From a virus: DNA of 64,000 nt. This document shows, one piece after another, positions 1 to 64,000 of the stretch. The notes beneath the pieces are model-generated. The model saw only the letters and a program-made list of their open reading frames with translations, had not been told where the DNA came from and searched no databases. Position 1 is the first letter of the stretch; each line of letters begins with the position of its first letter. The translations under genes were made by a program, and so were the position numbers. The stretch spans positions 64,001 to 128,000 of the IMG/VR virus record IMGVR_UViG_3300028558_000018; one strand, written 5' to 3'.

Positions 1-901
1 CGCTATAATAATAATTTTGTCCCACGGTAGAAACATAAATCGGCTCTCCGTAATATCCGTTTATTAAATTTTGATAATCAGGATTACTAGAGCTATATCC
101 GCTAAATGACTCTGTGTAAGAATTTATTCCTGTAGTCCCCGTGAAAATAGTTTGATATCCAGTGGTAATAGAGTTTGTTAATGTTCCGCTAATAGATGGG
201 AATCCACTTGCAATAGAATATAGTCCAGAAAATAATTTGGTTAAACTATTTGTTGGCAAGCTGGTTTTGGTTACTATAAAAGTATCCATAGACCCAGAAA
301 AGTTTAATGTAGGTAAATATGGACAGATATTTTTTCCCAAATTCCAAGAGTCAGAGGGCAATAGGTAGGATGAATTGATATAAAAATTCTCATTAATTAA
401 CGCTTTTTGTGAAAAATCATAATAATTAAAACTAATATTATTTAGCCCCACTCCTACTGCGACGGCATTGTTTTGTCCATAAATAACATCTGAAGTTAAA
501 ACGACTGGCGCGCCATTATTATATTCAAAATATAGTCTATTGGCATCATTCACTCCTATGTTAAATCCTGAATAATAACCCCCCGCCGTCCCAGTTAAGG
601 AGCTAAAAATAACCCCGCCGCCCGTAGTTGGTTTGGAGTAAGTGAATAAAAAAGTTAAATTATTAGAAAAACCGCCATTTGGGATATTTTGAACTTGAAC
701 AAATGATGACCCGTTGAAATTGCCGCTTCCATTGGCGCAAAGCCCCGTGTTTCCAACAACTAATCCCGAATAGGTGGAATTTCCATTAAGAACGGACGGT
801 AAAAGGCTATTGACCTGACCTGTGAACGGATAAAAAACGGCAAAATTATTAGGATTCAGCCCTAAGTAATTATAGAAATAGTTGATGCCGGTGGAACTCA
901 T
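1..901 (-). CDS. Tail-tip/virion structural protein with LamG/concanavalin-like N-terminal region (partial, runs off the window edge)
   Basis: Not in the ORF track. ATG at 901 gives MSSTGINYFYNYLG...GFNIGVNDANRLYFEY...FSGSMDTF, open to position 1. Preceded by a late promoter at 926-951 and follows the tail genes. Confidence 0.7.
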   Translation of the reverse strand, partial: MSSTGINYFYNYLGLNPNNFAVFYPFTGQVNSLLPSVLNGNSTYSGLVVGNTGLCANGSGNFNGSSFVQVQNIPNGGFSNNLTFLFTYSKPTTGGGVIFSSLTGTAGGYYSGFNIGVNDANRLYFEYNNGAPVVLTSDVIYGQNNAVAVGVGLNNISFNYYDFSQKALINENFYINSSYLLPSDSWNLGKNICPYLPTLNFSGSMDTFIVTKTSLPTNSLTKLFSGLYSIASGFPSISGTLTNSITTGYQTIFTGTTGINSYTESFSGYSSSNPDYQNLINGYYGEPIYVSTVGQNYYYS

Positions 902-952
902 TTTGTGCCTTTTACCAAGAAAAGATTAACCCAAAACGAGAGAAAAGTGAAC

Positions 953-2563
953 TTAGAGCACTAAAATTTGAGTATAATTGCCCGTATTACCCAAGGTGTC
1001 AGACGAATCATAAGACCACCTACAAGTAAAATTACCATTATTAGTATTTTCTAGTCCAATCTTATATTCTTCTAGAAATAAATTGTCAAATCCACTGGTG
1101 TAATCATAATAGACTTTATTAATGAATTGTTTTAAATAAGTTGTTTCATTTACCCCCGTAATATTTCTTTGGCCGACGAATGAACCTTGAATATTCATCG
1201 CACCACGACTTACATATCCTAAATCAGTTGTTTGATAACGCGGTGAACCCCCAGTTGCGTCAATAAGAGGCTCGGAAACAATTCTGCGCAAAGGAGGTGT
1301 AAAGGACAAATTATATTGGAGTTGTTCAAAACCAACGGATTGAGGTAATTCTTTATTATTAAATTGGAATGAGAAATTAATATTGCCGTTAAATTTATCA
1401 AATATAATATTTTCTGAATTTGGCACATAGTTTAAAATCGCAGAGGACGATCCACTAGCATATTCTAAATAACCAGAGTTAGCCAAAGAATAAAAACTTA
1501 GCCCCGAATAATATTGATTTACTTTATTCCATTTGTCTAACAAATCTCCGCGCCCAAAAATTTGGCCATTAATTCCTACAGAAATTGCATCATCACCGCT
1601 ATTAATATTCAAATTATACTCTAAGTTAACTTGGGGGTTGGGATTATCATCATAAGAAAAACTAAAATCAATTTTTTTGTTGAAAGAATCTTCGTTTATC
1701 GTTTTCGTTAATGGAGTTGGGTTGAAAGTAACGCCAGAATTTGTCACATACATTAACGAGTTGAATGGGTTAAAACCACTCATTCTGTCTCTCGCCAAAT
1801 TAAAATCATCCACATAGCCACCTATGATACTTCCCTTTATAGAAGCGTGATTAAACCCTATTTGATTTTGCTCGCTGTCAATTGAATAACGAAGAATACC
1901 ATAATCGCAAGGCTGATATTGATCTAATTTCCAATTTTCTATTATTGAAAAACTTCCATTAAATCTATCGGGAATTTCCGCCACGGAAATCAATGCGCCG
2001 CTATTTCTCCAATTTTGAATTAATACCGGAGATGTAAAGTTGCTAAACCCCGTTCTCCCAATTACGAAATTTTTCGCATTTTGAAATGCATTTGTGCCAG
2101 ACGTAGTATTAAAACCCCGCGCCGAAATAGTATGCGCCATATCGAGAGTTCCATTATTGGACTCTTTTAGCTCCCAAGTATCTTTTGGCTCAAGGACTCC
2201 ATAATAACCAGAGAAAAATCCCGATGGGTAACTTTTGAGAGTAATTCTATAGGGAAGAATATTTACATATCGGTCGCTGTCAAAAACGATACTTTGGATA
2301 ATAACATTTTGTAGGGATTCAATGACTGCGCCCGTTTCAATTAAATTAAGAGTTCCAAAATCCTGATTAAATCCACTTAGAACTTGTAATTGGCCGGATG
2401 TTAAATTATCAAACTGACAACCCGTGATTTGTCCGACTATTGACCAAGTTTGTTCCGCGCCCCAACGTTCGCCATAGGAGATATTGCCCTTTACTCTACC
2501 AATAAATGGAGTGGGAAACCCCGAAAAAGGATAAGCGTTATTATATCGGATTAAAGTGGACAT
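953..2563 (-). CDS. Tail-tip/baseplate structural protein (paralogue of 2565..4166)
   Basis: 536 aa, rich in S/G/N/Y beta-type sequence; second gene after the tape measure. Confidence 0.65.
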   Translation of the reverse strand: MSTLIRYNNAYPFSGFPTPFIGRVKGNISYGERWGAEQTWSIVGQITGCQFDNLTSGQLQVLSGFNQDFGTLNLIETGAVIESLQNVIIQSIVFDSDRYVNILPYRITLKSYPSGFFSGYYGVLEPKDTWELKESNNGTLDMAHTISARGFNTTSGTNAFQNAKNFVIGRTGFSNFTSPVLIQNWRNSGALISVAEIPDRFNGSFSIIENWKLDQYQPCDYGILRYSIDSEQNQIGFNHASIKGSIIGGYVDDFNLARDRMSGFNPFNSLMYVTNSGVTFNPTPLTKTINEDSFNKKIDFSFSYDDNPNPQVNLEYNLNINSGDDAISVGINGQIFGRGDLLDKWNKVNQYYSGLSFYSLANSGYLEYASGSSSAILNYVPNSENIIFDKFNGNINFSFQFNNKELPQSVGFEQLQYNLSFTPPLRRIVSEPLIDATGGSPRYQTTDLGYVSRGAMNIQGSFVGQRNITGVNETTYLKQFINKVYYDYTSGFDNLFLEEYKIGLENTNNGNFTCRWSYDSSDTLGNTGNYTQILVL

Positions 2564-2564
2564 T

Positions 2565-4166
2565 TTACGCGGGGTAGATATTCGCTACCGACTGATAACC
2601 CCAAGATGCCTGAGCCGTGAAATTTTTACTAATAGGATTATAGCTATAATTAATATTTTCTAAAAATGGGTCTGTTCCGCTGGGAAGATTATTATTGAAA
2701 ATTGTTTGAGCCTGCGCTTTAAATCCTGATAAATTAGTATCGCGGAATCCTAATAAATTAATGTTAATATTACGCTGTCCCAATGTCACGTTTTGAGTAT
2801 TTTGAACAATTTCTTTGTATGAGAGAATATTGAATTTGTTAATCAATTGAACAGGATAACTATCTTCGATATTAATCTCTTGGAGTTTAATTAATGGATT
2901 ATTCGTCGCATAAACTGGATTGTCCGTGTAAGAATTGGAGTAAGAAAGCCGCCCCTGAAATTGGTCCCCATTAGTAGATTGCGACACCAGATTGATCCCA
3001 TAAAGAGTCGCATAAGGAATTTGGCCCGTATAAAAAGAATATGAGCGGGCATATATTCCCGTTTTAACAACTCCATAACCACTTTTTGCCCGAGGATAGC
3101 CTACATAAATAGGATTGCCAAAACCCTGAATATTTCCATTCTCAGTAATTGTAAAATATTGATTATTTTTAGTTATTTCATTAGTATAAGTCCAATTAAA
3201 TCCACTATTCTGTTCGGATTTATTAGTGTAGCTTATAGAGTAGCTACCCTTATTTTCGAAATGATTTAAATTCTTTGATAAACTCGTATAAGTAGAAAAT
3301 AATGGATAACTTATCCCACTATAATTATTATAAACTCCCGATGCGCGAGCAAAAGATGAGGTGATTAAATTATCCATCGTTTGCCATAATTGGTTGGCAA
3401 AAACCGGATTAACCGCCCCAGTAATTGATTGCACCGTTGCATTCTCCGTAATTGTCGCATTGCCCGCTTCGTCACGAGAAAAAGAATCAGTTAAAGTGTA
3501 AATTAATCCACTGTTATTCGTGGGACGGGTATAATTTTGAGAAAATGCACATTGATTAGTAATAGCATCATAAGTCTCGCTATAAATTGTGCGGCCTAGT
3601 GTGAGATTTTCCCCACTGGTTAAATATCCATAAGAACTATTGCCCGCCATTAATCCCACGGCTAGATTTTGTGCAAGTTGAATGGGGTTATTTCCCGCCG
3701 CGCCACGCCACATTTTAACATTTACTCCGTGAGAATAGCTAAATTCTTGGCCGTTTTTATTATAAGTAAAATTTTCGCTGAATGATTCAATAGAGGAATA
3801 ATCGAAAGAGGACAACCCCGAATAAGTTGAGCCTGTTAAATTAAACAAATTACCAGAATTATAACAAGTAATGTCTATAGAGTAATTTTTCGTTCTAACG
3901 TCATTAGAAACTGGAAAGCTAATGTTGAGAATTCTTCCCGTGCCAAATGTATAGCCATTGACAATAACGGGCTGATAATCATTATCGCCAGAGAAGAATT
4001 GATCAATTTGATTTTGGATATTAGCTACCCCGCTATCATTAGTGATATTATCAAGGAATCCTTCAATTGTAAACGATGCTTGATTTTGATAACGAAAGTT
4101 CTCCCCAAAGAATTTACTCGTTTGATTATAGCCTAATACGCGAACATTTTGAAAATTAAGTGACAT
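2565..4166 (-). CDS. Tail-tip/distal-tail-like structural protein
   Basis: 533 aa directly after the tape measure (TAATG overlap); internally repetitive beta-rich sequence. Confidence 0.65.
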   Translation of the reverse strand: MSLNFQNVRVLGYNQTSKFFGENFRYQNQASFTIEGFLDNITNDSGVANIQNQIDQFFSGDNDYQPVIVNGYTFGTGRILNISFPVSNDVRTKNYSIDITCYNSGNLFNLTGSTYSGLSSFDYSSIESFSENFTYNKNGQEFSYSHGVNVKMWRGAAGNNPIQLAQNLAVGLMAGNSSYGYLTSGENLTLGRTIYSETYDAITNQCAFSQNYTRPTNNSGLIYTLTDSFSRDEAGNATITENATVQSITGAVNPVFANQLWQTMDNLITSSFARASGVYNNYSGISYPLFSTYTSLSKNLNHFENKGSYSISYTNKSEQNSGFNWTYTNEITKNNQYFTITENGNIQGFGNPIYVGYPRAKSGYGVVKTGIYARSYSFYTGQIPYATLYGINLVSQSTNGDQFQGRLSYSNSYTDNPVYATNNPLIKLQEINIEDSYPVQLINKFNILSYKEIVQNTQNVTLGQRNININLLGFRDTNLSGFKAQAQTIFNNNLPSGTDPFLENINYSYNPISKNFTAQASWGYQSVANIYPA

Positions 4167-7100
4167 TATGCGGCGGAGGGTTTAGCTATCCCGCCTTTGA
4201 GTTCGTCAATTTGCCCTTGAAGATTTTTATAATACGCACCAATGGAAGCGGTTATGAAAGATTTTAACTCTTCATTATTTTGCGCGCCGTTAACCGTCAC
4301 TTGGATTGCGGCTTGGATTTTTTGCGCAACGTCAAGAGTAATTCCATTTGTTGCTTTCTCAAGGAGGGCTTGGGATTTTTTCGTATCGTCGGAATCTTTA
4401 TCCTTTTCCTTCGGTTTCGTGGGATAAGTTTCGGGGAATCCGGCGCGAGTATTAGTTTTACTGTCGTAGGGGAGAAAACTTGGTGAATCTCCGACCCTAT
4501 CGGACATTTTACTAAAGTTCCGATGGGTTCTCCAGTCTTGATAAGCCGGATTAAGTTCTGGAGAATGGCCAACTAACGAACTAGAGTTTCCAAATCTTAC
4601 ATCATCATCAAGAGTGCTCACCCCTTTCCCATAAATCGTAACATTTCGCGGTGTATAATCCGGCGAATTAACTTTCTTCGCCGCAGTCTTTCTTGCCGCA
4701 GCAATTTGCTCTTGAACATTTTCTGCCGCCGAACCACTTCCCGCAATGGCAGTTCCCGCCGTAGATTGTTTTTTCCCAAATTCTTCCGTCGCCTTCGCGC
4801 TGGCTTCTTTCGCGGCATTCGCTACTTTCCCAGCGGTATCAATATCTTTATTTTTCTCCGCGTATTGTTTGTTTAATTCGTTAATTGCCGTGGTGTTATC
4901 CTCTAAACCCTTAACTAACTTTGAATTAGTAAATTGAGCGATTAGTAATTTTAAAGCGTCATCTCTTTTGTTAACATCTGGAGATAGCACCTGTAAAAAT
5001 GCATCGTTGTCTTTTAGATTATCCTTAACATCTTTAAAAATATCTTTCGCATTACCCCCTTTTAATAATCTATTAAAAATAGAAATTTCCCCCGTGGAAA
5101 CAGCCCCAGAATCAGCAGCCAAAGATTTTGCTTCGTTGTAATCTTTCCCAGAAACCTTTTGAAAGGCTCCTTTAAAAGAACTTTGTAGTTGAAGTTGATC
5201 GCCTTGAAGTCTCACGTATCCAGTATCAAATAAAGCGTCTTTATATTGTTGTTTTTTCCCAGCGGATTCCAATATTTTTTGCGCGTCCCCTCTTAATTTA
5301 TTAACTTCCCCTTGTTTAAGCAGGGCGTCATTTGACACGGCAAGTAAACCTTTGATATCTTCCAATCTACGCGCCGTAACCGCTGTATTAATAGCAACTT
5401 GCGCGGAATTATTATCACTAGAATATCCTTCATTAATTTTCTGTTGATCCGATTCTGATAACAAGCCGGGGACGGATAATTTCGCTTTACTTTTCGCCGC
5501 GTCAGGAATATTCCCCTGAATTTGTTGAGCCTGAGACAAAACGGAGGCAAATCTATCGTAAAGTTCTGGATTACGAGTTTTAATTCCGCTATCATCAAGA
5601 ATCTTCAATGCCCCATCATAATTTCTATCTCCACCGGGGCGGCGTTGACCATTTGGCCCCGTTGCACTCAATGCGTTGAAAATCTTTTGTTGTAATATCT
5701 CTAGAGTTCCAACGGATAGATTTTGGGTTCTAATTCCATTACCAGTTAATTCAGATTTGAATGTAGCTTTTAATTGATCTGCGGTTAATTGAGCTAATTT
5801 TTGTCTATCTTCAAATTCGAAAGACTTAGAAACTTTAGCTTGGATAGCGGGAGTTCTAACCGCCGCAATTTCTGGAAATAATTTGGCTAATTCAATCGCG
5901 CTTTGTGACTCGGTTAATCTAGCGCGAGCCGTTTGATTTTGCAATACCGCTTTTTGATTATTAGAAACATAGTCCCCGCGCCCCAATTGATATTCCCCAA
6001 TAGCACGAAAAGACGCGGCTTGCGAAGCGGCGACAAATGGAGAAGTATCTAATGATTTTCCTAAATTGCCTACGCCGCCGAAAGAACCAATTAAAGCCTG
6101 ACGACGAATGGCGGCTAAACGAGTGTTAATCTCAATATCGAGTAACTTGGTAGCTTCTTTTTGTTTAATCCCAAATTCGCCAATGGTTTTCTCATAATCA
6201 ATTAAATCTTGATACAATTGATTTTTAACCTTGCCAATATCCTCGCCCGCGATACCACCTTTAAAGTCTTTCGTATCGAGATTTAGAATTTTTTGAATTA
6301 ATTTATCTGGGTCGGTTTTACCAATTTCTTCTTTAAGCGCGTCAGAGGCACTTTGTTGTAAAACATTTGTAATTAATGACGCTATTTTCCCGCTCGCGTC
6401 CAATTTAATATCTTTTAAACCAGTTGTGGTTTGATCCCGTAAGGCTCTTTGTTGAATAATACCCTCCCCGCGAGCGATTGAAGAGTCAGTTAACCCATAG
6501 GAAAGCCCAGAGAGAACGGACTTCGCGGCGGAACTTCTTACATTATTTGTCGCAACATCACCCGTCAAAGTAATTTTTTGTTCGTTTAATCTAGTATCTA
6601 TTAATCTACGAAATTCTTTTTGAAAATTACTTAAAGCAACAAGATAAGCATTTAAATCTTTAGTGATTTCTTCGGCTTGTTTCCCTAATTTGGCTTCTCC
6701 TAAAGCAGAACTTAATACATTTAATCTCGCGTAATAATCAGTAATATCTTTAATTGGCACGCCAATAGCACGAATTGTCTCTTCTAATTTACTTTCGTTA
6801 ATTGTTTTCGACAGTTCATCAAATTTAGCTTGAAACTCTCCAATATTACTGCTGTTGATTTTCCCTGACTGCGCAACGTTTTTGCCGATAGTAACCAAAT
6901 CTTCGGTGCGATAGTTTCCGCCGAAACCCAATGATTTATTGTCTCTTTGTGCCAAAGCCCCCGCGCTGGATACTCCAATGGCTTTTTCAGCCAAAATTTC
7001 GCGACTCTTTTTAGCAAATTCAGATAATTTATCACCTAATTTATTGATATCGTCACCAGCACTTAATATATCTTGTTTTAATCTATTATCAGTAATTTCA

Positions 7101-10030
7101 CTAAATAGAGTTGTCAACGAAGATGTTAATGTATTAATATCTTTTTCGCTCGCTGCACCAGATTGTAAAACTTCATTAAGTTGCTGTTGAGTTCTAACAT
7201 AATTTTCTGCCGAATTTGTAGATGCGGAGATGGCCGCTGACATTTTTTCAAATTCATCGGCGGCTTTTTTGAATGCTCTATCGGGAGCGCCCGCGACGGC
7301 TTTTCCCGCTCCATAAGCCAAACCAGCCCCCGCACCCACAGCTAGTCCAACAGGATTACCAGTTAGCGCGCCAAGAGACAAACCAGCGGCGGTATCGTTA
7401 ATAATATCGCTAGTTGGACCCTCAAACGCACCAGATAGTAACGACCCACCTAAAGAAGCTCCAAAGCCAATACCCGTCACTCTTGAGCGGCGATTTTGTA
7501 AAATTTGTTTTCTTTCTGATTCGGCAAAAATTCTTTCTTGCCCGCTAAGTCTTTTAACCCCTAGAGCCTTTCTTATAGCCGCGTTATCTTCTGGCAATTG
7601 GTCTTCAAAAGTTCCACGAAAAGTTCCACGTAATCCAGAGTATTTAGATTCAAGAGTTTTTTTGATTTTTAACAATCTACCGGACTCATCAACATCTCCA
7701 GATTGGAATGAAGACAGGGCACGATCCATTTTATTCGCGGCGGCAATTCTAGCTCTTTCAGCGGGAGTATATGAGGCCTCTCTATTTTGTTTTTCTCTAG
7801 TTTGTCTAAGATAATAATCTTCCGTAGATTCTAAATCGCCCGCACCTTCACCGCCGCCAGAGCCGCCCTTAGATAATTTTCCGCCAATAAATATTTTAGG
7901 CTGTTGTTCTAATTTGTAAAGGCGATTAAATTGTGCTCCAACAGTTTGACGAATTTTAGCTTGGGATTCTTTAGTGAGATTGATTTCTTTAATATAATCT
8001 TCGATTGAAGAACCTAATCCATAAGCGACTTCTTTATCAATTTTGGTTACGGAATTTGTTAATTGACCAAAAAGGCTTCTTAATTTAGAAGACTGCTCGG
8101 GCGTAATTAAAAATTGAGAAAAGGGAGATTCGTTTACTCCTAAATTTCTAGATAAACTATCAAATGCGGCATAATTCGGAATTTTTTGGGCAATATTGGG
8201 ATTCGCACCCATTGCCAAAGCTCTATTCACCCCTTGAAATCCACCTAATGGCTCGTCACGTTTATTTGCAACCAATAATCCCATTGGATTGCTAGGAGAA
8301 ATCAATCTCTTATCAGTATCTACATAAATATCTTTTTCGCTTACCCCAGAAATTTTCTCTCTGTTGATTGCTTCTTGTAAAGGATCAGCATAATTATTTA
8401 CTCTTCCGGTCAATTTAGCAAGCGAACCAGCGGATTCCCTTTGGGCGATTCCGATAGCCAGAGATGATTTAATATTAGACAACCCCTGCGAACGCTCTCT
8501 AATTGCCGCGATTCTCAACTCGACTTCCGCTAAGGAATTAGCTCCCGCGATTAATTTTTGATAGTCTGTTCCTGCGGCCTGTAATAACTGATTTATCTTT
8601 TGCTGGGTGGTCGCGACTCTTTCGTTTCCTACCGCGACATCAATTAAATTCTTAATAGCCCCCTTGGTAAATTCAGAAGATTTTCTAAGTAACCCAACAA
8701 TAATAGCGGAAAAAATCACCGTGCCGGGGCCAGCAACGAAATTCCCAATACCTTTAAAAAATCCTTCCGCAAATTTCTGACCAGAGGTTTCCGGTCCTTT
8801 CCCGCTCCCAACAAAAGTCTCGCTTAAAAGATCGGAAGTAGAAACAACTTTTTTAATTACTGGGCTAATAGCTAATTCGCCAAATTTTCCAGTAGCTTGT
8901 TTGTAATTTTGCCCAATAACATTTAAATTAGATGCTAAAGTTTGATTAAGCTTCGCATTTTGTTTGATTGCCGTATCAGTAGAATTAATTGAATCATCAA
9001 GCGCGGATTTATAAGTAGAATAGCCAGTAGAAAGATCGTTAATTACGGCCTTTAGCTGATTTGCTTGGAATACGCCACCCGTTAATTCCGTAATAAAAGT
9101 TTGCTGGCTTTTATTTAAATTCGGATAAACATCACTTAATGATTTTAAAATATCAACGGCGGAACGAGTATTGCCTGCCACGTCTCTCGCGGCGACGCCA
9201 ATTGCTTGAAGTTGATCCACCGTGTCATTACGTTGGACGCGCTGAAAAATACTTTTGAGCGCGTTACCAATAACGTCGCCGCCACGATTTGTAATATGTT
9301 GAGCGGAAGTAATTAACGCAATTAATTGGTCAATATTAACCCCCGCATCTTGGGCGGAACTACCAACACGCTGAAGCGCATCGGCAATATCTTTACCCGA
9401 AATCGCGAAACGAGAAGAAATTGAGGCTAATTTATTAGTTAAATCAGTAGAAGTAATAACTTCTTTATTGTAACTGTTAATAACGCTAGTTAGAGTCCCA
9501 ACTGATTCTTTTAGTGATTGCCCGCTTAACCTTGATAAAATCGCCGCGTCATTTAGTCTTTTTAATGATTCCGCCGCGCCGAGTCCTTGACGAGCTAATT
9601 CCTTCGCTCCTTCAGCAATATCTTTAAAATTACTCCCCGTGTTGCGCGCCACATCGAAAAGTTGCTTGGAATAAGATTCTAATCCAGACTTCGAGAGATT
9701 CAACACCACATTGATATTAGCGAGGATTTTTTGCACCTCGATACCATTAGTAGCTAAATCTTTCATTCCCTTGGAAACCGCCGCGAGAATCCCCACTGAA
9801 GAACCGAATGCGAGAACACGGGCATTTGAAGCCTCTAAAGATTTACTAAACTCACTTGCTTGACCACTTAATCTACCCAACGGGCCGCTTAATTTATTTA
9901 GCCCAGCGGAATCAAAATCTAGCTTAATTTTACTAAAATTTAATGCCTCAATTTTCTTTTGTGCCTCTGCCGCCGTGCGATAGCCTTTAGAAAAATCAAA
10001 ATCCGCGCTGTATGTGAATGCTTCGGGCAT
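4166..10030 (-). CDS. Tail tape measure protein
   Basis: 1954 aa, helical and rich in A/L/S/K. TP901-type core (LFDVARNTG...LARQG...IADALQRVGSSA...IGNALKSIF). Lies after the tube and chaperone genes. Confidence 0.95.
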   Translation of the reverse strand: MPEAFTYSADFDFSKGYRTAAEAQKKIEALNFSKIKLDFDSAGLNKLSGPLGRLSGQASEFSKSLEASNARVLAFGSSVGILAAVSKGMKDLATNGIEVQKILANINVVLNLSKSGLESYSKQLFDVARNTGSNFKDIAEGAKELARQGLGAAESLKRLNDAAILSRLSGQSLKESVGTLTSVINSYNKEVITSTDLTNKLASISSRFAISGKDIADALQRVGSSAQDAGVNIDQLIALITSAQHITNRGGDVIGNALKSIFQRVQRNDTVDQLQAIGVAARDVAGNTRSAVDILKSLSDVYPNLNKSQQTFITELTGGVFQANQLKAVINDLSTGYSTYKSALDDSINSTDTAIKQNAKLNQTLASNLNVIGQNYKQATGKFGELAISPVIKKVVSTSDLLSETFVGSGKGPETSGQKFAEGFFKGIGNFVAGPGTVIFSAIIVGLLRKSSEFTKGAIKNLIDVAVGNERVATTQQKINQLLQAAGTDYQKLIAGANSLAEVELRIAAIRERSQGLSNIKSSLAIGIAQRESAGSLAKLTGRVNNYADPLQEAINREKISGVSEKDIYVDTDKRLISPSNPMGLLVANKRDEPLGGFQGVNRALAMGANPNIAQKIPNYAAFDSLSRNLGVNESPFSQFLITPEQSSKLRSLFGQLTNSVTKIDKEVAYGLGSSIEDYIKEINLTKESQAKIRQTVGAQFNRLYKLEQQPKIFIGGKLSKGGSGGGEGAGDLESTEDYYLRQTREKQNREASYTPAERARIAAANKMDRALSSFQSGDVDESGRLLKIKKTLESKYSGLRGTFRGTFEDQLPEDNAAIRKALGVKRLSGQERIFAESERKQILQNRRSRVTGIGFGASLGGSLLSGAFEGPTSDIINDTAAGLSLGALTGNPVGLAVGAGAGLAYGAGKAVAGAPDRAFKKAADEFEKMSAAISASTNSAENYVRTQQQLNEVLQSGAASEKDINTLTSSLTTLFSEITDNRLKQDILSAGDDINKLGDKLSEFAKKSREILAEKAIGVSSAGALAQRDNKSLGFGGNYRTEDLVTIGKNVAQSGKINSSNIGEFQAKFDELSKTINESKLEETIRAIGVPIKDITDYYARLNVLSSALGEAKLGKQAEEITKDLNAYLVALSNFQKEFRRLIDTRLNEQKITLTGDVATNNVRSSAAKSVLSGLSYGLTDSSIARGEGIIQQRALRDQTTTGLKDIKLDASGKIASLITNVLQQSASDALKEEIGKTDPDKLIQKILNLDTKDFKGGIAGEDIGKVKNQLYQDLIDYEKTIGEFGIKQKEATKLLDIEINTRLAAIRRQALIGSFGGVGNLGKSLDTSPFVAASQAASFRAIGEYQLGRGDYVSNNQKAVLQNQTARARLTESQSAIELAKLFPEIAAVRTPAIQAKVSKSFEFEDRQKLAQLTADQLKATFKSELTGNGIRTQNLSVGTLEILQQKIFNALSATGPNGQRRPGGDRNYDGALKILDDSGIKTRNPELYDRFASVLSQAQQIQGNIPDAAKSKAKLSVPGLLSESDQQKINEGYSSDNNSAQVAINTAVTARRLEDIKGLLAVSNDALLKQGEVNKLRGDAQKILESAGKKQQYKDALFDTGYVRLQGDQLQLQSSFKGAFQKVSGKDYNEAKSLAADSGAVSTGEISIFNRLLKGGNAKDIFKDVKDNLKDNDAFLQVLSPDVNKRDDALKLLIAQFTNSKLVKGLEDNTTAINELNKQYAEKNKDIDTAGKVANAAKEASAKATEEFGKKQSTAGTAIAGSGSAAENVQEQIAAARKTAAKKVNSPDYTPRNVTIYGKGVSTLDDDVRFGNSSSLVGHSPELNPAYQDWRTHRNFSKMSDRVGDSPSFLPYDSKTNTRAGFPETYPTKPKEKDKDSDDTKKSQALLEKATNGITLDVAQKIQAAIQVTVNGAQNNEELKSFITASIGAYYKNLQGQIDELKGGIAKPSAA

Positions 10031-10091
10031 GGGTATATTTTAAATCCTTATTCCTTGAAAAATATTACACAAAAATCCCCCAAGAGTGAAC

Positions 10092-11096
10092 TTACTTATA
10101 AAGCGTCTGTCCCTCTTGAATCTGTTGGATTTCACTAGAAGTTAACCCACCCAATCCCGCTTCCTTCTTTTTACGTGCTTGCAACGCCAATGGATTCCCT
10201 GTTTCTAGCCCCGCTGCTTTCAAATCTTCCTTTGTCGCACCCATAATAGATAGAGCATTTTCACCCTTTTCTTTGGTTTCCTCCTTCATATTACTGCTGG
10301 AATTAACAAAATCAATGAGTTTTTCAGGGTCATTGCGAACTTCATCGGGAATATCCTTGGTGTTTGACAATAATTGTTTAAAATATCGGCCATAAGCTGA
10401 AATTTCGCTTTGAAAACTTGTTAATTGGATAATTGGCTTCCCCCAGAAATCGCTTAAATTCTCAGTCAAATAAAAATAGTTTTGAAAAAATGATTGCAAA
10501 CATATTAATTTGATATTATTAGTATTAATATTATTAATTGCGCTATTGTAAATTTTAATTAAATCATCCAACGCTTCATCCTCTAACAAATCAAATTCTT
10601 CCTCAGAGTATAATGGAATGGTTAGCCCCTTATCTTTGTAAAAGGATTTGAAAATAAAATATCCATTTAATCTATTCGCGGCCAACTTTTCACAAGTGTT
10701 GCCTATTTGGGAAGATTTTTGCTTATTCTTTTTATCTAATTTAGATAACTCTACTTCTATAAGTCTTTGAGTTTGTTCTACTTGAGACGGAATAGTTTGC
10801 TTAGTTTTAGTTTGGCGCAACCTATCAATATAAAGCATTATTGCTTTAATTTCTTCTTCATCGCTTTGCTTCCAAAATCCTTGACGTTTTAATTGTTCTA
10901 CGACTTCATTTTCAGTGGGCAAGCCCTTTGATTTAGATTCTTCGTAAACTTGCTCATAATTTGAATCTAAATCAACTTGGTCGGATAATGTAAAATGCTT
11001 GATATAAACAATTTGAGAGCCAATTTTTGCCGACGAATAACCTATTGAAATCGCATGAAATATGCGTTTTAACTCTAACTGTTTCCGCTCAACCAT
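10092..11096 (-). CDS. Putative tail assembly chaperone
   Basis: 334 aa charged helical protein immediately upstream of the tape measure. Confidence 0.55.
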   Translation of the reverse strand: MVERKQLELKRIFHAISIGYSSAKIGSQIVYIKHFTLSDQVDLDSNYEQVYEESKSKGLPTENEVVEQLKRQGFWKQSDEEEIKAIMLYIDRLRQTKTKQTIPSQVEQTQRLIEVELSKLDKKNKQKSSQIGNTCEKLAANRLNGYFIFKSFYKDKGLTIPLYSEEEFDLLEDEALDDLIKIYNSAINNINTNNIKLICLQSFFQNYFYLTENLSDFWGKPIIQLTSFQSEISAYGRYFKQLLSNTKDIPDEVRNDPEKLIDFVNSSSNMKEETKEKGENALSIMGATKEDLKAAGLETGNPLALQARKKKEAGLGGLTSSEIQQIQEGQTLYK

Positions 11097-11102
11097 AAGG
11101 AA

Positions 11103-11876
11103 TTAAATTCCTAATTCTTCCTCGATAGGCTTAAAATCTTCGCGAGTTTGCGGCGATGCGCTAAACCAATAAGCGATAATAGCTGAAAGTTTGTTTCTTA
11201 CATTGAAAAACAATTCATCTTTTTCTTCACCCAGACGTTCATATTCATCAAGTTTTTCTTCAAAAGTCGCGCCTTTAAACATAGGCTCAACCTTCCCATT
11301 AATTTCTTTATGAGTCAAAAACACAGTGAACCAATTAAGAATTCTATAAAATGCCTTTTGATCTGCGCTATGGTCGAAAATCGCGCTGCGTTGGGTTTCA
11401 AAATCAATAGTTGAATGTTTTAGAATAGAAAGTTCGGCGTAAAGTTTCGCGCCCGCGTCCTTTTCTTCTTCGGTCAATGTAGAAATATCTTTAGAATTAT
11501 AATGTTGAATTTCGCCAATTTTAATCGCCAATTCGGTTTGAAGCTTCACATAATAATCAGCGTCTTGTTTGGACAAATCTCCACCAAAATCATTATATTT
11601 TTTGGCAATTTGATTCTTGGTGTATAACCCTTGATCCATACAAAAATAGAGATATTTACTATATTCTAATTCGGCCTCTTCACGTTGTTTGCGAGTGGGT
11701 TTATAAATAAGAATCTTGACAGGAATTTTATCTTGGACTTTCGTTTTTACAGTAATTTCCGCCCCGTTTTCCATGCGGGTTTCTGATTTTTCTACTTCAT
11801 CAGTAATAGAAGATAGAAAATCATAGATAATTTTCTTTTGCGGGCCTTGCGGTGTTTCTAGGCTGGGAGGAGTCAT
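11103..11876 (-). CDS. Putative tail assembly chaperone
   Basis: 257 aa acidic helical protein between tail tube and tape measure. Confidence 0.55.
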   Translation of the reverse strand: MTPPSLETPQGPQKKIIYDFLSSITDEVEKSETRMENGAEITVKTKVQDKIPVKILIYKPTRKQREEAELEYSKYLYFCMDQGLYTKNQIAKKYNDFGGDLSKQDADYYVKLQTELAIKIGEIQHYNSKDISTLTEEEKDAGAKLYAELSILKHSTIDFETQRSAIFDHSADQKAFYRILNWFTVFLTHKEINGKVEPMFKGATFEEKLDEYERLGEEKDELFFNVRNKLSAIIAYWFSASPQTREDFKPIEEELGI

Positions 11877-11888
11877 TGTAGTATATTA

Positions 11889-12173
11889 TTAATTTTTAAA
11901 TTGAATGTCAAATTTATCTAATTCGTCTTGGAGATTTCTTGTCGCGGAACCCGCATGGTCGAGAACTCTTTTACGAAAATGTCCATAGGCTTCTTTATCG
12001 AAAAAATTAGCTTGGATGACTAGATTTTTATACTCGGGAGGAAGCGCGGAAAGGAGTTTATAAAATTGCTCATCATGTTGATATTGAATATCTTCAAGAA
12101 TTTCTAAAAATTGCACGGAAATCCCTTTTACATTTTTAATCGCGTTGAATTGTAAATAATCTTTTGCCTCCAT
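11889..12173 (-). CDS. Hypothetical protein (tail assembly region)
   Basis: 94 aa ORF with its own late promoter (12213-12238). Confidence 0.6.
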   Translation of the reverse strand: MEAKDYLQFNAIKNVKGISVQFLEILEDIQYQHDEQFYKLLSALPPEYKNLVIQANFFDKEAYGHFRKRVLDHAGSATRNLQDELDKFDIQFKN

Positions 12174-12253
12174 AATAATCCTTTGTTAACCCACCTTGTT
12201 CCTTAAAACTGATTAACCTAAATGATTATAAATGTGAAATTAAATTTAGGCAC

Positions 12254-12283
12254 AAAAAATCTCCCAGCGATTAACTAGGAGAA
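12254..12283 (-). terminator. Rho-independent terminator after the tail tube gene
   Basis: Minus strand TTCTCCTAG-ttaatcg-CTGGGAGA followed by TTTTTT. Confidence 0.75.
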
Positions 12284-12307
12284 TTTTATATCTAACTGAC
12301 TAACTAA

Positions 12308-13435
12308 TTAAGGATTTACCCCAGAGATATAGAATCCGTGGAGTGTATCGCTAGAACCACCGATAGGAGCACTAAACTGCATCGTGACAGTCTGGGCGGG
12401 GCCGACGCTTTCGGAGAATTCCGCTGAATCAAGTTGCGCGCCAACGAGTGTGTAAATCAGAATAGAATTACCAGTAGTAGAGTCACATTTCGGAAGGGTG
12501 GCCGAAACCTGTAGATTATAAGTGGAATTATCACAGAATAAAGAAGTAACAGAACCGTTGTTCAACTGATTGACAAGAGCATCAATCGAAAACGTAACGT
12601 TAATGGGGAAATTAATATTACGAGCATAGGCTTGTTTAGAACCTAAGCGTTGGAGAACTTCGAGAGAAATCGGGGCATTAATGGTGAACGATTGAATATT
12701 CGCGGCCCCGACACCAGTAACAGTTGCGCCAAGAGTCGTAGAAACTTGAGATAAATCAACAAATAAATCACCTTGGCGAATTGCAATAGGCTGATCAACC
12801 GTCCCAGAGGTAGCCAGAGGAATATTATAAGTATAACCAGTAATTTGCGCGCTAGTATTGTGATCAACGGCAGGAATAGCGTTGCCAGTTCCGCCCACAT
12901 CATAAGTGGCATTAAGAGCCTCCCAAGTGGTAGAAGCGGTCATGAAACCACCAACGGCAGCAGAAACGGAATAAGAAGAAAGGGCGGCATTACCGAAACC
13001 GCGAACGTCAACTACAGAATTACCAGAAAGGGTCGCTAAATCTGTGCCCTCGGCAACCGTAGGAATGAAGAAATTCTTTTCGGCTTGGGTGCGGTCGATG
13101 ATATGTTGAAGGGCGGAACCGTGGCCAGAGCCGGAGATATTAAGGCCGACCATTTTTTCCGCACTTCCGTCAGTTGCATAATAAGAATAGCTTAAGTTAA
13201 CGGTGGGCGATTGGGTCACAAGACGAGCAATGGGAGCGAGTTGGCCAAATTGCGTAATATTTGTGCGGTTGGCTTGAAATCCATCGCGAGTAGTTGTTAC
13301 GCGAGAAATCTGTTGGAGTAAGTTCGTCCCAGAGTTGCCAAGGCTAAAATGTGCGCCAGAAGCGTTCGCGCCACTTGGCCCCACCATGACCCCATTGATC
13401 TGATAAATTCTGCGGCTAAAAACAGGAGTAGACAT
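12308..13435 (-). CDS. Major tail tube protein
   Basis: 375 aa rich in S/T/G. High-expression codon bias, own promoter and terminator, located between neck genes and chaperones. No sheath gene is present. Confidence 0.8.
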   Translation of the reverse strand: MSTPVFSRRIYQINGVMVGPSGANASGAHFSLGNSGTNLLQQISRVTTTRDGFQANRTNITQFGQLAPIARLVTQSPTVNLSYSYYATDGSAEKMVGLNISGSGHGSALQHIIDRTQAEKNFFIPTVAEGTDLATLSGNSVVDVRGFGNAALSSYSVSAAVGGFMTASTTWEALNATYDVGGTGNAIPAVDHNTSAQITGYTYNIPLATSGTVDQPIAIRQGDLFVDLSQVSTTLGATVTGVGAANIQSFTINAPISLEVLQRLGSKQAYARNINFPINVTFSIDALVNQLNNGSVTSLFCDNSTYNLQVSATLPKCDSTTGNSILIYTLVGAQLDSAEFSESVGPAQTVTMQFSAPIGGSSDTLHGFYISGVNP

Positions 13436-13532
13436 AAATAGTAATTATTGATTATTAATTGAGATGTAGTTTGATAAATAATCATTACAACAATTTTGGG
13501 GGAAAGTGAAGTGTTAAAGGGTATTTTCTTTT

Positions 13533-14570
13533 TTATTGGCTCCTACGAGGATAGCGTTGCATGTTTATATCAAAATTTACAAACGCCACAAAGTAATTAT
13601 TAACATTATTGGTCTTTTCACTAACTTTACTCACATGGACTTTCTTCACCCAAGCCAAATTGTTCGCATAGCCAAATTGGGCTACATAATTATTATAATT
13701 GTAAACCCCGCTTAAATTATCCTTAATATCTCCATAAAAGTTCAATGGCATATAATCCAAGGGAATTAATGGAAACATTAAATTATTAGTATCTCTTAAC
13801 AGAGAAAGAACTCCATCTATTTGATATTGGTCTTTACAAATCAACATCACATTCGCGCTCATTTTGGTCAAATCTTGCCCGCCGAAAGTAAATGGCTCAT
13901 TATCTCCTTCTGAAAGCGATATAACTGAACACGGCGCGGCGTAAATATATGGAGATAAACCAGTTGCGGGCAAACCCACATTATTATCGTTGCCCATAAT
14001 TGATTCAAATACTATTTGTTGGTTAGACTCCGAAGTAATATAAGTGTTAAATTCCTTTTTCGCATAATTGCCACTAAATGCAGGAATTGTTTGAGAAGTT
14101 AAATCCAAATTAGTCGCATTGTAGAAATAATAAAACCCTTGCGATATTCCCGTAGTTGAAACTAATTGCCCGCCAGAATAAACATAAGTTGCGTTACAAT
14201 CTTGAACATAAGCGGGGGTTGTTCCACTATAAGAACCCGTAATATAATTATAAAGTTCCCCTGAAACGGCCAAATTAGAGAAAATTCTACCATTTTGATA
14301 ATCAAACATCAGCCCGCTAGTTCCTCTTCCAATAAATTGCTCGGTATTAATGGGGGCAACGCCACTTAAAACATTCGCGCCGGGAATACTAGAGTCGTAA
14401 ACTAATTGCTTATAAGGAGATGCGTAAGTTACATAACCGGGCAAACTTGCATCAGTTGAGGGATAAAAAATAGTGGTTTCATTAGAAAACGCCTCCCCCG
14501 TGGATAACAAATAATGGTCAAACCACAAATAAAATGAGCCAAGAAGAGTATGGGAAAAGGTTTGTTTCAC
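13533..14570 (-). CDS. Tail terminator/neck protein
   Basis: 345 aa, GTG start 7 nt after a late promoter; lies just before the tail tube. Confidence 0.55.
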   Translation of the reverse strand: MKQTFSHTLLGSFYLWFDHYLLSTGEAFSNETTIFYPSTDASLPGYVTYASPYKQLVYDSSIPGANVLSGVAPINTEQFIGRGTSGLMFDYQNGRIFSNLAVSGELYNYITGSYSGTTPAYVQDCNATYVYSGGQLVSTTGISQGFYYFYNATNLDLTSQTIPAFSGNYAKKEFNTYITSESNQQIVFESIMGNDNNVGLPATGLSPYIYAAPCSVISLSEGDNEPFTFGGQDLTKMSANVMLICKDQYQIDGVLSLLRDTNNLMFPLIPLDYMPLNFYGDIKDNLSGVYNYNNYVAQFGYANNLAWVKKVHVSKVSEKTNNVNNYFVAFVNFDINMQRYPRRSQ

Positions 14571-14586
14571 GATTTAATTACACTGA

Positions 14587-15219
14587 TTATTGTTGCCCGC
14601 GAATTTTTGCTTTCAGTTCGGCCAAGAACTCATTCACATAGGGAATTTTCACCCCATTAAAAGTTTCGCCGCGCACGTTGCCATTTTTAGATTGCAAGGC
14701 CATTTTTGACCTTGAATTAGCATTTTCACTATAATCTTTAAATATTGTCCGTTGGAAGCCCCCCACGCCACGTTTTACCATATCTAACCAACTTCTCCCT
14801 GTCCAACCCAAATGATTATATTGGACCGAAATTGATTCTAATTCATCAACGGTAATAACCCCCACTCGCGCCTCTACTCGATAAACCATTTTATCATTAG
14901 TATTACGTTTATTAATTGACATAATATTAATACCCTCTTCTAGGGCGTTCTTAATCGGCTCCGTGGGATCACCATCATCTTGATTAAACCCCATTAAGCC
15001 ATAAAGATTTCCATTTGTGAGAAATTGACTGCGAGTATCTGAGTTCCCCATTGAGGCTTCTGAGAGTTCTTGGGTAATGGGCGAATCTTCAAATTTTTTA
15101 ATTGCCTCTTGTTTATACTCTTCTATTTGTTTTTCGATTCTCCTTTTTGCCGTAGGATAAATACTTCTATCCACAGCTTTATCAATTTCTTTACGAAAAA
15201 CTGCAATATTAATGCCCAT
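14587..15219 (-). CDS. Neck/tail-completion protein
   Basis: 210 aa basic protein in the head-tail joining cluster. Confidence 0.5.
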   Translation of the reverse strand: MGINIAVFRKEIDKAVDRSIYPTAKRRIEKQIEEYKQEAIKKFEDSPITQELSEASMGNSDTRSQFLTNGNLYGLMGFNQDDGDPTEPIKNALEEGINIMSINKRNTNDKMVYRVEARVGVITVDELESISVQYNHLGWTGRSWLDMVKRGVGGFQRTIFKDYSENANSRSKMALQSKNGNVRGETFNGVKIPYVNEFLAELKAKIRGQQ

Positions 15220-15221
15220 TT

Positions 15222-15680
15222 TTAATTAACGGCCTTGAGATAAAAATTATAAAACTGATAGCTAACTACGCCATGAGGCCGAGGATCAGATTCGATTTGA
15301 TAAAACGAATCATTAAAATAGATTTTTTTACAATTATTTAACACGGGAAGGGCATCGCCGCTACAAATAATTTTAACCAAATAATCTTTTTTACGCAGGT
15401 TGGTTTGATTAGAAGATTTTGTCCCACCCTCCGTAAAATCGTTAATCTTTTCGTCTTTCGGATAATGAATTCTTAAATTATATATTCCGCTATTAACAAC
15501 TTCTTGAATTTGCGTTTGGTTCGGACCGCTATTATAGAGAAAATTATGATTGGGGTTAGTGCTAATTACTGTCTTTTGAGAGGTTTGATAAATTATCACG
15601 GGTTTGGCCCATGTTTCATGAACCAACGCCATTGTATTCCTAAAATCTGTTTCGTCCGCGCTTGAAATAAATCCCGCCAT
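15222..15680 (-). CDS. Head-closure (stopper)-like protein
   Basis: 152 aa, C-terminal beta pattern (KIYFNDSFYQIESDPRPHG...FYLKAV) typical of head-closure proteins; synteny. Confidence 0.55.
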   Translation of the reverse strand: MAGFISSADETDFRNTMALVHETWAKPVIIYQTSQKTVISTNPNHNFLYNSGPNQTQIQEVVNSGIYNLRIHYPKDEKINDFTEGGTKSSNQTNLRKKDYLVKIICSGDALPVLNNCKKIYFNDSFYQIESDPRPHGVVSYQFYNFYLKAVN

Positions 15681-15682
15681 AA

Positions 15683-16183
15683 TTAGTGTAAATAAGTTCT
15701 ATCTTGATTAATAGTGCCGTCAGAACCCCAGAGAATAACTTCGGTTGGTGAACCCATATCAATAACGACTGTTTTTGCGTTATTGCGCTGATACGCAAAT
15801 ATCATATTATCAAGATTCTTTTGCGCTTCTTTACGTAAATTAATAAAAGTTTTAGCAATTTCATTGGGCGAAAGACGCTTCACGGCACTTACGTCATCTT
15901 TGATTTCTGTCCAAAGAGACACCCCCGCTGCGCCCAAAAATGAACTAGCTTGACGATCATAATATTGAACTTTGTAAAGTTCTTTATAAATATCACTTTC
16001 TTCTGCGCCTAAACATGGGTCAATACCTGTGCCGCCGATACCGCTATAAGAAGTAATAATAGCGTTATTAAGTTTGCCGATATTGTTAATATACCAACCG
16101 GAAATATAGCCGATGGAGATTGCGGTAGGTTGACCAATTTCGTCCCAGCTACCAGAGGCTAAATTATATAGATCGCAAGACAT
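15683..16183 (-). CDS. Head-tail adaptor-like protein
   Basis: 166 aa; first of the neck genes; has a late promoter. Confidence 0.5.
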   Translation of the reverse strand: MSCDLYNLASGSWDEIGQPTAISIGYISGWYINNIGKLNNAIITSYSGIGGTGIDPCLGAEESDIYKELYKVQYYDRQASSFLGAAGVSLWTEIKDDVSAVKRLSPNEIAKTFINLRKEAQKNLDNMIFAYQRNNAKTVVIDMGSPTEVILWGSDGTINQDRTYLH

Positions 16184-16198
16184 ATCAAATATTACACG

Positions 16199-16239
16199 AA
16201 AAAGGGCTAAATTAGAAATTTACTCTCTAAAATAGCCCC
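16199..16239 (-). terminator. Terminator overlapping a late promoter
   Basis: Minus strand GGGGCTA...TAGCCC followed by TTTTT. Confidence 0.55.
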
Positions 16240-16258
16240 CGTTGATGTTAACGAATAA

Positions 16259-16684
16259 TTATCGTGAGCGACTCAAGATATCATTAACTTTCTTCTGCAA
16301 CTCGGGATCGTTTTTAATATGGTCGTAATTAGTTTGAGGAATAACCGCACCGCTATATTCACTTGTCTTAAGTTTAAATTCACGGAGTAGCTTATCAATC
16401 ATGAGACTCCGATTATCAGTAGGTAAAATTCCAATATCATAACTATGACCCTGTAAATCCGCAAGATTCATTTCGCGAAGGAAGGCTTCATAAACTTTAA
16501 TATCATTGGTTTTATATGTGCGGTCTTTCATTCCGCAAATTTCGTAAACGGTTTTATATTTGCCGTAAGGATTGGCGGCGGTAGGGTCAAACGGAGCCGT
16601 GTCGATTAGCCCCGATGAATCAATTTTTGCCTGTCCATCGGCTGCGGTTAGTTCTTCAAATTTTACTTTAGATTTTTTAGCCAT
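16259..16684 (-). CDS. Hypothetical head-associated protein
   Basis: 141 aa between the capsid and neck genes. Confidence 0.6.
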   Translation of the reverse strand: MAKKSKVKFEELTAADGQAKIDSSGLIDTAPFDPTAANPYGKYKTVYEICGMKDRTYKTNDIKVYEAFLREMNLADLQGHSYDIGILPTDNRSLMIDKLLREFKLKTSEYSGAVIPQTNYDHIKNDPELQKKVNDILSRSR

Positions 16685-16686
16685 AA

Positions 16687-17844
16687 TTAGGTGTTGTTAA
16701 AGGAGAGTAACCCATTTTTGTTATATTGGGAAATTTTTTCTTCGAAAAGATGACGATTTTGAGTTATATAAGAGATATTTTTCTCTAAAGACTCTTGGGT
16801 TAGCATATATTTTTCGATAGATTCTTGTTCTTTGATATAATTTCTTGCGTTATCCCATTTACGATTTAATAGGAGGATTTTATCTTGGAGTTTGAGGACT
16901 TCTTGGGCGATGATTACGGCACGAGAACCGCCGATATGATAAGTAACCGCCGAACCTCTTTTCCCAGTTTCAGAAACAAAAATATTAGATAAGGCTTTCG
17001 AGCTATATGGGGCGATTAAATCACACATAAATTTAACCCACTCACAAATTTCTTTAGTCCCCGTAATATTTATATCTAAAAATTTTCCCATTTTAGACTT
17101 TGGAGATTTTAATAGGGATACACTTCCGTCCCCGTTAATCAATCCAGCAAGATATGCCAAGCATTGTTCATAGTTTTTTATATTTGGACATTTTAAAATT
17201 AGACTTTTATTAGGAATAATATTCCAATTTTTAGAGAGAGGTTCGATATATTCGGGACAGGATACTTGAAGAATAGAATATTTTGCTACTCTAGCCGGAT
17301 ATTGATATTCGGGATGAACTTTTACTTCTATTACCCGATCAACAACGGAAATTGGCCCAGAATATCCAATGCTATCGCGTATTTTACATAAAAAATCATG
17401 ATCTTTATTAGCTAATTTTATAGTTAGCCTATTTTTATAAACGTTCCCATCAGCAGCAATAAACCCCGCAATAGAGCAATTTTCCAAATTAGGCTCATCA
17501 AAATATTCTCGATTTTTGTTATATTCAATTTGTTTATATAGTCCCATTTTGTTTGCCTGAATAACAACTTGGCTACGGTGCCGCCCAGCTTTTAATAAAT
17601 GAATAAAATCTTCCACTTTATCAGCTTTTTGATATTTTTCTTTAATAATATCTAATTCCCATTGTTCATAAGGAATATTTTTCGCTATTGTGATACCTAA
17701 TTCAGCACGCTTCCTACTTAACTGTTCGATAGAATGCAAGGGAAAATGATCCTTTTGAATTTGGCTAATCTTTTTAGAATTACCAATTTGTTTAAGTAGT
17801 TCAATTTCGTTTTGGCTCCAATATATTTTGTGACCTGTTGGCAT
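16687..17844 (-). CDS. Free-standing LAGLIDADG homing endonuclease
   Basis: Two motifs, IAGFIAADGNV and YLAGLINGDGSV, plus LNRKW. N-terminal Myb/SANT-like repeats (WSQNEIELLK, YEQWELDIIK). Very AT-rich. Confidence 0.88.
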   Translation of the reverse strand: MPTGHKIYWSQNEIELLKQIGNSKKISQIQKDHFPLHSIEQLSRKRAELGITIAKNIPYEQWELDIIKEKYQKADKVEDFIHLLKAGRHRSQVVIQANKMGLYKQIEYNKNREYFDEPNLENCSIAGFIAADGNVYKNRLTIKLANKDHDFLCKIRDSIGYSGPISVVDRVIEVKVHPEYQYPARVAKYSILQVSCPEYIEPLSKNWNIIPNKSLILKCPNIKNYEQCLAYLAGLINGDGSVSLLKSPKSKMGKFLDINITGTKEICEWVKFMCDLIAPYSSKALSNIFVSETGKRGSAVTYHIGGSRAVIIAQEVLKLQDKILLLNRKWDNARNYIKEQESIEKYMLTQESLEKNISYITQNRHLFEEKISQYNKNGLLSFNNT

Positions 17845-17911
17845 AGCAATATACTATACGCGATTTGGAGACTCATGTGAACTATCGTGACTACTATTTT
17901 AAGAGAAAAAT

Positions 17912-17943
17912 AAAAAACCCCGAAGATTTCTCCTCGGGGTTTT
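17912..17943 (-). terminator. Rho-independent terminator after the major capsid gene
   Basis: Minus strand AAACCCCGAGGA-gaaa-TCTTCGGGGTTTTTT. Confidence 0.85.
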
Positions 17944-17965
17944 GATTTACTTACCTAAGTTGTTC

Positions 17966-19087
17966 TTAGATAATCAGACCTGTAAGCTCTCTAGCGTCAC
18001 TACAGACAAAACCTTCATTAACAGAGGCATAGAAGCCGATTTTCTTCTGACGTTCCGCGAAGGAATTATCGGGAGTAACAACAACTTCGGAGTTGGTGTC
18101 GCTATCGGTAGCAACGGGACGGAACAGACCTTCAATGTTAGCGTTAAAAGCAATGCTAATTTGCTCGGTAGCAGGATTGAAGGCGGTCGTGCCCGCGCCA
18201 GTAGCATCAGGGAACGCGGTAGAACCAGCAAGCGCGCCGAACAGAGTGTTGTATTTGTAACCAACACCAAGCTCTTGCATCTGCATGATGTTCACTCCGT
18301 AGAAGCTAGGAACGCCAGCGGATTTGTAAACCTCTTGACGAAGGGCGTCATGAGCAGGGATATTCGTAACGGTGCCGATGGTGTTCATGGGCTGGAAGGC
18401 GAAACCACGCAGCTTGCGGACAATCTCAGGAGAAACCGCGAGGTCCGTAACGCTATCAGCAGACCAAGTAGGAGTGCCGCCAGCGAATGAACTCAGAATA
18501 CGGGAGCTAAGATTGAACAGAGCAAGGAAGTCATCAAGAACAATCGTGCCAGCGGTGCCAGAACGAATAACGTGTTTCTTAGCGACACCGTTGACAGGGG
18601 TTGAAGCCTGAGCAAGAGCGGCAAGAAGAACAGTCGCGGCGTTGAATTCTTTCTTAACGAGGAATTCCTGAGCCATTTTGTTCAACGAACGAGCGACAAT
18701 ATCAATACGACCCTGAGCGGCGAATTTCTTGAGGAAAGCAACCGCGCTGTAGAGGTCATAAGTGGTGAATTTCAACTCTTGGAAACCATGCACTTCGTTA
18801 GTAGGCAGACCGCCGGGGGTTGACTGTGACCAAACGCGGACATAATCAGTATCGCGAATGTCATAGAAAAGGTCAAGCGGGATGGAGGGCATACCATACT
18901 CGGGGAAAGGCAGCGGGTTGAACATGTTAGAAACAACCGGAGCCTGATTAATCACCTGTTGGATGATCGGGCCGACTGAAGCGGCGAAAGCCTGTTGAGC
19001 TTGACCCGCTTTGATCGGGTCTTTAGAAGCCATTGCTTTGATAAGCTCGATTTGCTCAACATTATTTTCTAGAACGATTTTATTCAT
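17966..19087 (-). CDS. Major capsid protein (HK97 fold)
   Basis: 373 aa with the strongest codon bias in the late region, followed by a terminator. Order is portal, protease/scaffold, decoration, MCP. Confidence 0.9.
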   Translation of the reverse strand: MNKIVLENNVEQIELIKAMASKDPIKAGQAQQAFAASVGPIIQQVINQAPVVSNMFNPLPFPEYGMPSIPLDLFYDIRDTDYVRVWSQSTPGGLPTNEVHGFQELKFTTYDLYSAVAFLKKFAAQGRIDIVARSLNKMAQEFLVKKEFNAATVLLAALAQASTPVNGVAKKHVIRSGTAGTIVLDDFLALFNLSSRILSSFAGGTPTWSADSVTDLAVSPEIVRKLRGFAFQPMNTIGTVTNIPAHDALRQEVYKSAGVPSFYGVNIMQMQELGVGYKYNTLFGALAGSTAFPDATGAGTTAFNPATEQISIAFNANIEGLFRPVATDSDTNSEVVVTPDNSFAERQKKIGFYASVNEGFVCSDARELTGLII

Positions 19088-19129
19088 AATAATTATTTTT
19101 TAAAGGTTTTGTTAATAGTAAAAATCGTA

Positions 19130-19723
19130 TTAGAGTTCCAGTTTGAAGAAAGCGGAACCGCCAAGTTTGGAACCTGAGCTAGAGATAAACTTACCAACGA
19201 TTTGATTCGTGGCGTAACCAGTAGCAGCACCAGTGACTTGCGTAGGAGCGAGGGCGCGGATAATACCGTTGCCACCGTTATCAATTACGCCGACATAACC
19301 GGGGAGAGGAATGCCAACGTAAGCAGCGGAGGCGAGTTGGAGAATACCGCGAGTAAGGACCGGAACGGTTTGGCCGGAAACGATACAATTAAGTTTCTCA
19401 ATAAGCTGCGGGTGGAAAATCAGCTTTTCGCCGTTTTCGTCATACTCGCGAGTGTCCTTAAGAGTAATACCGAGAGCGGCATACTTGGTGTCGCCAGAGG
19501 CGGAAGGGGTAACGCGGGCAGTAGTGGCATAACGAACGCTATAAACATTCGGGTAAGTATTGCCGGGGGCGATATTGGTGTAACCGTCGCCAGAATCAGG
19601 CGCGAAGTTAACAATAGAAACAAGTTCGCCAGCTTGACCAGTATTAGAGTGGGCAAAAAGGGAGACTACATCGGTTTCGTTATATGAACGATAAGGAAAC
19701 AGTTTGTTGATAATAGTAGGCAT
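19130..19723 (-). CDS. Capsid decoration/cement protein
   Basis: 197 aa rich in G/A/T (LGITL...SGQTVPVLTRG...VGKFIS), directly before MCP; high-expression codons. Confidence 0.7.
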   Translation of the reverse strand: MPTIINKLFPYRSYNETDVVSLFAHSNTGQAGELVSIVNFAPDSGDGYTNIAPGNTYPNVYSVRYATTARVTPSASGDTKYAALGITLKDTREYDENGEKLIFHPQLIEKLNCIVSGQTVPVLTRGILQLASAAYVGIPLPGYVGVIDNGGNGIIRALAPTQVTGAATGYATNQIVGKFISSSGSKLGGSAFFKLEL

Positions 19724-19772
19724 AGGAGGTAAGCTTTAGCTTATTTTGATTTTTGTTTTGTTAAGGTTAAAA

Positions 19773-20468
19773 TTATTTACGATTCGGCGCAGCGATTTTG
19801 ATTCCCTTTGTGAAGGTTTCAGTCATACTAGCGAGAACGTTCTTATTAACGGAAAGTCCGTTGGTGAGAGTGATATTTTCGAGAGTTGCACTTGCAAGTG
19901 CCTCTTCAGCAATTTGTTCGGGAGTTTTGCCATTCAGTTTTTCGGCAGAAGCAAGAGCAGAAGCGTGTTCTTTAAGGAACTCTTCTTTCATTTTTTTCTT
20001 GGCTTCGTCTTTGTAAGCTTTGGATTTCTCCTTACACATAACAGCAAACTCTTTCTTAAATGAAGCGTAAGATTCATCATCGGCTTTAATCTCTTTGATT
20101 TTTGAGGCCAAAACTTGGCGGTCATCGTCATCAAGATCATACTCAGAATCAATATCAGCCATACGCTCGTTATAAACTTCGGCCTTTACTTTATTGAGTT
20201 TTTCGTTTTCGATATCTTGTAACTTAGCTTGAGTTTCGTTAAGTTGTTTTTGGACAGCTTGAACTTGCTCAAGGGCGGCTTTTGACTCGGTTTGGACTTT
20301 AGCAAGGGCTTCGTCTTTTTCAACCAGTTGCTTGCGCCATTGTTCGTCAGCGGCGCGAATACCACTTTTGAAAAGTTCGTCAATCTCGTTTTTAGCGGCA
20401 GTAGCTTCTAAAAGTTTGAAAGAGTCCCAATTAGCGGCGATATCTTCAATTTTAAGGATGGTAGGCAT
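19773..20468 (-). CDS. Nested in-frame scaffold protein (MPTILKIED..., 231 aa)
   Basis: Internal ATG at 20468, preceded by a consensus late promoter at 20489-20514; codon bias shifts after this point. Confidence 0.65.
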   Translation of the reverse strand: MPTILKIEDIAANWDSFKLLEATAAKNEIDELFKSGIRAADEQWRKQLVEKDEALAKVQTESKAALEQVQAVQKQLNETQAKLQDIENEKLNKVKAEVYNERMADIDSEYDLDDDDRQVLASKIKEIKADDESYASFKKEFAVMCKEKSKAYKDEAKKKMKEEFLKEHASALASAEKLNGKTPEQIAEEALASATLENITLTNGLSVNKNVLASMTETFTKGIKIAAPNRK

Positions 20469-21353
20469 AATTTTATCTATTTTAGTATTTACAATTGTTT
20501 TTTGAGAATGTGAAATGAGAATTGCATTATTTTTCGCTGGTAATGAATTATTTAAACTTGCTTTAGCGGCGGCGTCATCAATAATTAATGTATTATTCTC
20601 TACTTTTTTATCTAAAATAACCGCCACGCCTTCTACATCAGCGGCGGGATTTGTTACAAAAGAATAACCACCAATAATAACATCATCCCCAGTGATAACT
20701 CTATAAATTGGCTCGCCATCAACGAATCCGGGGCCACCTTTACATTTTAAAAAGGGTAAATATTTGACCTTTTCTTTTGGGTCGGAAATTATTCTAGCGT
20801 TATTGATAATCTTAGAGCCAATCGCAATATCGAAGTCTTTAAAAAATATTTCCCAAGATAATGAAATTCTACCAAATGTTGGATGCGTAACGTCCGAGGC
20901 ATTGATTAGAACTTGAATTAGCTCTTTTTTAATTGCCTTCCAAACAACTCCGATAAGAGAAAGATTAAAAGTATCTAATTTACCCGCCTCTTCGGGAGTA
21001 ATTAACTCATTGCTACCATAAGCAGATAAGCCGGGGTAAAGTAATGTTCCTATGACAATTTCCTTTTTATGGTCAACATTGATATATTTATTTTTAGTAA
21101 ATGGATAAAGTTCTAGAGCTTTTTCGACGGTGATTGAATCGCCATTAGAATTCGACATACCCGCAACTGCACCATTGGCCGCAAAATATAATAAATCTGG
21201 ATTCTCATCGGGGTCAACGCCTTCTGGAAGCAATGCTTTTAAATCGCTCAAAGAAGCTTTCGCTACCATTTCCTCTTTATCCGTAGGAGTGATAACATTT
21301 GCAAAACATTGGAACCTAGCGGAAAAAGGATATAAAGACGTGTCCAGAGGCAT
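19773..21353 (-). CDS. Prohead protease-scaffold fusion
   Basis: N-terminal herpes/HK97-like protease motifs (NGDSI, INVDH, SLSWE, FVTNPAAD) and a C-terminal acidic coiled coil. Confidence 0.82.
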   Translation of the reverse strand: MPLDTSLYPFSARFQCFANVITPTDKEEMVAKASLSDLKALLPEGVDPDENPDLLYFAANGAVAGMSNSNGDSITVEKALELYPFTKNKYINVDHKKEIVIGTLLYPGLSAYGSNELITPEEAGKLDTFNLSLIGVVWKAIKKELIQVLINASDVTHPTFGRISLSWEIFFKDFDIAIGSKIINNARIISDPKEKVKYLPFLKCKGGPGFVDGEPIYRVITGDDVIIGGYSFVTNPAADVEGVAVILDKKVENNTLIIDDAAAKASLNNSLPAKNNAILISHSQKTIVNTKIDKIMPTILKIEDIAANWDSFKLLEATAAKNEIDELFKSGIRAADEQWRKQLVEKDEALAKVQTESKAALEQVQAVQKQLNETQAKLQDIENEKLNKVKAEVYNERMADIDSEYDLDDDDRQVLASKIKEIKADDESYASFKKEFAVMCKEKSKAYKDEAKKKMKEEFLKEHASALASAEKLNGKTPEQIAEEALASATLENITLTNGLSVNKNVLASMTETFTKGIKIAAPNRK

Positions 21354-21388
21354 AATTAATTATTACCCGAAATTATCTTAATTGGGAA

Positions 21389-23347
21389 TTACTCTTTGAT
21401 TAAACCCTTAGAGTGGAGCATAATCGCCGCATTGTAAGAATCTAAATCAAATTCCTTCGCGATTAATTGAGCCGCGCTAATTACGGATTCGCTCTCGACA
21501 GGCTTTTCGTCATTAATAAACGAAGCGAGAGAAGTTTCCCATTGAGAAATTTCGTTCCCGCTCACAACTTGTTTAGTGATATTAAAAGCTACTTCTTTTT
21601 GCTCTTTATTTAATTTTTTAACGCTATATTTAGTCTTGAGTAATTTTTCCGCTGTAGCAGTTAAATTGCTAGATAATACATAGGTATCTTGAATAGCTTT
21701 TTGAGAATAAATATCACTAGCCTTGCCACTTTTGCTTTTCCCGCTCCCAATAGGTTTAATATTTTTAGTCGTCTGCGGAGCCTTACTTCCATCAGGACGA
21801 CCATCATCTTTTTGACCTCCAATTAACGGCGCGTGTAATCCCTTGTCTTTCAAGTCTTTAAATTTCTCTTGGGATGATTCAACCGTATCAGGATCAGGGA
21901 GCAATCCAGTTTCCAATGTATCAAAAGTTTGCTCTGCGGTAAGTAACCCTAATTGGGCTAATTGAGTGATAACTTTAGCATACTGGATTTCATCTTTAAG
22001 GTCAATTTTTTCAAAAATAGGAATCGGGCAAGATTTAAACCCCATAGCTTCGGCAATATTGCGCATTTCAACCATTAAAAAGTTTCTAAGAAAAGCGTCT
22101 TGCCCCTCTTTAAGCCTTTCGATAAAGACTTTTGTTTTAATAAATTGATTAGCAAATTTTTCACTACCCATCAAAATATTCTGTAAGCCATCTTGGATAT
22201 CCTGATTGACAACCTCATATTTATCTTTACCTAAAATTTCGTGAATATCAGGGGTAATAAATTCTGCTTTAGTTGTATAATCAGAAACAATTACGCGCCC
22301 CGCCGCACGATTTGCGAACAATTCTTGTAATGCTTTGATATTCTGATAGTTAATACCACCCTTTTCTTTTTCCGCGCCCATTGTCACTAATAGAATAACG
22401 TTCTCAATAGTGCGAGTTAACGCCATGTCCATTTTCTTTAATTGCAATTTGTGTTCTATATCGTTCAACACGGGGAATCCCATTGGAACGGCAAAAGGCT
22501 CATAGCTTTGTTTTTTATAAAACACATAAGAAAGTTTTTGCGGGTCGATACTTACATAAATTTCTTTCCACGCCGCGCCAACTGATGCGCGAATATATGA
22601 TTTGGTTTCCTTGTCAAGGGAATCAAATACTGCTTTTTCTTCGCTGGTAACGGGTTGGCGTAAGCGTTCGATTTCAAAGCGCGATAACATTCTTAAATAT
22701 CTACCCGCGTAGCCAATACCACCTTCGATAGCAATGGATGCCGGATTAATGATAATATAACGAAGGGGAATTTTTTCCCTAGAAGCCCCCGCCGCCTGAA
22801 GTTTAATATAGTCGTTTTTGGAAAATTTACCATCAATTTTATAAAGAAAAACATTACCGCTACGATAATATTCACGGAAAAACTCTTCTTTAAGTTGACC
22901 TAAGTTAATCTTTTCATACCACTTATAAAAGAAACTGCGCGAGGCTTCGCTTCCACCGCGCAAATGAATTTTGGCAGTCGAAAACTCTGTCATTACGTCA
23001 ATTGTATTTTTAAACACCGCGACATTGGCATAAGCTTTTTGGCAAAGAGTAATGCACTCGGTAATATTTAAATAGGCATTAGTATTCGCATAAGGAAGCA
23101 CGCCGCCATCTAAATTCGGAAATGCGTTATGAAAAATAGATTGGTCTACGAGAGAACTTTGCTGACGATATGTGCTACTATTGGACGCCTCCCCATACAT
23201 ATAAGAATCGCCGCCGTTGATTTCGTAATCAATTTTATCAGTTACATTAACGACTGGGACGGAAGGATTTCCACCAATAGCTTCTACCTGAGACTGCGCA
23301 GAACGTTGTTGCCAATAAGCGGATTTTTTATTATAAGAGCGGGCCAT
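21389..23347 (-). CDS. Portal protein
   Basis: 652 aa between TerL and protease; motif FFREYYRSGNVFLYK; GRP motif near the C-terminal extension. Confidence 0.88.
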   Translation of the reverse strand: MARSYNKKSAYWQQRSAQSQVEAIGGNPSVPVVNVTDKIDYEINGGDSYMYGEASNSSTYRQQSSLVDQSIFHNAFPNLDGGVLPYANTNAYLNITECITLCQKAYANVAVFKNTIDVMTEFSTAKIHLRGGSEASRSFFYKWYEKINLGQLKEEFFREYYRSGNVFLYKIDGKFSKNDYIKLQAAGASREKIPLRYIIINPASIAIEGGIGYAGRYLRMLSRFEIERLRQPVTSEEKAVFDSLDKETKSYIRASVGAAWKEIYVSIDPQKLSYVFYKKQSYEPFAVPMGFPVLNDIEHKLQLKKMDMALTRTIENVILLVTMGAEKEKGGINYQNIKALQELFANRAAGRVIVSDYTTKAEFITPDIHEILGKDKYEVVNQDIQDGLQNILMGSEKFANQFIKTKVFIERLKEGQDAFLRNFLMVEMRNIAEAMGFKSCPIPIFEKIDLKDEIQYAKVITQLAQLGLLTAEQTFDTLETGLLPDPDTVESSQEKFKDLKDKGLHAPLIGGQKDDGRPDGSKAPQTTKNIKPIGSGKSKSGKASDIYSQKAIQDTYVLSSNLTATAEKLLKTKYSVKKLNKEQKEVAFNITKQVVSGNEISQWETSLASFINDEKPVESESVISAAQLIAKEFDLDSYNAAIMLHSKGLIKE

Positions 23348-23429
23348 AAATGTTAAATTGTGACTTCAAAGTGACTTTACAGAGGAGAAATACCCAACAA
23401 ATTGTGCTTTGTGAAATGCTACTTTTACT

Positions 23430-25298
23430 TTAAACCGCAAAGGGCGTGAATGTAGAAGGAACATCTTCGATTTTAATATCTTGGGATGCGAGGTAGTTCT
23501 TTAGACACCAATTGGCGAGCATGAGAGAGCTAAATGAGTCCTTCCTAGCGCGAGTTGGGGACTTTGAGCGGCGCAAACTTTGGGGAAGGTCAAACGATAA
23601 AATACCGCCAGCGGAAGTGGAAACCTCAATTAGCGCACATTCTTTCTTTGTCAAATCAATAAGAAAATCTTGATTAGATATAAAAGAATCAGCCTGTTCG
23701 TCTTTAAATTCTTTATGTTCTTTTAATATTTCTGGATAATCACCCCTCATAGAGTCAACTACACCGTCAACTGCACATGCTTTCCCCGCAAAAAGAATAC
23801 TAGAATGGTCTAGACAAGATTGTAAATACTCGCAAGACGATCTTTGGAAAGAACTATTAAAGTTTTGCTTTTGAACAATTCTGCCTCCAGTTTTGTTATA
23901 AGAAACCCTAATTTGCCCCGCAACCTCGCTTTGACTGTCTTTGCCGAAATCAGCCTCTATCCCATGAAGCTCTAAATTGGCATTTTTAAATAATTTAGAC
24001 TCATTTGCCGAAGTTGTAAATTCGTTGTTACCCTGCGTAGAGTCTACTCCAATATAAACGATATTAAAATGTGTTAATAAATAGTATAAATACAAAATAT
24101 GGTCTTTTAAGTCACCACCTGCCACAGCATAAGAGTGGACGAGCATACCTATACGCTTACCATCTTTGCGTTCAATGATTTTTAATAAACTCATCGCGAA
24201 ATGGTCACTATGTTCCGCACTTGAAAACGAAGGGTCGATACCCAGAACGTATTCAGCGGTTTTTTCTCCTATAATTTCTATTGTGGGGCGTTGACCGTCT
24301 TTGATAGTGCAAATATCCATTTTTTTTGCACTAAAATAGCCCGCGCTATCACTAACAAATTTTGCGCCATATTCGCGGTCAATAATTGCTTGGGAAAGAT
24401 TCCCACCCTCTACGTCTTTAATTACGCCTTTATCAAGCAAGTCTTCTGGCACGGCCTTATAACTAATTTGAGTGACGCAATAGGAAGCTATTTTAATATC
24501 AGATTCAGTATCTTTATCAATTCTTTCTAGATACTTTTGATATATTTTATATAAATCTTCCCATTGATATGATGCGGAACTCAATAAAATCATTTTTGAA
24601 GCAGATGCGAATACTTCGCGGTCTTCTTCTTTTAACATACCTCTCTTTATCAATTTTTCCTCTAATTCGCGTAATTTTAGTTTTTGTTTAATGTCACCGG
24701 ACGCCACAAGGAAAGGCTTCAAAATAGTTTCAATAATAGCTTCTGAGATAAGAACCGCCTCATCAATAATCAAAACCTGACAGCGCAAACCACGTAAGCC
24801 ATCACCGCCAGAAAGAGGCACAGCGGTCAATGTTGATCCATTATTAAATTCATATTTAAAAATATCGTTACGACGAGATAGCCCGCCTTTAGTGCATTGT
24901 TTAATTAAATAACCTTCTTTACTTTCGATAATTTTTTCAAGATTTTCCAAGATACGTCTACTCGATCTAAAGTTCTGGCTTACAATGAGAACCGCAACTT
25001 TTGGGTTGAATAAACAGTATAAAACCGAGAACCATCCTACGATTGAACTTTTGCCGCCGCCGCGTGACCATATAGCCATGTTATAGTTATGATGGAACCA
25101 ACTACGAAGTAAAATAGCTTGACGAGGGTGGAGTTTAATGCCAAATAAAATCTCAACTGTAAATTGAAGATTATAAGTAAGAAACTTGCCGAGCAGTATT
25201 CGCGCTTGTTCGTCCTCAAGAGTCCCCTTTAAATCAAGAATTTCTTGATTAAAATCACTAAAATTCTTTTCTTGCCATTTTGGTTCAATCCATGCCAT
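23430..25298 (-). CDS. terL: Terminase large subunit
   Basis: Walker A SRGGGKS, LRGLR, Walker B VLIIDEA, RNase H-like VLGIDPS and RKD. Confidence 0.95.
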   Translation of the reverse strand: MAWIEPKWQEKNFSDFNQEILDLKGTLEDEQARILLGKFLTYNLQFTVEILFGIKLHPRQAILLRSWFHHNYNMAIWSRGGGKSSIVGWFSVLYCLFNPKVAVLIVSQNFRSSRRILENLEKIIESKEGYLIKQCTKGGLSRRNDIFKYEFNNGSTLTAVPLSGGDGLRGLRCQVLIIDEAVLISEAIIETILKPFLVASGDIKQKLKLRELEEKLIKRGMLKEEDREVFASASKMILLSSASYQWEDLYKIYQKYLERIDKDTESDIKIASYCVTQISYKAVPEDLLDKGVIKDVEGGNLSQAIIDREYGAKFVSDSAGYFSAKKMDICTIKDGQRPTIEIIGEKTAEYVLGIDPSFSSAEHSDHFAMSLLKIIERKDGKRIGMLVHSYAVAGGDLKDHILYLYYLLTHFNIVYIGVDSTQGNNEFTTSANESKLFKNANLELHGIEADFGKDSQSEVAGQIRVSYNKTGGRIVQKQNFNSSFQRSSCEYLQSCLDHSSILFAGKACAVDGVVDSMRGDYPEILKEHKEFKDEQADSFISNQDFLIDLTKKECALIEVSTSAGGILSFDLPQSLRRSKSPTRARKDSFSSLMLANWCLKNYLASQDIKIEDVPSTFTPFAV

Positions 25299-26088
25299 TT
25301 TTATCCTTTTTGTTTTCTGGTTTCCAGTCTAGTTTATTCCACTTAGCCCTGTTATCTTTTCTCCAAAGCGGTTGTAAATTAGTATAATGAAAACATTTTT
25401 CCCAAGATTCCGGTTTAGAAAAATCAAAAGAATCAATAGGTAAAATATGGTCCAAATTCCACCCGTCCGGTTTATTATTCCAGTTCTCCCAATTCATTCC
25501 GTCCCGCCACCGAGAAGATATATGATCCCTAAAAAATTCGATAGTGCATCCTAATAGTTCTAAAGTTTTCTTAATTTTATATCCTTTTTTAGCAGCGCGA
25601 ACGGTTTCCGATCTAAGAGAATGTATTAATCTATACAGAGGATCGTTTTTTCTTTTTTCTCGCAGTCTATTTCTAGCCTGTTCGTTAAATTTTTCTCTAT
25701 TTTTTAAAATATATGCCTTTCTGCGCTCTTTATTCTTTTTCTGATATTCTTTTGCGTATTCTTTTCTTTTATCCGTCCGTTGATATTTTAGATAATAATC
25801 CTTCAGTTTCTCCGAATTATCTTCTCGCCATTTATCGTGATACGCCTTCATCTTATCCTTGTTTTTGATCTGATATTCGGCATTTTTCTTATTTATCTCC
25901 CTTTTATTGTTAATATAATATCTTTCTCGCGAGGCTTTTACTTTTTCTTTGTTTTCTTCTCCGTATTTTTTAACTCTAATTTTAACACATGCCTTGCATT
26001 TGTTTTGGCGAGTGTAATATTCGCAAATAGGTTTCTTTACTTTGCATTCGGGGCATATTTTTTCTGGCGTTTCGGGTATATTATTCAT
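25285..26088 (-). CDS. HNH-family (endonuclease VII-like) homing endonuclease
   Basis: N-terminal CxxC...CxxC, basic helical repeats, and LGC...MNWEN...WNLDHILP...CFHYTNLQPLW..DN..K. Likely start at the ATGA overlap at 26088. Confidence 0.85.
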   Translation of the reverse strand: MNNIPETPEKICPECKVKKPICEYYTRQNKCKACVKIRVKKYGEENKEKVKASRERYYINNKREINKKNAEYQIKNKDKMKAYHDKWREDNSEKLKDYYLKYQRTDKRKEYAKEYQKKNKERRKAYILKNREKFNEQARNRLREKRKNDPLYRLIHSLRSETVRAAKKGYKIKKTLELLGCTIEFFRDHISSRWRDGMNWENWNNKPDGWNLDHILPIDSFDFSKPESWEKCFHYTNLQPLWRKDNRAKWNKLDWKPENKKDKNGMD

Positions 26089-27017
26089 AATAATTTGCAA
26101 TCTAGATTATATTGAAGATCAAAGTTTTTAACAAATTTACCCATTTGAAAAATCTTCAAAACAATTTCTTCAGCGCGTTCTTTATCTATAAATAAAAATT
26201 GAACATTATTAAACTCTTTGATTATCTCTCTCACATTTCCAAAAACATAATCAGGAGAGACTTTCGCATACCGCGTCTCAAATTGATAATCAAAACCCAA
26301 AGCTTTAGAAAATGGCTTCAGAACAAGCACAACCATATAGTGCCCCGCCTCTTTGCATCGTTCAAATTCACGGCGCAATCTTTGGTAGTCTTTTCCAAAA
26401 GAAGTTACGAAGTCTGAAATTGATTTCTTTTCAATAAATATACCACTATTATATGGTTCGTTTATTGAATAATCACCATATTTTAAAGTTTTTAATTCCG
26501 ATTTTACTTTATTAAATTTGATAATTTGCTGTTCCCTTGTATCAAAATTTACAACAGCTTTATCCAAATTATTATATTCAAATTGCAATTCTTTCGTATA
26601 ATCAAATTGAGCTTTTAATCCCATGTCTTCACAAATTTTGTTATAATCCCCAAATTCTTGAAAAAATTTAATAGTCGGGCATGGCAAAGATTTTAGTTCC
26701 ACCTGATGAAAAGCCTTCCTAACACCCTTTCTCGCGACCCTTTCTTTTAAATAATTTATACCAAATTCCAAGCCTTTCGCCGGATCATTTAGACAATACT
26801 TTTTCATATTGTTTTTGTGGACGAAACAAGTTGAAAAATATTGATTATAATTCTTAAATTCAATTTTCGCCCCCGTTAATAAATCATGGCGCGGATAATA
26901 ATATAGATAATACGCGGCTTGGGTAATTTTTAATTTCCTCAAATGAGAGTTTAGTTCATTTAAATTATTATGAATTGAATTATCTCGTAAACAAACAAAA
27001 TCTTTTGGTGCATTCAT
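26085..27017 (-). CDS. ERCC4/XPF-Mus81-domain nuclease
   Basis: DTREQ...LKYGDYS...IEKKSISDF..SF...RLRREFER is the ERCC4 signature. Likely start is MNAPK at 27017. Confidence 0.82.
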   Translation of the reverse strand: MNAPKDFVCLRDNSIHNNLNELNSHLRKLKITQAAYYLYYYPRHDLLTGAKIEFKNYNQYFSTCFVHKNNMKKYCLNDPAKGLEFGINYLKERVARKGVRKAFHQVELKSLPCPTIKFFQEFGDYNKICEDMGLKAQFDYTKELQFEYNNLDKAVVNFDTREQQIIKFNKVKSELKTLKYGDYSINEPYNSGIFIEKKSISDFVTSFGKDYQRLRREFERCKEAGHYMVVLVLKPFSKALGFDYQFETRYAKVSPDYVFGNVREIIKEFNNVQFLFIDKERAEEIVLKIFQMGKFVKNFDLQYNLDCKLL

Positions 27018-27018
27018 A

Positions 27019-28131
27019 TTAACCAAATTTAGCACGGTTTTTCCCAAATCCGGCGATAAGCCCCACAACGTCATCCATAGAGGCAAGTTCGTCCACTTCA
27101 AGAGCCTCTAATGTTCGTTGCTTTTGGGCGATAACCGCCAATTGTTTCCGTGACTCCTCGTGTTTAAAGGCTTCAAGAAGATGCAACATAGTCGCATTTT
27201 CTTGTTTGCGCTGATCTTGCCGTTCGTTTCTTGCCCCCACCAAACCTTCTTTCAATTTTTCAACGTGCTTTTTAGATTCTTTTAAGCTCTCTCTCATTTT
27301 AGCTACTTGATCTAAATCCGCGTAATTCAATTTTTTCGCCCCTTCCTCGGTAAGATTTTCATGAATTTTATCGTTATAAAGTTGAATCATTCTATCTAGT
27401 TGTGAGCAATTAACAATCTCCGCGCACAAAGAAATGTAGGAGTCTAATTCCTCTGGAAGTAAGTCGGGCTTATCATAAGTAAATGAAATATATTGACTTT
27501 CCATTAATTCCCTGTCAATATCCTTTACGAATCTATTTTGTTGCTGAATATATCTATAACTGCGAATATAGGTTAATAATGCTGTTAAATTCCTTAATTC
27601 GTCCGGCTTGATATTCTCGGCGTCTAAGAATTTTTTATTCTCCTTTTCTTTGCTCATTACGTAAGTATTAACTCTCGGGATAAGCCTCGCAATAGAAGTC
27701 ACAGGCTTATATTCCACATCACTAACGAGTTTATCTTCAGGAGCTATATAACAAGGATTAATTTCCACCAACGCATTGCACACCGCCCGATACTCGTTAC
27801 TAGCGAAAGTAATATTGATATTGGGCCAAATTAATTTCGCCAACTCCAGAGGCTTCGTGTCTGGATTATTTTTAATCAAAGTCCGCGCATCTTTATCAAT
27901 AAAAGGCAACCCCTTGGCATCTTTACTGGTTTTAATTTTCGCATCTGGATCAACATTATCGACTATCCATTTTTTAACCGCCCGCGCCTCGGCATTATGC
28001 CCATTAAGATTTGGATCGTTAAAAACTCGTTGAGTCAACGTTAATAAATCTAACCTATCCCAATGTTCGCGAATAGTTTGCTCTTGTTCGGGAGAGAACT
28101 TAATATGAGCCGATTTACTTGGTGTAGCCAT
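27019..28131 (-). CDS. Hypothetical protein (possible terminase small subunit or packaging factor)
   Basis: 370 aa with an HTH-like N-terminus and a C-terminal coiled coil; upstream of TerL. Confidence 0.4.
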   Translation of the reverse strand: MATPSKSAHIKFSPEQEQTIREHWDRLDLLTLTQRVFNDPNLNGHNAEARAVKKWIVDNVDPDAKIKTSKDAKGLPFIDKDARTLIKNNPDTKPLELAKLIWPNINITFASNEYRAVCNALVEINPCYIAPEDKLVSDVEYKPVTSIARLIPRVNTYVMSKEKENKKFLDAENIKPDELRNLTALLTYIRSYRYIQQQNRFVKDIDRELMESQYISFTYDKPDLLPEELDSYISLCAEIVNCSQLDRMIQLYNDKIHENLTEEGAKKLNYADLDQVAKMRESLKESKKHVEKLKEGLVGARNERQDQRKQENATMLHLLEAFKHEESRKQLAVIAQKQRTLEALEVDELASMDDVVGLIAGFGKNRAKFG

Positions 28132-28133
28132 TT

Positions 28134-28385
28134 TTATTTAATTAAGCCGTGATATCGGGCAGATTTTATAATTTCTGGATGCTCCCACGGCATACAACCG
28201 GAGCTATCATTAATATCGTGCCATTGTTTATCCCCAAAAATCGCAAATGCCTTATATTGGACTTCTCCGCCTCGACGGGAACGTAATAGACAATACCAAT
28301 CCGTTCTATCGGGTCTATATCCCGTTATTTCTTTCCAAACGTAAAAATGGAATTTATCAATAATATATTTCAAACAAAATTTCAT
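28134..28385 (-). CDS. Hypothetical protein
   Basis: 83 aa, tightly packed in the operon. Confidence 0.6.
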   Translation of the reverse strand: MKFCLKYIIDKFHFYVWKEITGYRPDRTDWYCLLRSRRGGEVQYKAFAIFGDKQWHDINDSSGCMPWEHPEIIKSARYHGLIK

Positions 28386-28387
28386 AA

Positions 28388-29065
28388 TTATACTATATCT
28401 TCTTTGGTTAAAATCTTTTTAGCGGCTTCTAAAATAACGTCTTTATAATTCTTGATTTGACGATAGCCGGGTTTTCGCCCTTCTTCATTGGTTTTAAAAT
28501 TCATTTTTTCCGCCACATATTCATCGGTTTGATTTTCAATATATAGCATCTTAAATACTTGATACTGTGAGTGGTTAAGAATCTTTTTAAGTTCAATCTC
28601 CAAAAGCACTTTCGCGCCCTCTATATCAAAGAACTTACTTGAAATATTGCTCACTTCGTCAGTGTGATTCTCAATACTCACCGGAAGTTTAATGTCAAAT
28701 GCATGTTTTTTGCCCTTTGCCCAATTTTTAAACATTGGACACTCACTACATTGTTGATGAGAAGGAGTAAAACGACAAAACGTATCACCTTCATTGCCCG
28801 CGCACTTTACACAAGGTTTGGTTAAATTGGCATAAGAATCTCGAATGATATTGATCAGCGCCCGCGTAATTACTCTATTAACCCAAGGCGCGAAATCTCT
28901 TTGTTGGTCCCATTTAGAGAATTTTTTCCAAATATGGAGCCTAAGAGACTGCGAAACATCCTCAAATTCCAAATGGGTATATTTCCATTTATTGCGCCGC
29001 TTTCTTATTTCTCCATCGATGATTTTAGATAAGTCTTCATAGCGTTTGGGTAAAATGATTTCCAT
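28388..29065 (-). CDS. Phage RNA polymerase sigma factor (sigma-70/ECF-like, with Cys4 insertion)
   Basis: Region 2 EDVSQSLRLHIWKK...FAPWVNRVITRALINIIRD; region 4 LNHSQYQVFKMLY...YVAEKM; CxxC...CxxC insert. Confidence 0.85.
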   Translation of the reverse strand: MEIILPKRYEDLSKIIDGEIRKRRNKWKYTHLEFEDVSQSLRLHIWKKFSKWDQQRDFAPWVNRVITRALINIIRDSYANLTKPCVKCAGNEGDTFCRFTPSHQQCSECPMFKNWAKGKKHAFDIKLPVSIENHTDEVSNISSKFFDIEGAKVLLEIELKKILNHSQYQVFKMLYIENQTDEYVAEKMNFKTNEEGRKPGYRQIKNYKDVILEAAKKILTKEDIV

Positions 29066-29071
29066 ATAATA

Positions 29072-29542
29072 TTATTCGCCAACATCCGTTGCGATTTGTT
29101 TTCTCATACTTTGTTGAGCGTCGGCGAGAATTTTTTGCACGTCAAATTGCCCACCATTAGAACGTTCGCCCGCTTCTCTATCAACTGGCGCGGTTGCTAA
29201 TTCTTCAAACTTCATCTTGCGAGAGCTACCTTGAATTGATGCTTTGATTTCGAAAACTTCTGGCACAACATAATCTTCATTTTCAATTGGTTCGCCAAAT
29301 TCATCAAACATGGGGCGGCGAGTTCTCGGTTGCTGATAATATTGCGGGACAGACTTCGCTCTGGGGGTCTGTGTTTGGGGCTGAAAAACTTGGGCGGGGG
29401 CATTTGGCGTAATGATTTTCGCCGCGACACCTTTAAATGCCGAATCAAAAGGTTCGCCGCAGTGAGAACAGAATTTGGGTTTCATCCCTTCATAAGAAGT
29501 CGCCTTGGCGCAAGAAGAATTAGAACAGAATAGCTTAGACAT
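29072..29542 (-). CDS. Zinc-ribbon protein
   Basis: CSNSSC...KPKFCSHCG at the N-terminus. Confidence 0.7.
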   Translation of the reverse strand: MSKLFCSNSSCAKATSYEGMKPKFCSHCGEPFDSAFKGVAAKIITPNAPAQVFQPQTQTPRAKSVPQYYQQPRTRRPMFDEFGEPIENEDYVVPEVFEIKASIQGSSRKMKFEELATAPVDREAGERSNGGQFDVQKILADAQQSMRKQIATDVGE

Positions 29543-29562
29543 AATAGAATTGGTTATAAACT

Positions 29563-29591
29563 ATGTTATAGAAATTTCATATAAGCGTCAA
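29563..29591 (-). promoter_or_regulatory. Sigma70-type promoter for the Zn-ribbon/sigma/packaging operon
   Basis: TTGACG-N17-TAACAT just after a terminator. Confidence 0.6.
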
Positions 29592-29602
29592 AATTAAACG
29601 CG

Positions 29603-29634
29603 AAAAAGGTGTAGCCCAATAATAGAGCTACACC
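29603..29634 (-). terminator. Rho-independent terminator
   Basis: Minus strand GGTGTAGCTC-tattatt-GGGCTACACC followed by TTTTT. Confidence 0.8.
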
Positions 29635-29670
29635 AATTTTGATATAGTGTGAAACTTAACTACTTGATAA

Positions 29671-29844
29671 TTAGAGCTTTTTTACGCCGTCTGAGACAGA
29701 TTTGGCGGCGGAAACCACCGAGCTAGTGACAGATTTTGCGGCGTCTAGCCCCGCGTTGATGCGTTTGGCATTTTTCTTTTCAACGAGAATACCAGCAGCG
29801 AAAGCGGTAGCGAGGGCGAGAACTGAGATAATGAATAGAGTCAT
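29671..29844 (-). CDS. Small single-TM membrane protein (57 aa), possible lysis protein
   Basis: Not in the ORF track. MTLFIISVLALATAFAAGILVEKKNAKRINAGLDAAKSVTSSVVSAAKSVSDGVKKL; has its own late promoter and terminator. Confidence 0.75.
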   Translation of the reverse strand: MTLFIISVLALATAFAAGILVEKKNAKRINAGLDAAKSVTSSVVSAAKSVSDGVKKL

Positions 29845-29915
29845 AGTAATATTGAGTTAAGGTTAAAATGAGATAACCACGATGAAGCTCATTGTGAAAT
29901 GTGACAAAATTGTAA

Positions 29916-30956
29916 TTATAGTGAATCAGTTTTTTTAAGCACGGCATCAATATGATCCATAGCTTTAACATCAGGAACAGTTGACCCGTCTTTCGTATAC
30001 TTAGTTTGCCACTCGCTTAACACGGGTGCGACTTCTTTAAATACTTCAGGTTTATTAACTTTGATATCTTGAATAGCACGGTAAGTATTTGATGCGGCGC
30101 GATTTGCAACAACTATATCATAAGCGACCCAAATAATTAAAATTGTAAACAGAACACACGCAACAGTTGTTATAACCCATTGAGGAATTAACACTATGCC
30201 AATTGCGATTCCCAAACTAACCGCCGCGCCGATGCCGAATTGTTTTTTCAACACGGGGGCAAATATTGCGGCGATGCCAAGAGCGATTCCCACAAAAGTA
30301 AATATTCCAATTAACCACATACGCTCTTTGTTTCTTGCTTCTTTACTTTTTAAGTCTTCGTTTTGCTGAGAGATAATTTTCCCATTGGCGTCATTTAATT
30401 TAGATTGTGCGGCACTAATTTTTTCATCGTTTATTTTCTCAATATCTTGCTTATCTTTAATAACTTGAGTAACTTTTTTAGTTTTTTCATCTAGCAATTT
30501 ATGCGCGGCCCCAGCTTCATCCAGAGTAGCATTTAATCTTTTTTGTAAATCTTCATTAGTTACCTTCGCAATATCCAGTTCTTTTTTTAACAATTCTTGT
30601 TGTTTTAACACTCCATCTACAGAAGGTTTAGGCCCAAATGCAGCGGCGGCAATGACATGAGTAGAAGCAATTTCTACGGGACGACTTTTAATAGTTTCTA
30701 CTTCTAAAGCTATTTGCGCGCCATATAATTCATCAGCATTTTGTTGGAAATTTCCTTCTAATTGTTCCATTTCGGAATCTTTCGCGGCGAGAATTTTTTG
30801 ATTAGCCAATTCTATATCATGTTGTTTCTTTTCAATGACCAAACTTAGTTCTTGCGCGGCTTTTGATTTTTCCACATAGCCCAATTTAGAACTAATAGAG
30901 TTACAACCGGAAAGAAGAACAAAAAAGCTAAATAAGATTATTTTTGATAAATTCAT
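29916..30956 (-). CDS. Lipoprotein with coiled coil and C-terminal TM helices (spanin-like candidate)
   Basis: Lipobox LSGC, a long heptad region, then about three hydrophobic helices. Confidence 0.55.
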   Translation of the reverse strand: MNLSKIILFSFFVLLSGCNSISSKLGYVEKSKAAQELSLVIEKKQHDIELANQKILAAKDSEMEQLEGNFQQNADELYGAQIALEVETIKSRPVEIASTHVIAAAAFGPKPSVDGVLKQQELLKKELDIAKVTNEDLQKRLNATLDEAGAAHKLLDEKTKKVTQVIKDKQDIEKINDEKISAAQSKLNDANGKIISQQNEDLKSKEARNKERMWLIGIFTFVGIALGIAAIFAPVLKKQFGIGAAVSLGIAIGIVLIPQWVITTVACVLFTILIIWVAYDIVVANRAASNTYRAIQDIKVNKPEVFKEVAPVLSEWQTKYTKDGSTVPDVKAMDHIDAVLKKTDSL

Positions 30957-30967
30957 ATTATCAAATA

Positions 30968-31423
30968 TTAAACAATGGGCTTATCTGGTAAAACAGGTAA
31001 TGCCGTAATATAATTCTCTAAAGTAGGCTCAACTAATCCATTTTCTACCTTCGTGCGAAAATTATCCGCCGCCGTCCATTCCGCAGAACGAGCGTTGAAA
31101 CCAGCGGTTCCCTCGGCGTTAAATCTTGGGTTTAAATCTCCTTTATAAGAAACTAATGAAACTATATCATCGTAGCCCCAAGATTTTGCTAAAGCATCTA
31201 AACGGTTTTGAGAGTAATTTTCGCACGTAATAACTAGCTGTCGCATGAAATCTTCAGATGATTGAACAACGGGGGCGGGCGTCCATCCTGCGGCAAGTTG
31301 AGTAGAAACCCATATTTTAACGTTTTCTTCTGTGCTAGGTTCGTAACCAGAAGGACACAAATTAGCATAAGTTTTTGCTATAAGCGTTTGTGGATTTGGG
31401 TTTTTTTGTATAAAAAGTGGCAT
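30968..31423 (-). CDS. Tail fibre assembly chaperone-like protein
   Basis: RLDALAKSWGYDDIVSLVSY...PRFNAEG motif after a fibre gene; likely start MPLFIQ. Confidence 0.7.
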   Translation of the reverse strand: MPLFIQKNPNPQTLIAKTYANLCPSGYEPSTEENVKIWVSTQLAAGWTPAPVVQSSEDFMRQLVITCENYSQNRLDALAKSWGYDDIVSLVSYKGDLNPRFNAEGTAGFNARSAEWTAADNFRTKVENGLVEPTLENYITALPVLPDKPIV

Positions 31424-31427
31424 AGGA

Positions 31428-33215
31428 TTAACCTCCAAGTATAAAGACATTACGGACTATTGATATACGATGTTGTGCAGCATCAGCGCCGTTAGTAATA
31501 TTCAGAACAACGTTATTATCACCATTATTGCCTATAGTTGTGGGCGCTCCGGCTGCTCCGCTCCAAAGAAGTGTGTTAAATTTTCCATAAACCGAAACAT
31601 TCCCACCACTTATTGTCATGTAAGCTCCAGACATATTGACGGTATCAACACCCGTATCAGTTTGTGTGAGTGTTGTTCCGTCGTGGGCAACCACCCACAT
31701 ACGGGCATTTCTAAATTCAAGAACAACACCCCTAGTAGCGGGTTGCCCAAACCCCAGTGGTTTAATTCCTATTCTAAATATACCGTTTGCTGTCTGAAAA
31801 ACGTAATACCAAGAGAAAAATAATGTTATAGGTTTGGTCCAATCAACACCTGAATTAGAACCCGCCCCCGCCACACTTGCATTTGTGAATGAGACAAAGC
31901 TCATTCCCGTTGTGCTCGTAGAATTGGCCGTTGTTCCGCTTTGCAGGTTTATATCGCCCGCAACTCCAGCGCCACACGATGCGGTGCCAGTATTAGTGGG
32001 TGTGGGAAGAAGAAGATCACGAATGCGATATTGCTGTATCAAATCAATGAGCACAAGTGATGTAACAGCTTTGGTGTTATCGGAAAATCCACGGACGTCG
32101 GCTGACGTAGCAAGGCCAGCTACTTCTCCTTGGCTCCCCGTAGTAGCAATAGTATTTACGATTTTAGCAAAACTTACACTTGTAGTATCAATAGTAATCG
32201 CTCCAGTAGTATTAATTTTCCAAGTGGTTCCGCCCCCCGAAGTCCCGCTAGTTATAAAAATATTCGCCCCATAAAACGCTTGCCCAGTGTTGCCACTAGA
32301 ATACCAATTTGGGCGAGTCCAATTACCGGAATTCGTTACCCACGGACCATTTTGCGCTCCGGTTGTTTGGGCGGTAAGTAATACACTATCTATTCCCGTT
32401 CTTGGAGTCGCGCCATCATTAGAAGAAACACCCGAGCGAGAAACAACATTTCCAGTGTATACGCTTAAACAATTGTATGCGCCAAGATAAATTGCGCCGG
32501 AACTAATATTTGAAGCATAAGGAATCGAAGAAATGAACCCGCTAGGATTATTCCCTCCGTAATAGCGAGAGTCCCCGCTTGTTAACGGAATATAACCGCT
32601 AGGATTACTAGATTTTGGATAATATCTTAAATCTGCATTTCCAGTAGAAATCAACCCACTAGAATTAATCAAATTGATTTCACCTTGTAAATAGCCAGAA
32701 GAGGAGGTTAGATCGCCGCTGGAAGAGTAATTATTAGGATTATATGAGGGGTAGAAATTACCCGTTTGAGAAGCTAATAAACGATTATTAATATCATTTT
32801 GTAAATTTCCACTTATTAAACTCAAATCTCCACTGGTTGAATAATGGGAGGGATTATCTTTGGTATAATAATTTCCCGTTTGCCCATTTAATTGAGCGAT
32901 TTCATTTTGCAGCGTTTGCCCCGTTGACTCCAAAGAAGTTACGAGAGCGTAAGGTGTTAAACTCGAAGAACTTATATATCCAGAAGGATTACTACGTAAA
33001 TAATACTCGCCAGTTTGACTATTTAACAAATTAATTTCACTTTGCAAAAATCCACTTGTCCCCGTGCTATTATCAAAATAATATTTTAACGTCGCGGGAT
33101 TTATCGCCGCGTCTTCGATTAATCCAGAAATAACCTCTCCGGAAGTAGCAAAATGGATTACTCCCTCGGCAGTATAACTCGCAGTAGGAATGGGCTGGAA
33201 AATCTTATAGGACAT
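31428..33215 (-). CDS. Tail fibre protein
   Basis: Fibre repeat GVIHFATSGEV..G....AINPATL, about five YYxxxNPSGY repeats, a VLLTAQT..AQNGPW...WTR domain and a lectin-like tip. Confidence 0.85.
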   Translation of the reverse strand: MSYKIFQPIPTASYTAEGVIHFATSGEVISGLIEDAAINPATLKYYFDNSTGTSGFLQSEINLLNSQTGEYYLRSNPSGYISSSSLTPYALVTSLESTGQTLQNEIAQLNGQTGNYYTKDNPSHYSTSGDLSLISGNLQNDINNRLLASQTGNFYPSYNPNNYSSSGDLTSSSGYLQGEINLINSSGLISTGNADLRYYPKSSNPSGYIPLTSGDSRYYGGNNPSGFISSIPYASNISSGAIYLGAYNCLSVYTGNVVSRSGVSSNDGATPRTGIDSVLLTAQTTGAQNGPWVTNSGNWTRPNWYSSGNTGQAFYGANIFITSGTSGGGTTWKINTTGAITIDTTSVSFAKIVNTIATTGSQGEVAGLATSADVRGFSDNTKAVTSLVLIDLIQQYRIRDLLLPTPTNTGTASCGAGVAGDINLQSGTTANSTSTTGMSFVSFTNASVAGAGSNSGVDWTKPITLFFSWYYVFQTANGIFRIGIKPLGFGQPATRGVVLEFRNARMWVVAHDGTTLTQTDTGVDTVNMSGAYMTISGGNVSVYGKFNTLLWSGAAGAPTTIGNNGDNNVVLNITNGADAAQHRISIVRNVFILGG

Positions 33216-33298
33216 TGGAGTTGAATATTAATTACCCATTACAGAGCGATAAGGGAAAGGGAAAATAATTGAATAATGTTAAAATTAATATAATAATA

Positions 33299-34504
33299 TT
33301 AATAAGTTGGAAATGATGATAAATCTACTTCGGTAAGCTGGTAGCCTCCACCAAGCGTAGTCATCATCGTGTTGATTGCGGCCTTCTGCGGCGGTAAGTC
33401 GGTGCCAGCTCCTCCACCAGATATTGTCGCAACGGCCAGTAAAATTAACGAGCTATTAATAATAAGAAAAGATGGGCTTCCACTATCTCCACCTATTAAA
33501 AATTCATCAAATTCTAATCTTTTAGAATCAATAGGGGAAACATTATTAGCTAATATATAGCCACTATTTGCCGTATATTGACCGAGCCAATCTTTTATAA
33601 GAGCTTTTTTTTCTTGATCCGTGCTCATTATAGCTACTCGATACTGCGCGCTTTTGAAGTAGTTAGCATAGTTAGCGGGTAAAACTTTTGCGAAATTAAC
33701 ACCTGCGGGAACATCGCTATCTAATACCGCCACGCATAAATCTGGAAAATATGGAACGTAAGCAGGGTGAGTAAGTTTGGCCGTTATAGTGCGAGTTACA
33801 ACCGTATTATCTGTTTTAACGAAACGCATAATTGTGCCCACCTCTGGTTGATAATGAGCCGCGAATAAAACATGCCGAGGACTAATAAGCACACCGGCGA
33901 AATTTGACCCGCCCTGAGAATTCCAAGGACTCATACAAGTTAAATCGATATCATAGGCCCAGCATGAGACGTTGCGCGTGTAAATTGAATTAATATGATC
34001 TTGAGTTGTGTAAATTGGTTTCGCGGAAGATGCCGTTTTCCCTGCTATACGAGAATCAACTTGTGCCGAAGCATGGCTACATGCGCACCCGCTTACCCAT
34101 GATACAAAAGACGTAGTTAGTTGACCACCTCGCGATGCAAAGTTAAGTGAAAATGGGACCGAGCGAACAGACGAAGCCACTGTAATAATAGCTGTGCCAT
34201 CAGAGGCATATTGAATATTTGACCCTGTTACCGTTGCTATCGCTTCATTAGATGACGTTATAGTAACAATTTGTGATTCCGATCTTACATTATTGATAAT
34301 GGATAAATTCCAATTGCGAACTTGAGTCGCCGTTGTATAAGACTGTATTACCGCATCATTTACTGTAGATTGTCCAGTCGAAGTTCCGGATATTTGAACC
34401 CACGAAGGAGTTGGAGTGCTTACATCAAACCAAAATGGATGCAACGAAGCCCCCGTAAACTTGCGCGTCGGTGCGGGGGTTGCCGATCCTCCATTTAGTA
34501 TCAT
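33299..34504 (-). CDS. Trypsin-like serine protease with an Ig-like N-terminal domain
   Basis: GVLISPRHVLFAAH (His), PDLCVAVL (Asp), GGDSGSP (Ser); SSNEAIATV...GTAIITVA is Big_2-like. Confidence 0.85.
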   Translation of the reverse strand: MILNGGSATPAPTRKFTGASLHPFWFDVSTPTPSWVQISGTSTGQSTVNDAVIQSYTTATQVRNWNLSIINNVRSESQIVTITSSNEAIATVTGSNIQYASDGTAIITVASSVRSVPFSLNFASRGGQLTTSFVSWVSGCACSHASAQVDSRIAGKTASSAKPIYTTQDHINSIYTRNVSCWAYDIDLTCMSPWNSQGGSNFAGVLISPRHVLFAAHYQPEVGTIMRFVKTDNTVVTRTITAKLTHPAYVPYFPDLCVAVLDSDVPAGVNFAKVLPANYANYFKSAQYRVAIMSTDQEKKALIKDWLGQYTANSGYILANNVSPIDSKRLEFDEFLIGGDSGSPSFLIINSSLILLAVATISGGGAGTDLPPQKAAINTMMTTLGGGYQLTEVDLSSFPTY

Positions 34505-34507
34505 AAT

Positions 34508-35854
34508 TTATTTCCCGACCCAGCCCGTATTACCCGCGCCAGATTCTTTAACATAAAGCGTAGTCGCCGCGCCACCATCAGTTCTTAAAAAAAGAGAGCC
34601 TACATTGGCCGTTACAACCGATTCGGGCGATCCTGTCCCCGTTTTAATAATGATTCCAGAGTTACTTATGTCTATCGCGCCGCCCGCCGCACTTGCGCCC
34701 GCAGAGGTGTTGATGGAGCCGCCTGCGCGGATGCCGTTGGCGGAAGTCGTGATGGAACCAGCGGCCCCGCCGACTGTATTTCCAGATGCAGCACCGCCGA
34801 CCATCAAAAGAGACCCGCCAATGCCGCCTGCGCCTCCTATTGCGCCTCCCGTTCCTGCCGCGCCGTCTCCGCCGTTTGATACGATTTGACCAGTGGCACC
34901 ACCAGCCCCTCCGGTTTCGCCTGCGTTTCCGCCAGCACCCCCAGAACCGCCAACAATAGACAAAGCGCCGTTGGTAAGTTGGCCAACTATACCGCCAGCA
35001 CCACCAGCGGCAGACGGTCCTCCCGCTCCACCATTGCCACCCCGAACGGTTATTGCACGAGCATTCGCACCAGCACCGCCTGCTCCGCCTGCTCCGCCCG
35101 CTCCGCCCGTGCCACCCCTGATAGAAAACGTGCTTGTTGCTCCGCCCGCACCGCCGTTGGCACCGCTTCCGCCTGCGCCGCCATTTCCGCCATAGACCGC
35201 AAGAGGGACCGATGCGCCACCCCCGCCATTGCCGCCATTTCCGGTGCCGGTAGCGTGATTAGCTCCGCCATTGCCGCTACGAACATCAACTGTTGGCGTG
35301 TTTGTCGATCCAACCGAACCAACCGTTCCAGAGCCACCTAGGTTTGCGCCAGCGACAGCCAGAGCGGTCTTCTGCACGACAAGCGAGTTAGCGGAAATAA
35401 GAACGCCACCGAGCGTCGCACCGTCGCCCATGTAAATGTATTTCGTGTCCGTCGCGTAGCCGAACTCACCCGAGGCCAGTGTAATGACCGCGAGTTCCGC
35501 CGCCGTTCCTTGGCGCACAATGACCTGAGCGGGGCCAGCGGGAGGCAGCACAACGTATCCGTTTTCGTTCGCGAGGTTCGCCAGATCGACTATTACATAG
35601 TTGTTTCCCGTCGCCGTGACTTGGACCAGTTGGCCTATTTGGGAGGGAGGGGAAACGAGGGCGAAACGAACCGTATCGTCTGCAACCACAGAAGCAATAT
35701 TAATCTTTAAATCAAGCCCAGATTTTAACCCTTGCGGCGTAATAGCTTTAGTCGTATCGGTCCCTATTACGGCTTCTCCAGTTGTAGCCAGTTGAATAAC
35801 CCCAATTTCAGTAATTGATGCATTAGGAATCGGTTCAAGAATATTATAGGGCAT
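34508..35854 (-). CDS. Glycine-rich (PGRS-like) tail fibre/adhesin
   Basis: N-terminal fibre repeat, Mtd_N-like RQGT...LASGEFGYATDTK..YMGDG, GGxGGxGG repeats, and C-terminal GTGSPE.VVTA.VGSLFLRTDGG...GW module. Confidence 0.85.
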   Translation of the reverse strand: MPYNILEPIPNASITEIGVIQLATTGEAVIGTDTTKAITPQGLKSGLDLKINIASVVADDTVRFALVSPPSQIGQLVQVTATGNNYVIVDLANLANENGYVVLPPAGPAQVIVRQGTAAELAVITLASGEFGYATDTKYIYMGDGATLGGVLISANSLVVQKTALAVAGANLGGSGTVGSVGSTNTPTVDVRSGNGGANHATGTGNGGNGGGGASVPLAVYGGNGGAGGSGANGGAGGATSTFSIRGGTGGAGGAGGAGGAGANARAITVRGGNGGAGGPSAAGGAGGIVGQLTNGALSIVGGSGGAGGNAGETGGAGGATGQIVSNGGDGAAGTGGAIGGAGGIGGSLLMVGGAASGNTVGGAAGSITTSANGIRAGGSINTSAGASAAGGAIDISNSGIIIKTGTGSPESVVTANVGSLFLRTDGGAATTLYVKESGAGNTGWVGK

Positions 35855-35880
35855 GGGTGATGATATTTACACGATAAAAT

Positions 35881-36363
35881 TTAGCTTTTGAAATATCTAT
35901 TAATGGTTTCTCGTGAAAATTCCCCATTTGTGAGTTCGCTAGGTATATAATCCACCCCGAATTGAAGTAGTTTTCTTTGTGCGTTTTTATAAACTATTGT
36001 TAGATAGTTAATTACGTTTTCTTTTTGAGCAAACTTTTGTGGCGAACCTTCGCGCCAAAGTAAATATTCCTCATAAGCTGATGATAAAGAAAAACAACCA
36101 TCGAGAGAATTTTTCAACGACGAATCAATGGTAATCTTAACATCATCGCGAAAATCCACAAAATAATTAACACTTAATTGGCGGTGAATTATCTTTATGC
36201 CGTTGAATTTGATAAATTGCGCAATATCGGAATAAATTTTTTCGTAATCTTGCCGCACCATGTCAGTATTTACACAAATTTGGGGCGGCGAAGAAATTAT
36301 TGTAGAATTAATAATAATTAAATTATTTAATTGGCGGGTTATAGCAGCCCTCGATTTTGTCAA
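35881..36363 (-). CDS. Hypothetical protein (true start probably downstream)
   Basis: ORF fills the gap between phoH and the fibre gene. Confidence 0.55.
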   Translation of the reverse strand: MTKSRAAITRQLNNLIIINSTIISSPPQICVNTDMVRQDYEKIYSDIAQFIKFNGIKIIHRQLSVNYFVDFRDDVKITIDSSLKNSLDGCFSLSSAYEEYLLWREGSPQKFAQKENVINYLTIVYKNAQRKLLQFGVDYIPSELTNGEFSRETINRYFKS

Positions 36364-37102
36364 GGATGTAACTCAAGAAGGGGTGTCTCACAATATCTTC
36401 GCTTTTAAAAGATAGAGAATATATCCCCCGTTCTTTACTTGACTCGTCATTGAATAAATCAAAATAACGCATAACTTCTACATTACCTTTAACATCGGCC
36501 TGCAAAGGATCAAAACAAAATATTAATTTGCTATATCGTCCGAATCTGCTAATAATTGTCTTTAGAGTGGTTGCATCAATATTTTGGGCCTCATCTACTA
36601 TGATAAATTTGCCATTCCAAGATTGGCCGCGAATAAAATTCGGCACGGTTCCAACAATAGTTTCATTTTTAATTAATAAATCCGCTTCTGGACGAGGCAG
36701 CAATTCATCCAACTTGTCATAAAGCGGTGTTAGATAAACACTTTCCTTAGTAACTTTATCGCCTGCAAGAAATCCTAATGATTTTCCTACCTCAATTGGC
36801 GGGCGCAGGAAAAGTATGTCTGAGTGAGTTTTGTTATTCACGCAAAGTAGTGCGGCATAAACAGATAGCCATGTTTTTGATGTCCCCGGTCTGCCTGATA
36901 ACAGGACGATGTTCGTTTTCTTATCTAAAATAATATCTAAAAATTCTTTTTGACGCGGCGTTAATTCGTGCTTGGGTTGAATATTTAATTTGAAATCTAT
37001 TTTTTTATTTTGAAATACATGTTGGCTAGTATCTTTTTTCCTCCCCTCCTCATTTTTTAACTTAGCAATTTGGGCATTTTTTAAGCGTTTTGGCTTCGAC
37101 AT
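36323..37102 (-). CDS. phoH: PhoH-family ATPase
   Basis: GRPGTSKT, LGFLAG, FIRG, IIVDEAQN, SRFG, DIVRH. Confidence 0.93.
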   Translation of the reverse strand: MSKPKRLKNAQIAKLKNEEGRKKDTSQHVFQNKKIDFKLNIQPKHELTPRQKEFLDIILDKKTNIVLLSGRPGTSKTWLSVYAALLCVNNKTHSDILFLRPPIEVGKSLGFLAGDKVTKESVYLTPLYDKLDELLPRPEADLLIKNETIVGTVPNFIRGQSWNGKFIIVDEAQNIDATTLKTIISRFGRYSKLIFCFDPLQADVKGNVEVMRYFDLFNDESSKERGIYSLSFKSEDIVRHPFLSYILDKIEGCYNPPIK

Positions 37103-37270
37103 AAATTTGATTTAATTGTTAAAAGAATGAACTGTCCCGTCACATAATATTACAAAGAATCTACTCATTTGCCCAATTTAGTTTTTAAATTCAAAATTAA
37201 CTTCCCAAGGCAGCGTATAAAGGTTAATCTTGACAAGTTCATTTCAACCAATTAACATATATTTGACTTT

Positions 37271-37957
37271 ATGATTATTCACTCTAACATTCCCGCCAAT
37301 TTAATTGAATTCCCAGAAGACGCCCCCGCCAGAATTGCACGACCTAAGTATATTACTATTAATGAGTTTGATGAATATAGCGCGTGTAAATTTACCGATG
37401 CGTTTAATCAATTGATGGACGAACCCCAAGATAAAATCTTCATCCATATTTCTAGTCCGGGCGGTGCGATTAGTTCATTAATGGGTATGAATGATATTAT
37501 TGCTTGTTCGCCAAAGCCCGTTGTTACGTTTACAAATTCTCTAAGTTGTTCTTGCGGCGCACTATTGCTAGCTCTTGGCACTAGAGGATATCGTTATGCC
37601 TCACCTAACGCAATGATTTTGGTTCATGAGGCAAGCACTTCATCGGAGGGGAAAACGTCTGATGTGCTAAATGAGGCGCGATATGTCGAGAAACTAAATG
37701 ATAAATTATTGGAAATTCTCGCCCAACATTCCAATAAGTCCAAAGATTTTTATAAAAAAATGATTAAGAAGCAAAATAATGCTGATTTATTTATTACTCC
37801 GGAAGACGCGAAACTTATGGGGATCATTGATCACGTTGGGGTGCCGAAACTTACAATGAATATTAAAGTTACTTATGATTTGGAAAATATGTTACCTAAA
37901 AAACTTGACCGCGCCCCGAAGTCTATTGAGAAAGTAAATAAGAAAAATAAATCTTGA
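37271..37957 (+). CDS. clpP: ClpP-family protease proteolytic subunit
   Basis: ISSPGG, SCSCG (Ser), ILVHE (His), DLFITPEDAKLMGIID; upstream TTGACA-N17-TAACAT. Confidence 0.88.
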   Translation: MIIHSNIPANLIEFPEDAPARIARPKYITINEFDEYSACKFTDAFNQLMDEPQDKIFIHISSPGGAISSLMGMNDIIACSPKPVVTFTNSLSCSCGALLLALGTRGYRYASPNAMILVHEASTSSEGKTSDVLNEARYVEKLNDKLLEILAQHSNKSKDFYKKMIKKQNNADLFITPEDAKLMGIIDHVGVPKLTMNIKVTYDLENMLPKKLDRAPKSIEKVNKKNKS

Positions 37958-37988
37958 CCCAGTTAGCACAATCAAGATTCTTCCCCTC

Positions 37989-38183
37989 ATGAAGGTAACA
38001 TCATTCTGTTGCGACGAACAAAACCACGAATATTCTATTGGATTGGCCAACGGGAAAGTTTTAACCGGACTATGGGCGACTCGCCTAATTTATCTCAAAC
38101 AACACGCGAAGAATTCCGCGCTAATCGAACCTCACGTTGATTTAGATCAAATTGTAGCTCCTTCTAAATATGCTAAAAGATAA
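37989..38183 (+). CDS. Hypothetical protein
   Basis: Small ORF in the packed plus-strand cluster. Confidence 0.5.
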   Translation: MKVTSFCCDEQNHEYSIGLANGKVLTGLWATRLIYLKQHAKNSALIEPHVDLDQIVAPSKYAKR

Positions 38184-38358
38184 ACTCAATTCTTCTCAAT
38201 GCTCTGTGCTTCAACAAGTTATGCTGCGCGAGCCAGTTAACGAGCGCGATATTATTTCTAAATTAGCGGGCGCGGAATTATACAGAATTGGGCTGTTGAT
38301 TAAGGACGAAGAGGCGCGATACAAGGCTAATTGGGAAAAAGTTAAAAATTACGCTTAA
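38170..38358 (+). CDS. Hypothetical protein
   Basis: Small ORF overlapping its upstream neighbour. Confidence 0.5.
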   Translation: MLKDKLNSSQCSVLQQVMLREPVNERDIISKLAGAELYRIGLLIKDEEARYKANWEKVKNYA

Positions 38359-38360
38359 TT

Positions 38361-38534
38361 ATGAATAAAGATAAATTAATAGAACTGCAAAAAGAATATA
38401 TCGAATTTTTAGGGAAATATATTAGAGATACCTCCGCTTACTTGCATGTTCATGGCCAATGTTGTTCCAAAGAAATTGCGGACGAAGGAATTAGGCTGCG
38501 CGCCGAAATTTTAAAAGCCGAAACTAATGAGTAA
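38361..38534 (+). CDS. Hypothetical protein (57 aa)
   Basis: Not in the ORF track. MNKDKLIELQKEYIEFLG...; TAATTATG junction. Confidence 0.55.
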   Translation: MNKDKLIELQKEYIEFLGKYIRDTSAYLHVHGQCCSKEIADEGIRLRAEILKAETNE

Positions 38535-38694
38535 ATATACTTTAGAAGAACTTAATACTTTTCTTATTAAGAAAATTGCCGAGGCCGAAAAGAAAGCAAA
38601 ATTTTGGGCGACACAAAAAGGCGAGAAGAACACTGTTAAAGAATTGCAAGTAGAAATTGACATGTTGAAGGATATTTGTTCTAGAATTAATTAA
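38527..38694 (+). CDS. Hypothetical protein (55 aa)
   Basis: Not in the ORF track. MSKYTLEELNTFLIKKI... Confidence 0.5.
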   Translation: MSKYTLEELNTFLIKKIAEAEKKAKFWATQKGEKNTVKELQVEIDMLKDICSRIN

Positions 38695-38695
38695 T

Positions 38696-38923
38696 ATGAG
38701 TTGGCCATATTTTAGACTTCCTTCATTTCAGGGTAATTACTCATTTCGCTACATTGCGCGGCGAGTTTTAACGGGGATAATTTATAACGAATTAACCCAC
38801 TCTACTCGCGTGCAAATTAAATCAAAGCGGCCCAAAAAGATTGTCGGCATTAGGAAAAGTTATTCAGCCGGAACAAAATCCAATGGCGGTGTGCGCGGAA
38901 GTGGTGCTACAAAATGGCGTTAA
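38696..38923 (+). CDS. Hypothetical basic protein
   Basis: 75 aa, packed in the operon. Confidence 0.5.
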   Translation: MSWPYFRLPSFQGNYSFRYIARRVLTGIIYNELTHSTRVQIKSKRPKKIVGIRKSYSAGTKSNGGVRGSGATKWR

Positions 38924-39192
38924 CTCCACTTACAGTTCAATTACAGAAAAAGGAATTTGATCCTAATTGGAGAAAGAGCGCGGCGTGGTTGTCCATTAAA
39001 AAGATAACGCTGGCCGATTGCCTTAATAAAACGGGCGAAATAATCGCGGGCGAACCATTGAATAAAAAGGTATCTCAGGAAAAAGTATTCACCTTTGGTA
39101 AATATTCTGGGAGAACTTACAAATGGGTAGAACAGAATGACTCCAATTATTATAATTGGGCAAAAGAAAATATAAAGGGCTTTTCTCCTTAA
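38914..39192 (+). CDS. Protein with exonuclease-X C-terminal-like (FGKY) small domain
   Basis: FTFGKYSGRTYKWV...YYNW motif. Confidence 0.6.
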   Translation: MALTPLTVQLQKKEFDPNWRKSAAWLSIKKITLADCLNKTGEIIAGEPLNKKVSQEKVFTFGKYSGRTYKWVEQNDSNYYNWAKENIKGFSP

Positions 39193-39629
39193 CCGAAATC
39201 TTTTTTCAGAATATACCCACCTTTAAATTCATAATCGGTTTCCCCGCCCATGAATTTAATAAAATCCGTGATCGTTTTTAGCTTTCTAAATACGCCAAAA
39301 GTATTAATAACCTCTTCACGAGTCAACTCAAATCCTTCTTGTTCCGCATAGCGGAATCGATTGTGGTCCATGATAAGATAAACAACGTTGCCATTTTTTT
39401 CGCGCCCAACGTAACCATTTAATCCTAATTTTTGATTTTCAATAATATAAAAGAAAGTGGGGCAAGTATCTTGAGACGCGGTAGTGCGATATTCTTCGAT
39501 TACTATTTTGGATTGTTCGAATTTTTTAATTTCAATAATATTAGTGATAAATACGAGAATTAACTTGAATAGATACTTATCAATATCCTCGGATTCAAAG
39601 GTGTAACCGTAATAAGAATTTGGCATCAT
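39189..39629 (-). CDS. Hypothetical late protein inside the plus-strand cluster
   Basis: Likely start MMPNSYY; late promoter at 39648-39673. Confidence 0.6.
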   Translation of the reverse strand: MMPNSYYGYTFESEDIDKYLFKLILVFITNIIEIKKFEQSKIVIEEYRTTASQDTCPTFFYIIENQKLGLNGYVGREKNGNVVYLIMDHNRFRYAEQEGFELTREEVINTFGVFRKLKTITDFIKFMGGETDYEFKGGYILKKDFG

Positions 39630-39756
39630 TAATAATGTTAATAACAATTACCCAAGTTGCCAAATATTTTGAATAGCTAATTGTAAAAGAATAAAAATAA
39701 AAAACGCGGTGTGATTTCTCTTGACATAAGCGATTCTAAAAGAGAGCATCTTCTAT

Positions 39757-40236
39757 ATGAACAGCACAGATTATATTATTCTTCCCGAAGAGGGCGTCCC
39801 TGAAAATAAATGGATGAAAGTCGGACTTAATCAAGTGATTGCTATGAGGGAAGAATTGGCGCGGATAAAAGAAGGTATTAAACGCGCTGAGACAACAATG
39901 GTCGTAGATGGAAATGATATGATTGATTGGGGTTGGGCTAGACAGGAACATACCGTTTGCCGAGAGGAAGTAGAAGGAGCGAAAGCGATTATTAAAATTT
40001 ATAGCGAGCAATATGTTCATAAAAATGAACTCGCGGCGGCGAATAGCAAAATTGAATCATTAACCCGCCAATTAGAACATAAAACCAGCGAAATTGAAGA
40101 TTACAAGGAAGTTAACGAAGATAAAAAACGATTGACGAAAGAGCTTGACGTTCTCCTTAACGGTTCCAGCGCGGCGAATCAAGCCTCGTTATGTGATATT
40201 GTTGCGCAGCTAAAATCAAAAAAGTGTTATGAATAA
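39757..40236 (+). CDS. Hypothetical coiled-coil protein
   Basis: 159 aa; C-terminal LTKELDVLLNG...QASLCDIVAQL motif recalled from Ead/Ea22-associated phage proteins. Confidence 0.6.
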   Translation: MNSTDYIILPEEGVPENKWMKVGLNQVIAMREELARIKEGIKRAETTMVVDGNDMIDWGWARQEHTVCREEVEGAKAIIKIYSEQYVHKNELAAANSKIESLTRQLEHKTSEIEDYKEVNEDKKRLTKELDVLLNGSSAANQASLCDIVAQLKSKKCYE

Positions 40237-40423
40237 ACTAGAGCTAAAGATTAAAAAATTAGAAAAGCTTATTAAAATCAAAAATGAGGCATTAAAATAT
40301 TGCGCGGGCCAATCTAATTGGCGCGATCAATTAGTAGGTATTGAGTCAGACAGTTATTTCGCGTGGATTAATGAACGGGCAAATCATGTGTTAAAGATTA
40401 GTCTTAGAAATATTAAGCTATGA
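40229..40423 (+). CDS. Hypothetical protein
   Basis: Overlapping operon packing. Confidence 0.5.
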   Translation: MNKLELKIKKLEKLIKIKNEALKYCAGQSNWRDQLVGIESDSYFAWINERANHVLKISLRNIKL

Positions 40424-40686
40424 GCGAATTATTCTCTATTAGAAATACTCATAAAGATTTAGTCCGCGCAATGAATCCCCATGAGTTATCCAAATATTCT
40501 AATGAGGAATTTGATTATTGGCCTCAATGGGCGCAGCGTGATGTTGAACTAATTGCGCAATTTGAACAAACTTTATTAAATCCTCCCGAGAAGACCCCGA
40601 GAAAGAAAAGGCGCGGCGCGGCGCGAAAGTTCTCCATATCATTAACGGGGAAAAGCACTATGGGAGGGTGGTTTAATGCGTCATAA
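40420..40686 (+). CDS. Hypothetical protein
   Basis: ATGA overlap. Confidence 0.55.
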   Translation: MSELFSIRNTHKDLVRAMNPHELSKYSNEEFDYWPQWAQRDVELIAQFEQTLLNPPEKTPRKKRRGAARKFSISLTGKSTMGGWFNAS

Positions 40687-40737
40687 GTGGCGTAGCGAAC
40701 TTATTTTAACAATTTAACACGCCAAACACGACTTATT

Positions 40738-40980
40738 ATGGACCATCTAGAAATAGCAGCATTAAAAGAGCAAATCAGAGAATTAGAATCACGGGCGAGA
40801 ACATTAGAGAATGAGAATAAAAATTTGATGCAAATCAATATCGATGATTGCGAAACGGATTTAAATGTGAGAAAGTTGGCCGCGCAAGTTCTTTCTGAAC
40901 GCGAAATCTGGGGCGATACTTTTTACGTGCCGACGTTGGAAGATATAGTTGAGAACATTTTGAAAAAAATAAAATTATGA
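40738..40980 (+). CDS. Hypothetical protein
   Basis: 80 aa, acidic coiled coil. Confidence 0.55.
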   Translation: MDHLEIAALKEQIRELESRARTLENENKNLMQINIDDCETDLNVRKLAAQVLSEREIWGDTFYVPTLEDIVENILKKIKL

Positions 40981-41165
40981 ATAAATTCATCTTATGGTTA
41001 TTAGTCCACCCTCATAAAAGCTGGCGCGGGACTAAATTGCAGTATGTAAAAGAGTGTTATGCGGAAGATTGTTTATTGGATAAAATATTTAATGAATATT
41101 ATTTTTTAAAGCTTAATTATTGGAGAATGAGATTTGTTTTGTGGATTATTAAAATAGCTGGATAA
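40977..41165 (+). CDS. Hypothetical protein
   Basis: ATGA overlap; last plus-strand gene. Confidence 0.5.
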   Translation: MNKFILWLLVHPHKSWRGTKLQYVKECYAEDCLLDKIFNEYYFLKLNYWRMRFVLWIIKIAG

Positions 41166-41209
41166 GGGGGTTCCTACAATATGTGTCCCTTAATTGAGGG
41201 AATCAGTTG

Positions 41210-41346
41210 GAAAATATTTTCACCCGTGGATTTTTTCACCCCTCCTGTTTAGTTTTAATAGAGTTTTATATAGGATAAACATAGGGGAAGGAATAATCTT
41301 ATAAGGGAGATTTAAATTGAAAATAATTTACTCCCGTGGATTTTTT
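41210..41346. repeat. Direct repeat pair GAAAATA-N-CCCGTGGATTTTTT
   Basis: Identical 14-mer at 41223-41236 and 41333-41346 (110-bp spacing), with similar upstream flanks. Confidence 0.8.
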
Positions 41347-41458
41347 TAATCTTGTAAGTCGTTGTTTGAAATGAAAATGGGTGAGAATTTGATGCGCAAT
41401 ACCCCCGCCCGCCAGAAAATTTTTACGATTGTAAATTTTTTTATAAACAGGGTGCCTC

Positions 41459-41480
41459 GCTATATACAAATGTATATAGC
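41459..41480. repeat. Perfect 10-bp inverted repeat with a 2-nt spacer
   Basis: GCTATATACA-aa-TGTATATAGC. Confidence 0.85.
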
Positions 41481-41619
41481 CACTATATAGAGCCTATACA
41501 CACAAGCACATAGCGAAACACGCAAGCTTAGACTATCACTAGCGGAATAATATAAAGGCGAGAACTAGCACTAGAGCAATGGCAATTTCCATTTGAGCGC
41601 ATAAGGTCAGAGGGTTAAT

Positions 41620-41650
41620 GAAAAAGGCGCAAGGGGTTAGCCTTGCGCCT
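41620..41650 (-). terminator. Strong rho-independent terminator closing the early region
   Basis: Minus strand AGGCGCAAGG-ctaacc-CCTTGCGCCT followed by TTTT. Confidence 0.85.
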
Positions 41651-41672
41651 ACGTTAACCTAACGCCTTGCGC

Positions 41673-42194
41673 TTACTCAACGTCAAGAGCCTTGCGCACG
41701 CTGGCAAGGTTGACGCCGGACTCTCCGCCAATCATGGCGGCAATCGCGGCGGCATCTTTGCCCTCCTTCTTCATGGCGCGCCCCTTTTCCTGCATGACCT
41801 GCGAAAGGTCGGAGAACGAGGGAAGCGAGGGGCGACCCGCGCCCGACTTGCCACCGAGGGAGAACGCGCCGACAATCTGACGGAACCCGTCGTCAAGCGC
41901 GGTTTTGACCTGCTGCGCGCCGTCACCGTGAGCGGCGTTGAAGGCCTTGCGCGCACCATCCAACGCGGCTGCGCGGTAAGCCTCGGGGATGGCGTCGAAC
42001 GGCTTGGAATCGAAGACGGGGACTTTGATACCTTCGACATGGGAAGCGAGGGCACGGAGGGCGGCGGCGGGCGTCTTGCTCGCGCTGGCATTGTAAACGG
42101 TGCTGACAACGGCGGCAGGCTTGGCGGGCGTCTTCTTGACGGCGGCAGGCTTAGCGGCGGACTGAACAGGAGCGGACGAGGTGACATTTTCCAT
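41673..42194 (-). CDS. GC-rich Ala/Lys-rich putative DNA-binding protein (173 aa)
   Basis: Likely start MENVT at 42194. N-terminus is PAK/PAA histone-H1-like; C-terminus is HTH-like (EGKDAAAIAAMIG..SGVNLASVRKAL). Confidence 0.7.
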   Translation of the reverse strand: MENVTSSAPVQSAAKPAAVKKTPAKPAAVVSTVYNASASKTPAAALRALASHVEGIKVPVFDSKPFDAIPEAYRAAALDGARKAFNAAHGDGAQQVKTALDDGFRQIVGAFSLGGKSGAGRPSLPSFSDLSQVMQEKGRAMKKEGKDAAAIAAMIGGESGVNLASVRKALDVE

Positions 42195-42309
42195 ATGATG
42201 AAAACCCCTTTTGGCGGGTAGGATTAAACCCAATTTTCTAACGGGTTAAGTTAAGACGCTGCAAACGCGCAGAGTCTTAAGCTAACCTCCCTCTTATGAG
42301 GGAAGGCTT

Positions 42310-42501
42310 TCAGATTTTAACAGGCAAAGAAGTAATCAACAGTTGCGCTTGTTTCGCTTCTGTAAGGTTGAATTCCGCCGTTTCGATGTCTCCAAAGTGA
42401 CAGGCTTTCTTCGCCTCTTTAAGGCAGTGTGATTTGTAAACCCGCAAAGCAGATTCCAAGGTTGACGCTTCTTCGTCGTTTAAGTGGTAAACGTGTTTCA
42501 T
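42310..42501 (-). CDS. Hypothetical early protein
   Basis: 63 aa with a structured leader. Confidence 0.6.
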   Translation of the reverse strand: MKHVYHLNDEEASTLESALRVYKSHCLKEAKKACHFGDIETAEFNLTEAKQAQLLITSLPVKI

Positions 42502-43357
42502 GTGGATTAAATAAGCTGCTAAGGGTCATTCCATAGAAGCTTAAGCTAATCTCTCTTAAATCGGCATAGCCATAGATTAAGAGACTTTAACTTTCTTTTC
42601 CTTGGCTCGCCTGCGCTGTTTCAGCCTAGCAGGGTCAAAGCGGGTAAATAGGTTTTTTGAAACCGTAAAAAAATATAGTGCGGTGCGGCGTGCCACCGAA
42701 AAGAACATCTAACCTTTCCCCACCTTAAGACATTGCTTTTTGAATTCAACTCAATTCTCGCTAATTCTTTTAGGCCTTTCCTAAGTGGTTGGCCTTTAAA
42801 CAACTTACAATTGATTAATTTTCCCCTCTTTTCTGTTTTCCCTCTAGTTGAGCGCACCGCCTAGTTGATTAGCTCCCTAGTTAACCCCACCACAAACAAC
42901 GAAGCGCGGCGCGTGCGCGAATATAGGGAAATTCAATTTTGTCAAAATATATCTTTGTAAAATTTTTGTAAAAATCTGGGGCGGCTTTTTTGAAGTCAGT
43001 CCCCTACAGCTAAAATATAATAGGGCTATAAAAACAAAGTCAATTTAAAAATAATTAATAAAAATAAAAAATAATTTGACAAATGGGGAAAAATAATAAG
43101 CGAAAAATAAAAATCTAATAGCATATAAAAGTTTTTCTAATAGCATATAGGGCATAATATAAGGTGAATATACTAATTGTAAAAATCCTTATATAATATA
43201 CTAAATTATATTAATTCCTTATATGATAATTGTAAAATAGTATAATTACCTCTATATAATAGTCTCGCGCCGGATATTGTCCTATTGAGAGCTTATACTA
43301 CCTCTCATTACCTCTATATTAACGTTTATTTGGCTATATTTTCTCATATTTGGACGC

Positions 43358-43390
43358 AAAAAATCCGCGAAGGAATTAACCCTCGCGGAC
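43358..43390 (-). terminator. Terminator after the endolysin gene
   Basis: Minus strand TCCGCGAGG...CTTCGCGGA followed by TTTTTT. Confidence 0.8.
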
Positions 43391-43414
43391 TATTAAGTGT
43401 TTATTATTAACTAT

Positions 43415-43921
43415 TTAGAACTTATTAGCTAATATTTGAGAGAATTTTTCGGCGCGCCCCTTAACTTGAGAGTAATAACGAGAATTAATTAGCTCTTTAC
43501 TTGCCAATTTGTAATTAGAACTATTTATGGCGAGATTAAATTTCTTAAAGCCTTTCGCGCGGGTGATTCCCACATTGAAAACAAAATCCACGAGCCTAAT
43601 TTTTATTTCCTTGGGTAATTTGTTAAAATTCGGATAAAGAGTTTTCGCGCTATCAATTGCGATATTTAAATCTTGTGTGAAAAATTGATTAATCTCATTA
43701 ACACTATAAGAGGATTTCCCCTTATTAGTCAATTGGTGACCAATTCCTATAGTGAGATGGCCCATTGAATCAATATAGGGAATTGCTCTATTTCCTTCAT
43801 GATTCTCTATTAAAGCGCGGTAATCGGCTATTGATTGCGCTTTTATTGAGCAAGTTGCCGTGCAAATTGCGAAAAAGATGAACAATCCGGCGCGGAATTT
43901 GGCACTAATTGGGCTTTTCAT
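43415..43921 (-). CDS. GH24 (T4-type) lysozyme/endolysin with an N-terminal signal or SAR segment
   Basis: HEGNRAIPYIDSMGHLTIGIGH gives the E-8x-D-5x-T triad; FVFNVG, SRYYSQVKGRA; hydrophobic N-terminus. Confidence 0.9.
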   Translation of the reverse strand: MKSPISAKFRAGLFIFFAICTATCSIKAQSIADYRALIENHEGNRAIPYIDSMGHLTIGIGHQLTNKGKSSYSVNEINQFFTQDLNIAIDSAKTLYPNFNKLPKEIKIRLVDFVFNVGITRAKGFKKFNLAINSSNYKLASKELINSRYYSQVKGRAEKFSQILANKF

Positions 43922-43978
43922 AAGGTGAATTAACCTAAAAAGCGCGTAAATTGAGATTATTTATACATCTAATTATTG

Positions 43979-44215
43979 TTAAATAGCGGGAGAAATATAA
44001 ATAATCTTGTGGCGCGAAGAGGTATTATCAATTTTCACAATATCCTTTTCGGTAAATATAATCGAATTGGCAAAATCAGGATTGTGCGAGTTGATTTTGT
44101 ATTTACCACCATTTCCATATAATTCCACACGGCCAAACATAATGGCGCGGATATTTCCGGCATGGACAATAACTTCGGCGGAAATTCCGCTTGAAACGAT
44201 TTCGTTGATATTCAT
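43979..44215 (-). CDS. Hypothetical early protein
   Basis: Likely start MNINE; own sigma70-type promoter. Confidence 0.55.
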   Translation of the reverse strand: MNINEIVSSGISAEVIVHAGNIRAIMFGRVELYGNGGKYKINSHNPDFANSIIFTEKDIVKIDNTSSRHKIIYISPAI

Positions 44216-44320
44216 GATAAACCTTAATTTATTGATATTTAAGTAATTGGCCAATCAAAATGATTAATCTATTACAATGAAGACACTAACAAATTGTTAC
44301 GCTAGGTCAATTTAATTATA

Positions 44321-44509
44321 TCAATAATAAATCGGCGCGGTGTTTCCAACCCATCGCGCATTTACCACAATAATTGCATGATTTAAAGTGAGATTACGAG
44401 ATGATGCAATATATTGAATAATTTCCTCTTTGGAATAAAGCGATTTTCTCGCCCATTCAATAAATTCACTTAACCCATAAGTGGAAATGTCTATTAGAGA
44501 TAGGGACAT
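44321..44509 (-). CDS. Hypothetical early protein
   Basis: 62 aa with its own promoter. Confidence 0.55.
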   Translation of the reverse strand: MSLSLIDISTYGLSEFIEWARKSLYSKEEIIQYIASSRNLTLNHAIIVVNARWVGNTAPIYY

Positions 44510-44562
44510 AAAATAATTTGATTTAGCTCACTTTAATAGATTGTCACATAATGTCAATATCT

Positions 44563-44958
44563 TTAAATAGCAAAATATTTTTTAAATCCTTCGAAAGATT
44601 TAATATCAATATTGTCTTCAAAAGCATATTTACTAAATAAACATTGCTTTTCACCTTGGAATACTGAATAGGAGGGAATTTCTATAATTCGCAACGTCGC
44701 CCCGCCAATATCCAATAATTCCTCAACCGCTCCTATTGGAAACCAATTTAACAATTGTTCAAAAGAAGCAAACCCAAATAGAAAATTATTATTACCAATT
44801 TTATTATAATGCGGGGTCATTCCTTTATCGTTCATTGGCGAAGGGGTGTTTGGAGAACGTATTAAATCAAAATTTTCCATTATTTGGTCAATATATTGAT
44901 TTACACCCCTTGCTTGATAAATTCCCTGACTTTGATATTCAAAACGATAAATTTTCAT
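44563..44958 (-). CDS. Conserved phage early protein (IYR...G.Y...P.P..D...FGF.S.EQL..WF family)
   Basis: Motif pattern recalled from many phage early genes; near-leaderless promoter. Confidence 0.65.
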   Translation of the reverse strand: MKIYRFEYQSQGIYQARGVNQYIDQIMENFDLIRSPNTPSPMNDKGMTPHYNKIGNNNFLFGFASFEQLLNWFPIGAVEELLDIGGATLRIIEIPSYSVFQGEKQCLFSKYAFEDNIDIKSFEGFKKYFAI

Positions 44959-45337
44959 TTATTGAAATTTATCAAATTGTGGCGCGCCGTCAATTTAATT
45001 TTAACAAGTTTAAATCTAACTAATAACCCCCTATAATCCCCCTTAGTGTTATTACGAAAAAATTCGCGAGCAAATAAAGAATAAAATTAAATAAAAACTT
45101 ATTGACTTAACTATTCAACTATGATTCATTATATTCATGGTGAGTAAGGTTCAATCCTGAAAGCGATTTGCGGGTTAAAACCTTAGAGTGGGGCACCAAA
45201 CCGTGCGCGGATTCCTAAAATCGGCCCGCGATTTAAGAACATTTGGAAAATTATAGCATAAAAATTAATATTGTGTCAATTTAAATCAATTATTTTTAAT
45301 TAAAATTAATTCACGTTAATTGATTAATTCCGCGCAC

Positions 45338-45366
45338 AAAAAAGCCGCAAAGAATAATCTCGCGGC
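45338..45366 (-). terminator. Rho-independent terminator
   Basis: Minus strand GCCGCGAGA...TTTGCGGC followed by TTTTTT. Confidence 0.7.
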
Positions 45367-45383
45367 GGATTAACTAAATTAAA

Positions 45384-45908
45384 TTACTTATCGTTGACTT
45401 TAATTGATTTAACATTCCATGAGTCAATTAGGGGCTTAATTATCTTATTGAGGTAATTCTTTTGGAATTCATTCAATGGGGTCAAACTCGCGCCCAAATC
45501 TTCCCTCAATTGTTTATTTACTGCATCTAAATCGCCCTTAATAAACAATCCCCTATATTTAGCTCTTAATTCAACTAATTGTTTAAATTGTTTATTTGCG
45601 CCTAATCTATCGGTAATTAACGGATCATAGTCTAAATCATTACGAATAATCTTATTATAATATTCGCGTTTATAAGCATTTATTTTAATTTTACTATTAT
45701 CACCTAATTTATCAATCGGATAATGATATATCTGTTCATTAACCAAAATAGTAATAGAATCAATTTCAATTGAGAGCAATTTACCATTAATTTTTTCACC
45801 TAATTGATTTTCCCAAGTGGAATTAGTTTTTGCGTCAACTATTTGCGGCGCAATATCTTGCGCGTGAATAATTCCGGCCAAAAACAAAATTAAAAATGAT
45901 TTTCTCAT
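45384..45908 (-). CDS. Secreted protein with an SHD1-like domain
   Basis: Signal peptide MRKSFLILFLAGIIHA-Q; TWENQLGEKINGKLL....ITI......YPIDKL is the SHD1 pattern. Confidence 0.65.
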   Translation of the reverse strand: MRKSFLILFLAGIIHAQDIAPQIVDAKTNSTWENQLGEKINGKLLSIEIDSITILVNEQIYHYPIDKLGDNSKIKINAYKREYYNKIIRNDLDYDPLITDRLGANKQFKQLVELRAKYRGLFIKGDLDAVNKQLREDLGASLTPLNEFQKNYLNKIIKPLIDSWNVKSIKVNDK

Positions 45909-46622
45909 ATAAGAAGACTACTCAATTGATTTAATAAGTCAATAAAATTATAGAGGGATAAACACTAGGAAAGGATAACGAATAGATGATTAATTTTTAC
46001 AAACATTAGGTAAGACTAACATTTATAGGTAAGTAAAAGATTAATTGAGAAATGAAATAATTATTGAGGAATAAAAATATTTTTGAATAGATGAAAATTT
46101 TTGGGGGAAAATAAATATATGGGCACGAAATACCAAAATAATAACTTAATAATAAAATAGTAGTTAATCTTTCTCTTCATCCTCTCCTTATTCTTCCCTT
46201 ATCCATTCTTCTATGTTATCCCTATATATTAAACCATTACTTAATAAACAATTCCATAGTGGTAAACCACTATTAAATAGCTTATTAGCAATAACTTATC
46301 CAATAATTGATTAACTCTGTTTTAGTGCTTTTCTCAACTCTGTTTTTCAAGCTTTTCAACCTTACTTTTTTACGCTGTTTCTACCCTGTTTCCTTGGCGT
46401 TTAAAGCACTTTAAAACCTCACCCCTTGGCCTACCCTTACCAAGCGTTTCCCTCTCGTTTAAACGTGTTCTAACCATGCCTTGCGCGGTCGTTTTTAGAT
46501 ATAATTAGGGGATAATTGATTAATTGAGTGCAAATCCCTTTTAATGTGCTACTTATGGGGAAACAGAGCGCGGAATTGTTTGCAATTAGTTAATATTCAA
46601 TAGGTTAAATGAATTTAAACAC

Positions 46623-46650
46623 AAAAAATCCGGCCAAATTAATGACCGGA
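46623..46650 (-). terminator. Terminator after the vWA gene
   Basis: Minus strand TCCGGTCA...TGGCCGGA followed by TTTTTT. Confidence 0.8.
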
Positions 46651-46728
46651 CTTGGATTAGTTAAAATTTATTATCTATTTATAAGATATTCGCCTTTTAT
46701 ATGGTTTATCGGCTAATTGCCAAATCAC

Positions 46729-48078
46729 TCAATAGTTATTGAATTTAAAGATTTCACCAAACGGAGGCTTAAATGTAGAATTGTCTTCGATAAGTCCCCA
46801 CAAAATCGGGTAATCAGGAGAAATCTCGCCAAAGCTATTGCAATACCCATCCGTTAAAATAATTGCGCCTTTAATATCTCCCAAATCATTATTGGCGATA
46901 TATTTAAAGATTTCTTTATAATCGGTGCCGCCGCCACCTTTAGGCAAGGGCTTAATATCGCTATTAGGTTCAAATACTTGAATATTTTGAATAATGGTGT
47001 CAAAATAAATTACGGTTAGCTCGTAATTATCTTTACTCACGTTTTCCAATATATTGACGGCCTCATTAACCATATTAGTCACGTCGCGCAAATTGACGCT
47101 CCCACTTGTATCTATTGCAATGACGATTTTCCCTAATTCCTGACTAAATAGTGTCGGCAAAATAATTCCGCGCCCCAAATGACGTTTATTTACGTGACTA
47201 AATGAATAATCTTTAGCGCAATTTTCGCAAATAAAACGATTCAATATCTCTTGCCAATCAAATGAAGGCTTTTGACCATTTTTGATTATCTCAATTAGTC
47301 CATTGCTAGGTAATTTGCCCGCCATTTTCGCTGCATTTTCCGCCAATTTAGATTGAACCTTGGTCAATTCCTCAATAGAATCATCAATGGGAGCTTTAAT
47401 TTCACCAAATGTTTTTGGCTCGCCATCATTTGACTCATTTTCTTCACCATTATTAGATTCACTTGAATCGCCAGAATTATCGCCGGATTCGTCGCTATTT
47501 TCTCCCTTATCGCCCTTCGATTTATCTTGTTTATCGGATATATCAGATTTATCGCCTTTATCAGCTTTTTCATCCGATTTCTCGCCTTTGCCGTCTCCCT
47601 TTTCCTTGGATTTGTCACTCTTTTGTTTATTCTGGGAATTTTGCTTATTCTGCTCCTCTTTCTTTTTATCCTCTTCAATTCCCAAAAGACGATAAATATC
47701 CTCTGCGGATTTGCCCGTATATTTAACATCAATTAGGACGCCTTTTGGGAGAATAAATCCTGCGCGAAGCAATTCACCATTAAGCGAATAATCCGTGGCA
47801 TAATTCCAACGCTTAATTTCTTTTCCCTTCATCCGCCCCAAATGATTTGCGCATAAATGACAAACTTCATGAGCGAGAACTCCTTTAATTTCTTGAATAG
47901 TGAGGGAATCAGCAAATTCGCTATTGTAGAATAAATGTTTACCATCTACGCAAAAGGTAGGGTTATTCGTGGAATTGTCTTCAATAATCTGTTGCTGCAA
48001 AATCATTGAAGCAAAAAACGGATTATCGAAAATTAACGAATTAATTGCCGCCTTAACCTTTGGGTGATTAACATTCAT
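46729..48078 (-). CDS. DUF2201-type HEXXH metallopeptidase-like plus vWA domain protein
   Basis: LAHEVCH..NH, WNYATDYSLN, low-complexity K/D/S/G linker, MIDAS IDTSGS...GGGTD...LTDG. Confidence 0.88.
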   Translation of the reverse strand: MNVNHPKVKAAINSLIFDNPFFASMILQQQIIEDNSTNNPTFCVDGKHLFYNSEFADSLTIQEIKGVLAHEVCHLCANHLGRMKGKEIKRWNYATDYSLNGELLRAGFILPKGVLIDVKYTGKSAEDIYRLLGIEEDKKKEEQNKQNSQNKQKSDKSKEKGDGKGEKSDEKADKGDKSDISDKQDKSKGDKGENSDESGDNSGDSSESNNGEENESNDGEPKTFGEIKAPIDDSIEELTKVQSKLAENAAKMAGKLPSNGLIEIIKNGQKPSFDWQEILNRFICENCAKDYSFSHVNKRHLGRGIILPTLFSQELGKIVIAIDTSGSVNLRDVTNMVNEAVNILENVSKDNYELTVIYFDTIIQNIQVFEPNSDIKPLPKGGGGTDYKEIFKYIANNDLGDIKGAIILTDGYCNSFGEISPDYPILWGLIEDNSTFKPPFGEIFKFNNY

Positions 48079-48170
48079 ATGCTATTTATCCAAGCTAACA
48101 GAAAAACCCGCCGCGTCAATTTAAAATTATTTAGATTTTAAAAATTAACGGGCGGGTAATTGGCTCTAAA

Positions 48171-49169
48171 TTATTGAATCACATCGGGATTTTTAACAGC
48201 CCAGCGAACAAATGCCGCCGATTCTTTTAAATCAGGATTGCGGGTAATGATGCTATTAACCATAAATGCGCAATATTCTTGAGGAATGCGCTCGCCATAT
48301 GCGAAAATATTATCAATATTCATTCTATTGCATTTAACTGAAAGGCAGGATAATACCGAATAAATAACATCCGGCGCGCTTGGAATATCGGCAGTCATTG
48401 GATTTGCGAGAATTTGCGCGGGCAAATTACCAATATTTTTAAATGTGCGATAAAATGCCATGAATTCTACGGCGAATCCCTCTCCGACCGTGCCTTTAAA
48501 TACTTCCAAATCAATAATGCCGGCCTGAATCCACTTAGAAAGATTGTAAACTGTTCGCGGACAAGCGAAATTCTGAATTTCTTTTGACGCCGTGAATGTA
48601 TTAAGGAGTGCGGGCTTGAAATTGATAAATGAAATCAATTCCATCGGCAATCCCTTGTTCATTGCCCAGCTAATCCAATCATTAGCGCAAATTTCCATTT
48701 CAAATATGCAAAAGCGGGAAATAAGCGGAGTAATTAGTGAACCAACGCCCGCATTATCTTTACGGGAATTTGTCGCGGCAATAAACGAAACATAATCGGA
48801 AATTCTCTTCCCATTAATTTCTCGCGCTTGTATAAGTTGTTGACAGGCAGCTTGATTTGAAAGATTTGCCTGTCCCAAATCATCAATAAGGACAACTAAT
48901 TCCTCTTTAGTTTCCATCATTTCACGCAAATCACCATAAGGAATAAAATCGGCGGTCAATTTACCATTAATTGTCCCGCTAACCGGCAATCCCTTAAAAT
49001 CAGTGGGATCGCTCATAACAGGATGCAAAATCATGAATTTATACCCCATTGATTTAACAATAGAGGCAATCATTTCTGATTTACCAATTCCGGGCGAACC
49101 AACTAGCAGAATATTGCTTTTATCTTTAATAGCAATAGGGAGAACTTTGGCCAGCATTGACGGTTTCAT
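48171..49169 (-). CDS. MoxR-like AAA+ ATPase
   Basis: GSPGIGKS, DPTDFKGLP, VLIDDL, IAATN, LISRF, FACPRT. Confidence 0.9.
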   Translation of the reverse strand: MKPSMLAKVLPIAIKDKSNILLVGSPGIGKSEMIASIVKSMGYKFMILHPVMSDPTDFKGLPVSGTINGKLTADFIPYGDLREMMETKEELVVLIDDLGQANLSNQAACQQLIQAREINGKRISDYVSFIAATNSRKDNAGVGSLITPLISRFCIFEMEICANDWISWAMNKGLPMELISFINFKPALLNTFTASKEIQNFACPRTVYNLSKWIQAGIIDLEVFKGTVGEGFAVEFMAFYRTFKNIGNLPAQILANPMTADIPSAPDVIYSVLSCLSVKCNRMNIDNIFAYGERIPQEYCAFMVNSIITRNPDLKESAAFVRWAVKNPDVIQ

Positions 49170-49276
49170 ATAATATTTAATAGTTAAGGTTTATCTAACT
49201 ATTCATAGCTTGCCACAAAATAAATCTTTCGTCAACAAAATAAAATCTAAGTTTTTAAAAATTAAATAGGCAAAAT

Positions 49277-49311
49277 AAAGGGGAATAGCTCACCATTTAG
49301 AACTATTCCCC
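49277..49311 (-). terminator. Hairpin/terminator
   Basis: GGGGAATAG...CTATTCCCC followed by TTTATTTT on the minus strand. Confidence 0.6.
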
Positions 49312-49319
49312 TAAATCAA

Positions 49320-50261
49320 TTAGGCCATAAAATCCGCCATAAGCGAATTAATATCTTTCAACGCATCCTTCGCAGTAATCAGCGCGGAATTACGAACCTT
49401 TTCGCTATCGCGGACACTTGCCGCGTCAATTGTGGAAATTTTCTTCGCAACGCTATTGAAAATCTCATCAATTTTCGCATTATCGAGAATATTCAGTTCG
49501 CGAGACTGGTTGATTTCCTCAATAACGTTTTCCAAAGCCGAATTATGGAATTTACCATCGGAATCAATCAAACGATTAACCAAATGATTGAGCGATTCCC
49601 GCGCCCGCTCCATAATATCAATTTGCGTTTCTTTAATTGACGATTCAATTCGCGCCTCAATTTGCGAATTAATATCGGCCAAATCTTCTTTACTCAAATA
49701 TCCGCTTCGATAATCGTTAGAAGGGACTGGCGAGACAACAATTTCCGCTTTAAATGAGTGGCGGAATTCGTCATAAGTGGGATAATCCGCCTTATTGAAC
49801 AAACCCCCGAGCATTTGCCGCTCATTAGCATAATCACTGGCAATCGTATCGGCATATTCCTGAATTGAATCAGCAACGGCGATATAAAAGCTGCCAATTA
49901 GCTGTTCCAATTCCTGTTTTACCTTAATATAATTTTTGGTCGAGCAAATACGCTCACCATTATTATTCCACGGCGCGCTCAATTCATATAAACGAAGGCG
50001 CAATTTCTGTGAAGCAGAGGAAACCGCACGATTCTTTTTGGATTTAAGCAGGGATTTCCAAACCCGAACATTGTTAATATCGCAATTTTCGTCTTTGGAA
50101 ACGTCATTTGTCACGCGCTTATCTTTACGAGTGCCGGAAAATTGGCTAATTTGCACGCTAATTAGAATAGCCTTTTCGCAAAGGGTTTTTCCAATTCGGA
50201 TATTATTCTCGGTAATATTTTGAGCAATTACCGGAATTTCGCTTTCAATTTGTTTGGTCAT
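49320..50261 (-). CDS. DUF3150-like protein, partner of the MoxR/vWA genes
   Basis: ISVQISQFSGTRKD..., APW...GERI, LGGLFNKADYP...F; usual position before AAA and vWA genes. Confidence 0.65.
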   Translation of the reverse strand: MTKQIESEIPVIAQNITENNIRIGKTLCEKAILISVQISQFSGTRKDKRVTNDVSKDENCDINNVRVWKSLLKSKKNRAVSSASQKLRLRLYELSAPWNNNGERICSTKNYIKVKQELEQLIGSFYIAVADSIQEYADTIASDYANERQMLGGLFNKADYPTYDEFRHSFKAEIVVSPVPSNDYRSGYLSKEDLADINSQIEARIESSIKETQIDIMERARESLNHLVNRLIDSDGKFHNSALENVIEEINQSRELNILDNAKIDEIFNSVAKKISTIDAASVRDSEKVRNSALITAKDALKDINSLMADFMA

Positions 50262-50387
50262 TCGATGAATTAGTTAATGGTGATTTAATCTTTACAATTT
50301 AGAATCTACCACAATTTAGCTCTTAGTCAAATAAAAAATATTAAGTTTTTAAAAATCTTAAGCGATTAATTGCTGCTCAAATAATGT

Positions 50388-50636
50388 TTACTCAAGATAA
50401 ATTTCAACAAAAACAAAAGTCGCGTTATCTCTGGCGGCATATCCTTTAATTCGGATAATATCACCGAAAAACACTTTGGGTTCGTAAATTGTAATAAGAG
50501 AAGACTCTTCGTTATTAACTTCCCAAATTTTCAAATAATTATCTTTTTCGGAATGAGTCGAGAAAATATCTTTTCCAACCATTCCGTCGAAAGAATTGTC
50601 TTGAGTAATAATATTGCGAATTTTATAGTTTTTCAT
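50388..50636 (-). CDS. Hypothetical early protein
   Basis: Own promoter. Confidence 0.55.
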   Translation of the reverse strand: MKNYKIRNIITQDNSFDGMVGKDIFSTHSEKDNYLKIWEVNNEESSLITIYEPKVFFGDIIRIKGYAARDNATFVFVEIYLE

Positions 50637-50707
50637 GGTTAATTTGATTTAGCTCTACCTTATAGATTAGTTGCGCGCCGTCAACTTAAATTTTAAAAAC
50701 TTAATAA

Positions 50708-50896
50708 TTAAAATGGCAAAATCAATTCTTTAGCTTTATCAAAATTATTTTCTTCCACGCTAATTTCGTAATTAGTCCCGCCATATCCATTGCCAATACT
50801 CAATGATTCATACCAAATTTGGTTTTTAATCAAAATATCGCCAATTTTCATGGCTTTATATGGATCATGAGTTACGAATAGAATTTTTGTTTTCAT
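50708..50896 (-). CDS. Hypothetical protein (DUF2007-like pattern)
   Basis: C-terminal YEISVEENNFDKAKELI. Confidence 0.55.
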   Translation of the reverse strand: MKTKILFVTHDPYKAMKIGDILIKNQIWYESLSIGNGYGGTNYEISVEENNFDKAKELILPF

Positions 50897-51131
50897 AATA
50901 ATTAAAATATCTCATCGCCCTTTCCAATAATTCAATATCTTTTTCCTTCAATACTAAATTAGCCGCGCAATCTTTAATTGTGGCAAATGTTACAGTGGAA
51001 TTAACGGGGTGAATAATGCCCTGTTTGGGATTGTTTAAAGGTATTAACAAATTAAACAAATGCAACTTGGTTTTGAGAACCTCTTCAAATGGCGGAATAA
51101 ACCCAATATATTTTGCAATTGGCTTATTCAT
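50865..51131 (-). CDS. Hypothetical protein
   Basis: Early cluster ORF. Confidence 0.5.
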   Translation of the reverse strand: MNKPIAKYIGFIPPFEEVLKTKLHLFNLLIPLNNPKQGIIHPVNSTVTFATIKDCAANLVLKEKDIELLERAMRYFNYYENKNSIRNS

Positions 51132-51301
51132 ACTTGAAAATAAGCATATTTAGAACAGAGCGTAGAATTAAATATCTCGCGAACAATCCAATTCTCGTAT
51201 TTAGATTCTTTTAGCTCAGGATTATCACAAGCAAATTTGAATTGCGCGTTATTTGGCACATTATCACAATCAAACGGTATTTGCATCGTGCCGCGGCGCA
51301 A

Positions 51302-51499
51302 TTATTTATTAGCTTCATAATCACACATTTCAATGGCCCGCTCTAATTGGTCAGAATCTTCATCTGGATTATCAAAATTCCCAATCACAATTGCATGAGT
51401 TAACCCATTTTTGCGCACTTCATAATGGCCAATGCTAATTTTATAAACATAATGGGAATTATTAGCCGATTCGTGAACGATATTTGATTCTTTATTCAT
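51302..51499 (-). CDS. Hypothetical protein
   Basis: TAATTTATG junction. Confidence 0.55.
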   Translation of the reverse strand: MNKESNIVHESANNSHYVYKISIGHYEVRKNGLTHAIVIGNFDNPDEDSDQLERAIEMCDYEANK

Positions 51500-51502
51500 A
51501 AA

Positions 51503-51784
51503 TTAAAGTTTAATATCAGGAGTTTTAAACGGGTGCATAAATTGCGCAATAAACATCGGCATTATCCAATAGAGAAAATTTTCGCGGGTTTTCCCCACAT
51601 AGTTCATACTTTGATGAATCAGTCCGTAATCATCGTCATATCCAATATAAAGCTGATAAGTAGAATGAAAATCTGGCGACGAATATAAAAATCCATTAAG
51701 CGTATCACGGGTTACATAACACAAATCATTATCAATTGTGAACCAATCGCCGCGTTTAAGATTTTTAATTTGAGTAATATTCAT
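51503..51784 (-). CDS. Hypothetical protein
   Basis: Early cluster ORF. Confidence 0.55.
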   Translation of the reverse strand: MNITQIKNLKRGDWFTIDNDLCYVTRDTLNGFLYSSPDFHSTYQLYIGYDDDYGLIHQSMNYVGKTRENFLYWIMPMFIAQFMHPFKTPDIKL

Positions 51785-51790
51785 AGTTAA

Positions 51791-52072
51791 TTAATGATTT
51801 GCGTAAAATTTGGCCGCGAGCAATAGCGCGCCGTAGAATTCGACTTTATCGCTGAATATTTGGAGAGTCAAATCCCCTTCGCAATATGTGAATATAGAGC
51901 TATCGCTAATATTAATCCACACTTTACGATAGGGATAATCACAAAAATCTCCTTCGATTACCCAATTGGGGTCGAGTTTAAATTCATTTTTCCAATTAAG
52001 AAAGCCACGATAAAATTTACAATTTTCGCGAGGTTCTTCTTTAAGCGAACCGAATTGTTCAAGAATATTCAT
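51791..52072 (-). CDS. Hypothetical protein
   Basis: Early cluster ORF with a TYCEGD motif. Confidence 0.55.
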   Translation of the reverse strand: MNILEQFGSLKEEPRENCKFYRGFLNWKNEFKLDPNWVIEGDFCDYPYRKVWINISDSSIFTYCEGDLTLQIFSDKVEFYGALLLAAKFYANH

Positions 52073-52094
52073 AAATAGCTAAAATTCGTCCTAA

Positions 52095-52310
52095 TTAAGA
52101 TTTATTCGCACAACGGGCAATCGCCCCTTCCAAATATTCCCGTTCCTTCAGAGATTTATTCAATTGCGCTTTAACCAACTCAATTTCCCCTGCCGGAACT
52201 TTATATCTACCTTTAGCAAAAACTGCCAAAGTTTGCTCGCAATCATTGATAATTTTGTTAAGTCGGACTAATTCGCCCAACGTGGTAGGTTCTGAATTGT
52301 GAATTTTCAT
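52095..52310 (-). CDS. Hypothetical protein
   Basis: Own promoter. Confidence 0.55.
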   Translation of the reverse strand: MKIHNSEPTTLGELVRLNKIINDCEQTLAVFAKGRYKVPAGEIELVKAQLNKSLKEREYLEGAIARCANKS

Positions 52311-52361
52311 ATATTTATTACTCCCTCAACCTATATTATTGCGCGGCGAAGTCAAATTAAA

Positions 52362-52640
52362 TCAATTAAAAATTCTATCAATAGGTGCTAGTCCATAAGT
52401 AAATTTGCCCTCGCAAATTTCATCTTCTCCATCAAATTTCACATCACAAATATCGGGATAAATCCAATTCGTGTTATATTGTGAGCGATAACCATAACGC
52501 CTAATTACCGTCGCGAGGCGCATTGTTTTGGCTAATGGGGTTTTAATATCATCAATATATTTGCGCGAATCAAATGCTTTGACGCGGCAATTTGGGATAA
52601 TTTTCCAATGCCAAGGCTTTAATAGGGATAATTCGTTCAT
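52362..52640 (-). CDS. Hypothetical protein (SH3-like)
   Basis: Early cluster ORF. Confidence 0.5.
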   Translation of the reverse strand: MNELSLLKPWHWKIIPNCRVKAFDSRKYIDDIKTPLAKTMRLATVIRRYGYRSQYNTNWIYPDICDVKFDGEDEICEGKFTYGLAPIDRIFN

Positions 52641-52643
52641 AAA

Positions 52644-52979
52644 TTAATGTTTCCTTAACTCAATCATTTTCAACCATTTATACGCCATTGCAGAGCGTTT
52701 TTCAGGGCCAATTACCGTCCCCGGATTTTGGCAAATTTGCATCAAATAATCTACTAAATCATTACGTTTTCTTGCTATTCTAACCAATTCAACGGTATTA
52801 TGCACCGCGCAATCATTTTCCTTTGTGGGCATTCCATAATTACCATGAGGAATTAATGAATTAATATTTGGCTTAGTGTCTTTTTTAAAGGGTGTCACCT
52901 TATTGGATAGCATTTCCTTAATAAACTTCGGGGCGCGGTAATAAACCCAGAAATCAATATGTTGTTGGGTAATTTTCAT
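52644..52979 (-). CDS. Hypothetical protein
   Basis: Early cluster ORF. Confidence 0.55.
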   Translation of the reverse strand: MKITQQHIDFWVYYRAPKFIKEMLSNKVTPFKKDTKPNINSLIPHGNYGMPTKENDCAVHNTVELVRIARKRNDLVDYLMQICQNPGTVIGPEKRSAMAYKWLKMIELRKH

Positions 52980-53210
52980 TATTTACTATTTTCGCGCTTA
53001 AATTCTTCCATGCCGCAATTAAATCCGTCCTGCCAATCATCATATTTGGATTTAGACGAGATAATATCATAAGGATTAGGGTAAATTTCGCCCTTAATTC
53101 CAAATTTATAACCGTTAAAATATGCCGTGGCGTTTACAACTTGTGATGCAGATTTCATAAATTTGATTTCTCCTAGCTTGATTTAAAAGTCGCCCGCTGT
53201 CAAATTAAAT

Positions 53211-53516
53211 CTAATATAAAGATTCCGAATATAATGTTTTGGCACCACCAAAATTTTCAATTATTTGGTTATTCAATTCCGCGATAACATAAGCCTCTTC
53301 GCGATTCAAAAATTTGCCAAATTGATCCACAAAACCCTGTTCTTTAACCCTCAAATGATAAGGTTTAATAATATAATGACCAAATATTTTCAATCCTCCA
53401 CTGTAAATTCTCTTTAACGTCGCCCTCATTTCGGGACTATAATGCCGCACGCCTGTAATTATTGCGCCGTCATCCATTAGCATAGCAGCACAAACGATTC
53501 TTTGGGGAGGTTTCAT
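53211..53516 (-). CDS. Conserved phage protein (IVCAA...G.RH...EQGFVDQ.G.F..REEA..IA...LYSE.LY family)
   Basis: Widespread phage motif; near-leaderless promoter. Confidence 0.7.
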   Translation of the reverse strand: MKPPQRIVCAAMLMDDGAIITGVRHYSPEMRATLKRIYSGGLKIFGHYIIKPYHLRVKEQGFVDQFGKFLNREEAYVIAELNNQIIENFGGAKTLYSESLY

Positions 53517-53548
53517 TAACGAAAACTCTAATCAAAAGTCGCGCCGAG

Positions 53549-53752
53549 TCAATTTAATTCTACTTTATTAAATCCAAAAGCTAGAGCATCTTGCGCGAGA
53601 ATTATTTGAGTTAATGCTTTAATATAAAGGACTCCTTTATGGCTAATAAATTCGTAGTCTTTATTAAAGATAAACCCCGCGTTGCTAAAGAATTGGATGA
53701 TTTCGGCTTCGGATTTGTTCTCGGGCAAGGAAATAACACTTTTAAGTTTCAT
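53549..53752 (-). CDS. Hypothetical protein
   Basis: Packed operon. Confidence 0.5.
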   Translation of the reverse strand: MKLKSVISLPENKSEAEIIQFFSNAGFIFNKDYEFISHKGVLYIKALTQIILAQDALAFGFNKVELN

Positions 53753-53755
53753 AGA

Positions 53756-53968
53756 TTATTCCTCGGTTTGCTCGAAAATAATATTTTGTCCAGCGTGTTC
53801 TCTAAAATGCTCAAAATCCCTAAATCGCGGCAAATTATCATGCTCGCGCATATTATTGATTGTCCAGAGCAAATTTTCCTCTTTGGTTTCCATTTTATTC
53901 TCGTTTACATAAATAGGACTAATTGAACCCATTGAGGGAATAAAGGGAATATGGGCGATATAGTTCAT
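53756..53968 (-). CDS. Hypothetical protein
   Basis: Packed operon. Confidence 0.5.
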   Translation of the reverse strand: MNYIAHIPFIPSMGSISPIYVNENKMETKEENLLWTINNMREHDNLPRFRDFEHFREHAGQNIIFEQTEE

Positions 53969-53971
53969 AAA

Positions 53972-54181
53972 TTAATAAGCGCGGATAAACAAAATTCCTT
54001 CCCAATCTTGAACCAAAGTTGCTTTTTCGATCTTATAATACTTATTCCCATCGGTAATCAAAATTGGCGTATTTGTAGAATAAAGTTGCAAAGCTTTGTG
54101 TCGGGTAATGCTTTTGACAAAAACCATAGGATATTCAATGAGAAATCCCGCATCCAAACAAATTTCAAGTTGTGTTTTCAT
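53972..54181 (-). CDS. Hypothetical protein
   Basis: Packed operon. Confidence 0.5.
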   Translation of the reverse strand: MKTQLEICLDAGFLIEYPMVFVKSITRHKALQLYSTNTPILITDGNKYYKIEKATLVQDWEGILFIRAY

Positions 54182-54184
54182 AAA

Positions 54185-54376
54185 TTAATCAATTTTTGTT
54201 AATTGGTGCGGCGAGTAATTTTCTTTGATATTCCCCAACCACCGTTTGATTATGTGAGTATCCTTACTATTATCTATTTCAACGACAACTTCGCCCATAA
54301 AGGTAAATCCCTTAATCGTTCCGGTTTCACCTAGATGAGTTTTCACCCTATCTTTTTCTTTAAAATTGTGGTTCAT
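54185..54376 (-). CDS. Small SH3/KOW-like protein
   Basis: FKEKDRVK....TGTI.....VVVEID. Confidence 0.55.
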   Translation of the reverse strand: MNHNFKEKDRVKTHLGETGTIKGFTFMGEVVVEIDNSKDTHIIKRWLGNIKENYSPHQLTKID

Positions 54377-54426
54377 AATTTATTACGTTCTCACTCTGTA
54401 TTATTTGCGGCGCGTTGTCAAATTAA

Positions 54427-54612
54427 TTAAACGTAAAATCTATTGTGAACTTTGGGGCGGCGAAACGATTCTTTAATAACCTTATTGCCCCAATAAGCGG
54501 CAATTTTATCCCAATAGCGTTTTCTACGTTTATTTTGCGCTCGTTGAAAATTATCCTCCGCGCAATAAAGCTTATTCATCAGCCTATTGAGGTTATTTTG
54601 TTTATTATTCAT
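54427..54612 (-). CDS. Hypothetical basic protein
   Basis: Likely start MNNKQ. Confidence 0.5.
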   Translation of the reverse strand: MNNKQNNLNRLMNKLYCAEDNFQRAQNKRRKRYWDKIAAYWGNKVIKESFRRPKVHNRFYV

Positions 54613-54613
54613 A

Positions 54614-55090
54614 TTAAACGCTTTGAGAGAGAATTTTGTTAAAATATGCCTCATCCCGCCATTCACTCACTAATTTGAACTTATCGTAAAAATTGCGCGG
54701 CGAAAAATAAACAATTACGCCATGTTTATTAGGTTTGGCGCAGAAATAATCATGAGACTTAATAAAGCCTTTTTTAGTGTAAATCCCGCACTCGATATTA
54801 AACTTATGGCGATAGGGTTTATCGTTAAGCAAACTAACACAATTAACCTTATTAAACTCTAATTCTACCAATCGGGAATCACTGGCATTTCCAACTATTC
54901 CAGAAGAACAACTGGATTCGGCGCAATATTTAAAATCCCAATAATATTTATCATTCGCCGTCCAATCCACAATAAGGAATAGCCAATTATCGGGAGTTTT
55001 ATGCAATGAATAATTGGTAAACTTAAACCCTGTTTTGAGAGCTTTATTTAGGCCCAAATTGGGAATAGAAGCGTATGGGAGAATTTTCAT
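54614..55090 (-). CDS. Hypothetical protein
   Basis: 158 aa directly after the tRNA. Confidence 0.55.
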   Translation of the reverse strand: MKILPYASIPNLGLNKALKTGFKFTNYSLHKTPDNWLFLIVDWTANDKYYWDFKYCAESSCSSGIVGNASDSRLVELEFNKVNCVSLLNDKPYRHKFNIECGIYTKKGFIKSHDYFCAKPNKHGVIVYFSPRNFYDKFKLVSEWRDEAYFNKILSQSV

Positions 55091-55100
55091 TATATTAAAG

Positions 55101-55191
55101 TGGTGCGCATTCTCGGACTTGAACCGAGACTTTATTTTTTAAGTAAAAATGGGGTTTAAACCCATCGTGTCTGCCATTCCACCAAATGCGC
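55101..55191 (-). tRNA. tRNA-Leu(UAA)
   Basis: Acceptor GCGCATT/AATGCGC-A-CCA, D-arm GGTGGAATGGCAGACAC, anticodon arm ATGGG-TTTAAAC-CCCAT, long variable arm, T-arm CTCGG-TTCAAGT-CCGAG. Confidence 0.95.
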
Positions 55192-55206
55192 AAAATTGTT
55201 TATTAA

Positions 55207-55389
55207 TTATTCTTTAATTGAATAATATTGAGTATGTGAGATTCGCCCCACGTCAAAATCATATTCCCAATTAGCTCTTACCGCGTCGTTCCATTTAAGA
55301 AATTGTCCACTAATAGAGCATTTAATTTTAATATTCGCAGATGGTTCATCTTCGTTAACTTGAAAAATCTTAATTGGTCGGCGGCTCAT
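55207..55389 (-). CDS. Hypothetical protein
   Basis: Early cluster ORF. Confidence 0.45.
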   Translation of the reverse strand: MSRRPIKIFQVNEDEPSANIKIKCSISGQFLKWNDAVRANWEYDFDVGRISHTQYYSIKE

Positions 55390-55404
55390 TAGGTAGGACG
55401 ATAT

Positions 55405-55803
55405 TTAAACTTGGTTATTTGTCAAATTAATTTTATCCTGAGCCAATTTTTTATACCCTTCAGGCAAATCCAATAGCCATTGGAGTCTAAATTCTGCGCT
55501 AAATCTATCACTAATATAACTTAAATTACCTTCAATTTCTTCAATAGATTTATATCCATAAGTTTGCTCGCCCGTTCGATTATCTGGCTTATATTTTGGA
55601 CCACCTTTCCAATCTTTATAAATAAGCTTTAAATCTTCGCGCAAATACTCAATATAATTCTTAATCACCCCTTTATACTTATTAATTCGAGAAATTGTTT
55701 CCTCAATAGGCCGCACGGCATAATTATTAAAAATACCAAATCGAAGAATAGCATGATAAGCTTTCGCTTTTTGCTTAAATTTATGGAATTTTTGCTTTTT
55801 CAT
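55405..55803 (-). CDS. Hypothetical protein
   Basis: 132 aa, basic. Confidence 0.55.
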   Translation of the reverse strand: MKKQKFHKFKQKAKAYHAILRFGIFNNYAVRPIEETISRINKYKGVIKNYIEYLREDLKLIYKDWKGGPKYKPDNRTGEQTYGYKSIEEIEGNLSYISDRFSAEFRLQWLLDLPEGYKKLAQDKINLTNNQV

Positions 55804-56220
55804 ATAATTAACTTAATCTGCTAGAGGGCCAAACCGCGCTTTTATTTCCAATTGGATGCTTAACCGTAATTCATTGATATTCAACTCCGTCAATATTCTT
55901 ATAAATCTGCTCACTTATAAAGGTAATCTTACCCATATAAGGCTCCTCACCTCTATCGGCGGGGCAATTTACTAGCTGATTCAATTTAAACTTTTTCATA
56001 TTTAATCCTTATAAGGTAATTTAATCACGCCACGCTCTTTGCGAACTTCTAAAAAACAATTAAATAGAGTCTTCTCAAATTCGTCCTCGCTAAGATATTT
56101 GCCCACTAATTGGCGATACCAAAGTTTATTCCTTTCGGAATTGATAACGTAATAATAGAAAATTTCCATAAAAGAACGTTAACAGAAATAACTTCTATGT
56201 CAATAACTTTTAATTAAAAC

Positions 56221-56409
56221 TTAACAATCTCCCAAATTGCAAAATTGAAAATTTTCATTAATTTCATGGCATTCAATCGGATCGTTCGCCTCGTAATTAA
56301 TTTTAAATTTCTTCATCTTTTCTCGCGCTGATTCTTCATTATGAGAAATAACAATAATGCAGCCACGCCAACCACAGTCTTGAGTGTAAATATAAAGTTC
56401 TGGTTTCAT
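56221..56409 (-). CDS. Hypothetical protein
   Basis: IVISHNEESARE motif typical of small phage proteins. Confidence 0.55.
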   Translation of the reverse strand: MKPELYIYTQDCGWRGCIIVISHNEESAREKMKKFKINYEANDPIECHEINENFQFCNLGDC

Positions 56410-56583
56410 AAATTAGCCCGCGAAAGAAGTGTCAATTTCAAGATTTTCCCCACCGACAATTACCGCGACGACGCCCTTTTTAGTGACGAATTCCTGCGCG
56501 GCATTAATATTATCAAAATACTTGGCCCAAAGCATTTTACCAGTTTTATCGGACCAAATTACTGCATATTTGAAGTTCATAAA

Positions 56584-56931
56584 TTAAATATTATATTCCG
56601 GTTGTTTGCCCAATTGAATCCGCAAATTCAATCTTTTCTGTAATTCTTTTAAATAATCAAGATATTGGTGAGGCCCATTAACAATATTATATTCGCAATT
56701 TTTATCCAATTTAACGCACTCTAATACTTTAATTAGCGCGGCCTCAAATGAATCTTCGTAACCATTTGTGACATTATCGTTATCACTAGAAGAATCGCAC
56801 AATACGCATTTCCACCACCATTTATTTTCCTGTTGTTCACTTGGCCGAATTGAGCCAAACCACCAGAGAGAACAATATAATTGCACGCCTCCGTCAACTA
56901 ATCGCCATGCGGCTTTTTGAGTTTGTTTCAT
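56584..56931 (-). CDS. Hypothetical protein
   Basis: Trp-rich, 115 aa. Confidence 0.55.
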   Translation of the reverse strand: MKQTQKAAWRLVDGGVQLYCSLWWFGSIRPSEQQENKWWWKCVLCDSSSDNDNVTNGYEDSFEAALIKVLECVKLDKNCEYNIVNGPHQYLDYLKELQKRLNLRIQLGKQPEYNI

Positions 56932-56932
56932 A

Positions 56933-57520
56933 TTAGTCTTTTAGCTTAAAATAATCATTGATAAACCTCACACAAACCGGATGCGGCGGCATATTGCTGT
57001 GAAAATTATCCATGCATTGACCGATAATATAGCGAGCGAAGCAATTTTTGTTCTGATAAAATTCCTTTGGCTGATTTAGCCCATAATTATGCACGAAATC
57101 ATTATCCTCAAACCATTTAAGCAATTTTGCATAATCAATATTTAGCCCAATATGGTCGGCGATTTCAGCAAATTGCTTTAGCCAATGCATGAGAAAGTCT
57201 GTTTCAAAATTCTTAGAGCCATAAATCACCTTCAATAGAAAATCTACTTCTTTTTGCGATTTATTCAACGATTCTTTGCGGTCATTTTCCGCTTTAATTC
57301 CTTCGGGCGAATTTGCGTAATCCTCGCGGGATTTATCTATTTTAACTTTCCACTCTTTATATATTGAATCGTTAGTGGATTGCGGAGTCGCAACCAATTT
57401 AATGCCATTAAAATCACTTTCGACATTGCAATTTTTATTAATCGCCATTTGGCAAATTACATCGCAAACATGGCTAATATGGTTGCCACAATCGGATTTA
57501 TATTGGATAGTTTTCATCAT
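56933..57520 (-). CDS. Hypothetical protein
   Basis: 195 aa. Confidence 0.6.
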   Translation of the reverse strand: MMKTIQYKSDCGNHISHVCDVICQMAINKNCNVESDFNGIKLVATPQSTNDSIYKEWKVKIDKSREDYANSPEGIKAENDRKESLNKSQKEVDFLLKVIYGSKNFETDFLMHWLKQFAEIADHIGLNIDYAKLLKWFEDNDFVHNYGLNQPKEFYQNKNCFARYIIGQCMDNFHSNMPPHPVCVRFINDYFKLKD

Positions 57521-57548
57521 TGGGATAATCTATATTAGAATTGTTCTA

Positions 57549-57794
57549 TTAATCAATCAGTTTCGTCAAAACACTCAATGGAATGAATTTGGCAATATGA
57601 ATGACTTCCGCGCCCATTTTGTGATTAATTGCGCCATAATCATCCACATAAGCAGTTTCATCGCCAGTAACCATTTTAATTAACGCTTTATCAGAAGAAT
57701 TCGCGCCGGATTTTTTGCATTTAAGCGCGGCGAGTTTAATACTCTCGCCCTTTCCCCAATAGCCCACCACCATTACGATAAATATATGTTTCAT
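57549..57794 (-). CDS. Hypothetical protein
   Basis: Likely start MKHIF; WGKGES motif. Confidence 0.55.
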   Translation of the reverse strand: MKHIFIVMVVGYWGKGESIKLAALKCKKSGANSSDKALIKMVTGDETAYVDDYGAINHKMGAEVIHIAKFIPLSVLTKLID

Positions 57795-57805
57795 AGTTGA
57801 TTTAA

Positions 57806-58225
57806 TTAAACTACCACACAATTAGCCTTGCGCTGTTCAAAATATTCGCGAAAACCAATAAGATATTTAGTTTCCGTTAGGCGCAGCCGTGAGCAAATCA
57901 CCGCCAATACGCGATTGAAATATTTAACACTTTCATCAGATTCGTATAAATCGCGCTTATTCATCCCATATTTCCACGCATTATTAGGAGCGCAATCACG
58001 AATAAATTCCGCGACATGAAAATCATAAGTGCCCCGTGCAATAAGGAGTTGAATAACAATTGGCGAAAAATGATCCACCAAACATTCAGAGGTAACATCC
58101 TCCAAATCTAGCCCGCAACGTTCGGCCCAAATTTTGCGCACGCCTTCAATAGTGCTATTTTGGTCTTGTTTAACGTAAAATATTACGGCGTTATCCCATT
58201 TATCTAATTTTGGTAGATTATTCAT
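57806..58225 (-). CDS. Hypothetical protein
   Basis: Likely start MNNLPK. Confidence 0.55.
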   Translation of the reverse strand: MNNLPKLDKWDNAVIFYVKQDQNSTIEGVRKIWAERCGLDLEDVTSECLVDHFSPIVIQLLIARGTYDFHVAEFIRDCAPNNAWKYGMNKRDLYESDESVKYFNRVLAVICSRLRLTETKYLIGFREYFEQRKANCVVV

Positions 58226-58226
58226 A

Positions 58227-58421
58227 TTATTTGGTTTCTTCAAAAATTCTCGCAATTGACCGCGCAAGGCCAATATTAGATTTAGTTCCCCAAGAAGTAT
58301 TATAACGGGTTTGCCCGCCCTCTTGAATTGGATGCAAACTTAGCATTTCAATAATTTGCTCGCCAATTTTCGCATCGCGAATATTAATTGCTTCATAATC
58401 AGTTGAATCAATGATTTCCAT
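58227..58421 (-). CDS. Hypothetical protein (T.WGTK..GLAR family)
   Basis: Near-leaderless promoter. Confidence 0.55.
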   Translation of the reverse strand: MEIIDSTDYEAINIRDAKIGEQIIEMLSLHPIQEGGQTRYNTSWGTKSNIGLARSIARIFEETK

Positions 58422-58626
58422 ATAGAAGGACGTTAGCAGATTTTTATCCTAAGTCGAGAAGATTTTGATTAAGATTAATTATTTTATATCCCATTGATTG
58501 ACACCATTTTATTGCGTTTTCTTTTCGGGAAAACTGATTCAAATGGGATTTATCAGCATTATCATAAATATCATAAAAAGGCTTATTATTTTCGTCAATT
58601 GAATATATGATTATTACGTTCATAAA

Positions 58627-58947
58627 TCATTCAATATTATTACTATTTTCATCCTGACACCTAATATCCACTGGATGATACCAATTTCCATCCATATGAT
58701 TAGAGCGAGGTTCATGTTCTCCAAATATTTCGCATTTATACTTCTCATTCCACCAAGGCAATCCGCTCATTTTCACAAAATATTGAGAACACCGTTCACA
58801 AAGAAAAATATCTCCAGCAGGCTTATTTTTAGCTAATTTCCAAAAATCATGACCGCATGAAATCTTGCCGCCTTTTGCTTTATAGCGAACAGCCTCGATA
58901 ATTCTCTTCTTTTGTGCGATAGTTAAATTTTTAGGCTCGTGAATCAT
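58627..58947 (-). CDS. Hypothetical Cys/His (Zn-binding) protein
   Basis: CGH...CERC. Confidence 0.5.
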   Translation of the reverse strand: MIHEPKNLTIAQKKRIIEAVRYKAKGGKISCGHDFWKLAKNKPAGDIFLCERCSQYFVKMSGLPWWNEKYKCEIFGEHEPRSNHMDGNWYHPVDIRCQDENSNNIE

Positions 58948-59088
58948 GCTGTAATTATTTTACTTCTTTAAAACTAGATAGCCACAAATCAGAATGAATC
59001 TTTTTACATTCGCGGCAAACGTCTGGTTTAAGTGCTTTTACGGTAATATGCCCGCGTTTACATTCCCAGCGTTTGACTATTTGCTTAT

Positions 59089-59304
59089 TCATTTTTTATG
59101 GATATTGCCCAATTTAGCAATTTCCTTCCAAATCGGCCCATTGATCTTAACGGGGCGGGAAATTTGTTTATGGGGCAAAATTTGTTCACAATTAAGCAAT
59201 TCACCACTTGGCCCAAACCAAGCTGAAATTTTACCAGAAAAATCGCCGGTAATTTTGTGAATTACGAAACCGTGATTATAAAAATAGTGCTTTTGAATAG
59301 TCAT
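59089..59304 (-). CDS. Hypothetical protein
   Basis: SAWF...G.LL..EQI motif. Confidence 0.55.
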   Translation of the reverse strand: MTIQKHYFYNHGFVIHKITGDFSGKISAWFGPSGELLNCEQILPHKQISRPVKINGPIWKEIAKLGNIHKK

Positions 59305-59315
59305 ATTATTAAGAA

Positions 59316-59624
59316 TTAGTCCGCCATCAAATAAGCCTCGCCGCGAATATTCGCTTCTCTACGAAGAATTTCGTTGCGGTTAATTGCCTTAAGGGGTTTC
59401 TCTTCGGTCAATTTACGATAACGCTCGCTAAATTCATCCTCGCGCACAATTGGAATCAAATATTCCACAGCGGCGAAAATTGACCTAAATTTATGGGGAA
59501 TAATTTCATCACTACAAAATCCGCGAATACCTTTACGAATTAGTGTTCCCGTTTGCTCAATATAGGAATAATCATAATTTGAGAGAAGCATCGCAAGTTG
59601 TTTGTGAATCGGTTGTTTCATCAA
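59316..59624 (-). CDS. Hypothetical protein
   Basis: Near-leaderless promoter. Confidence 0.55.
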   Translation of the reverse strand: MMKQPIHKQLAMLLSNYDYSYIEQTGTLIRKGIRGFCSDEIIPHKFRSIFAAVEYLIPIVREDEFSERYRKLTEEKPLKAINRNEILRREANIRGEAYLMAD

Positions 59625-59657
59625 TTAGGAGCCTACCACTGTGCCGCTCTAAGTCAA

Positions 59658-59969
59658 TTACTTTTTAATTTTATTATCAAATCTCAATCCAACAAAATTA
59701 CACACTAAACTAGCCTTGGTTTCAATATATCGCGGCACAAATCCCTTTCCATTGCAATCATGACAATTCCAATAAGAATTATATTTGCTTCCGACTCCAC
59801 TTCCGCCACAAATTGCGCAACGTTGATTATTATGCCAAGGCAGTAAAGTATAGTGCTTCCACTTATAGATTTTCTCCTTAATTTCGCATTTCCAATGGTG
59901 ATACCAATTTGTCCAAGTATTAGGGGTGAATCGCCAATAATTAGATTTAACCCAAATTAGAAATTTCAT
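59658..59969 (-). CDS. Protein with a DnaJ-type CxxCxGxG zinc finger
   Basis: CAICGGSG...CHDCNGKG. Confidence 0.6.
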   Translation of the reverse strand: MKFLIWVKSNYWRFTPNTWTNWYHHWKCEIKEKIYKWKHYTLLPWHNNQRCAICGGSGVGSKYNSYWNCHDCNGKGFVPRYIETKASLVCNFVGLRFDNKIKK

Positions 59970-59971
59970 AA

Positions 59972-60406
59972 TTAAAGAAATACCCTAACAACCCAATGAG
60001 CATCGCTATATTCAATTCGTTTATATTGAATCCCGCAAGTCTCAATACATTCCTTAGCAACTTTCAATCCATCTTGAAATATGTTGCAAACTGAAAATCC
60101 AAAAGTCGTTTCATAAGCGTTAAAATTACATATATTTTTATCCTTCAATGATTTCTGCATTGCCGCGATAATTGCTTTCCGGCGAATTTTCATATCCTCA
60201 TTATTTTTCGCCTTTGATTCGATTTTATTAATTATCCATTCTGCGTCGAATTTCTTTGGGATTTTTGCGTCATTAAGCAATGGCTGCATAGAATTCATAT
60301 CTCTAATGCAAAATCCACTATAATCTTCGCTCACTTGGACTAAAATCGGCACGCCGAGAATTATTGATAGCTCTTTCTCTAAAGAAGTTGAAGGGTTATA
60401 GCTCAT
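59972..60406 (-). CDS. Hypothetical protein
   Basis: Likely start MSYNPS; C-terminal EYSDAHWV. Confidence 0.55.
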   Translation of the reverse strand: MSYNPSTSLEKELSIILGVPILVQVSEDYSGFCIRDMNSMQPLLNDAKIPKKFDAEWIINKIESKAKNNEDMKIRRKAIIAAMQKSLKDKNICNFNAYETTFGFSVCNIFQDGLKVAKECIETCGIQYKRIEYSDAHWVVRVFL

Positions 60407-60407
60407 T

Positions 60408-60596
60408 TTAAGTCCCGCAAATAAATCGCCCCACATCCTCGTATTTATACATTTGAAGTTTATAACCCTCAATAGAAGGGAATTTAAATTGAAATTCTTT
60501 AAATAGAGCCAATGCTTTCTCGTTCTCTTGCAAACTCCGTTCATGAGTAGCAAATAGGTGAACTCCGTCTTTAGAAACATTAATTTCGTAGTGCAT
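60408..60596 (-). CDS. Conserved small phage protein
   Basis: YEINVSKDG.HLFAT.ERS...KFP..EGY motif. Confidence 0.6.
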   Translation of the reverse strand: MHYEINVSKDGVHLFATHERSLQENEKALALFKEFQFKFPSIEGYKLQMYKYEDVGRFICGT

Positions 60597-60598
60597 AA

Positions 60599-60877
60599 TT
60601 ATTTAATCAAATAAGGCTTAACCTGTTCAAACGAGAATGTAAAACAATCAACGTCCTTTTCATCGCAAAATAGTGTCAATTCATTCTTTCTCACCGCAAT
60701 TTTCTTATTATCGTCGCGCTCAAATGTAAATGTCCATTCTTGATTATCCTCTTCCCAGCTAATCATGATGGAATCACTTGGATTTTCATAGATTTGAATA
60801 ACTTTGTCGTCGGCTTTTACAATTAAATCGGCGCGGTTAATCAACTCAATAAATTTGCTCCAAGTAATAGTTTTCAT
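60599..60877 (-). CDS. Hypothetical protein
   Basis: Start MKTITW 7 nt after the -10 element. Confidence 0.55.
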   Translation of the reverse strand: MKTITWSKFIELINRADLIVKADDKVIQIYENPSDSIMISWEEDNQEWTFTFERDDNKKIAVRKNELTLFCDEKDVDCFTFSFEQVKPYLIK

Positions 60878-60918
60878 AGTTAACAAGTTAATAGAACTTT
60901 GCGCTTTGTCAAATAGAT

Positions 60919-61116
60919 TTAAACATTTTCTAATTCTTTTTCAATCTCGTGCCAAATTTGTTTTTGAGTTAATCCCTCTATGTTGTTGGGATAATGTTTA
61001 ATTAGCGAATTTTTGATATAAAGCATCCTATCGTAACGACTATGGGGTTTAGAACTTAGCGCAGTTAAGCTAATATGCCATAAATCGCTAATTAAGAGAT
61101 TTAACGGGCGGATCAT
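60919..61116 (-). CDS. Hypothetical protein
   Basis: ATGA overlap. Confidence 0.5.
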   Translation of the reverse strand: MIRPLNLLISDLWHISLTALSSKPHSRYDRMLYIKNSLIKHYPNNIEGLTQKQIWHEIEKELENV

Positions 61117-61922
61117 GATTTATTAGGAAACAATTCCTTAGCCTTTTCGTATTTAGCAGAATTCTCTTCTAAATCAATATATTCCATCAAATCCTTATAA
61201 TATCCAGATGGATGATTAGTAATCTTTTGGCCCTTCTTCACGCTACCCCGCGCCGAATCTTTGTTTACTTCGGAAATCTTCTCATTGAAAAATCCCTTTG
61301 TGCGAATGGGAATATTGATGTTGTAAATCTTACATAGTTCTACTAATTCCGCGCCGCTAATTGGCTTATTAAGTTTAATTTGCTCTTTGATGTGATTAAT
61401 GCGGAGAATTTTGGCCTGTTTAAGATTTTCCTGATAGAGCGCATCGGTCTTTTCTTTTTCTAACCGCGCTATTTCGTTAATAGCCAATTGTTTAGCTTTT
61501 AATTTGGCGAGAACTTCATTGAATTCGACTTCGGTGATTGCATCGCCAAAAATAATCTTGAATTTCGTATAGCTTACTAAGTGATGCCGATTTTGGACTA
61601 ACTCGCCCGCGCACATTTTATCCCATAAATCAGTATAATAATTAGATTGTTTTTCCACCACCGATTCTTTGGATGGATATTGAGCAATAAATTTTTCTTT
61701 GAATTTACCTAATTCGCGCGCAATCTCATAAGGTTTATCGTAAATTGAATGCCCGCGCTCGTAAAGATTTCCGTTCGGAAAGGAAATTTCAAGATATAAA
61801 TCTACGCCGGATTTATTATCCACCAAATAAATATTCATTCCGTAAACTTCTCCAGCTATTTGCGCCTGAATATTACGCTCCGTTTCATTGCTAAAAGCGG
61901 GAAAAATTTTAATAAGTGACAT
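61113..61922 (-). CDS. Hypothetical protein
   Basis: 269 aa; C-terminal YNINIPIRTKGF motif. Confidence 0.6.
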   Translation of the reverse strand: MSLIKIFPAFSNETERNIQAQIAGEVYGMNIYLVDNKSGVDLYLEISFPNGNLYERGHSIYDKPYEIARELGKFKEKFIAQYPSKESVVEKQSNYYTDLWDKMCAGELVQNRHHLVSYTKFKIIFGDAITEVEFNEVLAKLKAKQLAINEIARLEKEKTDALYQENLKQAKILRINHIKEQIKLNKPISGAELVELCKIYNINIPIRTKGFFNEKISEVNKDSARGSVKKGQKITNHPSGYYKDLMEYIDLEENSAKYEKAKELFPNKS

Positions 61923-61924
61923 AA

Positions 61925-62167
61925 TTATTTCTTTTTAGAATAAGCAATTAGATTCTTTACGGGAATATTTTCTTCATATAATTGACCCCAACAATCCCAA
62001 CTTTGGCAATGCGCAATGCCTTTATTGTCAACGTAATGCACAGAATAAACCAACGCGCAGCTATTTTTTACCTCTTTACCATTAATCATCTTTGTCCCGC
62101 GCATATGGGAGGGAGAATCTGCGGCGTTGTAAATTTGGCTATTGCGTTCTACTAATTTGATTTTCAT
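61925..62167 (-). CDS. Hypothetical protein
   Basis: Near-leaderless promoter. Confidence 0.55.
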   Translation of the reverse strand: MKIKLVERNSQIYNAADSPSHMRGTKMINGKEVKNSCALVYSVHYVDNKGIAHCQSWDCWGQLYEENIPVKNLIAYSKKK

Positions 62168-62209
62168 ATGGGAGGACTTTATATTAATGTCGCTCTAAGT
62201 CAATTAAAA

Positions 62210-63127
62210 TCAATCGGAAAAACTTCCGAAATCAATAAAATTTTTATATTCTTTTTGGCGACTTGGCTTAAATTCAGACCAATCGAATAAGAAATTAAAC
62301 TGTTTCTTAGTAGGTTTCTTAAATGAACAAATATGAATTCCCAATAATCCCTTCCCTAATTTAATCCACCCAGCCTTTTCCGCTTCATTTTCGGTTTTAC
62401 CCAAACGATCAGCAAGCCAAATATGTTCCATCATGCCGCCTTCACAAGGATAAAATTTACCATTAGGCAATAACCAACCATTATCCCAATCAAGATTAGT
62501 TGTAGGTTCGGGTGTTGGGCGGTCTTCCCGTTCAATCTGTTTGTTAATATAGGTTTCAATTGAAGGAATCCCCGCTCTTTCCATTATTTCGCGCCGCGCT
62601 TTATTTCCCGACATTACATCTTCAACTTCTTCTTGGTCAAAAGCAATTCTACGGGCATAGGGAATATCTACTTGTTTACGAATATCTTCGGGGAAATTAT
62701 CCACTATTCCCCATAATTTACGCGCCCCTTCCATATCCCAACGTTCATAAGCCGCACGAATTTCATCTCCAATATCTTGTAAATCCGATAATTGAACTTT
62801 TTCAATAAAATCATTATTTTCCAATGATTCCGTTGCCATTTTATACAAATCATCAGGGTCGGGATATTTACCATGTTGGCATAATGATAAATTCGGCACC
62901 CAATTATCGTCTTCTAGCATCCCATCAACCCCATCTTTCCCCTTGGGGTCTTGAATCATTTTCATTTTCCCGCGAATAACTTCTTCAACATGCTCTTTGT
63001 TTAATCCACAGGCAAGCCCATAATCAATGGCTTTTTTATATGAACCCTCGGCCCAAAAGTTTCGTAATTGACGGGTTAATCCATCGAAATCAACGCGAAA
63101 ATATAAATATTCGGTCGTAGCTTTCAT
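62210..63127 (-). CDS. Hypothetical protein with a C-terminal GWLxPxGxF...H...GWIK domain
   Basis: Likely start MKATTEY. Confidence 0.6.
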   Translation of the reverse strand: MKATTEYLYFRVDFDGLTRQLRNFWAEGSYKKAIDYGLACGLNKEHVEEVIRGKMKMIQDPKGKDGVDGMLEDDNWVPNLSLCQHGKYPDPDDLYKMATESLENNDFIEKVQLSDLQDIGDEIRAAYERWDMEGARKLWGIVDNFPEDIRKQVDIPYARRIAFDQEEVEDVMSGNKARREIMERAGIPSIETYINKQIEREDRPTPEPTTNLDWDNGWLLPNGKFYPCEGGMMEHIWLADRLGKTENEAEKAGWIKLGKGLLGIHICSFKKPTKKQFNFLFDWSEFKPSRQKEYKNFIDFGSFSD

Positions 63128-63128
63128 A

Positions 63129-63341
63129 TTATTTTTCAAAAGTCTTCCAGCTAATAACTCTAATGAACAAAATTTCCATCGCGGGGCAATAATTCTTTCC
63201 GCCACTGAACATAAATAGTGAGCGCGGGCCAATTGAGAAAATTCTGATATCGAGTTCCCATTCACGACAAATCCACATTTCAATGTCGAATAGAGTAAAG
63301 CCTAAGTGTTTCGGTTTCATATTGATAAAATTTTTAATCAT
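63129..63341 (-). CDS. Hypothetical protein
   Basis: Packed operon. Confidence 0.45.
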   Translation of the reverse strand: MIKNFINMKPKHLGFTLFDIEMWICREWELDIRIFSIGPRSLFMFSGGKNYCPAMEILFIRVISWKTFEK

Positions 63342-63546
63342 TGAATTCTAATTGGCTCAATTCCTTTGCGTGGTTGCTATTCTCAATCGCATACACCAAA
63401 ACATTCCAGCCATTGCGAAGATAATAATCTTGTTCGTCTTTATCAAGTGATTCTAAATAGTTAGCAAATAGGGGATAAATTAGCTCGTAATTGCGATATT
63501 TAGACGATAAATATTGTTTGAGATGATTTTTAGTAAAGTCGTCCAT
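63334..63546 (-). CDS. Hypothetical protein
   Basis: Packed operon. Confidence 0.5.
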   Translation of the reverse strand: MDDFTKNHLKQYLSSKYRNYELIYPLFANYLESLDKDEQDYYLRNGWNVLVYAIENSNHAKELSQLEFND

Positions 63547-64000
63547 GATTATAAGAGAATTAGCGCGGCGATAAATAAAAATATAACAGTTTCCAAATTG
63601 ACGAAGTTTTTATAAAATCGTTCGTTTATGGCTAAAATAAGATTTAAAAATACATTGGCAAGAGACAAAACGGCAATAAATAGCCACAAAATATGTAAAA
63701 ATTTATCCATATTGATTGAAATTTTATTAATAGATTAAACGATATTTGAACTATTGATTAAAATTCAAACTGCGCCTTCATTTGTGCGACTTTTTGTTCT
63801 GGCACCCATGAGTGTTTGAGAATTGCTGGTTGAGAATGATTTCGGTGACATTAAAGTTATTAAGTCTCGCATATTCAACGTAATGCGAAAAATGTTTGAT
63901 AAAAATGTTAGTGTTGCTTTGCACTATATTGCCGTTATTGGCGCGAATACAATCACAAAAATAATCAAACGCTTTATTATGGTTAATTCCGAGAAGTTTC

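What the first reader, a model, noticed from the sequence alone, without database searches (positions are those of the whole stretch)
41620..42600. Host-optimised pre-early cassette: GC-rich H1-like/HTH protein with duplicated structured leaders
Seen: the 173-aa gene is about 60-65% GC by eye in a genome of about 35%, and a strong terminator follows it. Both it and the 63-aa gene upstream share a leader element (plus strand CTTAAGCTAACCTCCCTCTTA at 42276-42296 and CTTAAGCTAATCTCTCTTA at 42540-42558). Each copy links two hairpins, including an imperfect stem of about 18 bp at 42244-42287. Established: T7 early mRNA is cut at RNase III stems between genes, and its first product, Ocr, counters host restriction. 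Inference: the first-expressed, most abundant protein, translated without needing the phage tRNA, coats or protects incoming DNA or neutralises a defence system. This is a candidate new anti-defence or nucleoid-like protein.
Basis: partly seen in the sequence, partly recalled or inferred. Interest (0 to 1): 0.72.

Follow-up and report, generated by a model that had tools for sequence, protein, structure and literature searches.

The report
GC-rich phage DNA-binding gene cassette
An AT-rich 144-kb freshwater phage carries a self-contained gene cassette for a new helix-turn-helix DNA-binding protein whose GC-rich codons and hairpin-rich mRNA leader recur in its few known relatives, which points to very high expression, though its role is unknown.

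Summary
A 173-aa gene (41673-42194, minus strand) has 64% GC and GC3 0.75 in a 36.9% GC phage, the strongest outlier of 215 ORFs. A terminator follows it, and it shares a duplicated twin-hairpin leader with an upstream 63-aa ORF.

It is not a recent host insertion. About ten relatives exist, on phage-like or very short metagenome contigs. Those examined are GC-rich against AT-rich flanks. Their synonymous sites are saturated yet stay GC-rich, so the bias is actively maintained. Its codon shifts parallel those of the probable capsid and decoration genes (r = 0.75). It uses none of the three codons read by the phage tRNAs.

The protein has a disordered tail, a helical hairpin and a C-terminal three-helix HTH of resolvase/GcrA type. 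The H1-like tail is not conserved. Leaders are structured across the family, and one subgroup has a covariation-supported four-hairpin 5' UTR that matches no Rfam family.

'Host-optimised', 'HTH' and 'structured leaders' hold up. 'Pre-early', RNase III processing, DNA coating and anti-defence remain untested. The long stems are specific to this phage.

Best reading: an abundantly expressed DNA-binding protein made from a non-late promoter. Other readers of this scan noted the same stretch on this genome.

The parts
42904..42972 (-). Promoter block of the cassette. It holds TTTACA-N17-TATTTT (42972..42944) and TTGACA-N14-TATATT (42945..42920), then a 16-nt GC-only stretch CGCGCACGCGCCGCGC (42919-42904).
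   Evidence: The consensus scan found the first site. The block is unique in the genome. It is almost identical in L003, whose protein is only 49-51% identical. No late-type TTCMM-N15-GKKTAW site lies in 41000-43400. A terminator at 43391..43362 closes the upstream lysozyme unit.
42743..42767 (-). Three direct GAATT repeats at 10-bp spacing inside the long leader. This is a candidate protein-binding site.
   Evidence: It is the only such triple in the 144-kb genome. The same array is present in L002, and two repeats are present in L003. Its function is inferred only.
42505..42593 (-). Twin-hairpin leader in front of the 63-aa ORF. Hairpin A is at 42593-42543 and hairpin B at about 42551-42505.
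   Evidence: Inverted repeat I5, folds with z = -3.7, and alignment to the other leader.
42310..42501 (-). 63-aa ORF with uncertain coding status. A small ORF of 48-66 aa occupies this position in most relatives, but the sequences are not alike.
   Evidence: The ORF list. Its only database match is itself. Small ORFs in relatives are not homologous. L002 has no ORF there.
42195..42309 (-). Structured 115-nt leader of the 173-aa gene. Hairpin A is at about 42308-42284, hairpin B at 42287-42244 (17 of 19 arm positions paired by hand count), and a third hairpin GGGUUUAAUCCUACCC at 42231-42216.
   Evidence: Folds with z = -4.3 to -5.9. The third hairpin and the following CAAAAGG are shared with L002.
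41673..42194 (-). 173-aa gene with 64% GC. Residues 1-31 form a disordered Ala/Lys/Pro tail. Residues 42-110 are helical and may dimerise. Residues 132-170 form a three-helix HTH.
   Evidence: Composition, homologues, model with mean pLDDT 74, GcrA DBD match at Z 6.2, rmsd 2.0 A over 45 residues, and HTH_7 at E = 6e-4 for one member.
41620..41650 (-). Intrinsic terminator: a 10-bp stem followed by a T run.
   Evidence: A hairpin followed by a T-rich stretch also follows five of the nine homologous genes folded (L005, L006, L007, L010, L011).

Best explanation
The segment is the core of a self-contained transcription unit of about 1.35 kb. In order it has its own non-late promoter block, a long leader, an orphan small ORF, a multi-hairpin spacer, the 173-aa gene and a terminator. 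The unit looks built for very high output of one protein.

The protein belongs to a small unnamed family found so far only on phage-like or very short metagenome contigs. It probably dimerises through a helical hairpin and binds DNA through a C-terminal resolvase/GcrA-type HTH. The GC-richness is a maintained codon bias. It favours C-ending codons and has almost no A-ending codons. It is an exaggerated form of the bias seen in the phage's probable capsid genes, and it frees translation from the three phage tRNAs.

The 5' hairpins most likely stabilise the mRNA, control its translation, or both. Autoregulation is possible.

Shown here: the anatomy, the family-wide GC bias and its maintenance, the HTH fold, and structured leaders with covariation in one subgroup. 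Inferred: high abundance, dimerisation, DNA binding, early timing, and what the DNA binding achieves. I favour a global or nucleoid-type role or a transcription-modulating role.
For: Cassette limits: terminators on both sides and a promoter block conserved with L003. The promoter is not of the late type. The late motif gives 14 hits against 1.8 expected, none in 41000-43400. The cassette sits at the end of the leftward block that carries the TTGAC-type promoter array, 16 hits against 2.3 expected.

Family-wide GC bias: in nine loci the gene has GC 0.49-0.64 against flanks of 0.33-0.43. A-ending fourfold codons number 0-3 in six of the nine, and C3 well exceeds G3 in seven of the nine, the exceptions being L003 and L009. 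The rise in GC starts and ends within about 100 nt of the ORF boundaries.

Maintenance: at fourfold sites under identical residues, homologues share the third base in 0.39-0.52 of cases against 0.23-0.43 expected from composition. GC at these sites stays at 0.57-0.80 except in L003.

Link to expression: codon shifts correlate with those of the probable capsid and decoration genes (r = 0.75, 44 of 53 in the same direction). CAI ranks fifth of 167. There is no CAA, TTA or AGA.

Fold.

Leaders: z = -1.8 to -5.9 in all nine loci. In one subgroup four hairpins show 87% paired cells and 12 of 28 pairs with changes on both sides, against 0-6 in slid controls. The covariance model finds the L005 and L012 leaders in the right place.
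Against: There are no expression data of any kind, and the host is unknown. This gene prefers C where the probable capsid gene prefers T at fourfold sites, so the two biases are not identical. The promoter has an odd 14-nt spacer if TATATT is the -10 element. It does not fit the TTGACN-N16-TANNNT pattern of the early array, so its timing is open. L003 and L009 show a weaker bias. The covariance model does not recognise the window's own leader. Dimerisation could not be tested. The helical domain matches only generic helical hairpins at Z 5-6.
Confidence: 0.5

Rival explanations
1. This is a pre-early cassette next to the genome end that enters first. RNase III cuts its mRNA at the long stems as in T7, and its abundant product coats incoming DNA or blocks a host defence.
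For: The window phage has two imperfect stems of about 17 bp in the right places. The gene avoids every codon that needs a phage tRNA. The promoter is not of the late type. The window protein has a Lys/Ala/Pro tail.
Against: The gene lies at 105.7 of 144.4 kb in the record, and no terminal repeat was found. The convergent non-coding point is absent in L007 and L009, where a co-directional gene follows. Relatives have hairpins of only 5-12 bp. The basic tail is not conserved. Nothing in the sequence points to a defence target.
Confidence: 0.12
2. It is a sequence-specific transcription factor that switches the phage programme. It would resemble Mu Mor/C in having a dimerisation domain followed by an HTH. 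It might turn on the operon of the phage sigma factor or repress early genes, possibly with autoregulation at the GAATT array or the leader palindromes. High abundance would not be essential.
For: The domain order is helical hairpin, linker, HTH. There are weak hits to phage regulators and late activators. A conserved, genome-unique GAATT x3 array lies in its own leader. The phage has a two-stage promoter system with its own sigma factor.
Against: A specific regulator needs few copies, which does not explain the extreme, maintained codon bias. The GAATT array occurs only once in the genome, so no regulon is visible. Neither Pfam scan listed a Mor family model.
Confidence: 0.2
3. It is a late, virion-associated DNA-binding protein, such as an internal or DNA-condensing head protein. 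Its codon bias would then simply mark it as a major structural component.
For: Its codon bias resembles that of the probable capsid and decoration genes. It lies beside the plus-strand block that holds a head-protease-like gene and a scaffold-like gene.
Against: There is no late promoter in front of it. It is transcribed with the non-structural leftward block. The neighbourhood in L006, L007 and L009 shows few structural assignments.
Confidence: 0.08
4. The GC-richness serves a DNA-level role, such as a packaging, replication or recombination site. The protein would be the cognate site-binding factor, similar to a small terminase.
For: Large conserved non-coding regions with repeats flank the gene. 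Its size and its combination of an oligomerisation domain with an HTH recall small terminases. One member gives a weak small-terminase PHROG hit at E = 0.1.
Against: The GC rise is confined to the ORF. It is strand-asymmetric, with C3 well above G3, which fits selection on the mRNA rather than on duplex DNA. The large terminase gene is 17 kb away.
Confidence: 0.07
5. It is a recent horizontal acquisition from a GC-rich host or phage and has not yet drifted to the phage's composition.
For: The compositional jump is abrupt. The genome has a second GC-rich island near 10 kb.
Against: Homologues at 33-54% identity are also GC-rich in AT-rich contexts, and those on the 10.5-kb contig and L007 lie downstream of a lysozyme gene as here. 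Synonymous sites are saturated, so the bias is old and maintained. I found no cellular homologue among 1.8 billion cluster representatives or 185,579 species genomes. The two long proteins that scored are a TPR protein and a coiled-coil protein.
Confidence: 0.03

Closest known systems
GcrA DNA-binding domain (Caulobacter, PDB 5yiu) and resolvase-type HTH (Pfam HTH_7 / HTH_23)
   Same: A compact three-helix HTH of about 45 residues preceded by a G-R-P-x-L-P-like arm. The structural match has Z 6.2 and rmsd 2.0 A over 45 of 49 residues. There are weak HTH_7, HTH_23 and HTH_28 hits.
   Different: In GcrA the DNA-binding domain is N-terminal and is followed by a sigma-70-interacting domain. Here it is C-terminal, behind an unrelated helical hairpin. 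No GcrA or resolvase catalytic domain is present. Sequence identity is 18%.
Phage Mu Mor/C middle and late activators
   Same: A small protein with an N-terminal helical dimerisation part, a linker and a C-terminal HTH. This comparison rests on my own knowledge of the family. A 'Middle operon regulator' viral model appears far down the BFVD list.
   Different: There is no detectable sequence relationship, and neither Pfam scan listed a Mor model. Mor is not known for extreme codon bias.
Abundant phage or bacterial DNA-organising proteins (phi29 p6, SPO1 TF1, E. coli Fis)
   Same: The likeness is functional only. These are small, very highly expressed DNA binders. Fis also combines a flexible N-terminal arm, a helical dimer core and a C-terminal HTH, and its promoter has a GC-rich discriminator. 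All of this is from my own knowledge.
   Different: No homology was detected to any of them. Abundance and non-specific binding are not shown here.
T7 early-mRNA RNase III sites and 5' stabiliser hairpins such as the ompA leader
   Same: Intergenic hairpins precede genes in a multi-gene transcript. In the window phage, two imperfect stems of about 17 bp are long enough to be candidate RNase III substrates.
   Different: Relatives carry three or four short hairpins of 5-12 bp. The conserved feature therefore looks more like a stabiliser or translational operator than a processing site. No cleavage data exist.

Membership tests
Resolvase-type HTH (Pfam PF02796 HTH_7 and clan relatives) | Sequence match to the family model above the curated threshold | tested here: inconclusive
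   One of five members reaches E = 6e-4 for HTH_7. Others give weak HTH_28, HTH_23 and Sigma70_r4 hits. The window protein itself has no hit.
Resolvase-type HTH (Pfam PF02796 HTH_7 and clan relatives) | Three-helix helix-turn-helix fold of about 45 residues | tested here: met
   The model has helices at 132-143, 148-155 and 163-170 with pLDDT 80-90. The best solved match is the GcrA DBD at Z 6.2 and rmsd 2.0 A. The Atlas structure neighbours are HTH_7 and HTH_23 clusters.
GcrA family | N-terminal DNA-binding domain followed by a C-terminal sigma-70-interacting domain | tested here: not met
   The HTH is C-terminal, at residues 121-171. The Pfam scans list no GcrA model.
Histone H1-like / Lys-Ala-Pro-tailed nucleoid proteins | Conserved basic Lys/Ala/Pro-rich low-complexity tail | tested here: not met
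   The window protein has AAKPAAVKKTPAKPAAV in a disordered tail with pLDDT below 50. Seven of eleven family members start directly at the helical domain, and P0002 has a non-basic tail.
T7-type RNase III processing sites | Imperfect intergenic stem of about two helical turns | tested here: met
   The hairpin at 42287-42244 pairs 17 of 19 arm positions by hand count. A comparable 17-bp interrupted stem lies at about 42551-42505.
T7-type RNase III processing sites | Conservation of such long stems in related phages | tested here: not met
   Leaders of L002, L003, L005-L007 and L009-L011 contain hairpins of about 5-12 bp only.
T7-type RNase III processing sites | Cleavage by RNase III | not testable with these tools
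   This needs 5'-end mapping or an in vitro cleavage assay.
Any described RNA family (Rfam 15) | Match to a covariance model | tested here: not met
   The leaders of the window and of eight related loci gave no hit. The only rows were unrelated weak ones elsewhere, Hrs12 at E = 0.07 and MIR1888 at E = 0.07.
Small terminase subunit | Family model match and position next to the large terminase gene | tested here: inconclusive
   One member gives a PHROG small-terminase hit at E = 0.1. The weakly matching large terminase gene is at 23430-25298, 17 kb away.

The most novel reading that the evidence does not exclude
The family-wide package is a dedicated expression module that does not depend on phage tRNAs. 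It combines a maintained C-ending codon island, a multi-hairpin 5' UTR not described before, and a gene-specific promoter and terminator. The module would encode a new class of abundant phage DNA-organising or counter-silencing protein. Its 5' UTR would be a new cis-regulatory RNA that switches between a local hairpin and a helix masking the translation start region, possibly operated by the protein itself.
Probability: 0.2. Interest if true: 0.7.

Novelty: new variant of a known kind. Interest (0 to 1): 0.5.

Why it matters
AT-rich phages that carry tRNAs are thought to suffer a codon mismatch with their hosts. Here one gene family has escaped that mismatch. It has held an extreme, strand-specific codon bias through enough time to saturate its synonymous sites, so selection has marked it as a gene whose output matters greatly. 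Such islands could serve as a sequence-only way to find the key abundant or early proteins of uncultured phages. The protein is a new HTH family with no named relatives. Its 5' UTR is a covariation-supported RNA structure that matched no Rfam family. Both are concrete, testable objects in a phage group with no cultured member.

Tried and rejected
Searches that found nothing useful:
- Pfam, PHROGs and NCBIfam gave no family for the protein beyond weak HTH rows.
- Foldseek against PDB and BFVD gave nothing at E <= 0.001.
- The Atlas feature search gave no usable hit.
- There was no DNA or protein match in 50,697 phage records, for this gene or for the probable capsid gene.
- Pattern-based scans of IMG/VR, JGI metagenomes and GTDB genomes found no further relatives.
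- A 16-mer from the relatives' leader pulled 184 loci from two collections. None encodes a relative, so these are chance matches.
- P0006 and P0007 from the exhaustive search are a TPR protein and a coiled-coil protein, so those matches are spurious.

Tests with negative or empty results:
- The covariance model R1 did not find the leaders of the window, L002 or L003, even with filters off.
- A third genomic copy of TTAGCTTAAG, at window-equivalent 70057, has no twin-hairpin context.
- A long-range helix that would mask positions about -19 to -12 in the relatives' leaders pairs in every sequence. It is almost invariant, so it has no statistical support, with 313 of 500 shuffles as good.
I dropped it by inspection because the GTT and AAC ends are in the opposite order to attC.

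Attempts that failed:
- Host identification failed. Genes largely lack Shine-Dalgarno motifs (14 of 144). The glycosyltransferase block gave no strong family hits. Neighbouring genes in relatives have no Pfam hits.
- A homodimer prediction was requested five times, but the machine could not be reached. No result exists.
- Two literature searches gave nothing specific.

Full report
SETTING. The window is bases 64001-128000 of a 144,389-bp IMG/VR virus record estimated at 95% complete. Its GC is 36.9%. No terminal repeat was found, and most genes lie on the minus strand. In this record the finding lies at 105.6-106.6 kb. It is the last unit of a long leftward block, and it converges with a short plus-strand block that holds a head-protease-like gene and a scaffold-like gene.

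OBSERVATION.
- The 173-aa gene (41673-42194, minus strand) has GC 0.64 and GC by codon position 0.66, 0.51 and 0.75. The mean ORF GC3 is 0.34. It is the top GC3 outlier of 215 ORFs.
- A 10-bp stem with a T run follows at 41650..41625.
- The shared element is exact at the stated coordinates. It is part of a diverged duplication of about 70 nt.
- Each copy joins two hairpins. The 44-nt hairpin at 42287-42244 pairs 17 of 19 arm positions by my hand count. Both leaders fold much better than shuffled controls, with z = -4.3 to -5.9 for one and -3.7 for the other.

THE UNIT. A strong terminator at 43391..43362 ends the upstream lysozyme gene. After it comes an AT-rich stretch with several sigma-70-like sites. 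A promoter block at 42972-42904 follows and ends in a 16-nt GC-only run. This block is unique in the genome. It is nearly identical in L003, although the L003 protein is only 49-51% identical. After the promoter come about 400 nt of leader with a GAATT x3 array, the 63-aa ORF, the 115-nt hairpin spacer, the gene and the terminator.

The phage's late-type motif TTCMM-N15-GKKTAW gives 14 hits against 1.8 expected, and none lies in 41000-43400. The TTGAC-type array gives 16 hits against 2.3 expected and covers 44283-62203 on the same strand. The cassette promoter fits neither pattern exactly, so it is 'not late' rather than proven early.

THE FAMILY. An exhaustive HMMER pass over 1.84 billion cluster representatives found four true relatives at 35-55% identity. 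A profile search raised the family to about eleven members. The two long proteins that scored are a TPR protein and a coiled-coil protein. No relative turned up in isolated phages, IMG/VR or 185,579 species genomes.

Contexts are phage-like where the contig is long enough. The 10.5-kb contig and L007 both carry a lysozyme gene upstream, as the window does. L006 carries a ClpP-like protease, PhoH and a GIY-YIG protein. A small ORF of 48-66 aa lies 100-315 nt upstream in most loci, usually 100-140 nt. These small ORFs are not alike, the window's is an orphan, and L002 has none.

THE GC-RICHNESS IS MAINTAINED AND ACTS ON THE MESSAGE.
- In nine loci the gene has GC 0.49-0.64 against flanks of 0.33-0.43.
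- At fourfold sites under identical residues, homologues share the third base barely more often than composition predicts: 0.39-0.52 against 0.35-0.43 in eight of nine pairs, and 0.39 against 0.23 for the window-L003 pair. This holds even at 84% protein identity. Synonymous sites are therefore saturated, yet they remain 57-80% GC except in L003. This excludes a recent transfer.
- The rise in GC starts and ends within about 100 nt of the ORF boundaries.
- The bias is strand-specific. In the window gene the fourfold third bases are C 62, T 25, G 19 and A 2, and six of the eight relatives show a similar pattern.
- Relative to the genome background, its codon shifts correlate with those of the probable capsid and decoration genes (r = 0.75, 44 of 53 codons in the same direction). 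Its CAI on that reference ranks fifth of 167.
- The phage carries three tRNAs, reading CAA, UUA and AGA. The gene uses none of these codons in 22 opportunities, although they make up 84%, 37% and 30% of their families genome-wide.

'Host-optimised' is therefore a fair description. One caveat is that this gene prefers C where the probable capsid gene prefers T. The host is also unknown. Only 14 of 144 ORFs have Shine-Dalgarno-like motifs.

THE PROTEIN. The AlphaFold model has mean pLDDT 74. It shows a disordered tail at 1-31, helices at 42-54, 64-68, 71-89 and 92-110, a Gly-rich linker, and a three-helix bundle at 132-170. The best solved match for the last part is the GcrA DNA-binding domain, with Z 6.2 and rmsd 2.0 A over 45 of 49 residues. 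The helical part matches only generic hairpins. Weak HTH_7, HTH_23 and HTH_28 hits and the Atlas neighbours agree with an HTH. The domain order is the reverse of GcrA. The H1-like Lys/Ala/Pro tail is specific to this protein, and most members start at the helical domain.

THE LEADERS. All nine leaders fold better than shuffled controls, with z = -1.8 to -5.9. In L006, L007, L009, L010 and L011, four hairpins precede a nearly invariant unpaired stretch that ends at the AUG. On the alignment, 87% of cells pair and 12 of 28 pairs show changes on both sides. Slid controls give 0-6, and 0 of 500 shuffles reach the observed value. With only five sequences this is supportive, not conclusive.

A covariance model built from these five finds the L005 and L012 leaders in the correct place. 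It does not find those of the window, L002 or L003. No Rfam family matches. The window's long stems are therefore a lineage-specific elaboration of a family habit of hairpin-rich leaders. RNase III processing remains possible here but cannot be the shared function.

VERDICT. This is a real and unusual cassette. The functional story (pre-early, RNase III, DNA coating, anti-defence) remains conjecture, and the family comparison weakens parts of it.

I favour an abundantly made, probably dimeric HTH DNA-binding protein with a stabilising or translation-controlling 5' UTR (confidence 0.5). A specific programme-switching regulator is the main rival (0.2).

Noticed in passing
G000:C1:about 10000-10520 (outside the window, about 54 kb before its start): A second GC-rich island lies here. 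An ORF at 10061-10432 has GC 0.565 and GC3 0.63. By eye the opposite strand seems to hold two short ORFs, followed by a GC-rich hairpin.
   Followed up: no
window 41166-41620: This 450-nt non-coding convergent region holds elements conserved in L002 and L003. One is GGGGTATTGCGCATCAAATTCTCAC at 41405-41381 (-). The other is AAAAAATCCACGGG, present twice 110 nt apart at about 41347 and 41237 (-). Their role is unknown. L007 and L009 have a co-directional gene downstream instead.
   Followed up: partly
window 42743-42767 (-): Three GAATT repeats at exact 10-bp spacing. This is the only such array in the 144-kb genome, and it is conserved in L002 and partly in L003 and L007. It is a candidate operator.
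   Followed up: partly
window 43000-43200: A stretch of 20-24% GC upstream of the cassette promoter. It holds a direct repeat TATATGCTATTAGA x2, an 8-bp inverted repeat (GTCAAATT / AATTTGAC) around an A/T-only spacer, and several sigma-70-like sites.
   Followed up: no
L006, L007, L009, L010, L011 leaders (for example L007:6492-6624): The 5' arm of hairpin H2 (GAGU-GCAA) can instead pair with UUGC-AUUU about 12-19 nt before the AUG. This is a possible on/off switch. It pairs in all five sequences but is nearly invariant, so it is unsupported statistically.
   Followed up: partly
L012:233-310 and L012:630-756: L012 seems to carry two leader-like elements (covariance-model E = 0.002 and 0.011). 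This parallels the duplicated leader in the window phage.
   Followed up: no
G000:C1 45281-45354, 119101-119191 (window 55101-55191), 136662-136736: The three phage tRNAs, Gln-UUG, Leu-UAA and Arg-UCU, all read A-ending codons that are common in the phage. This fits a host poorer in these tRNAs.
   Followed up: partly
window 34508-35854 (-): A 448-aa Gly/Ala-repeat protein with GC 0.58. Here the high GC comes from amino-acid composition (GC2 0.61, GC3 0.48) rather than synonymous bias, in contrast with the 173-aa gene.
   Followed up: partly
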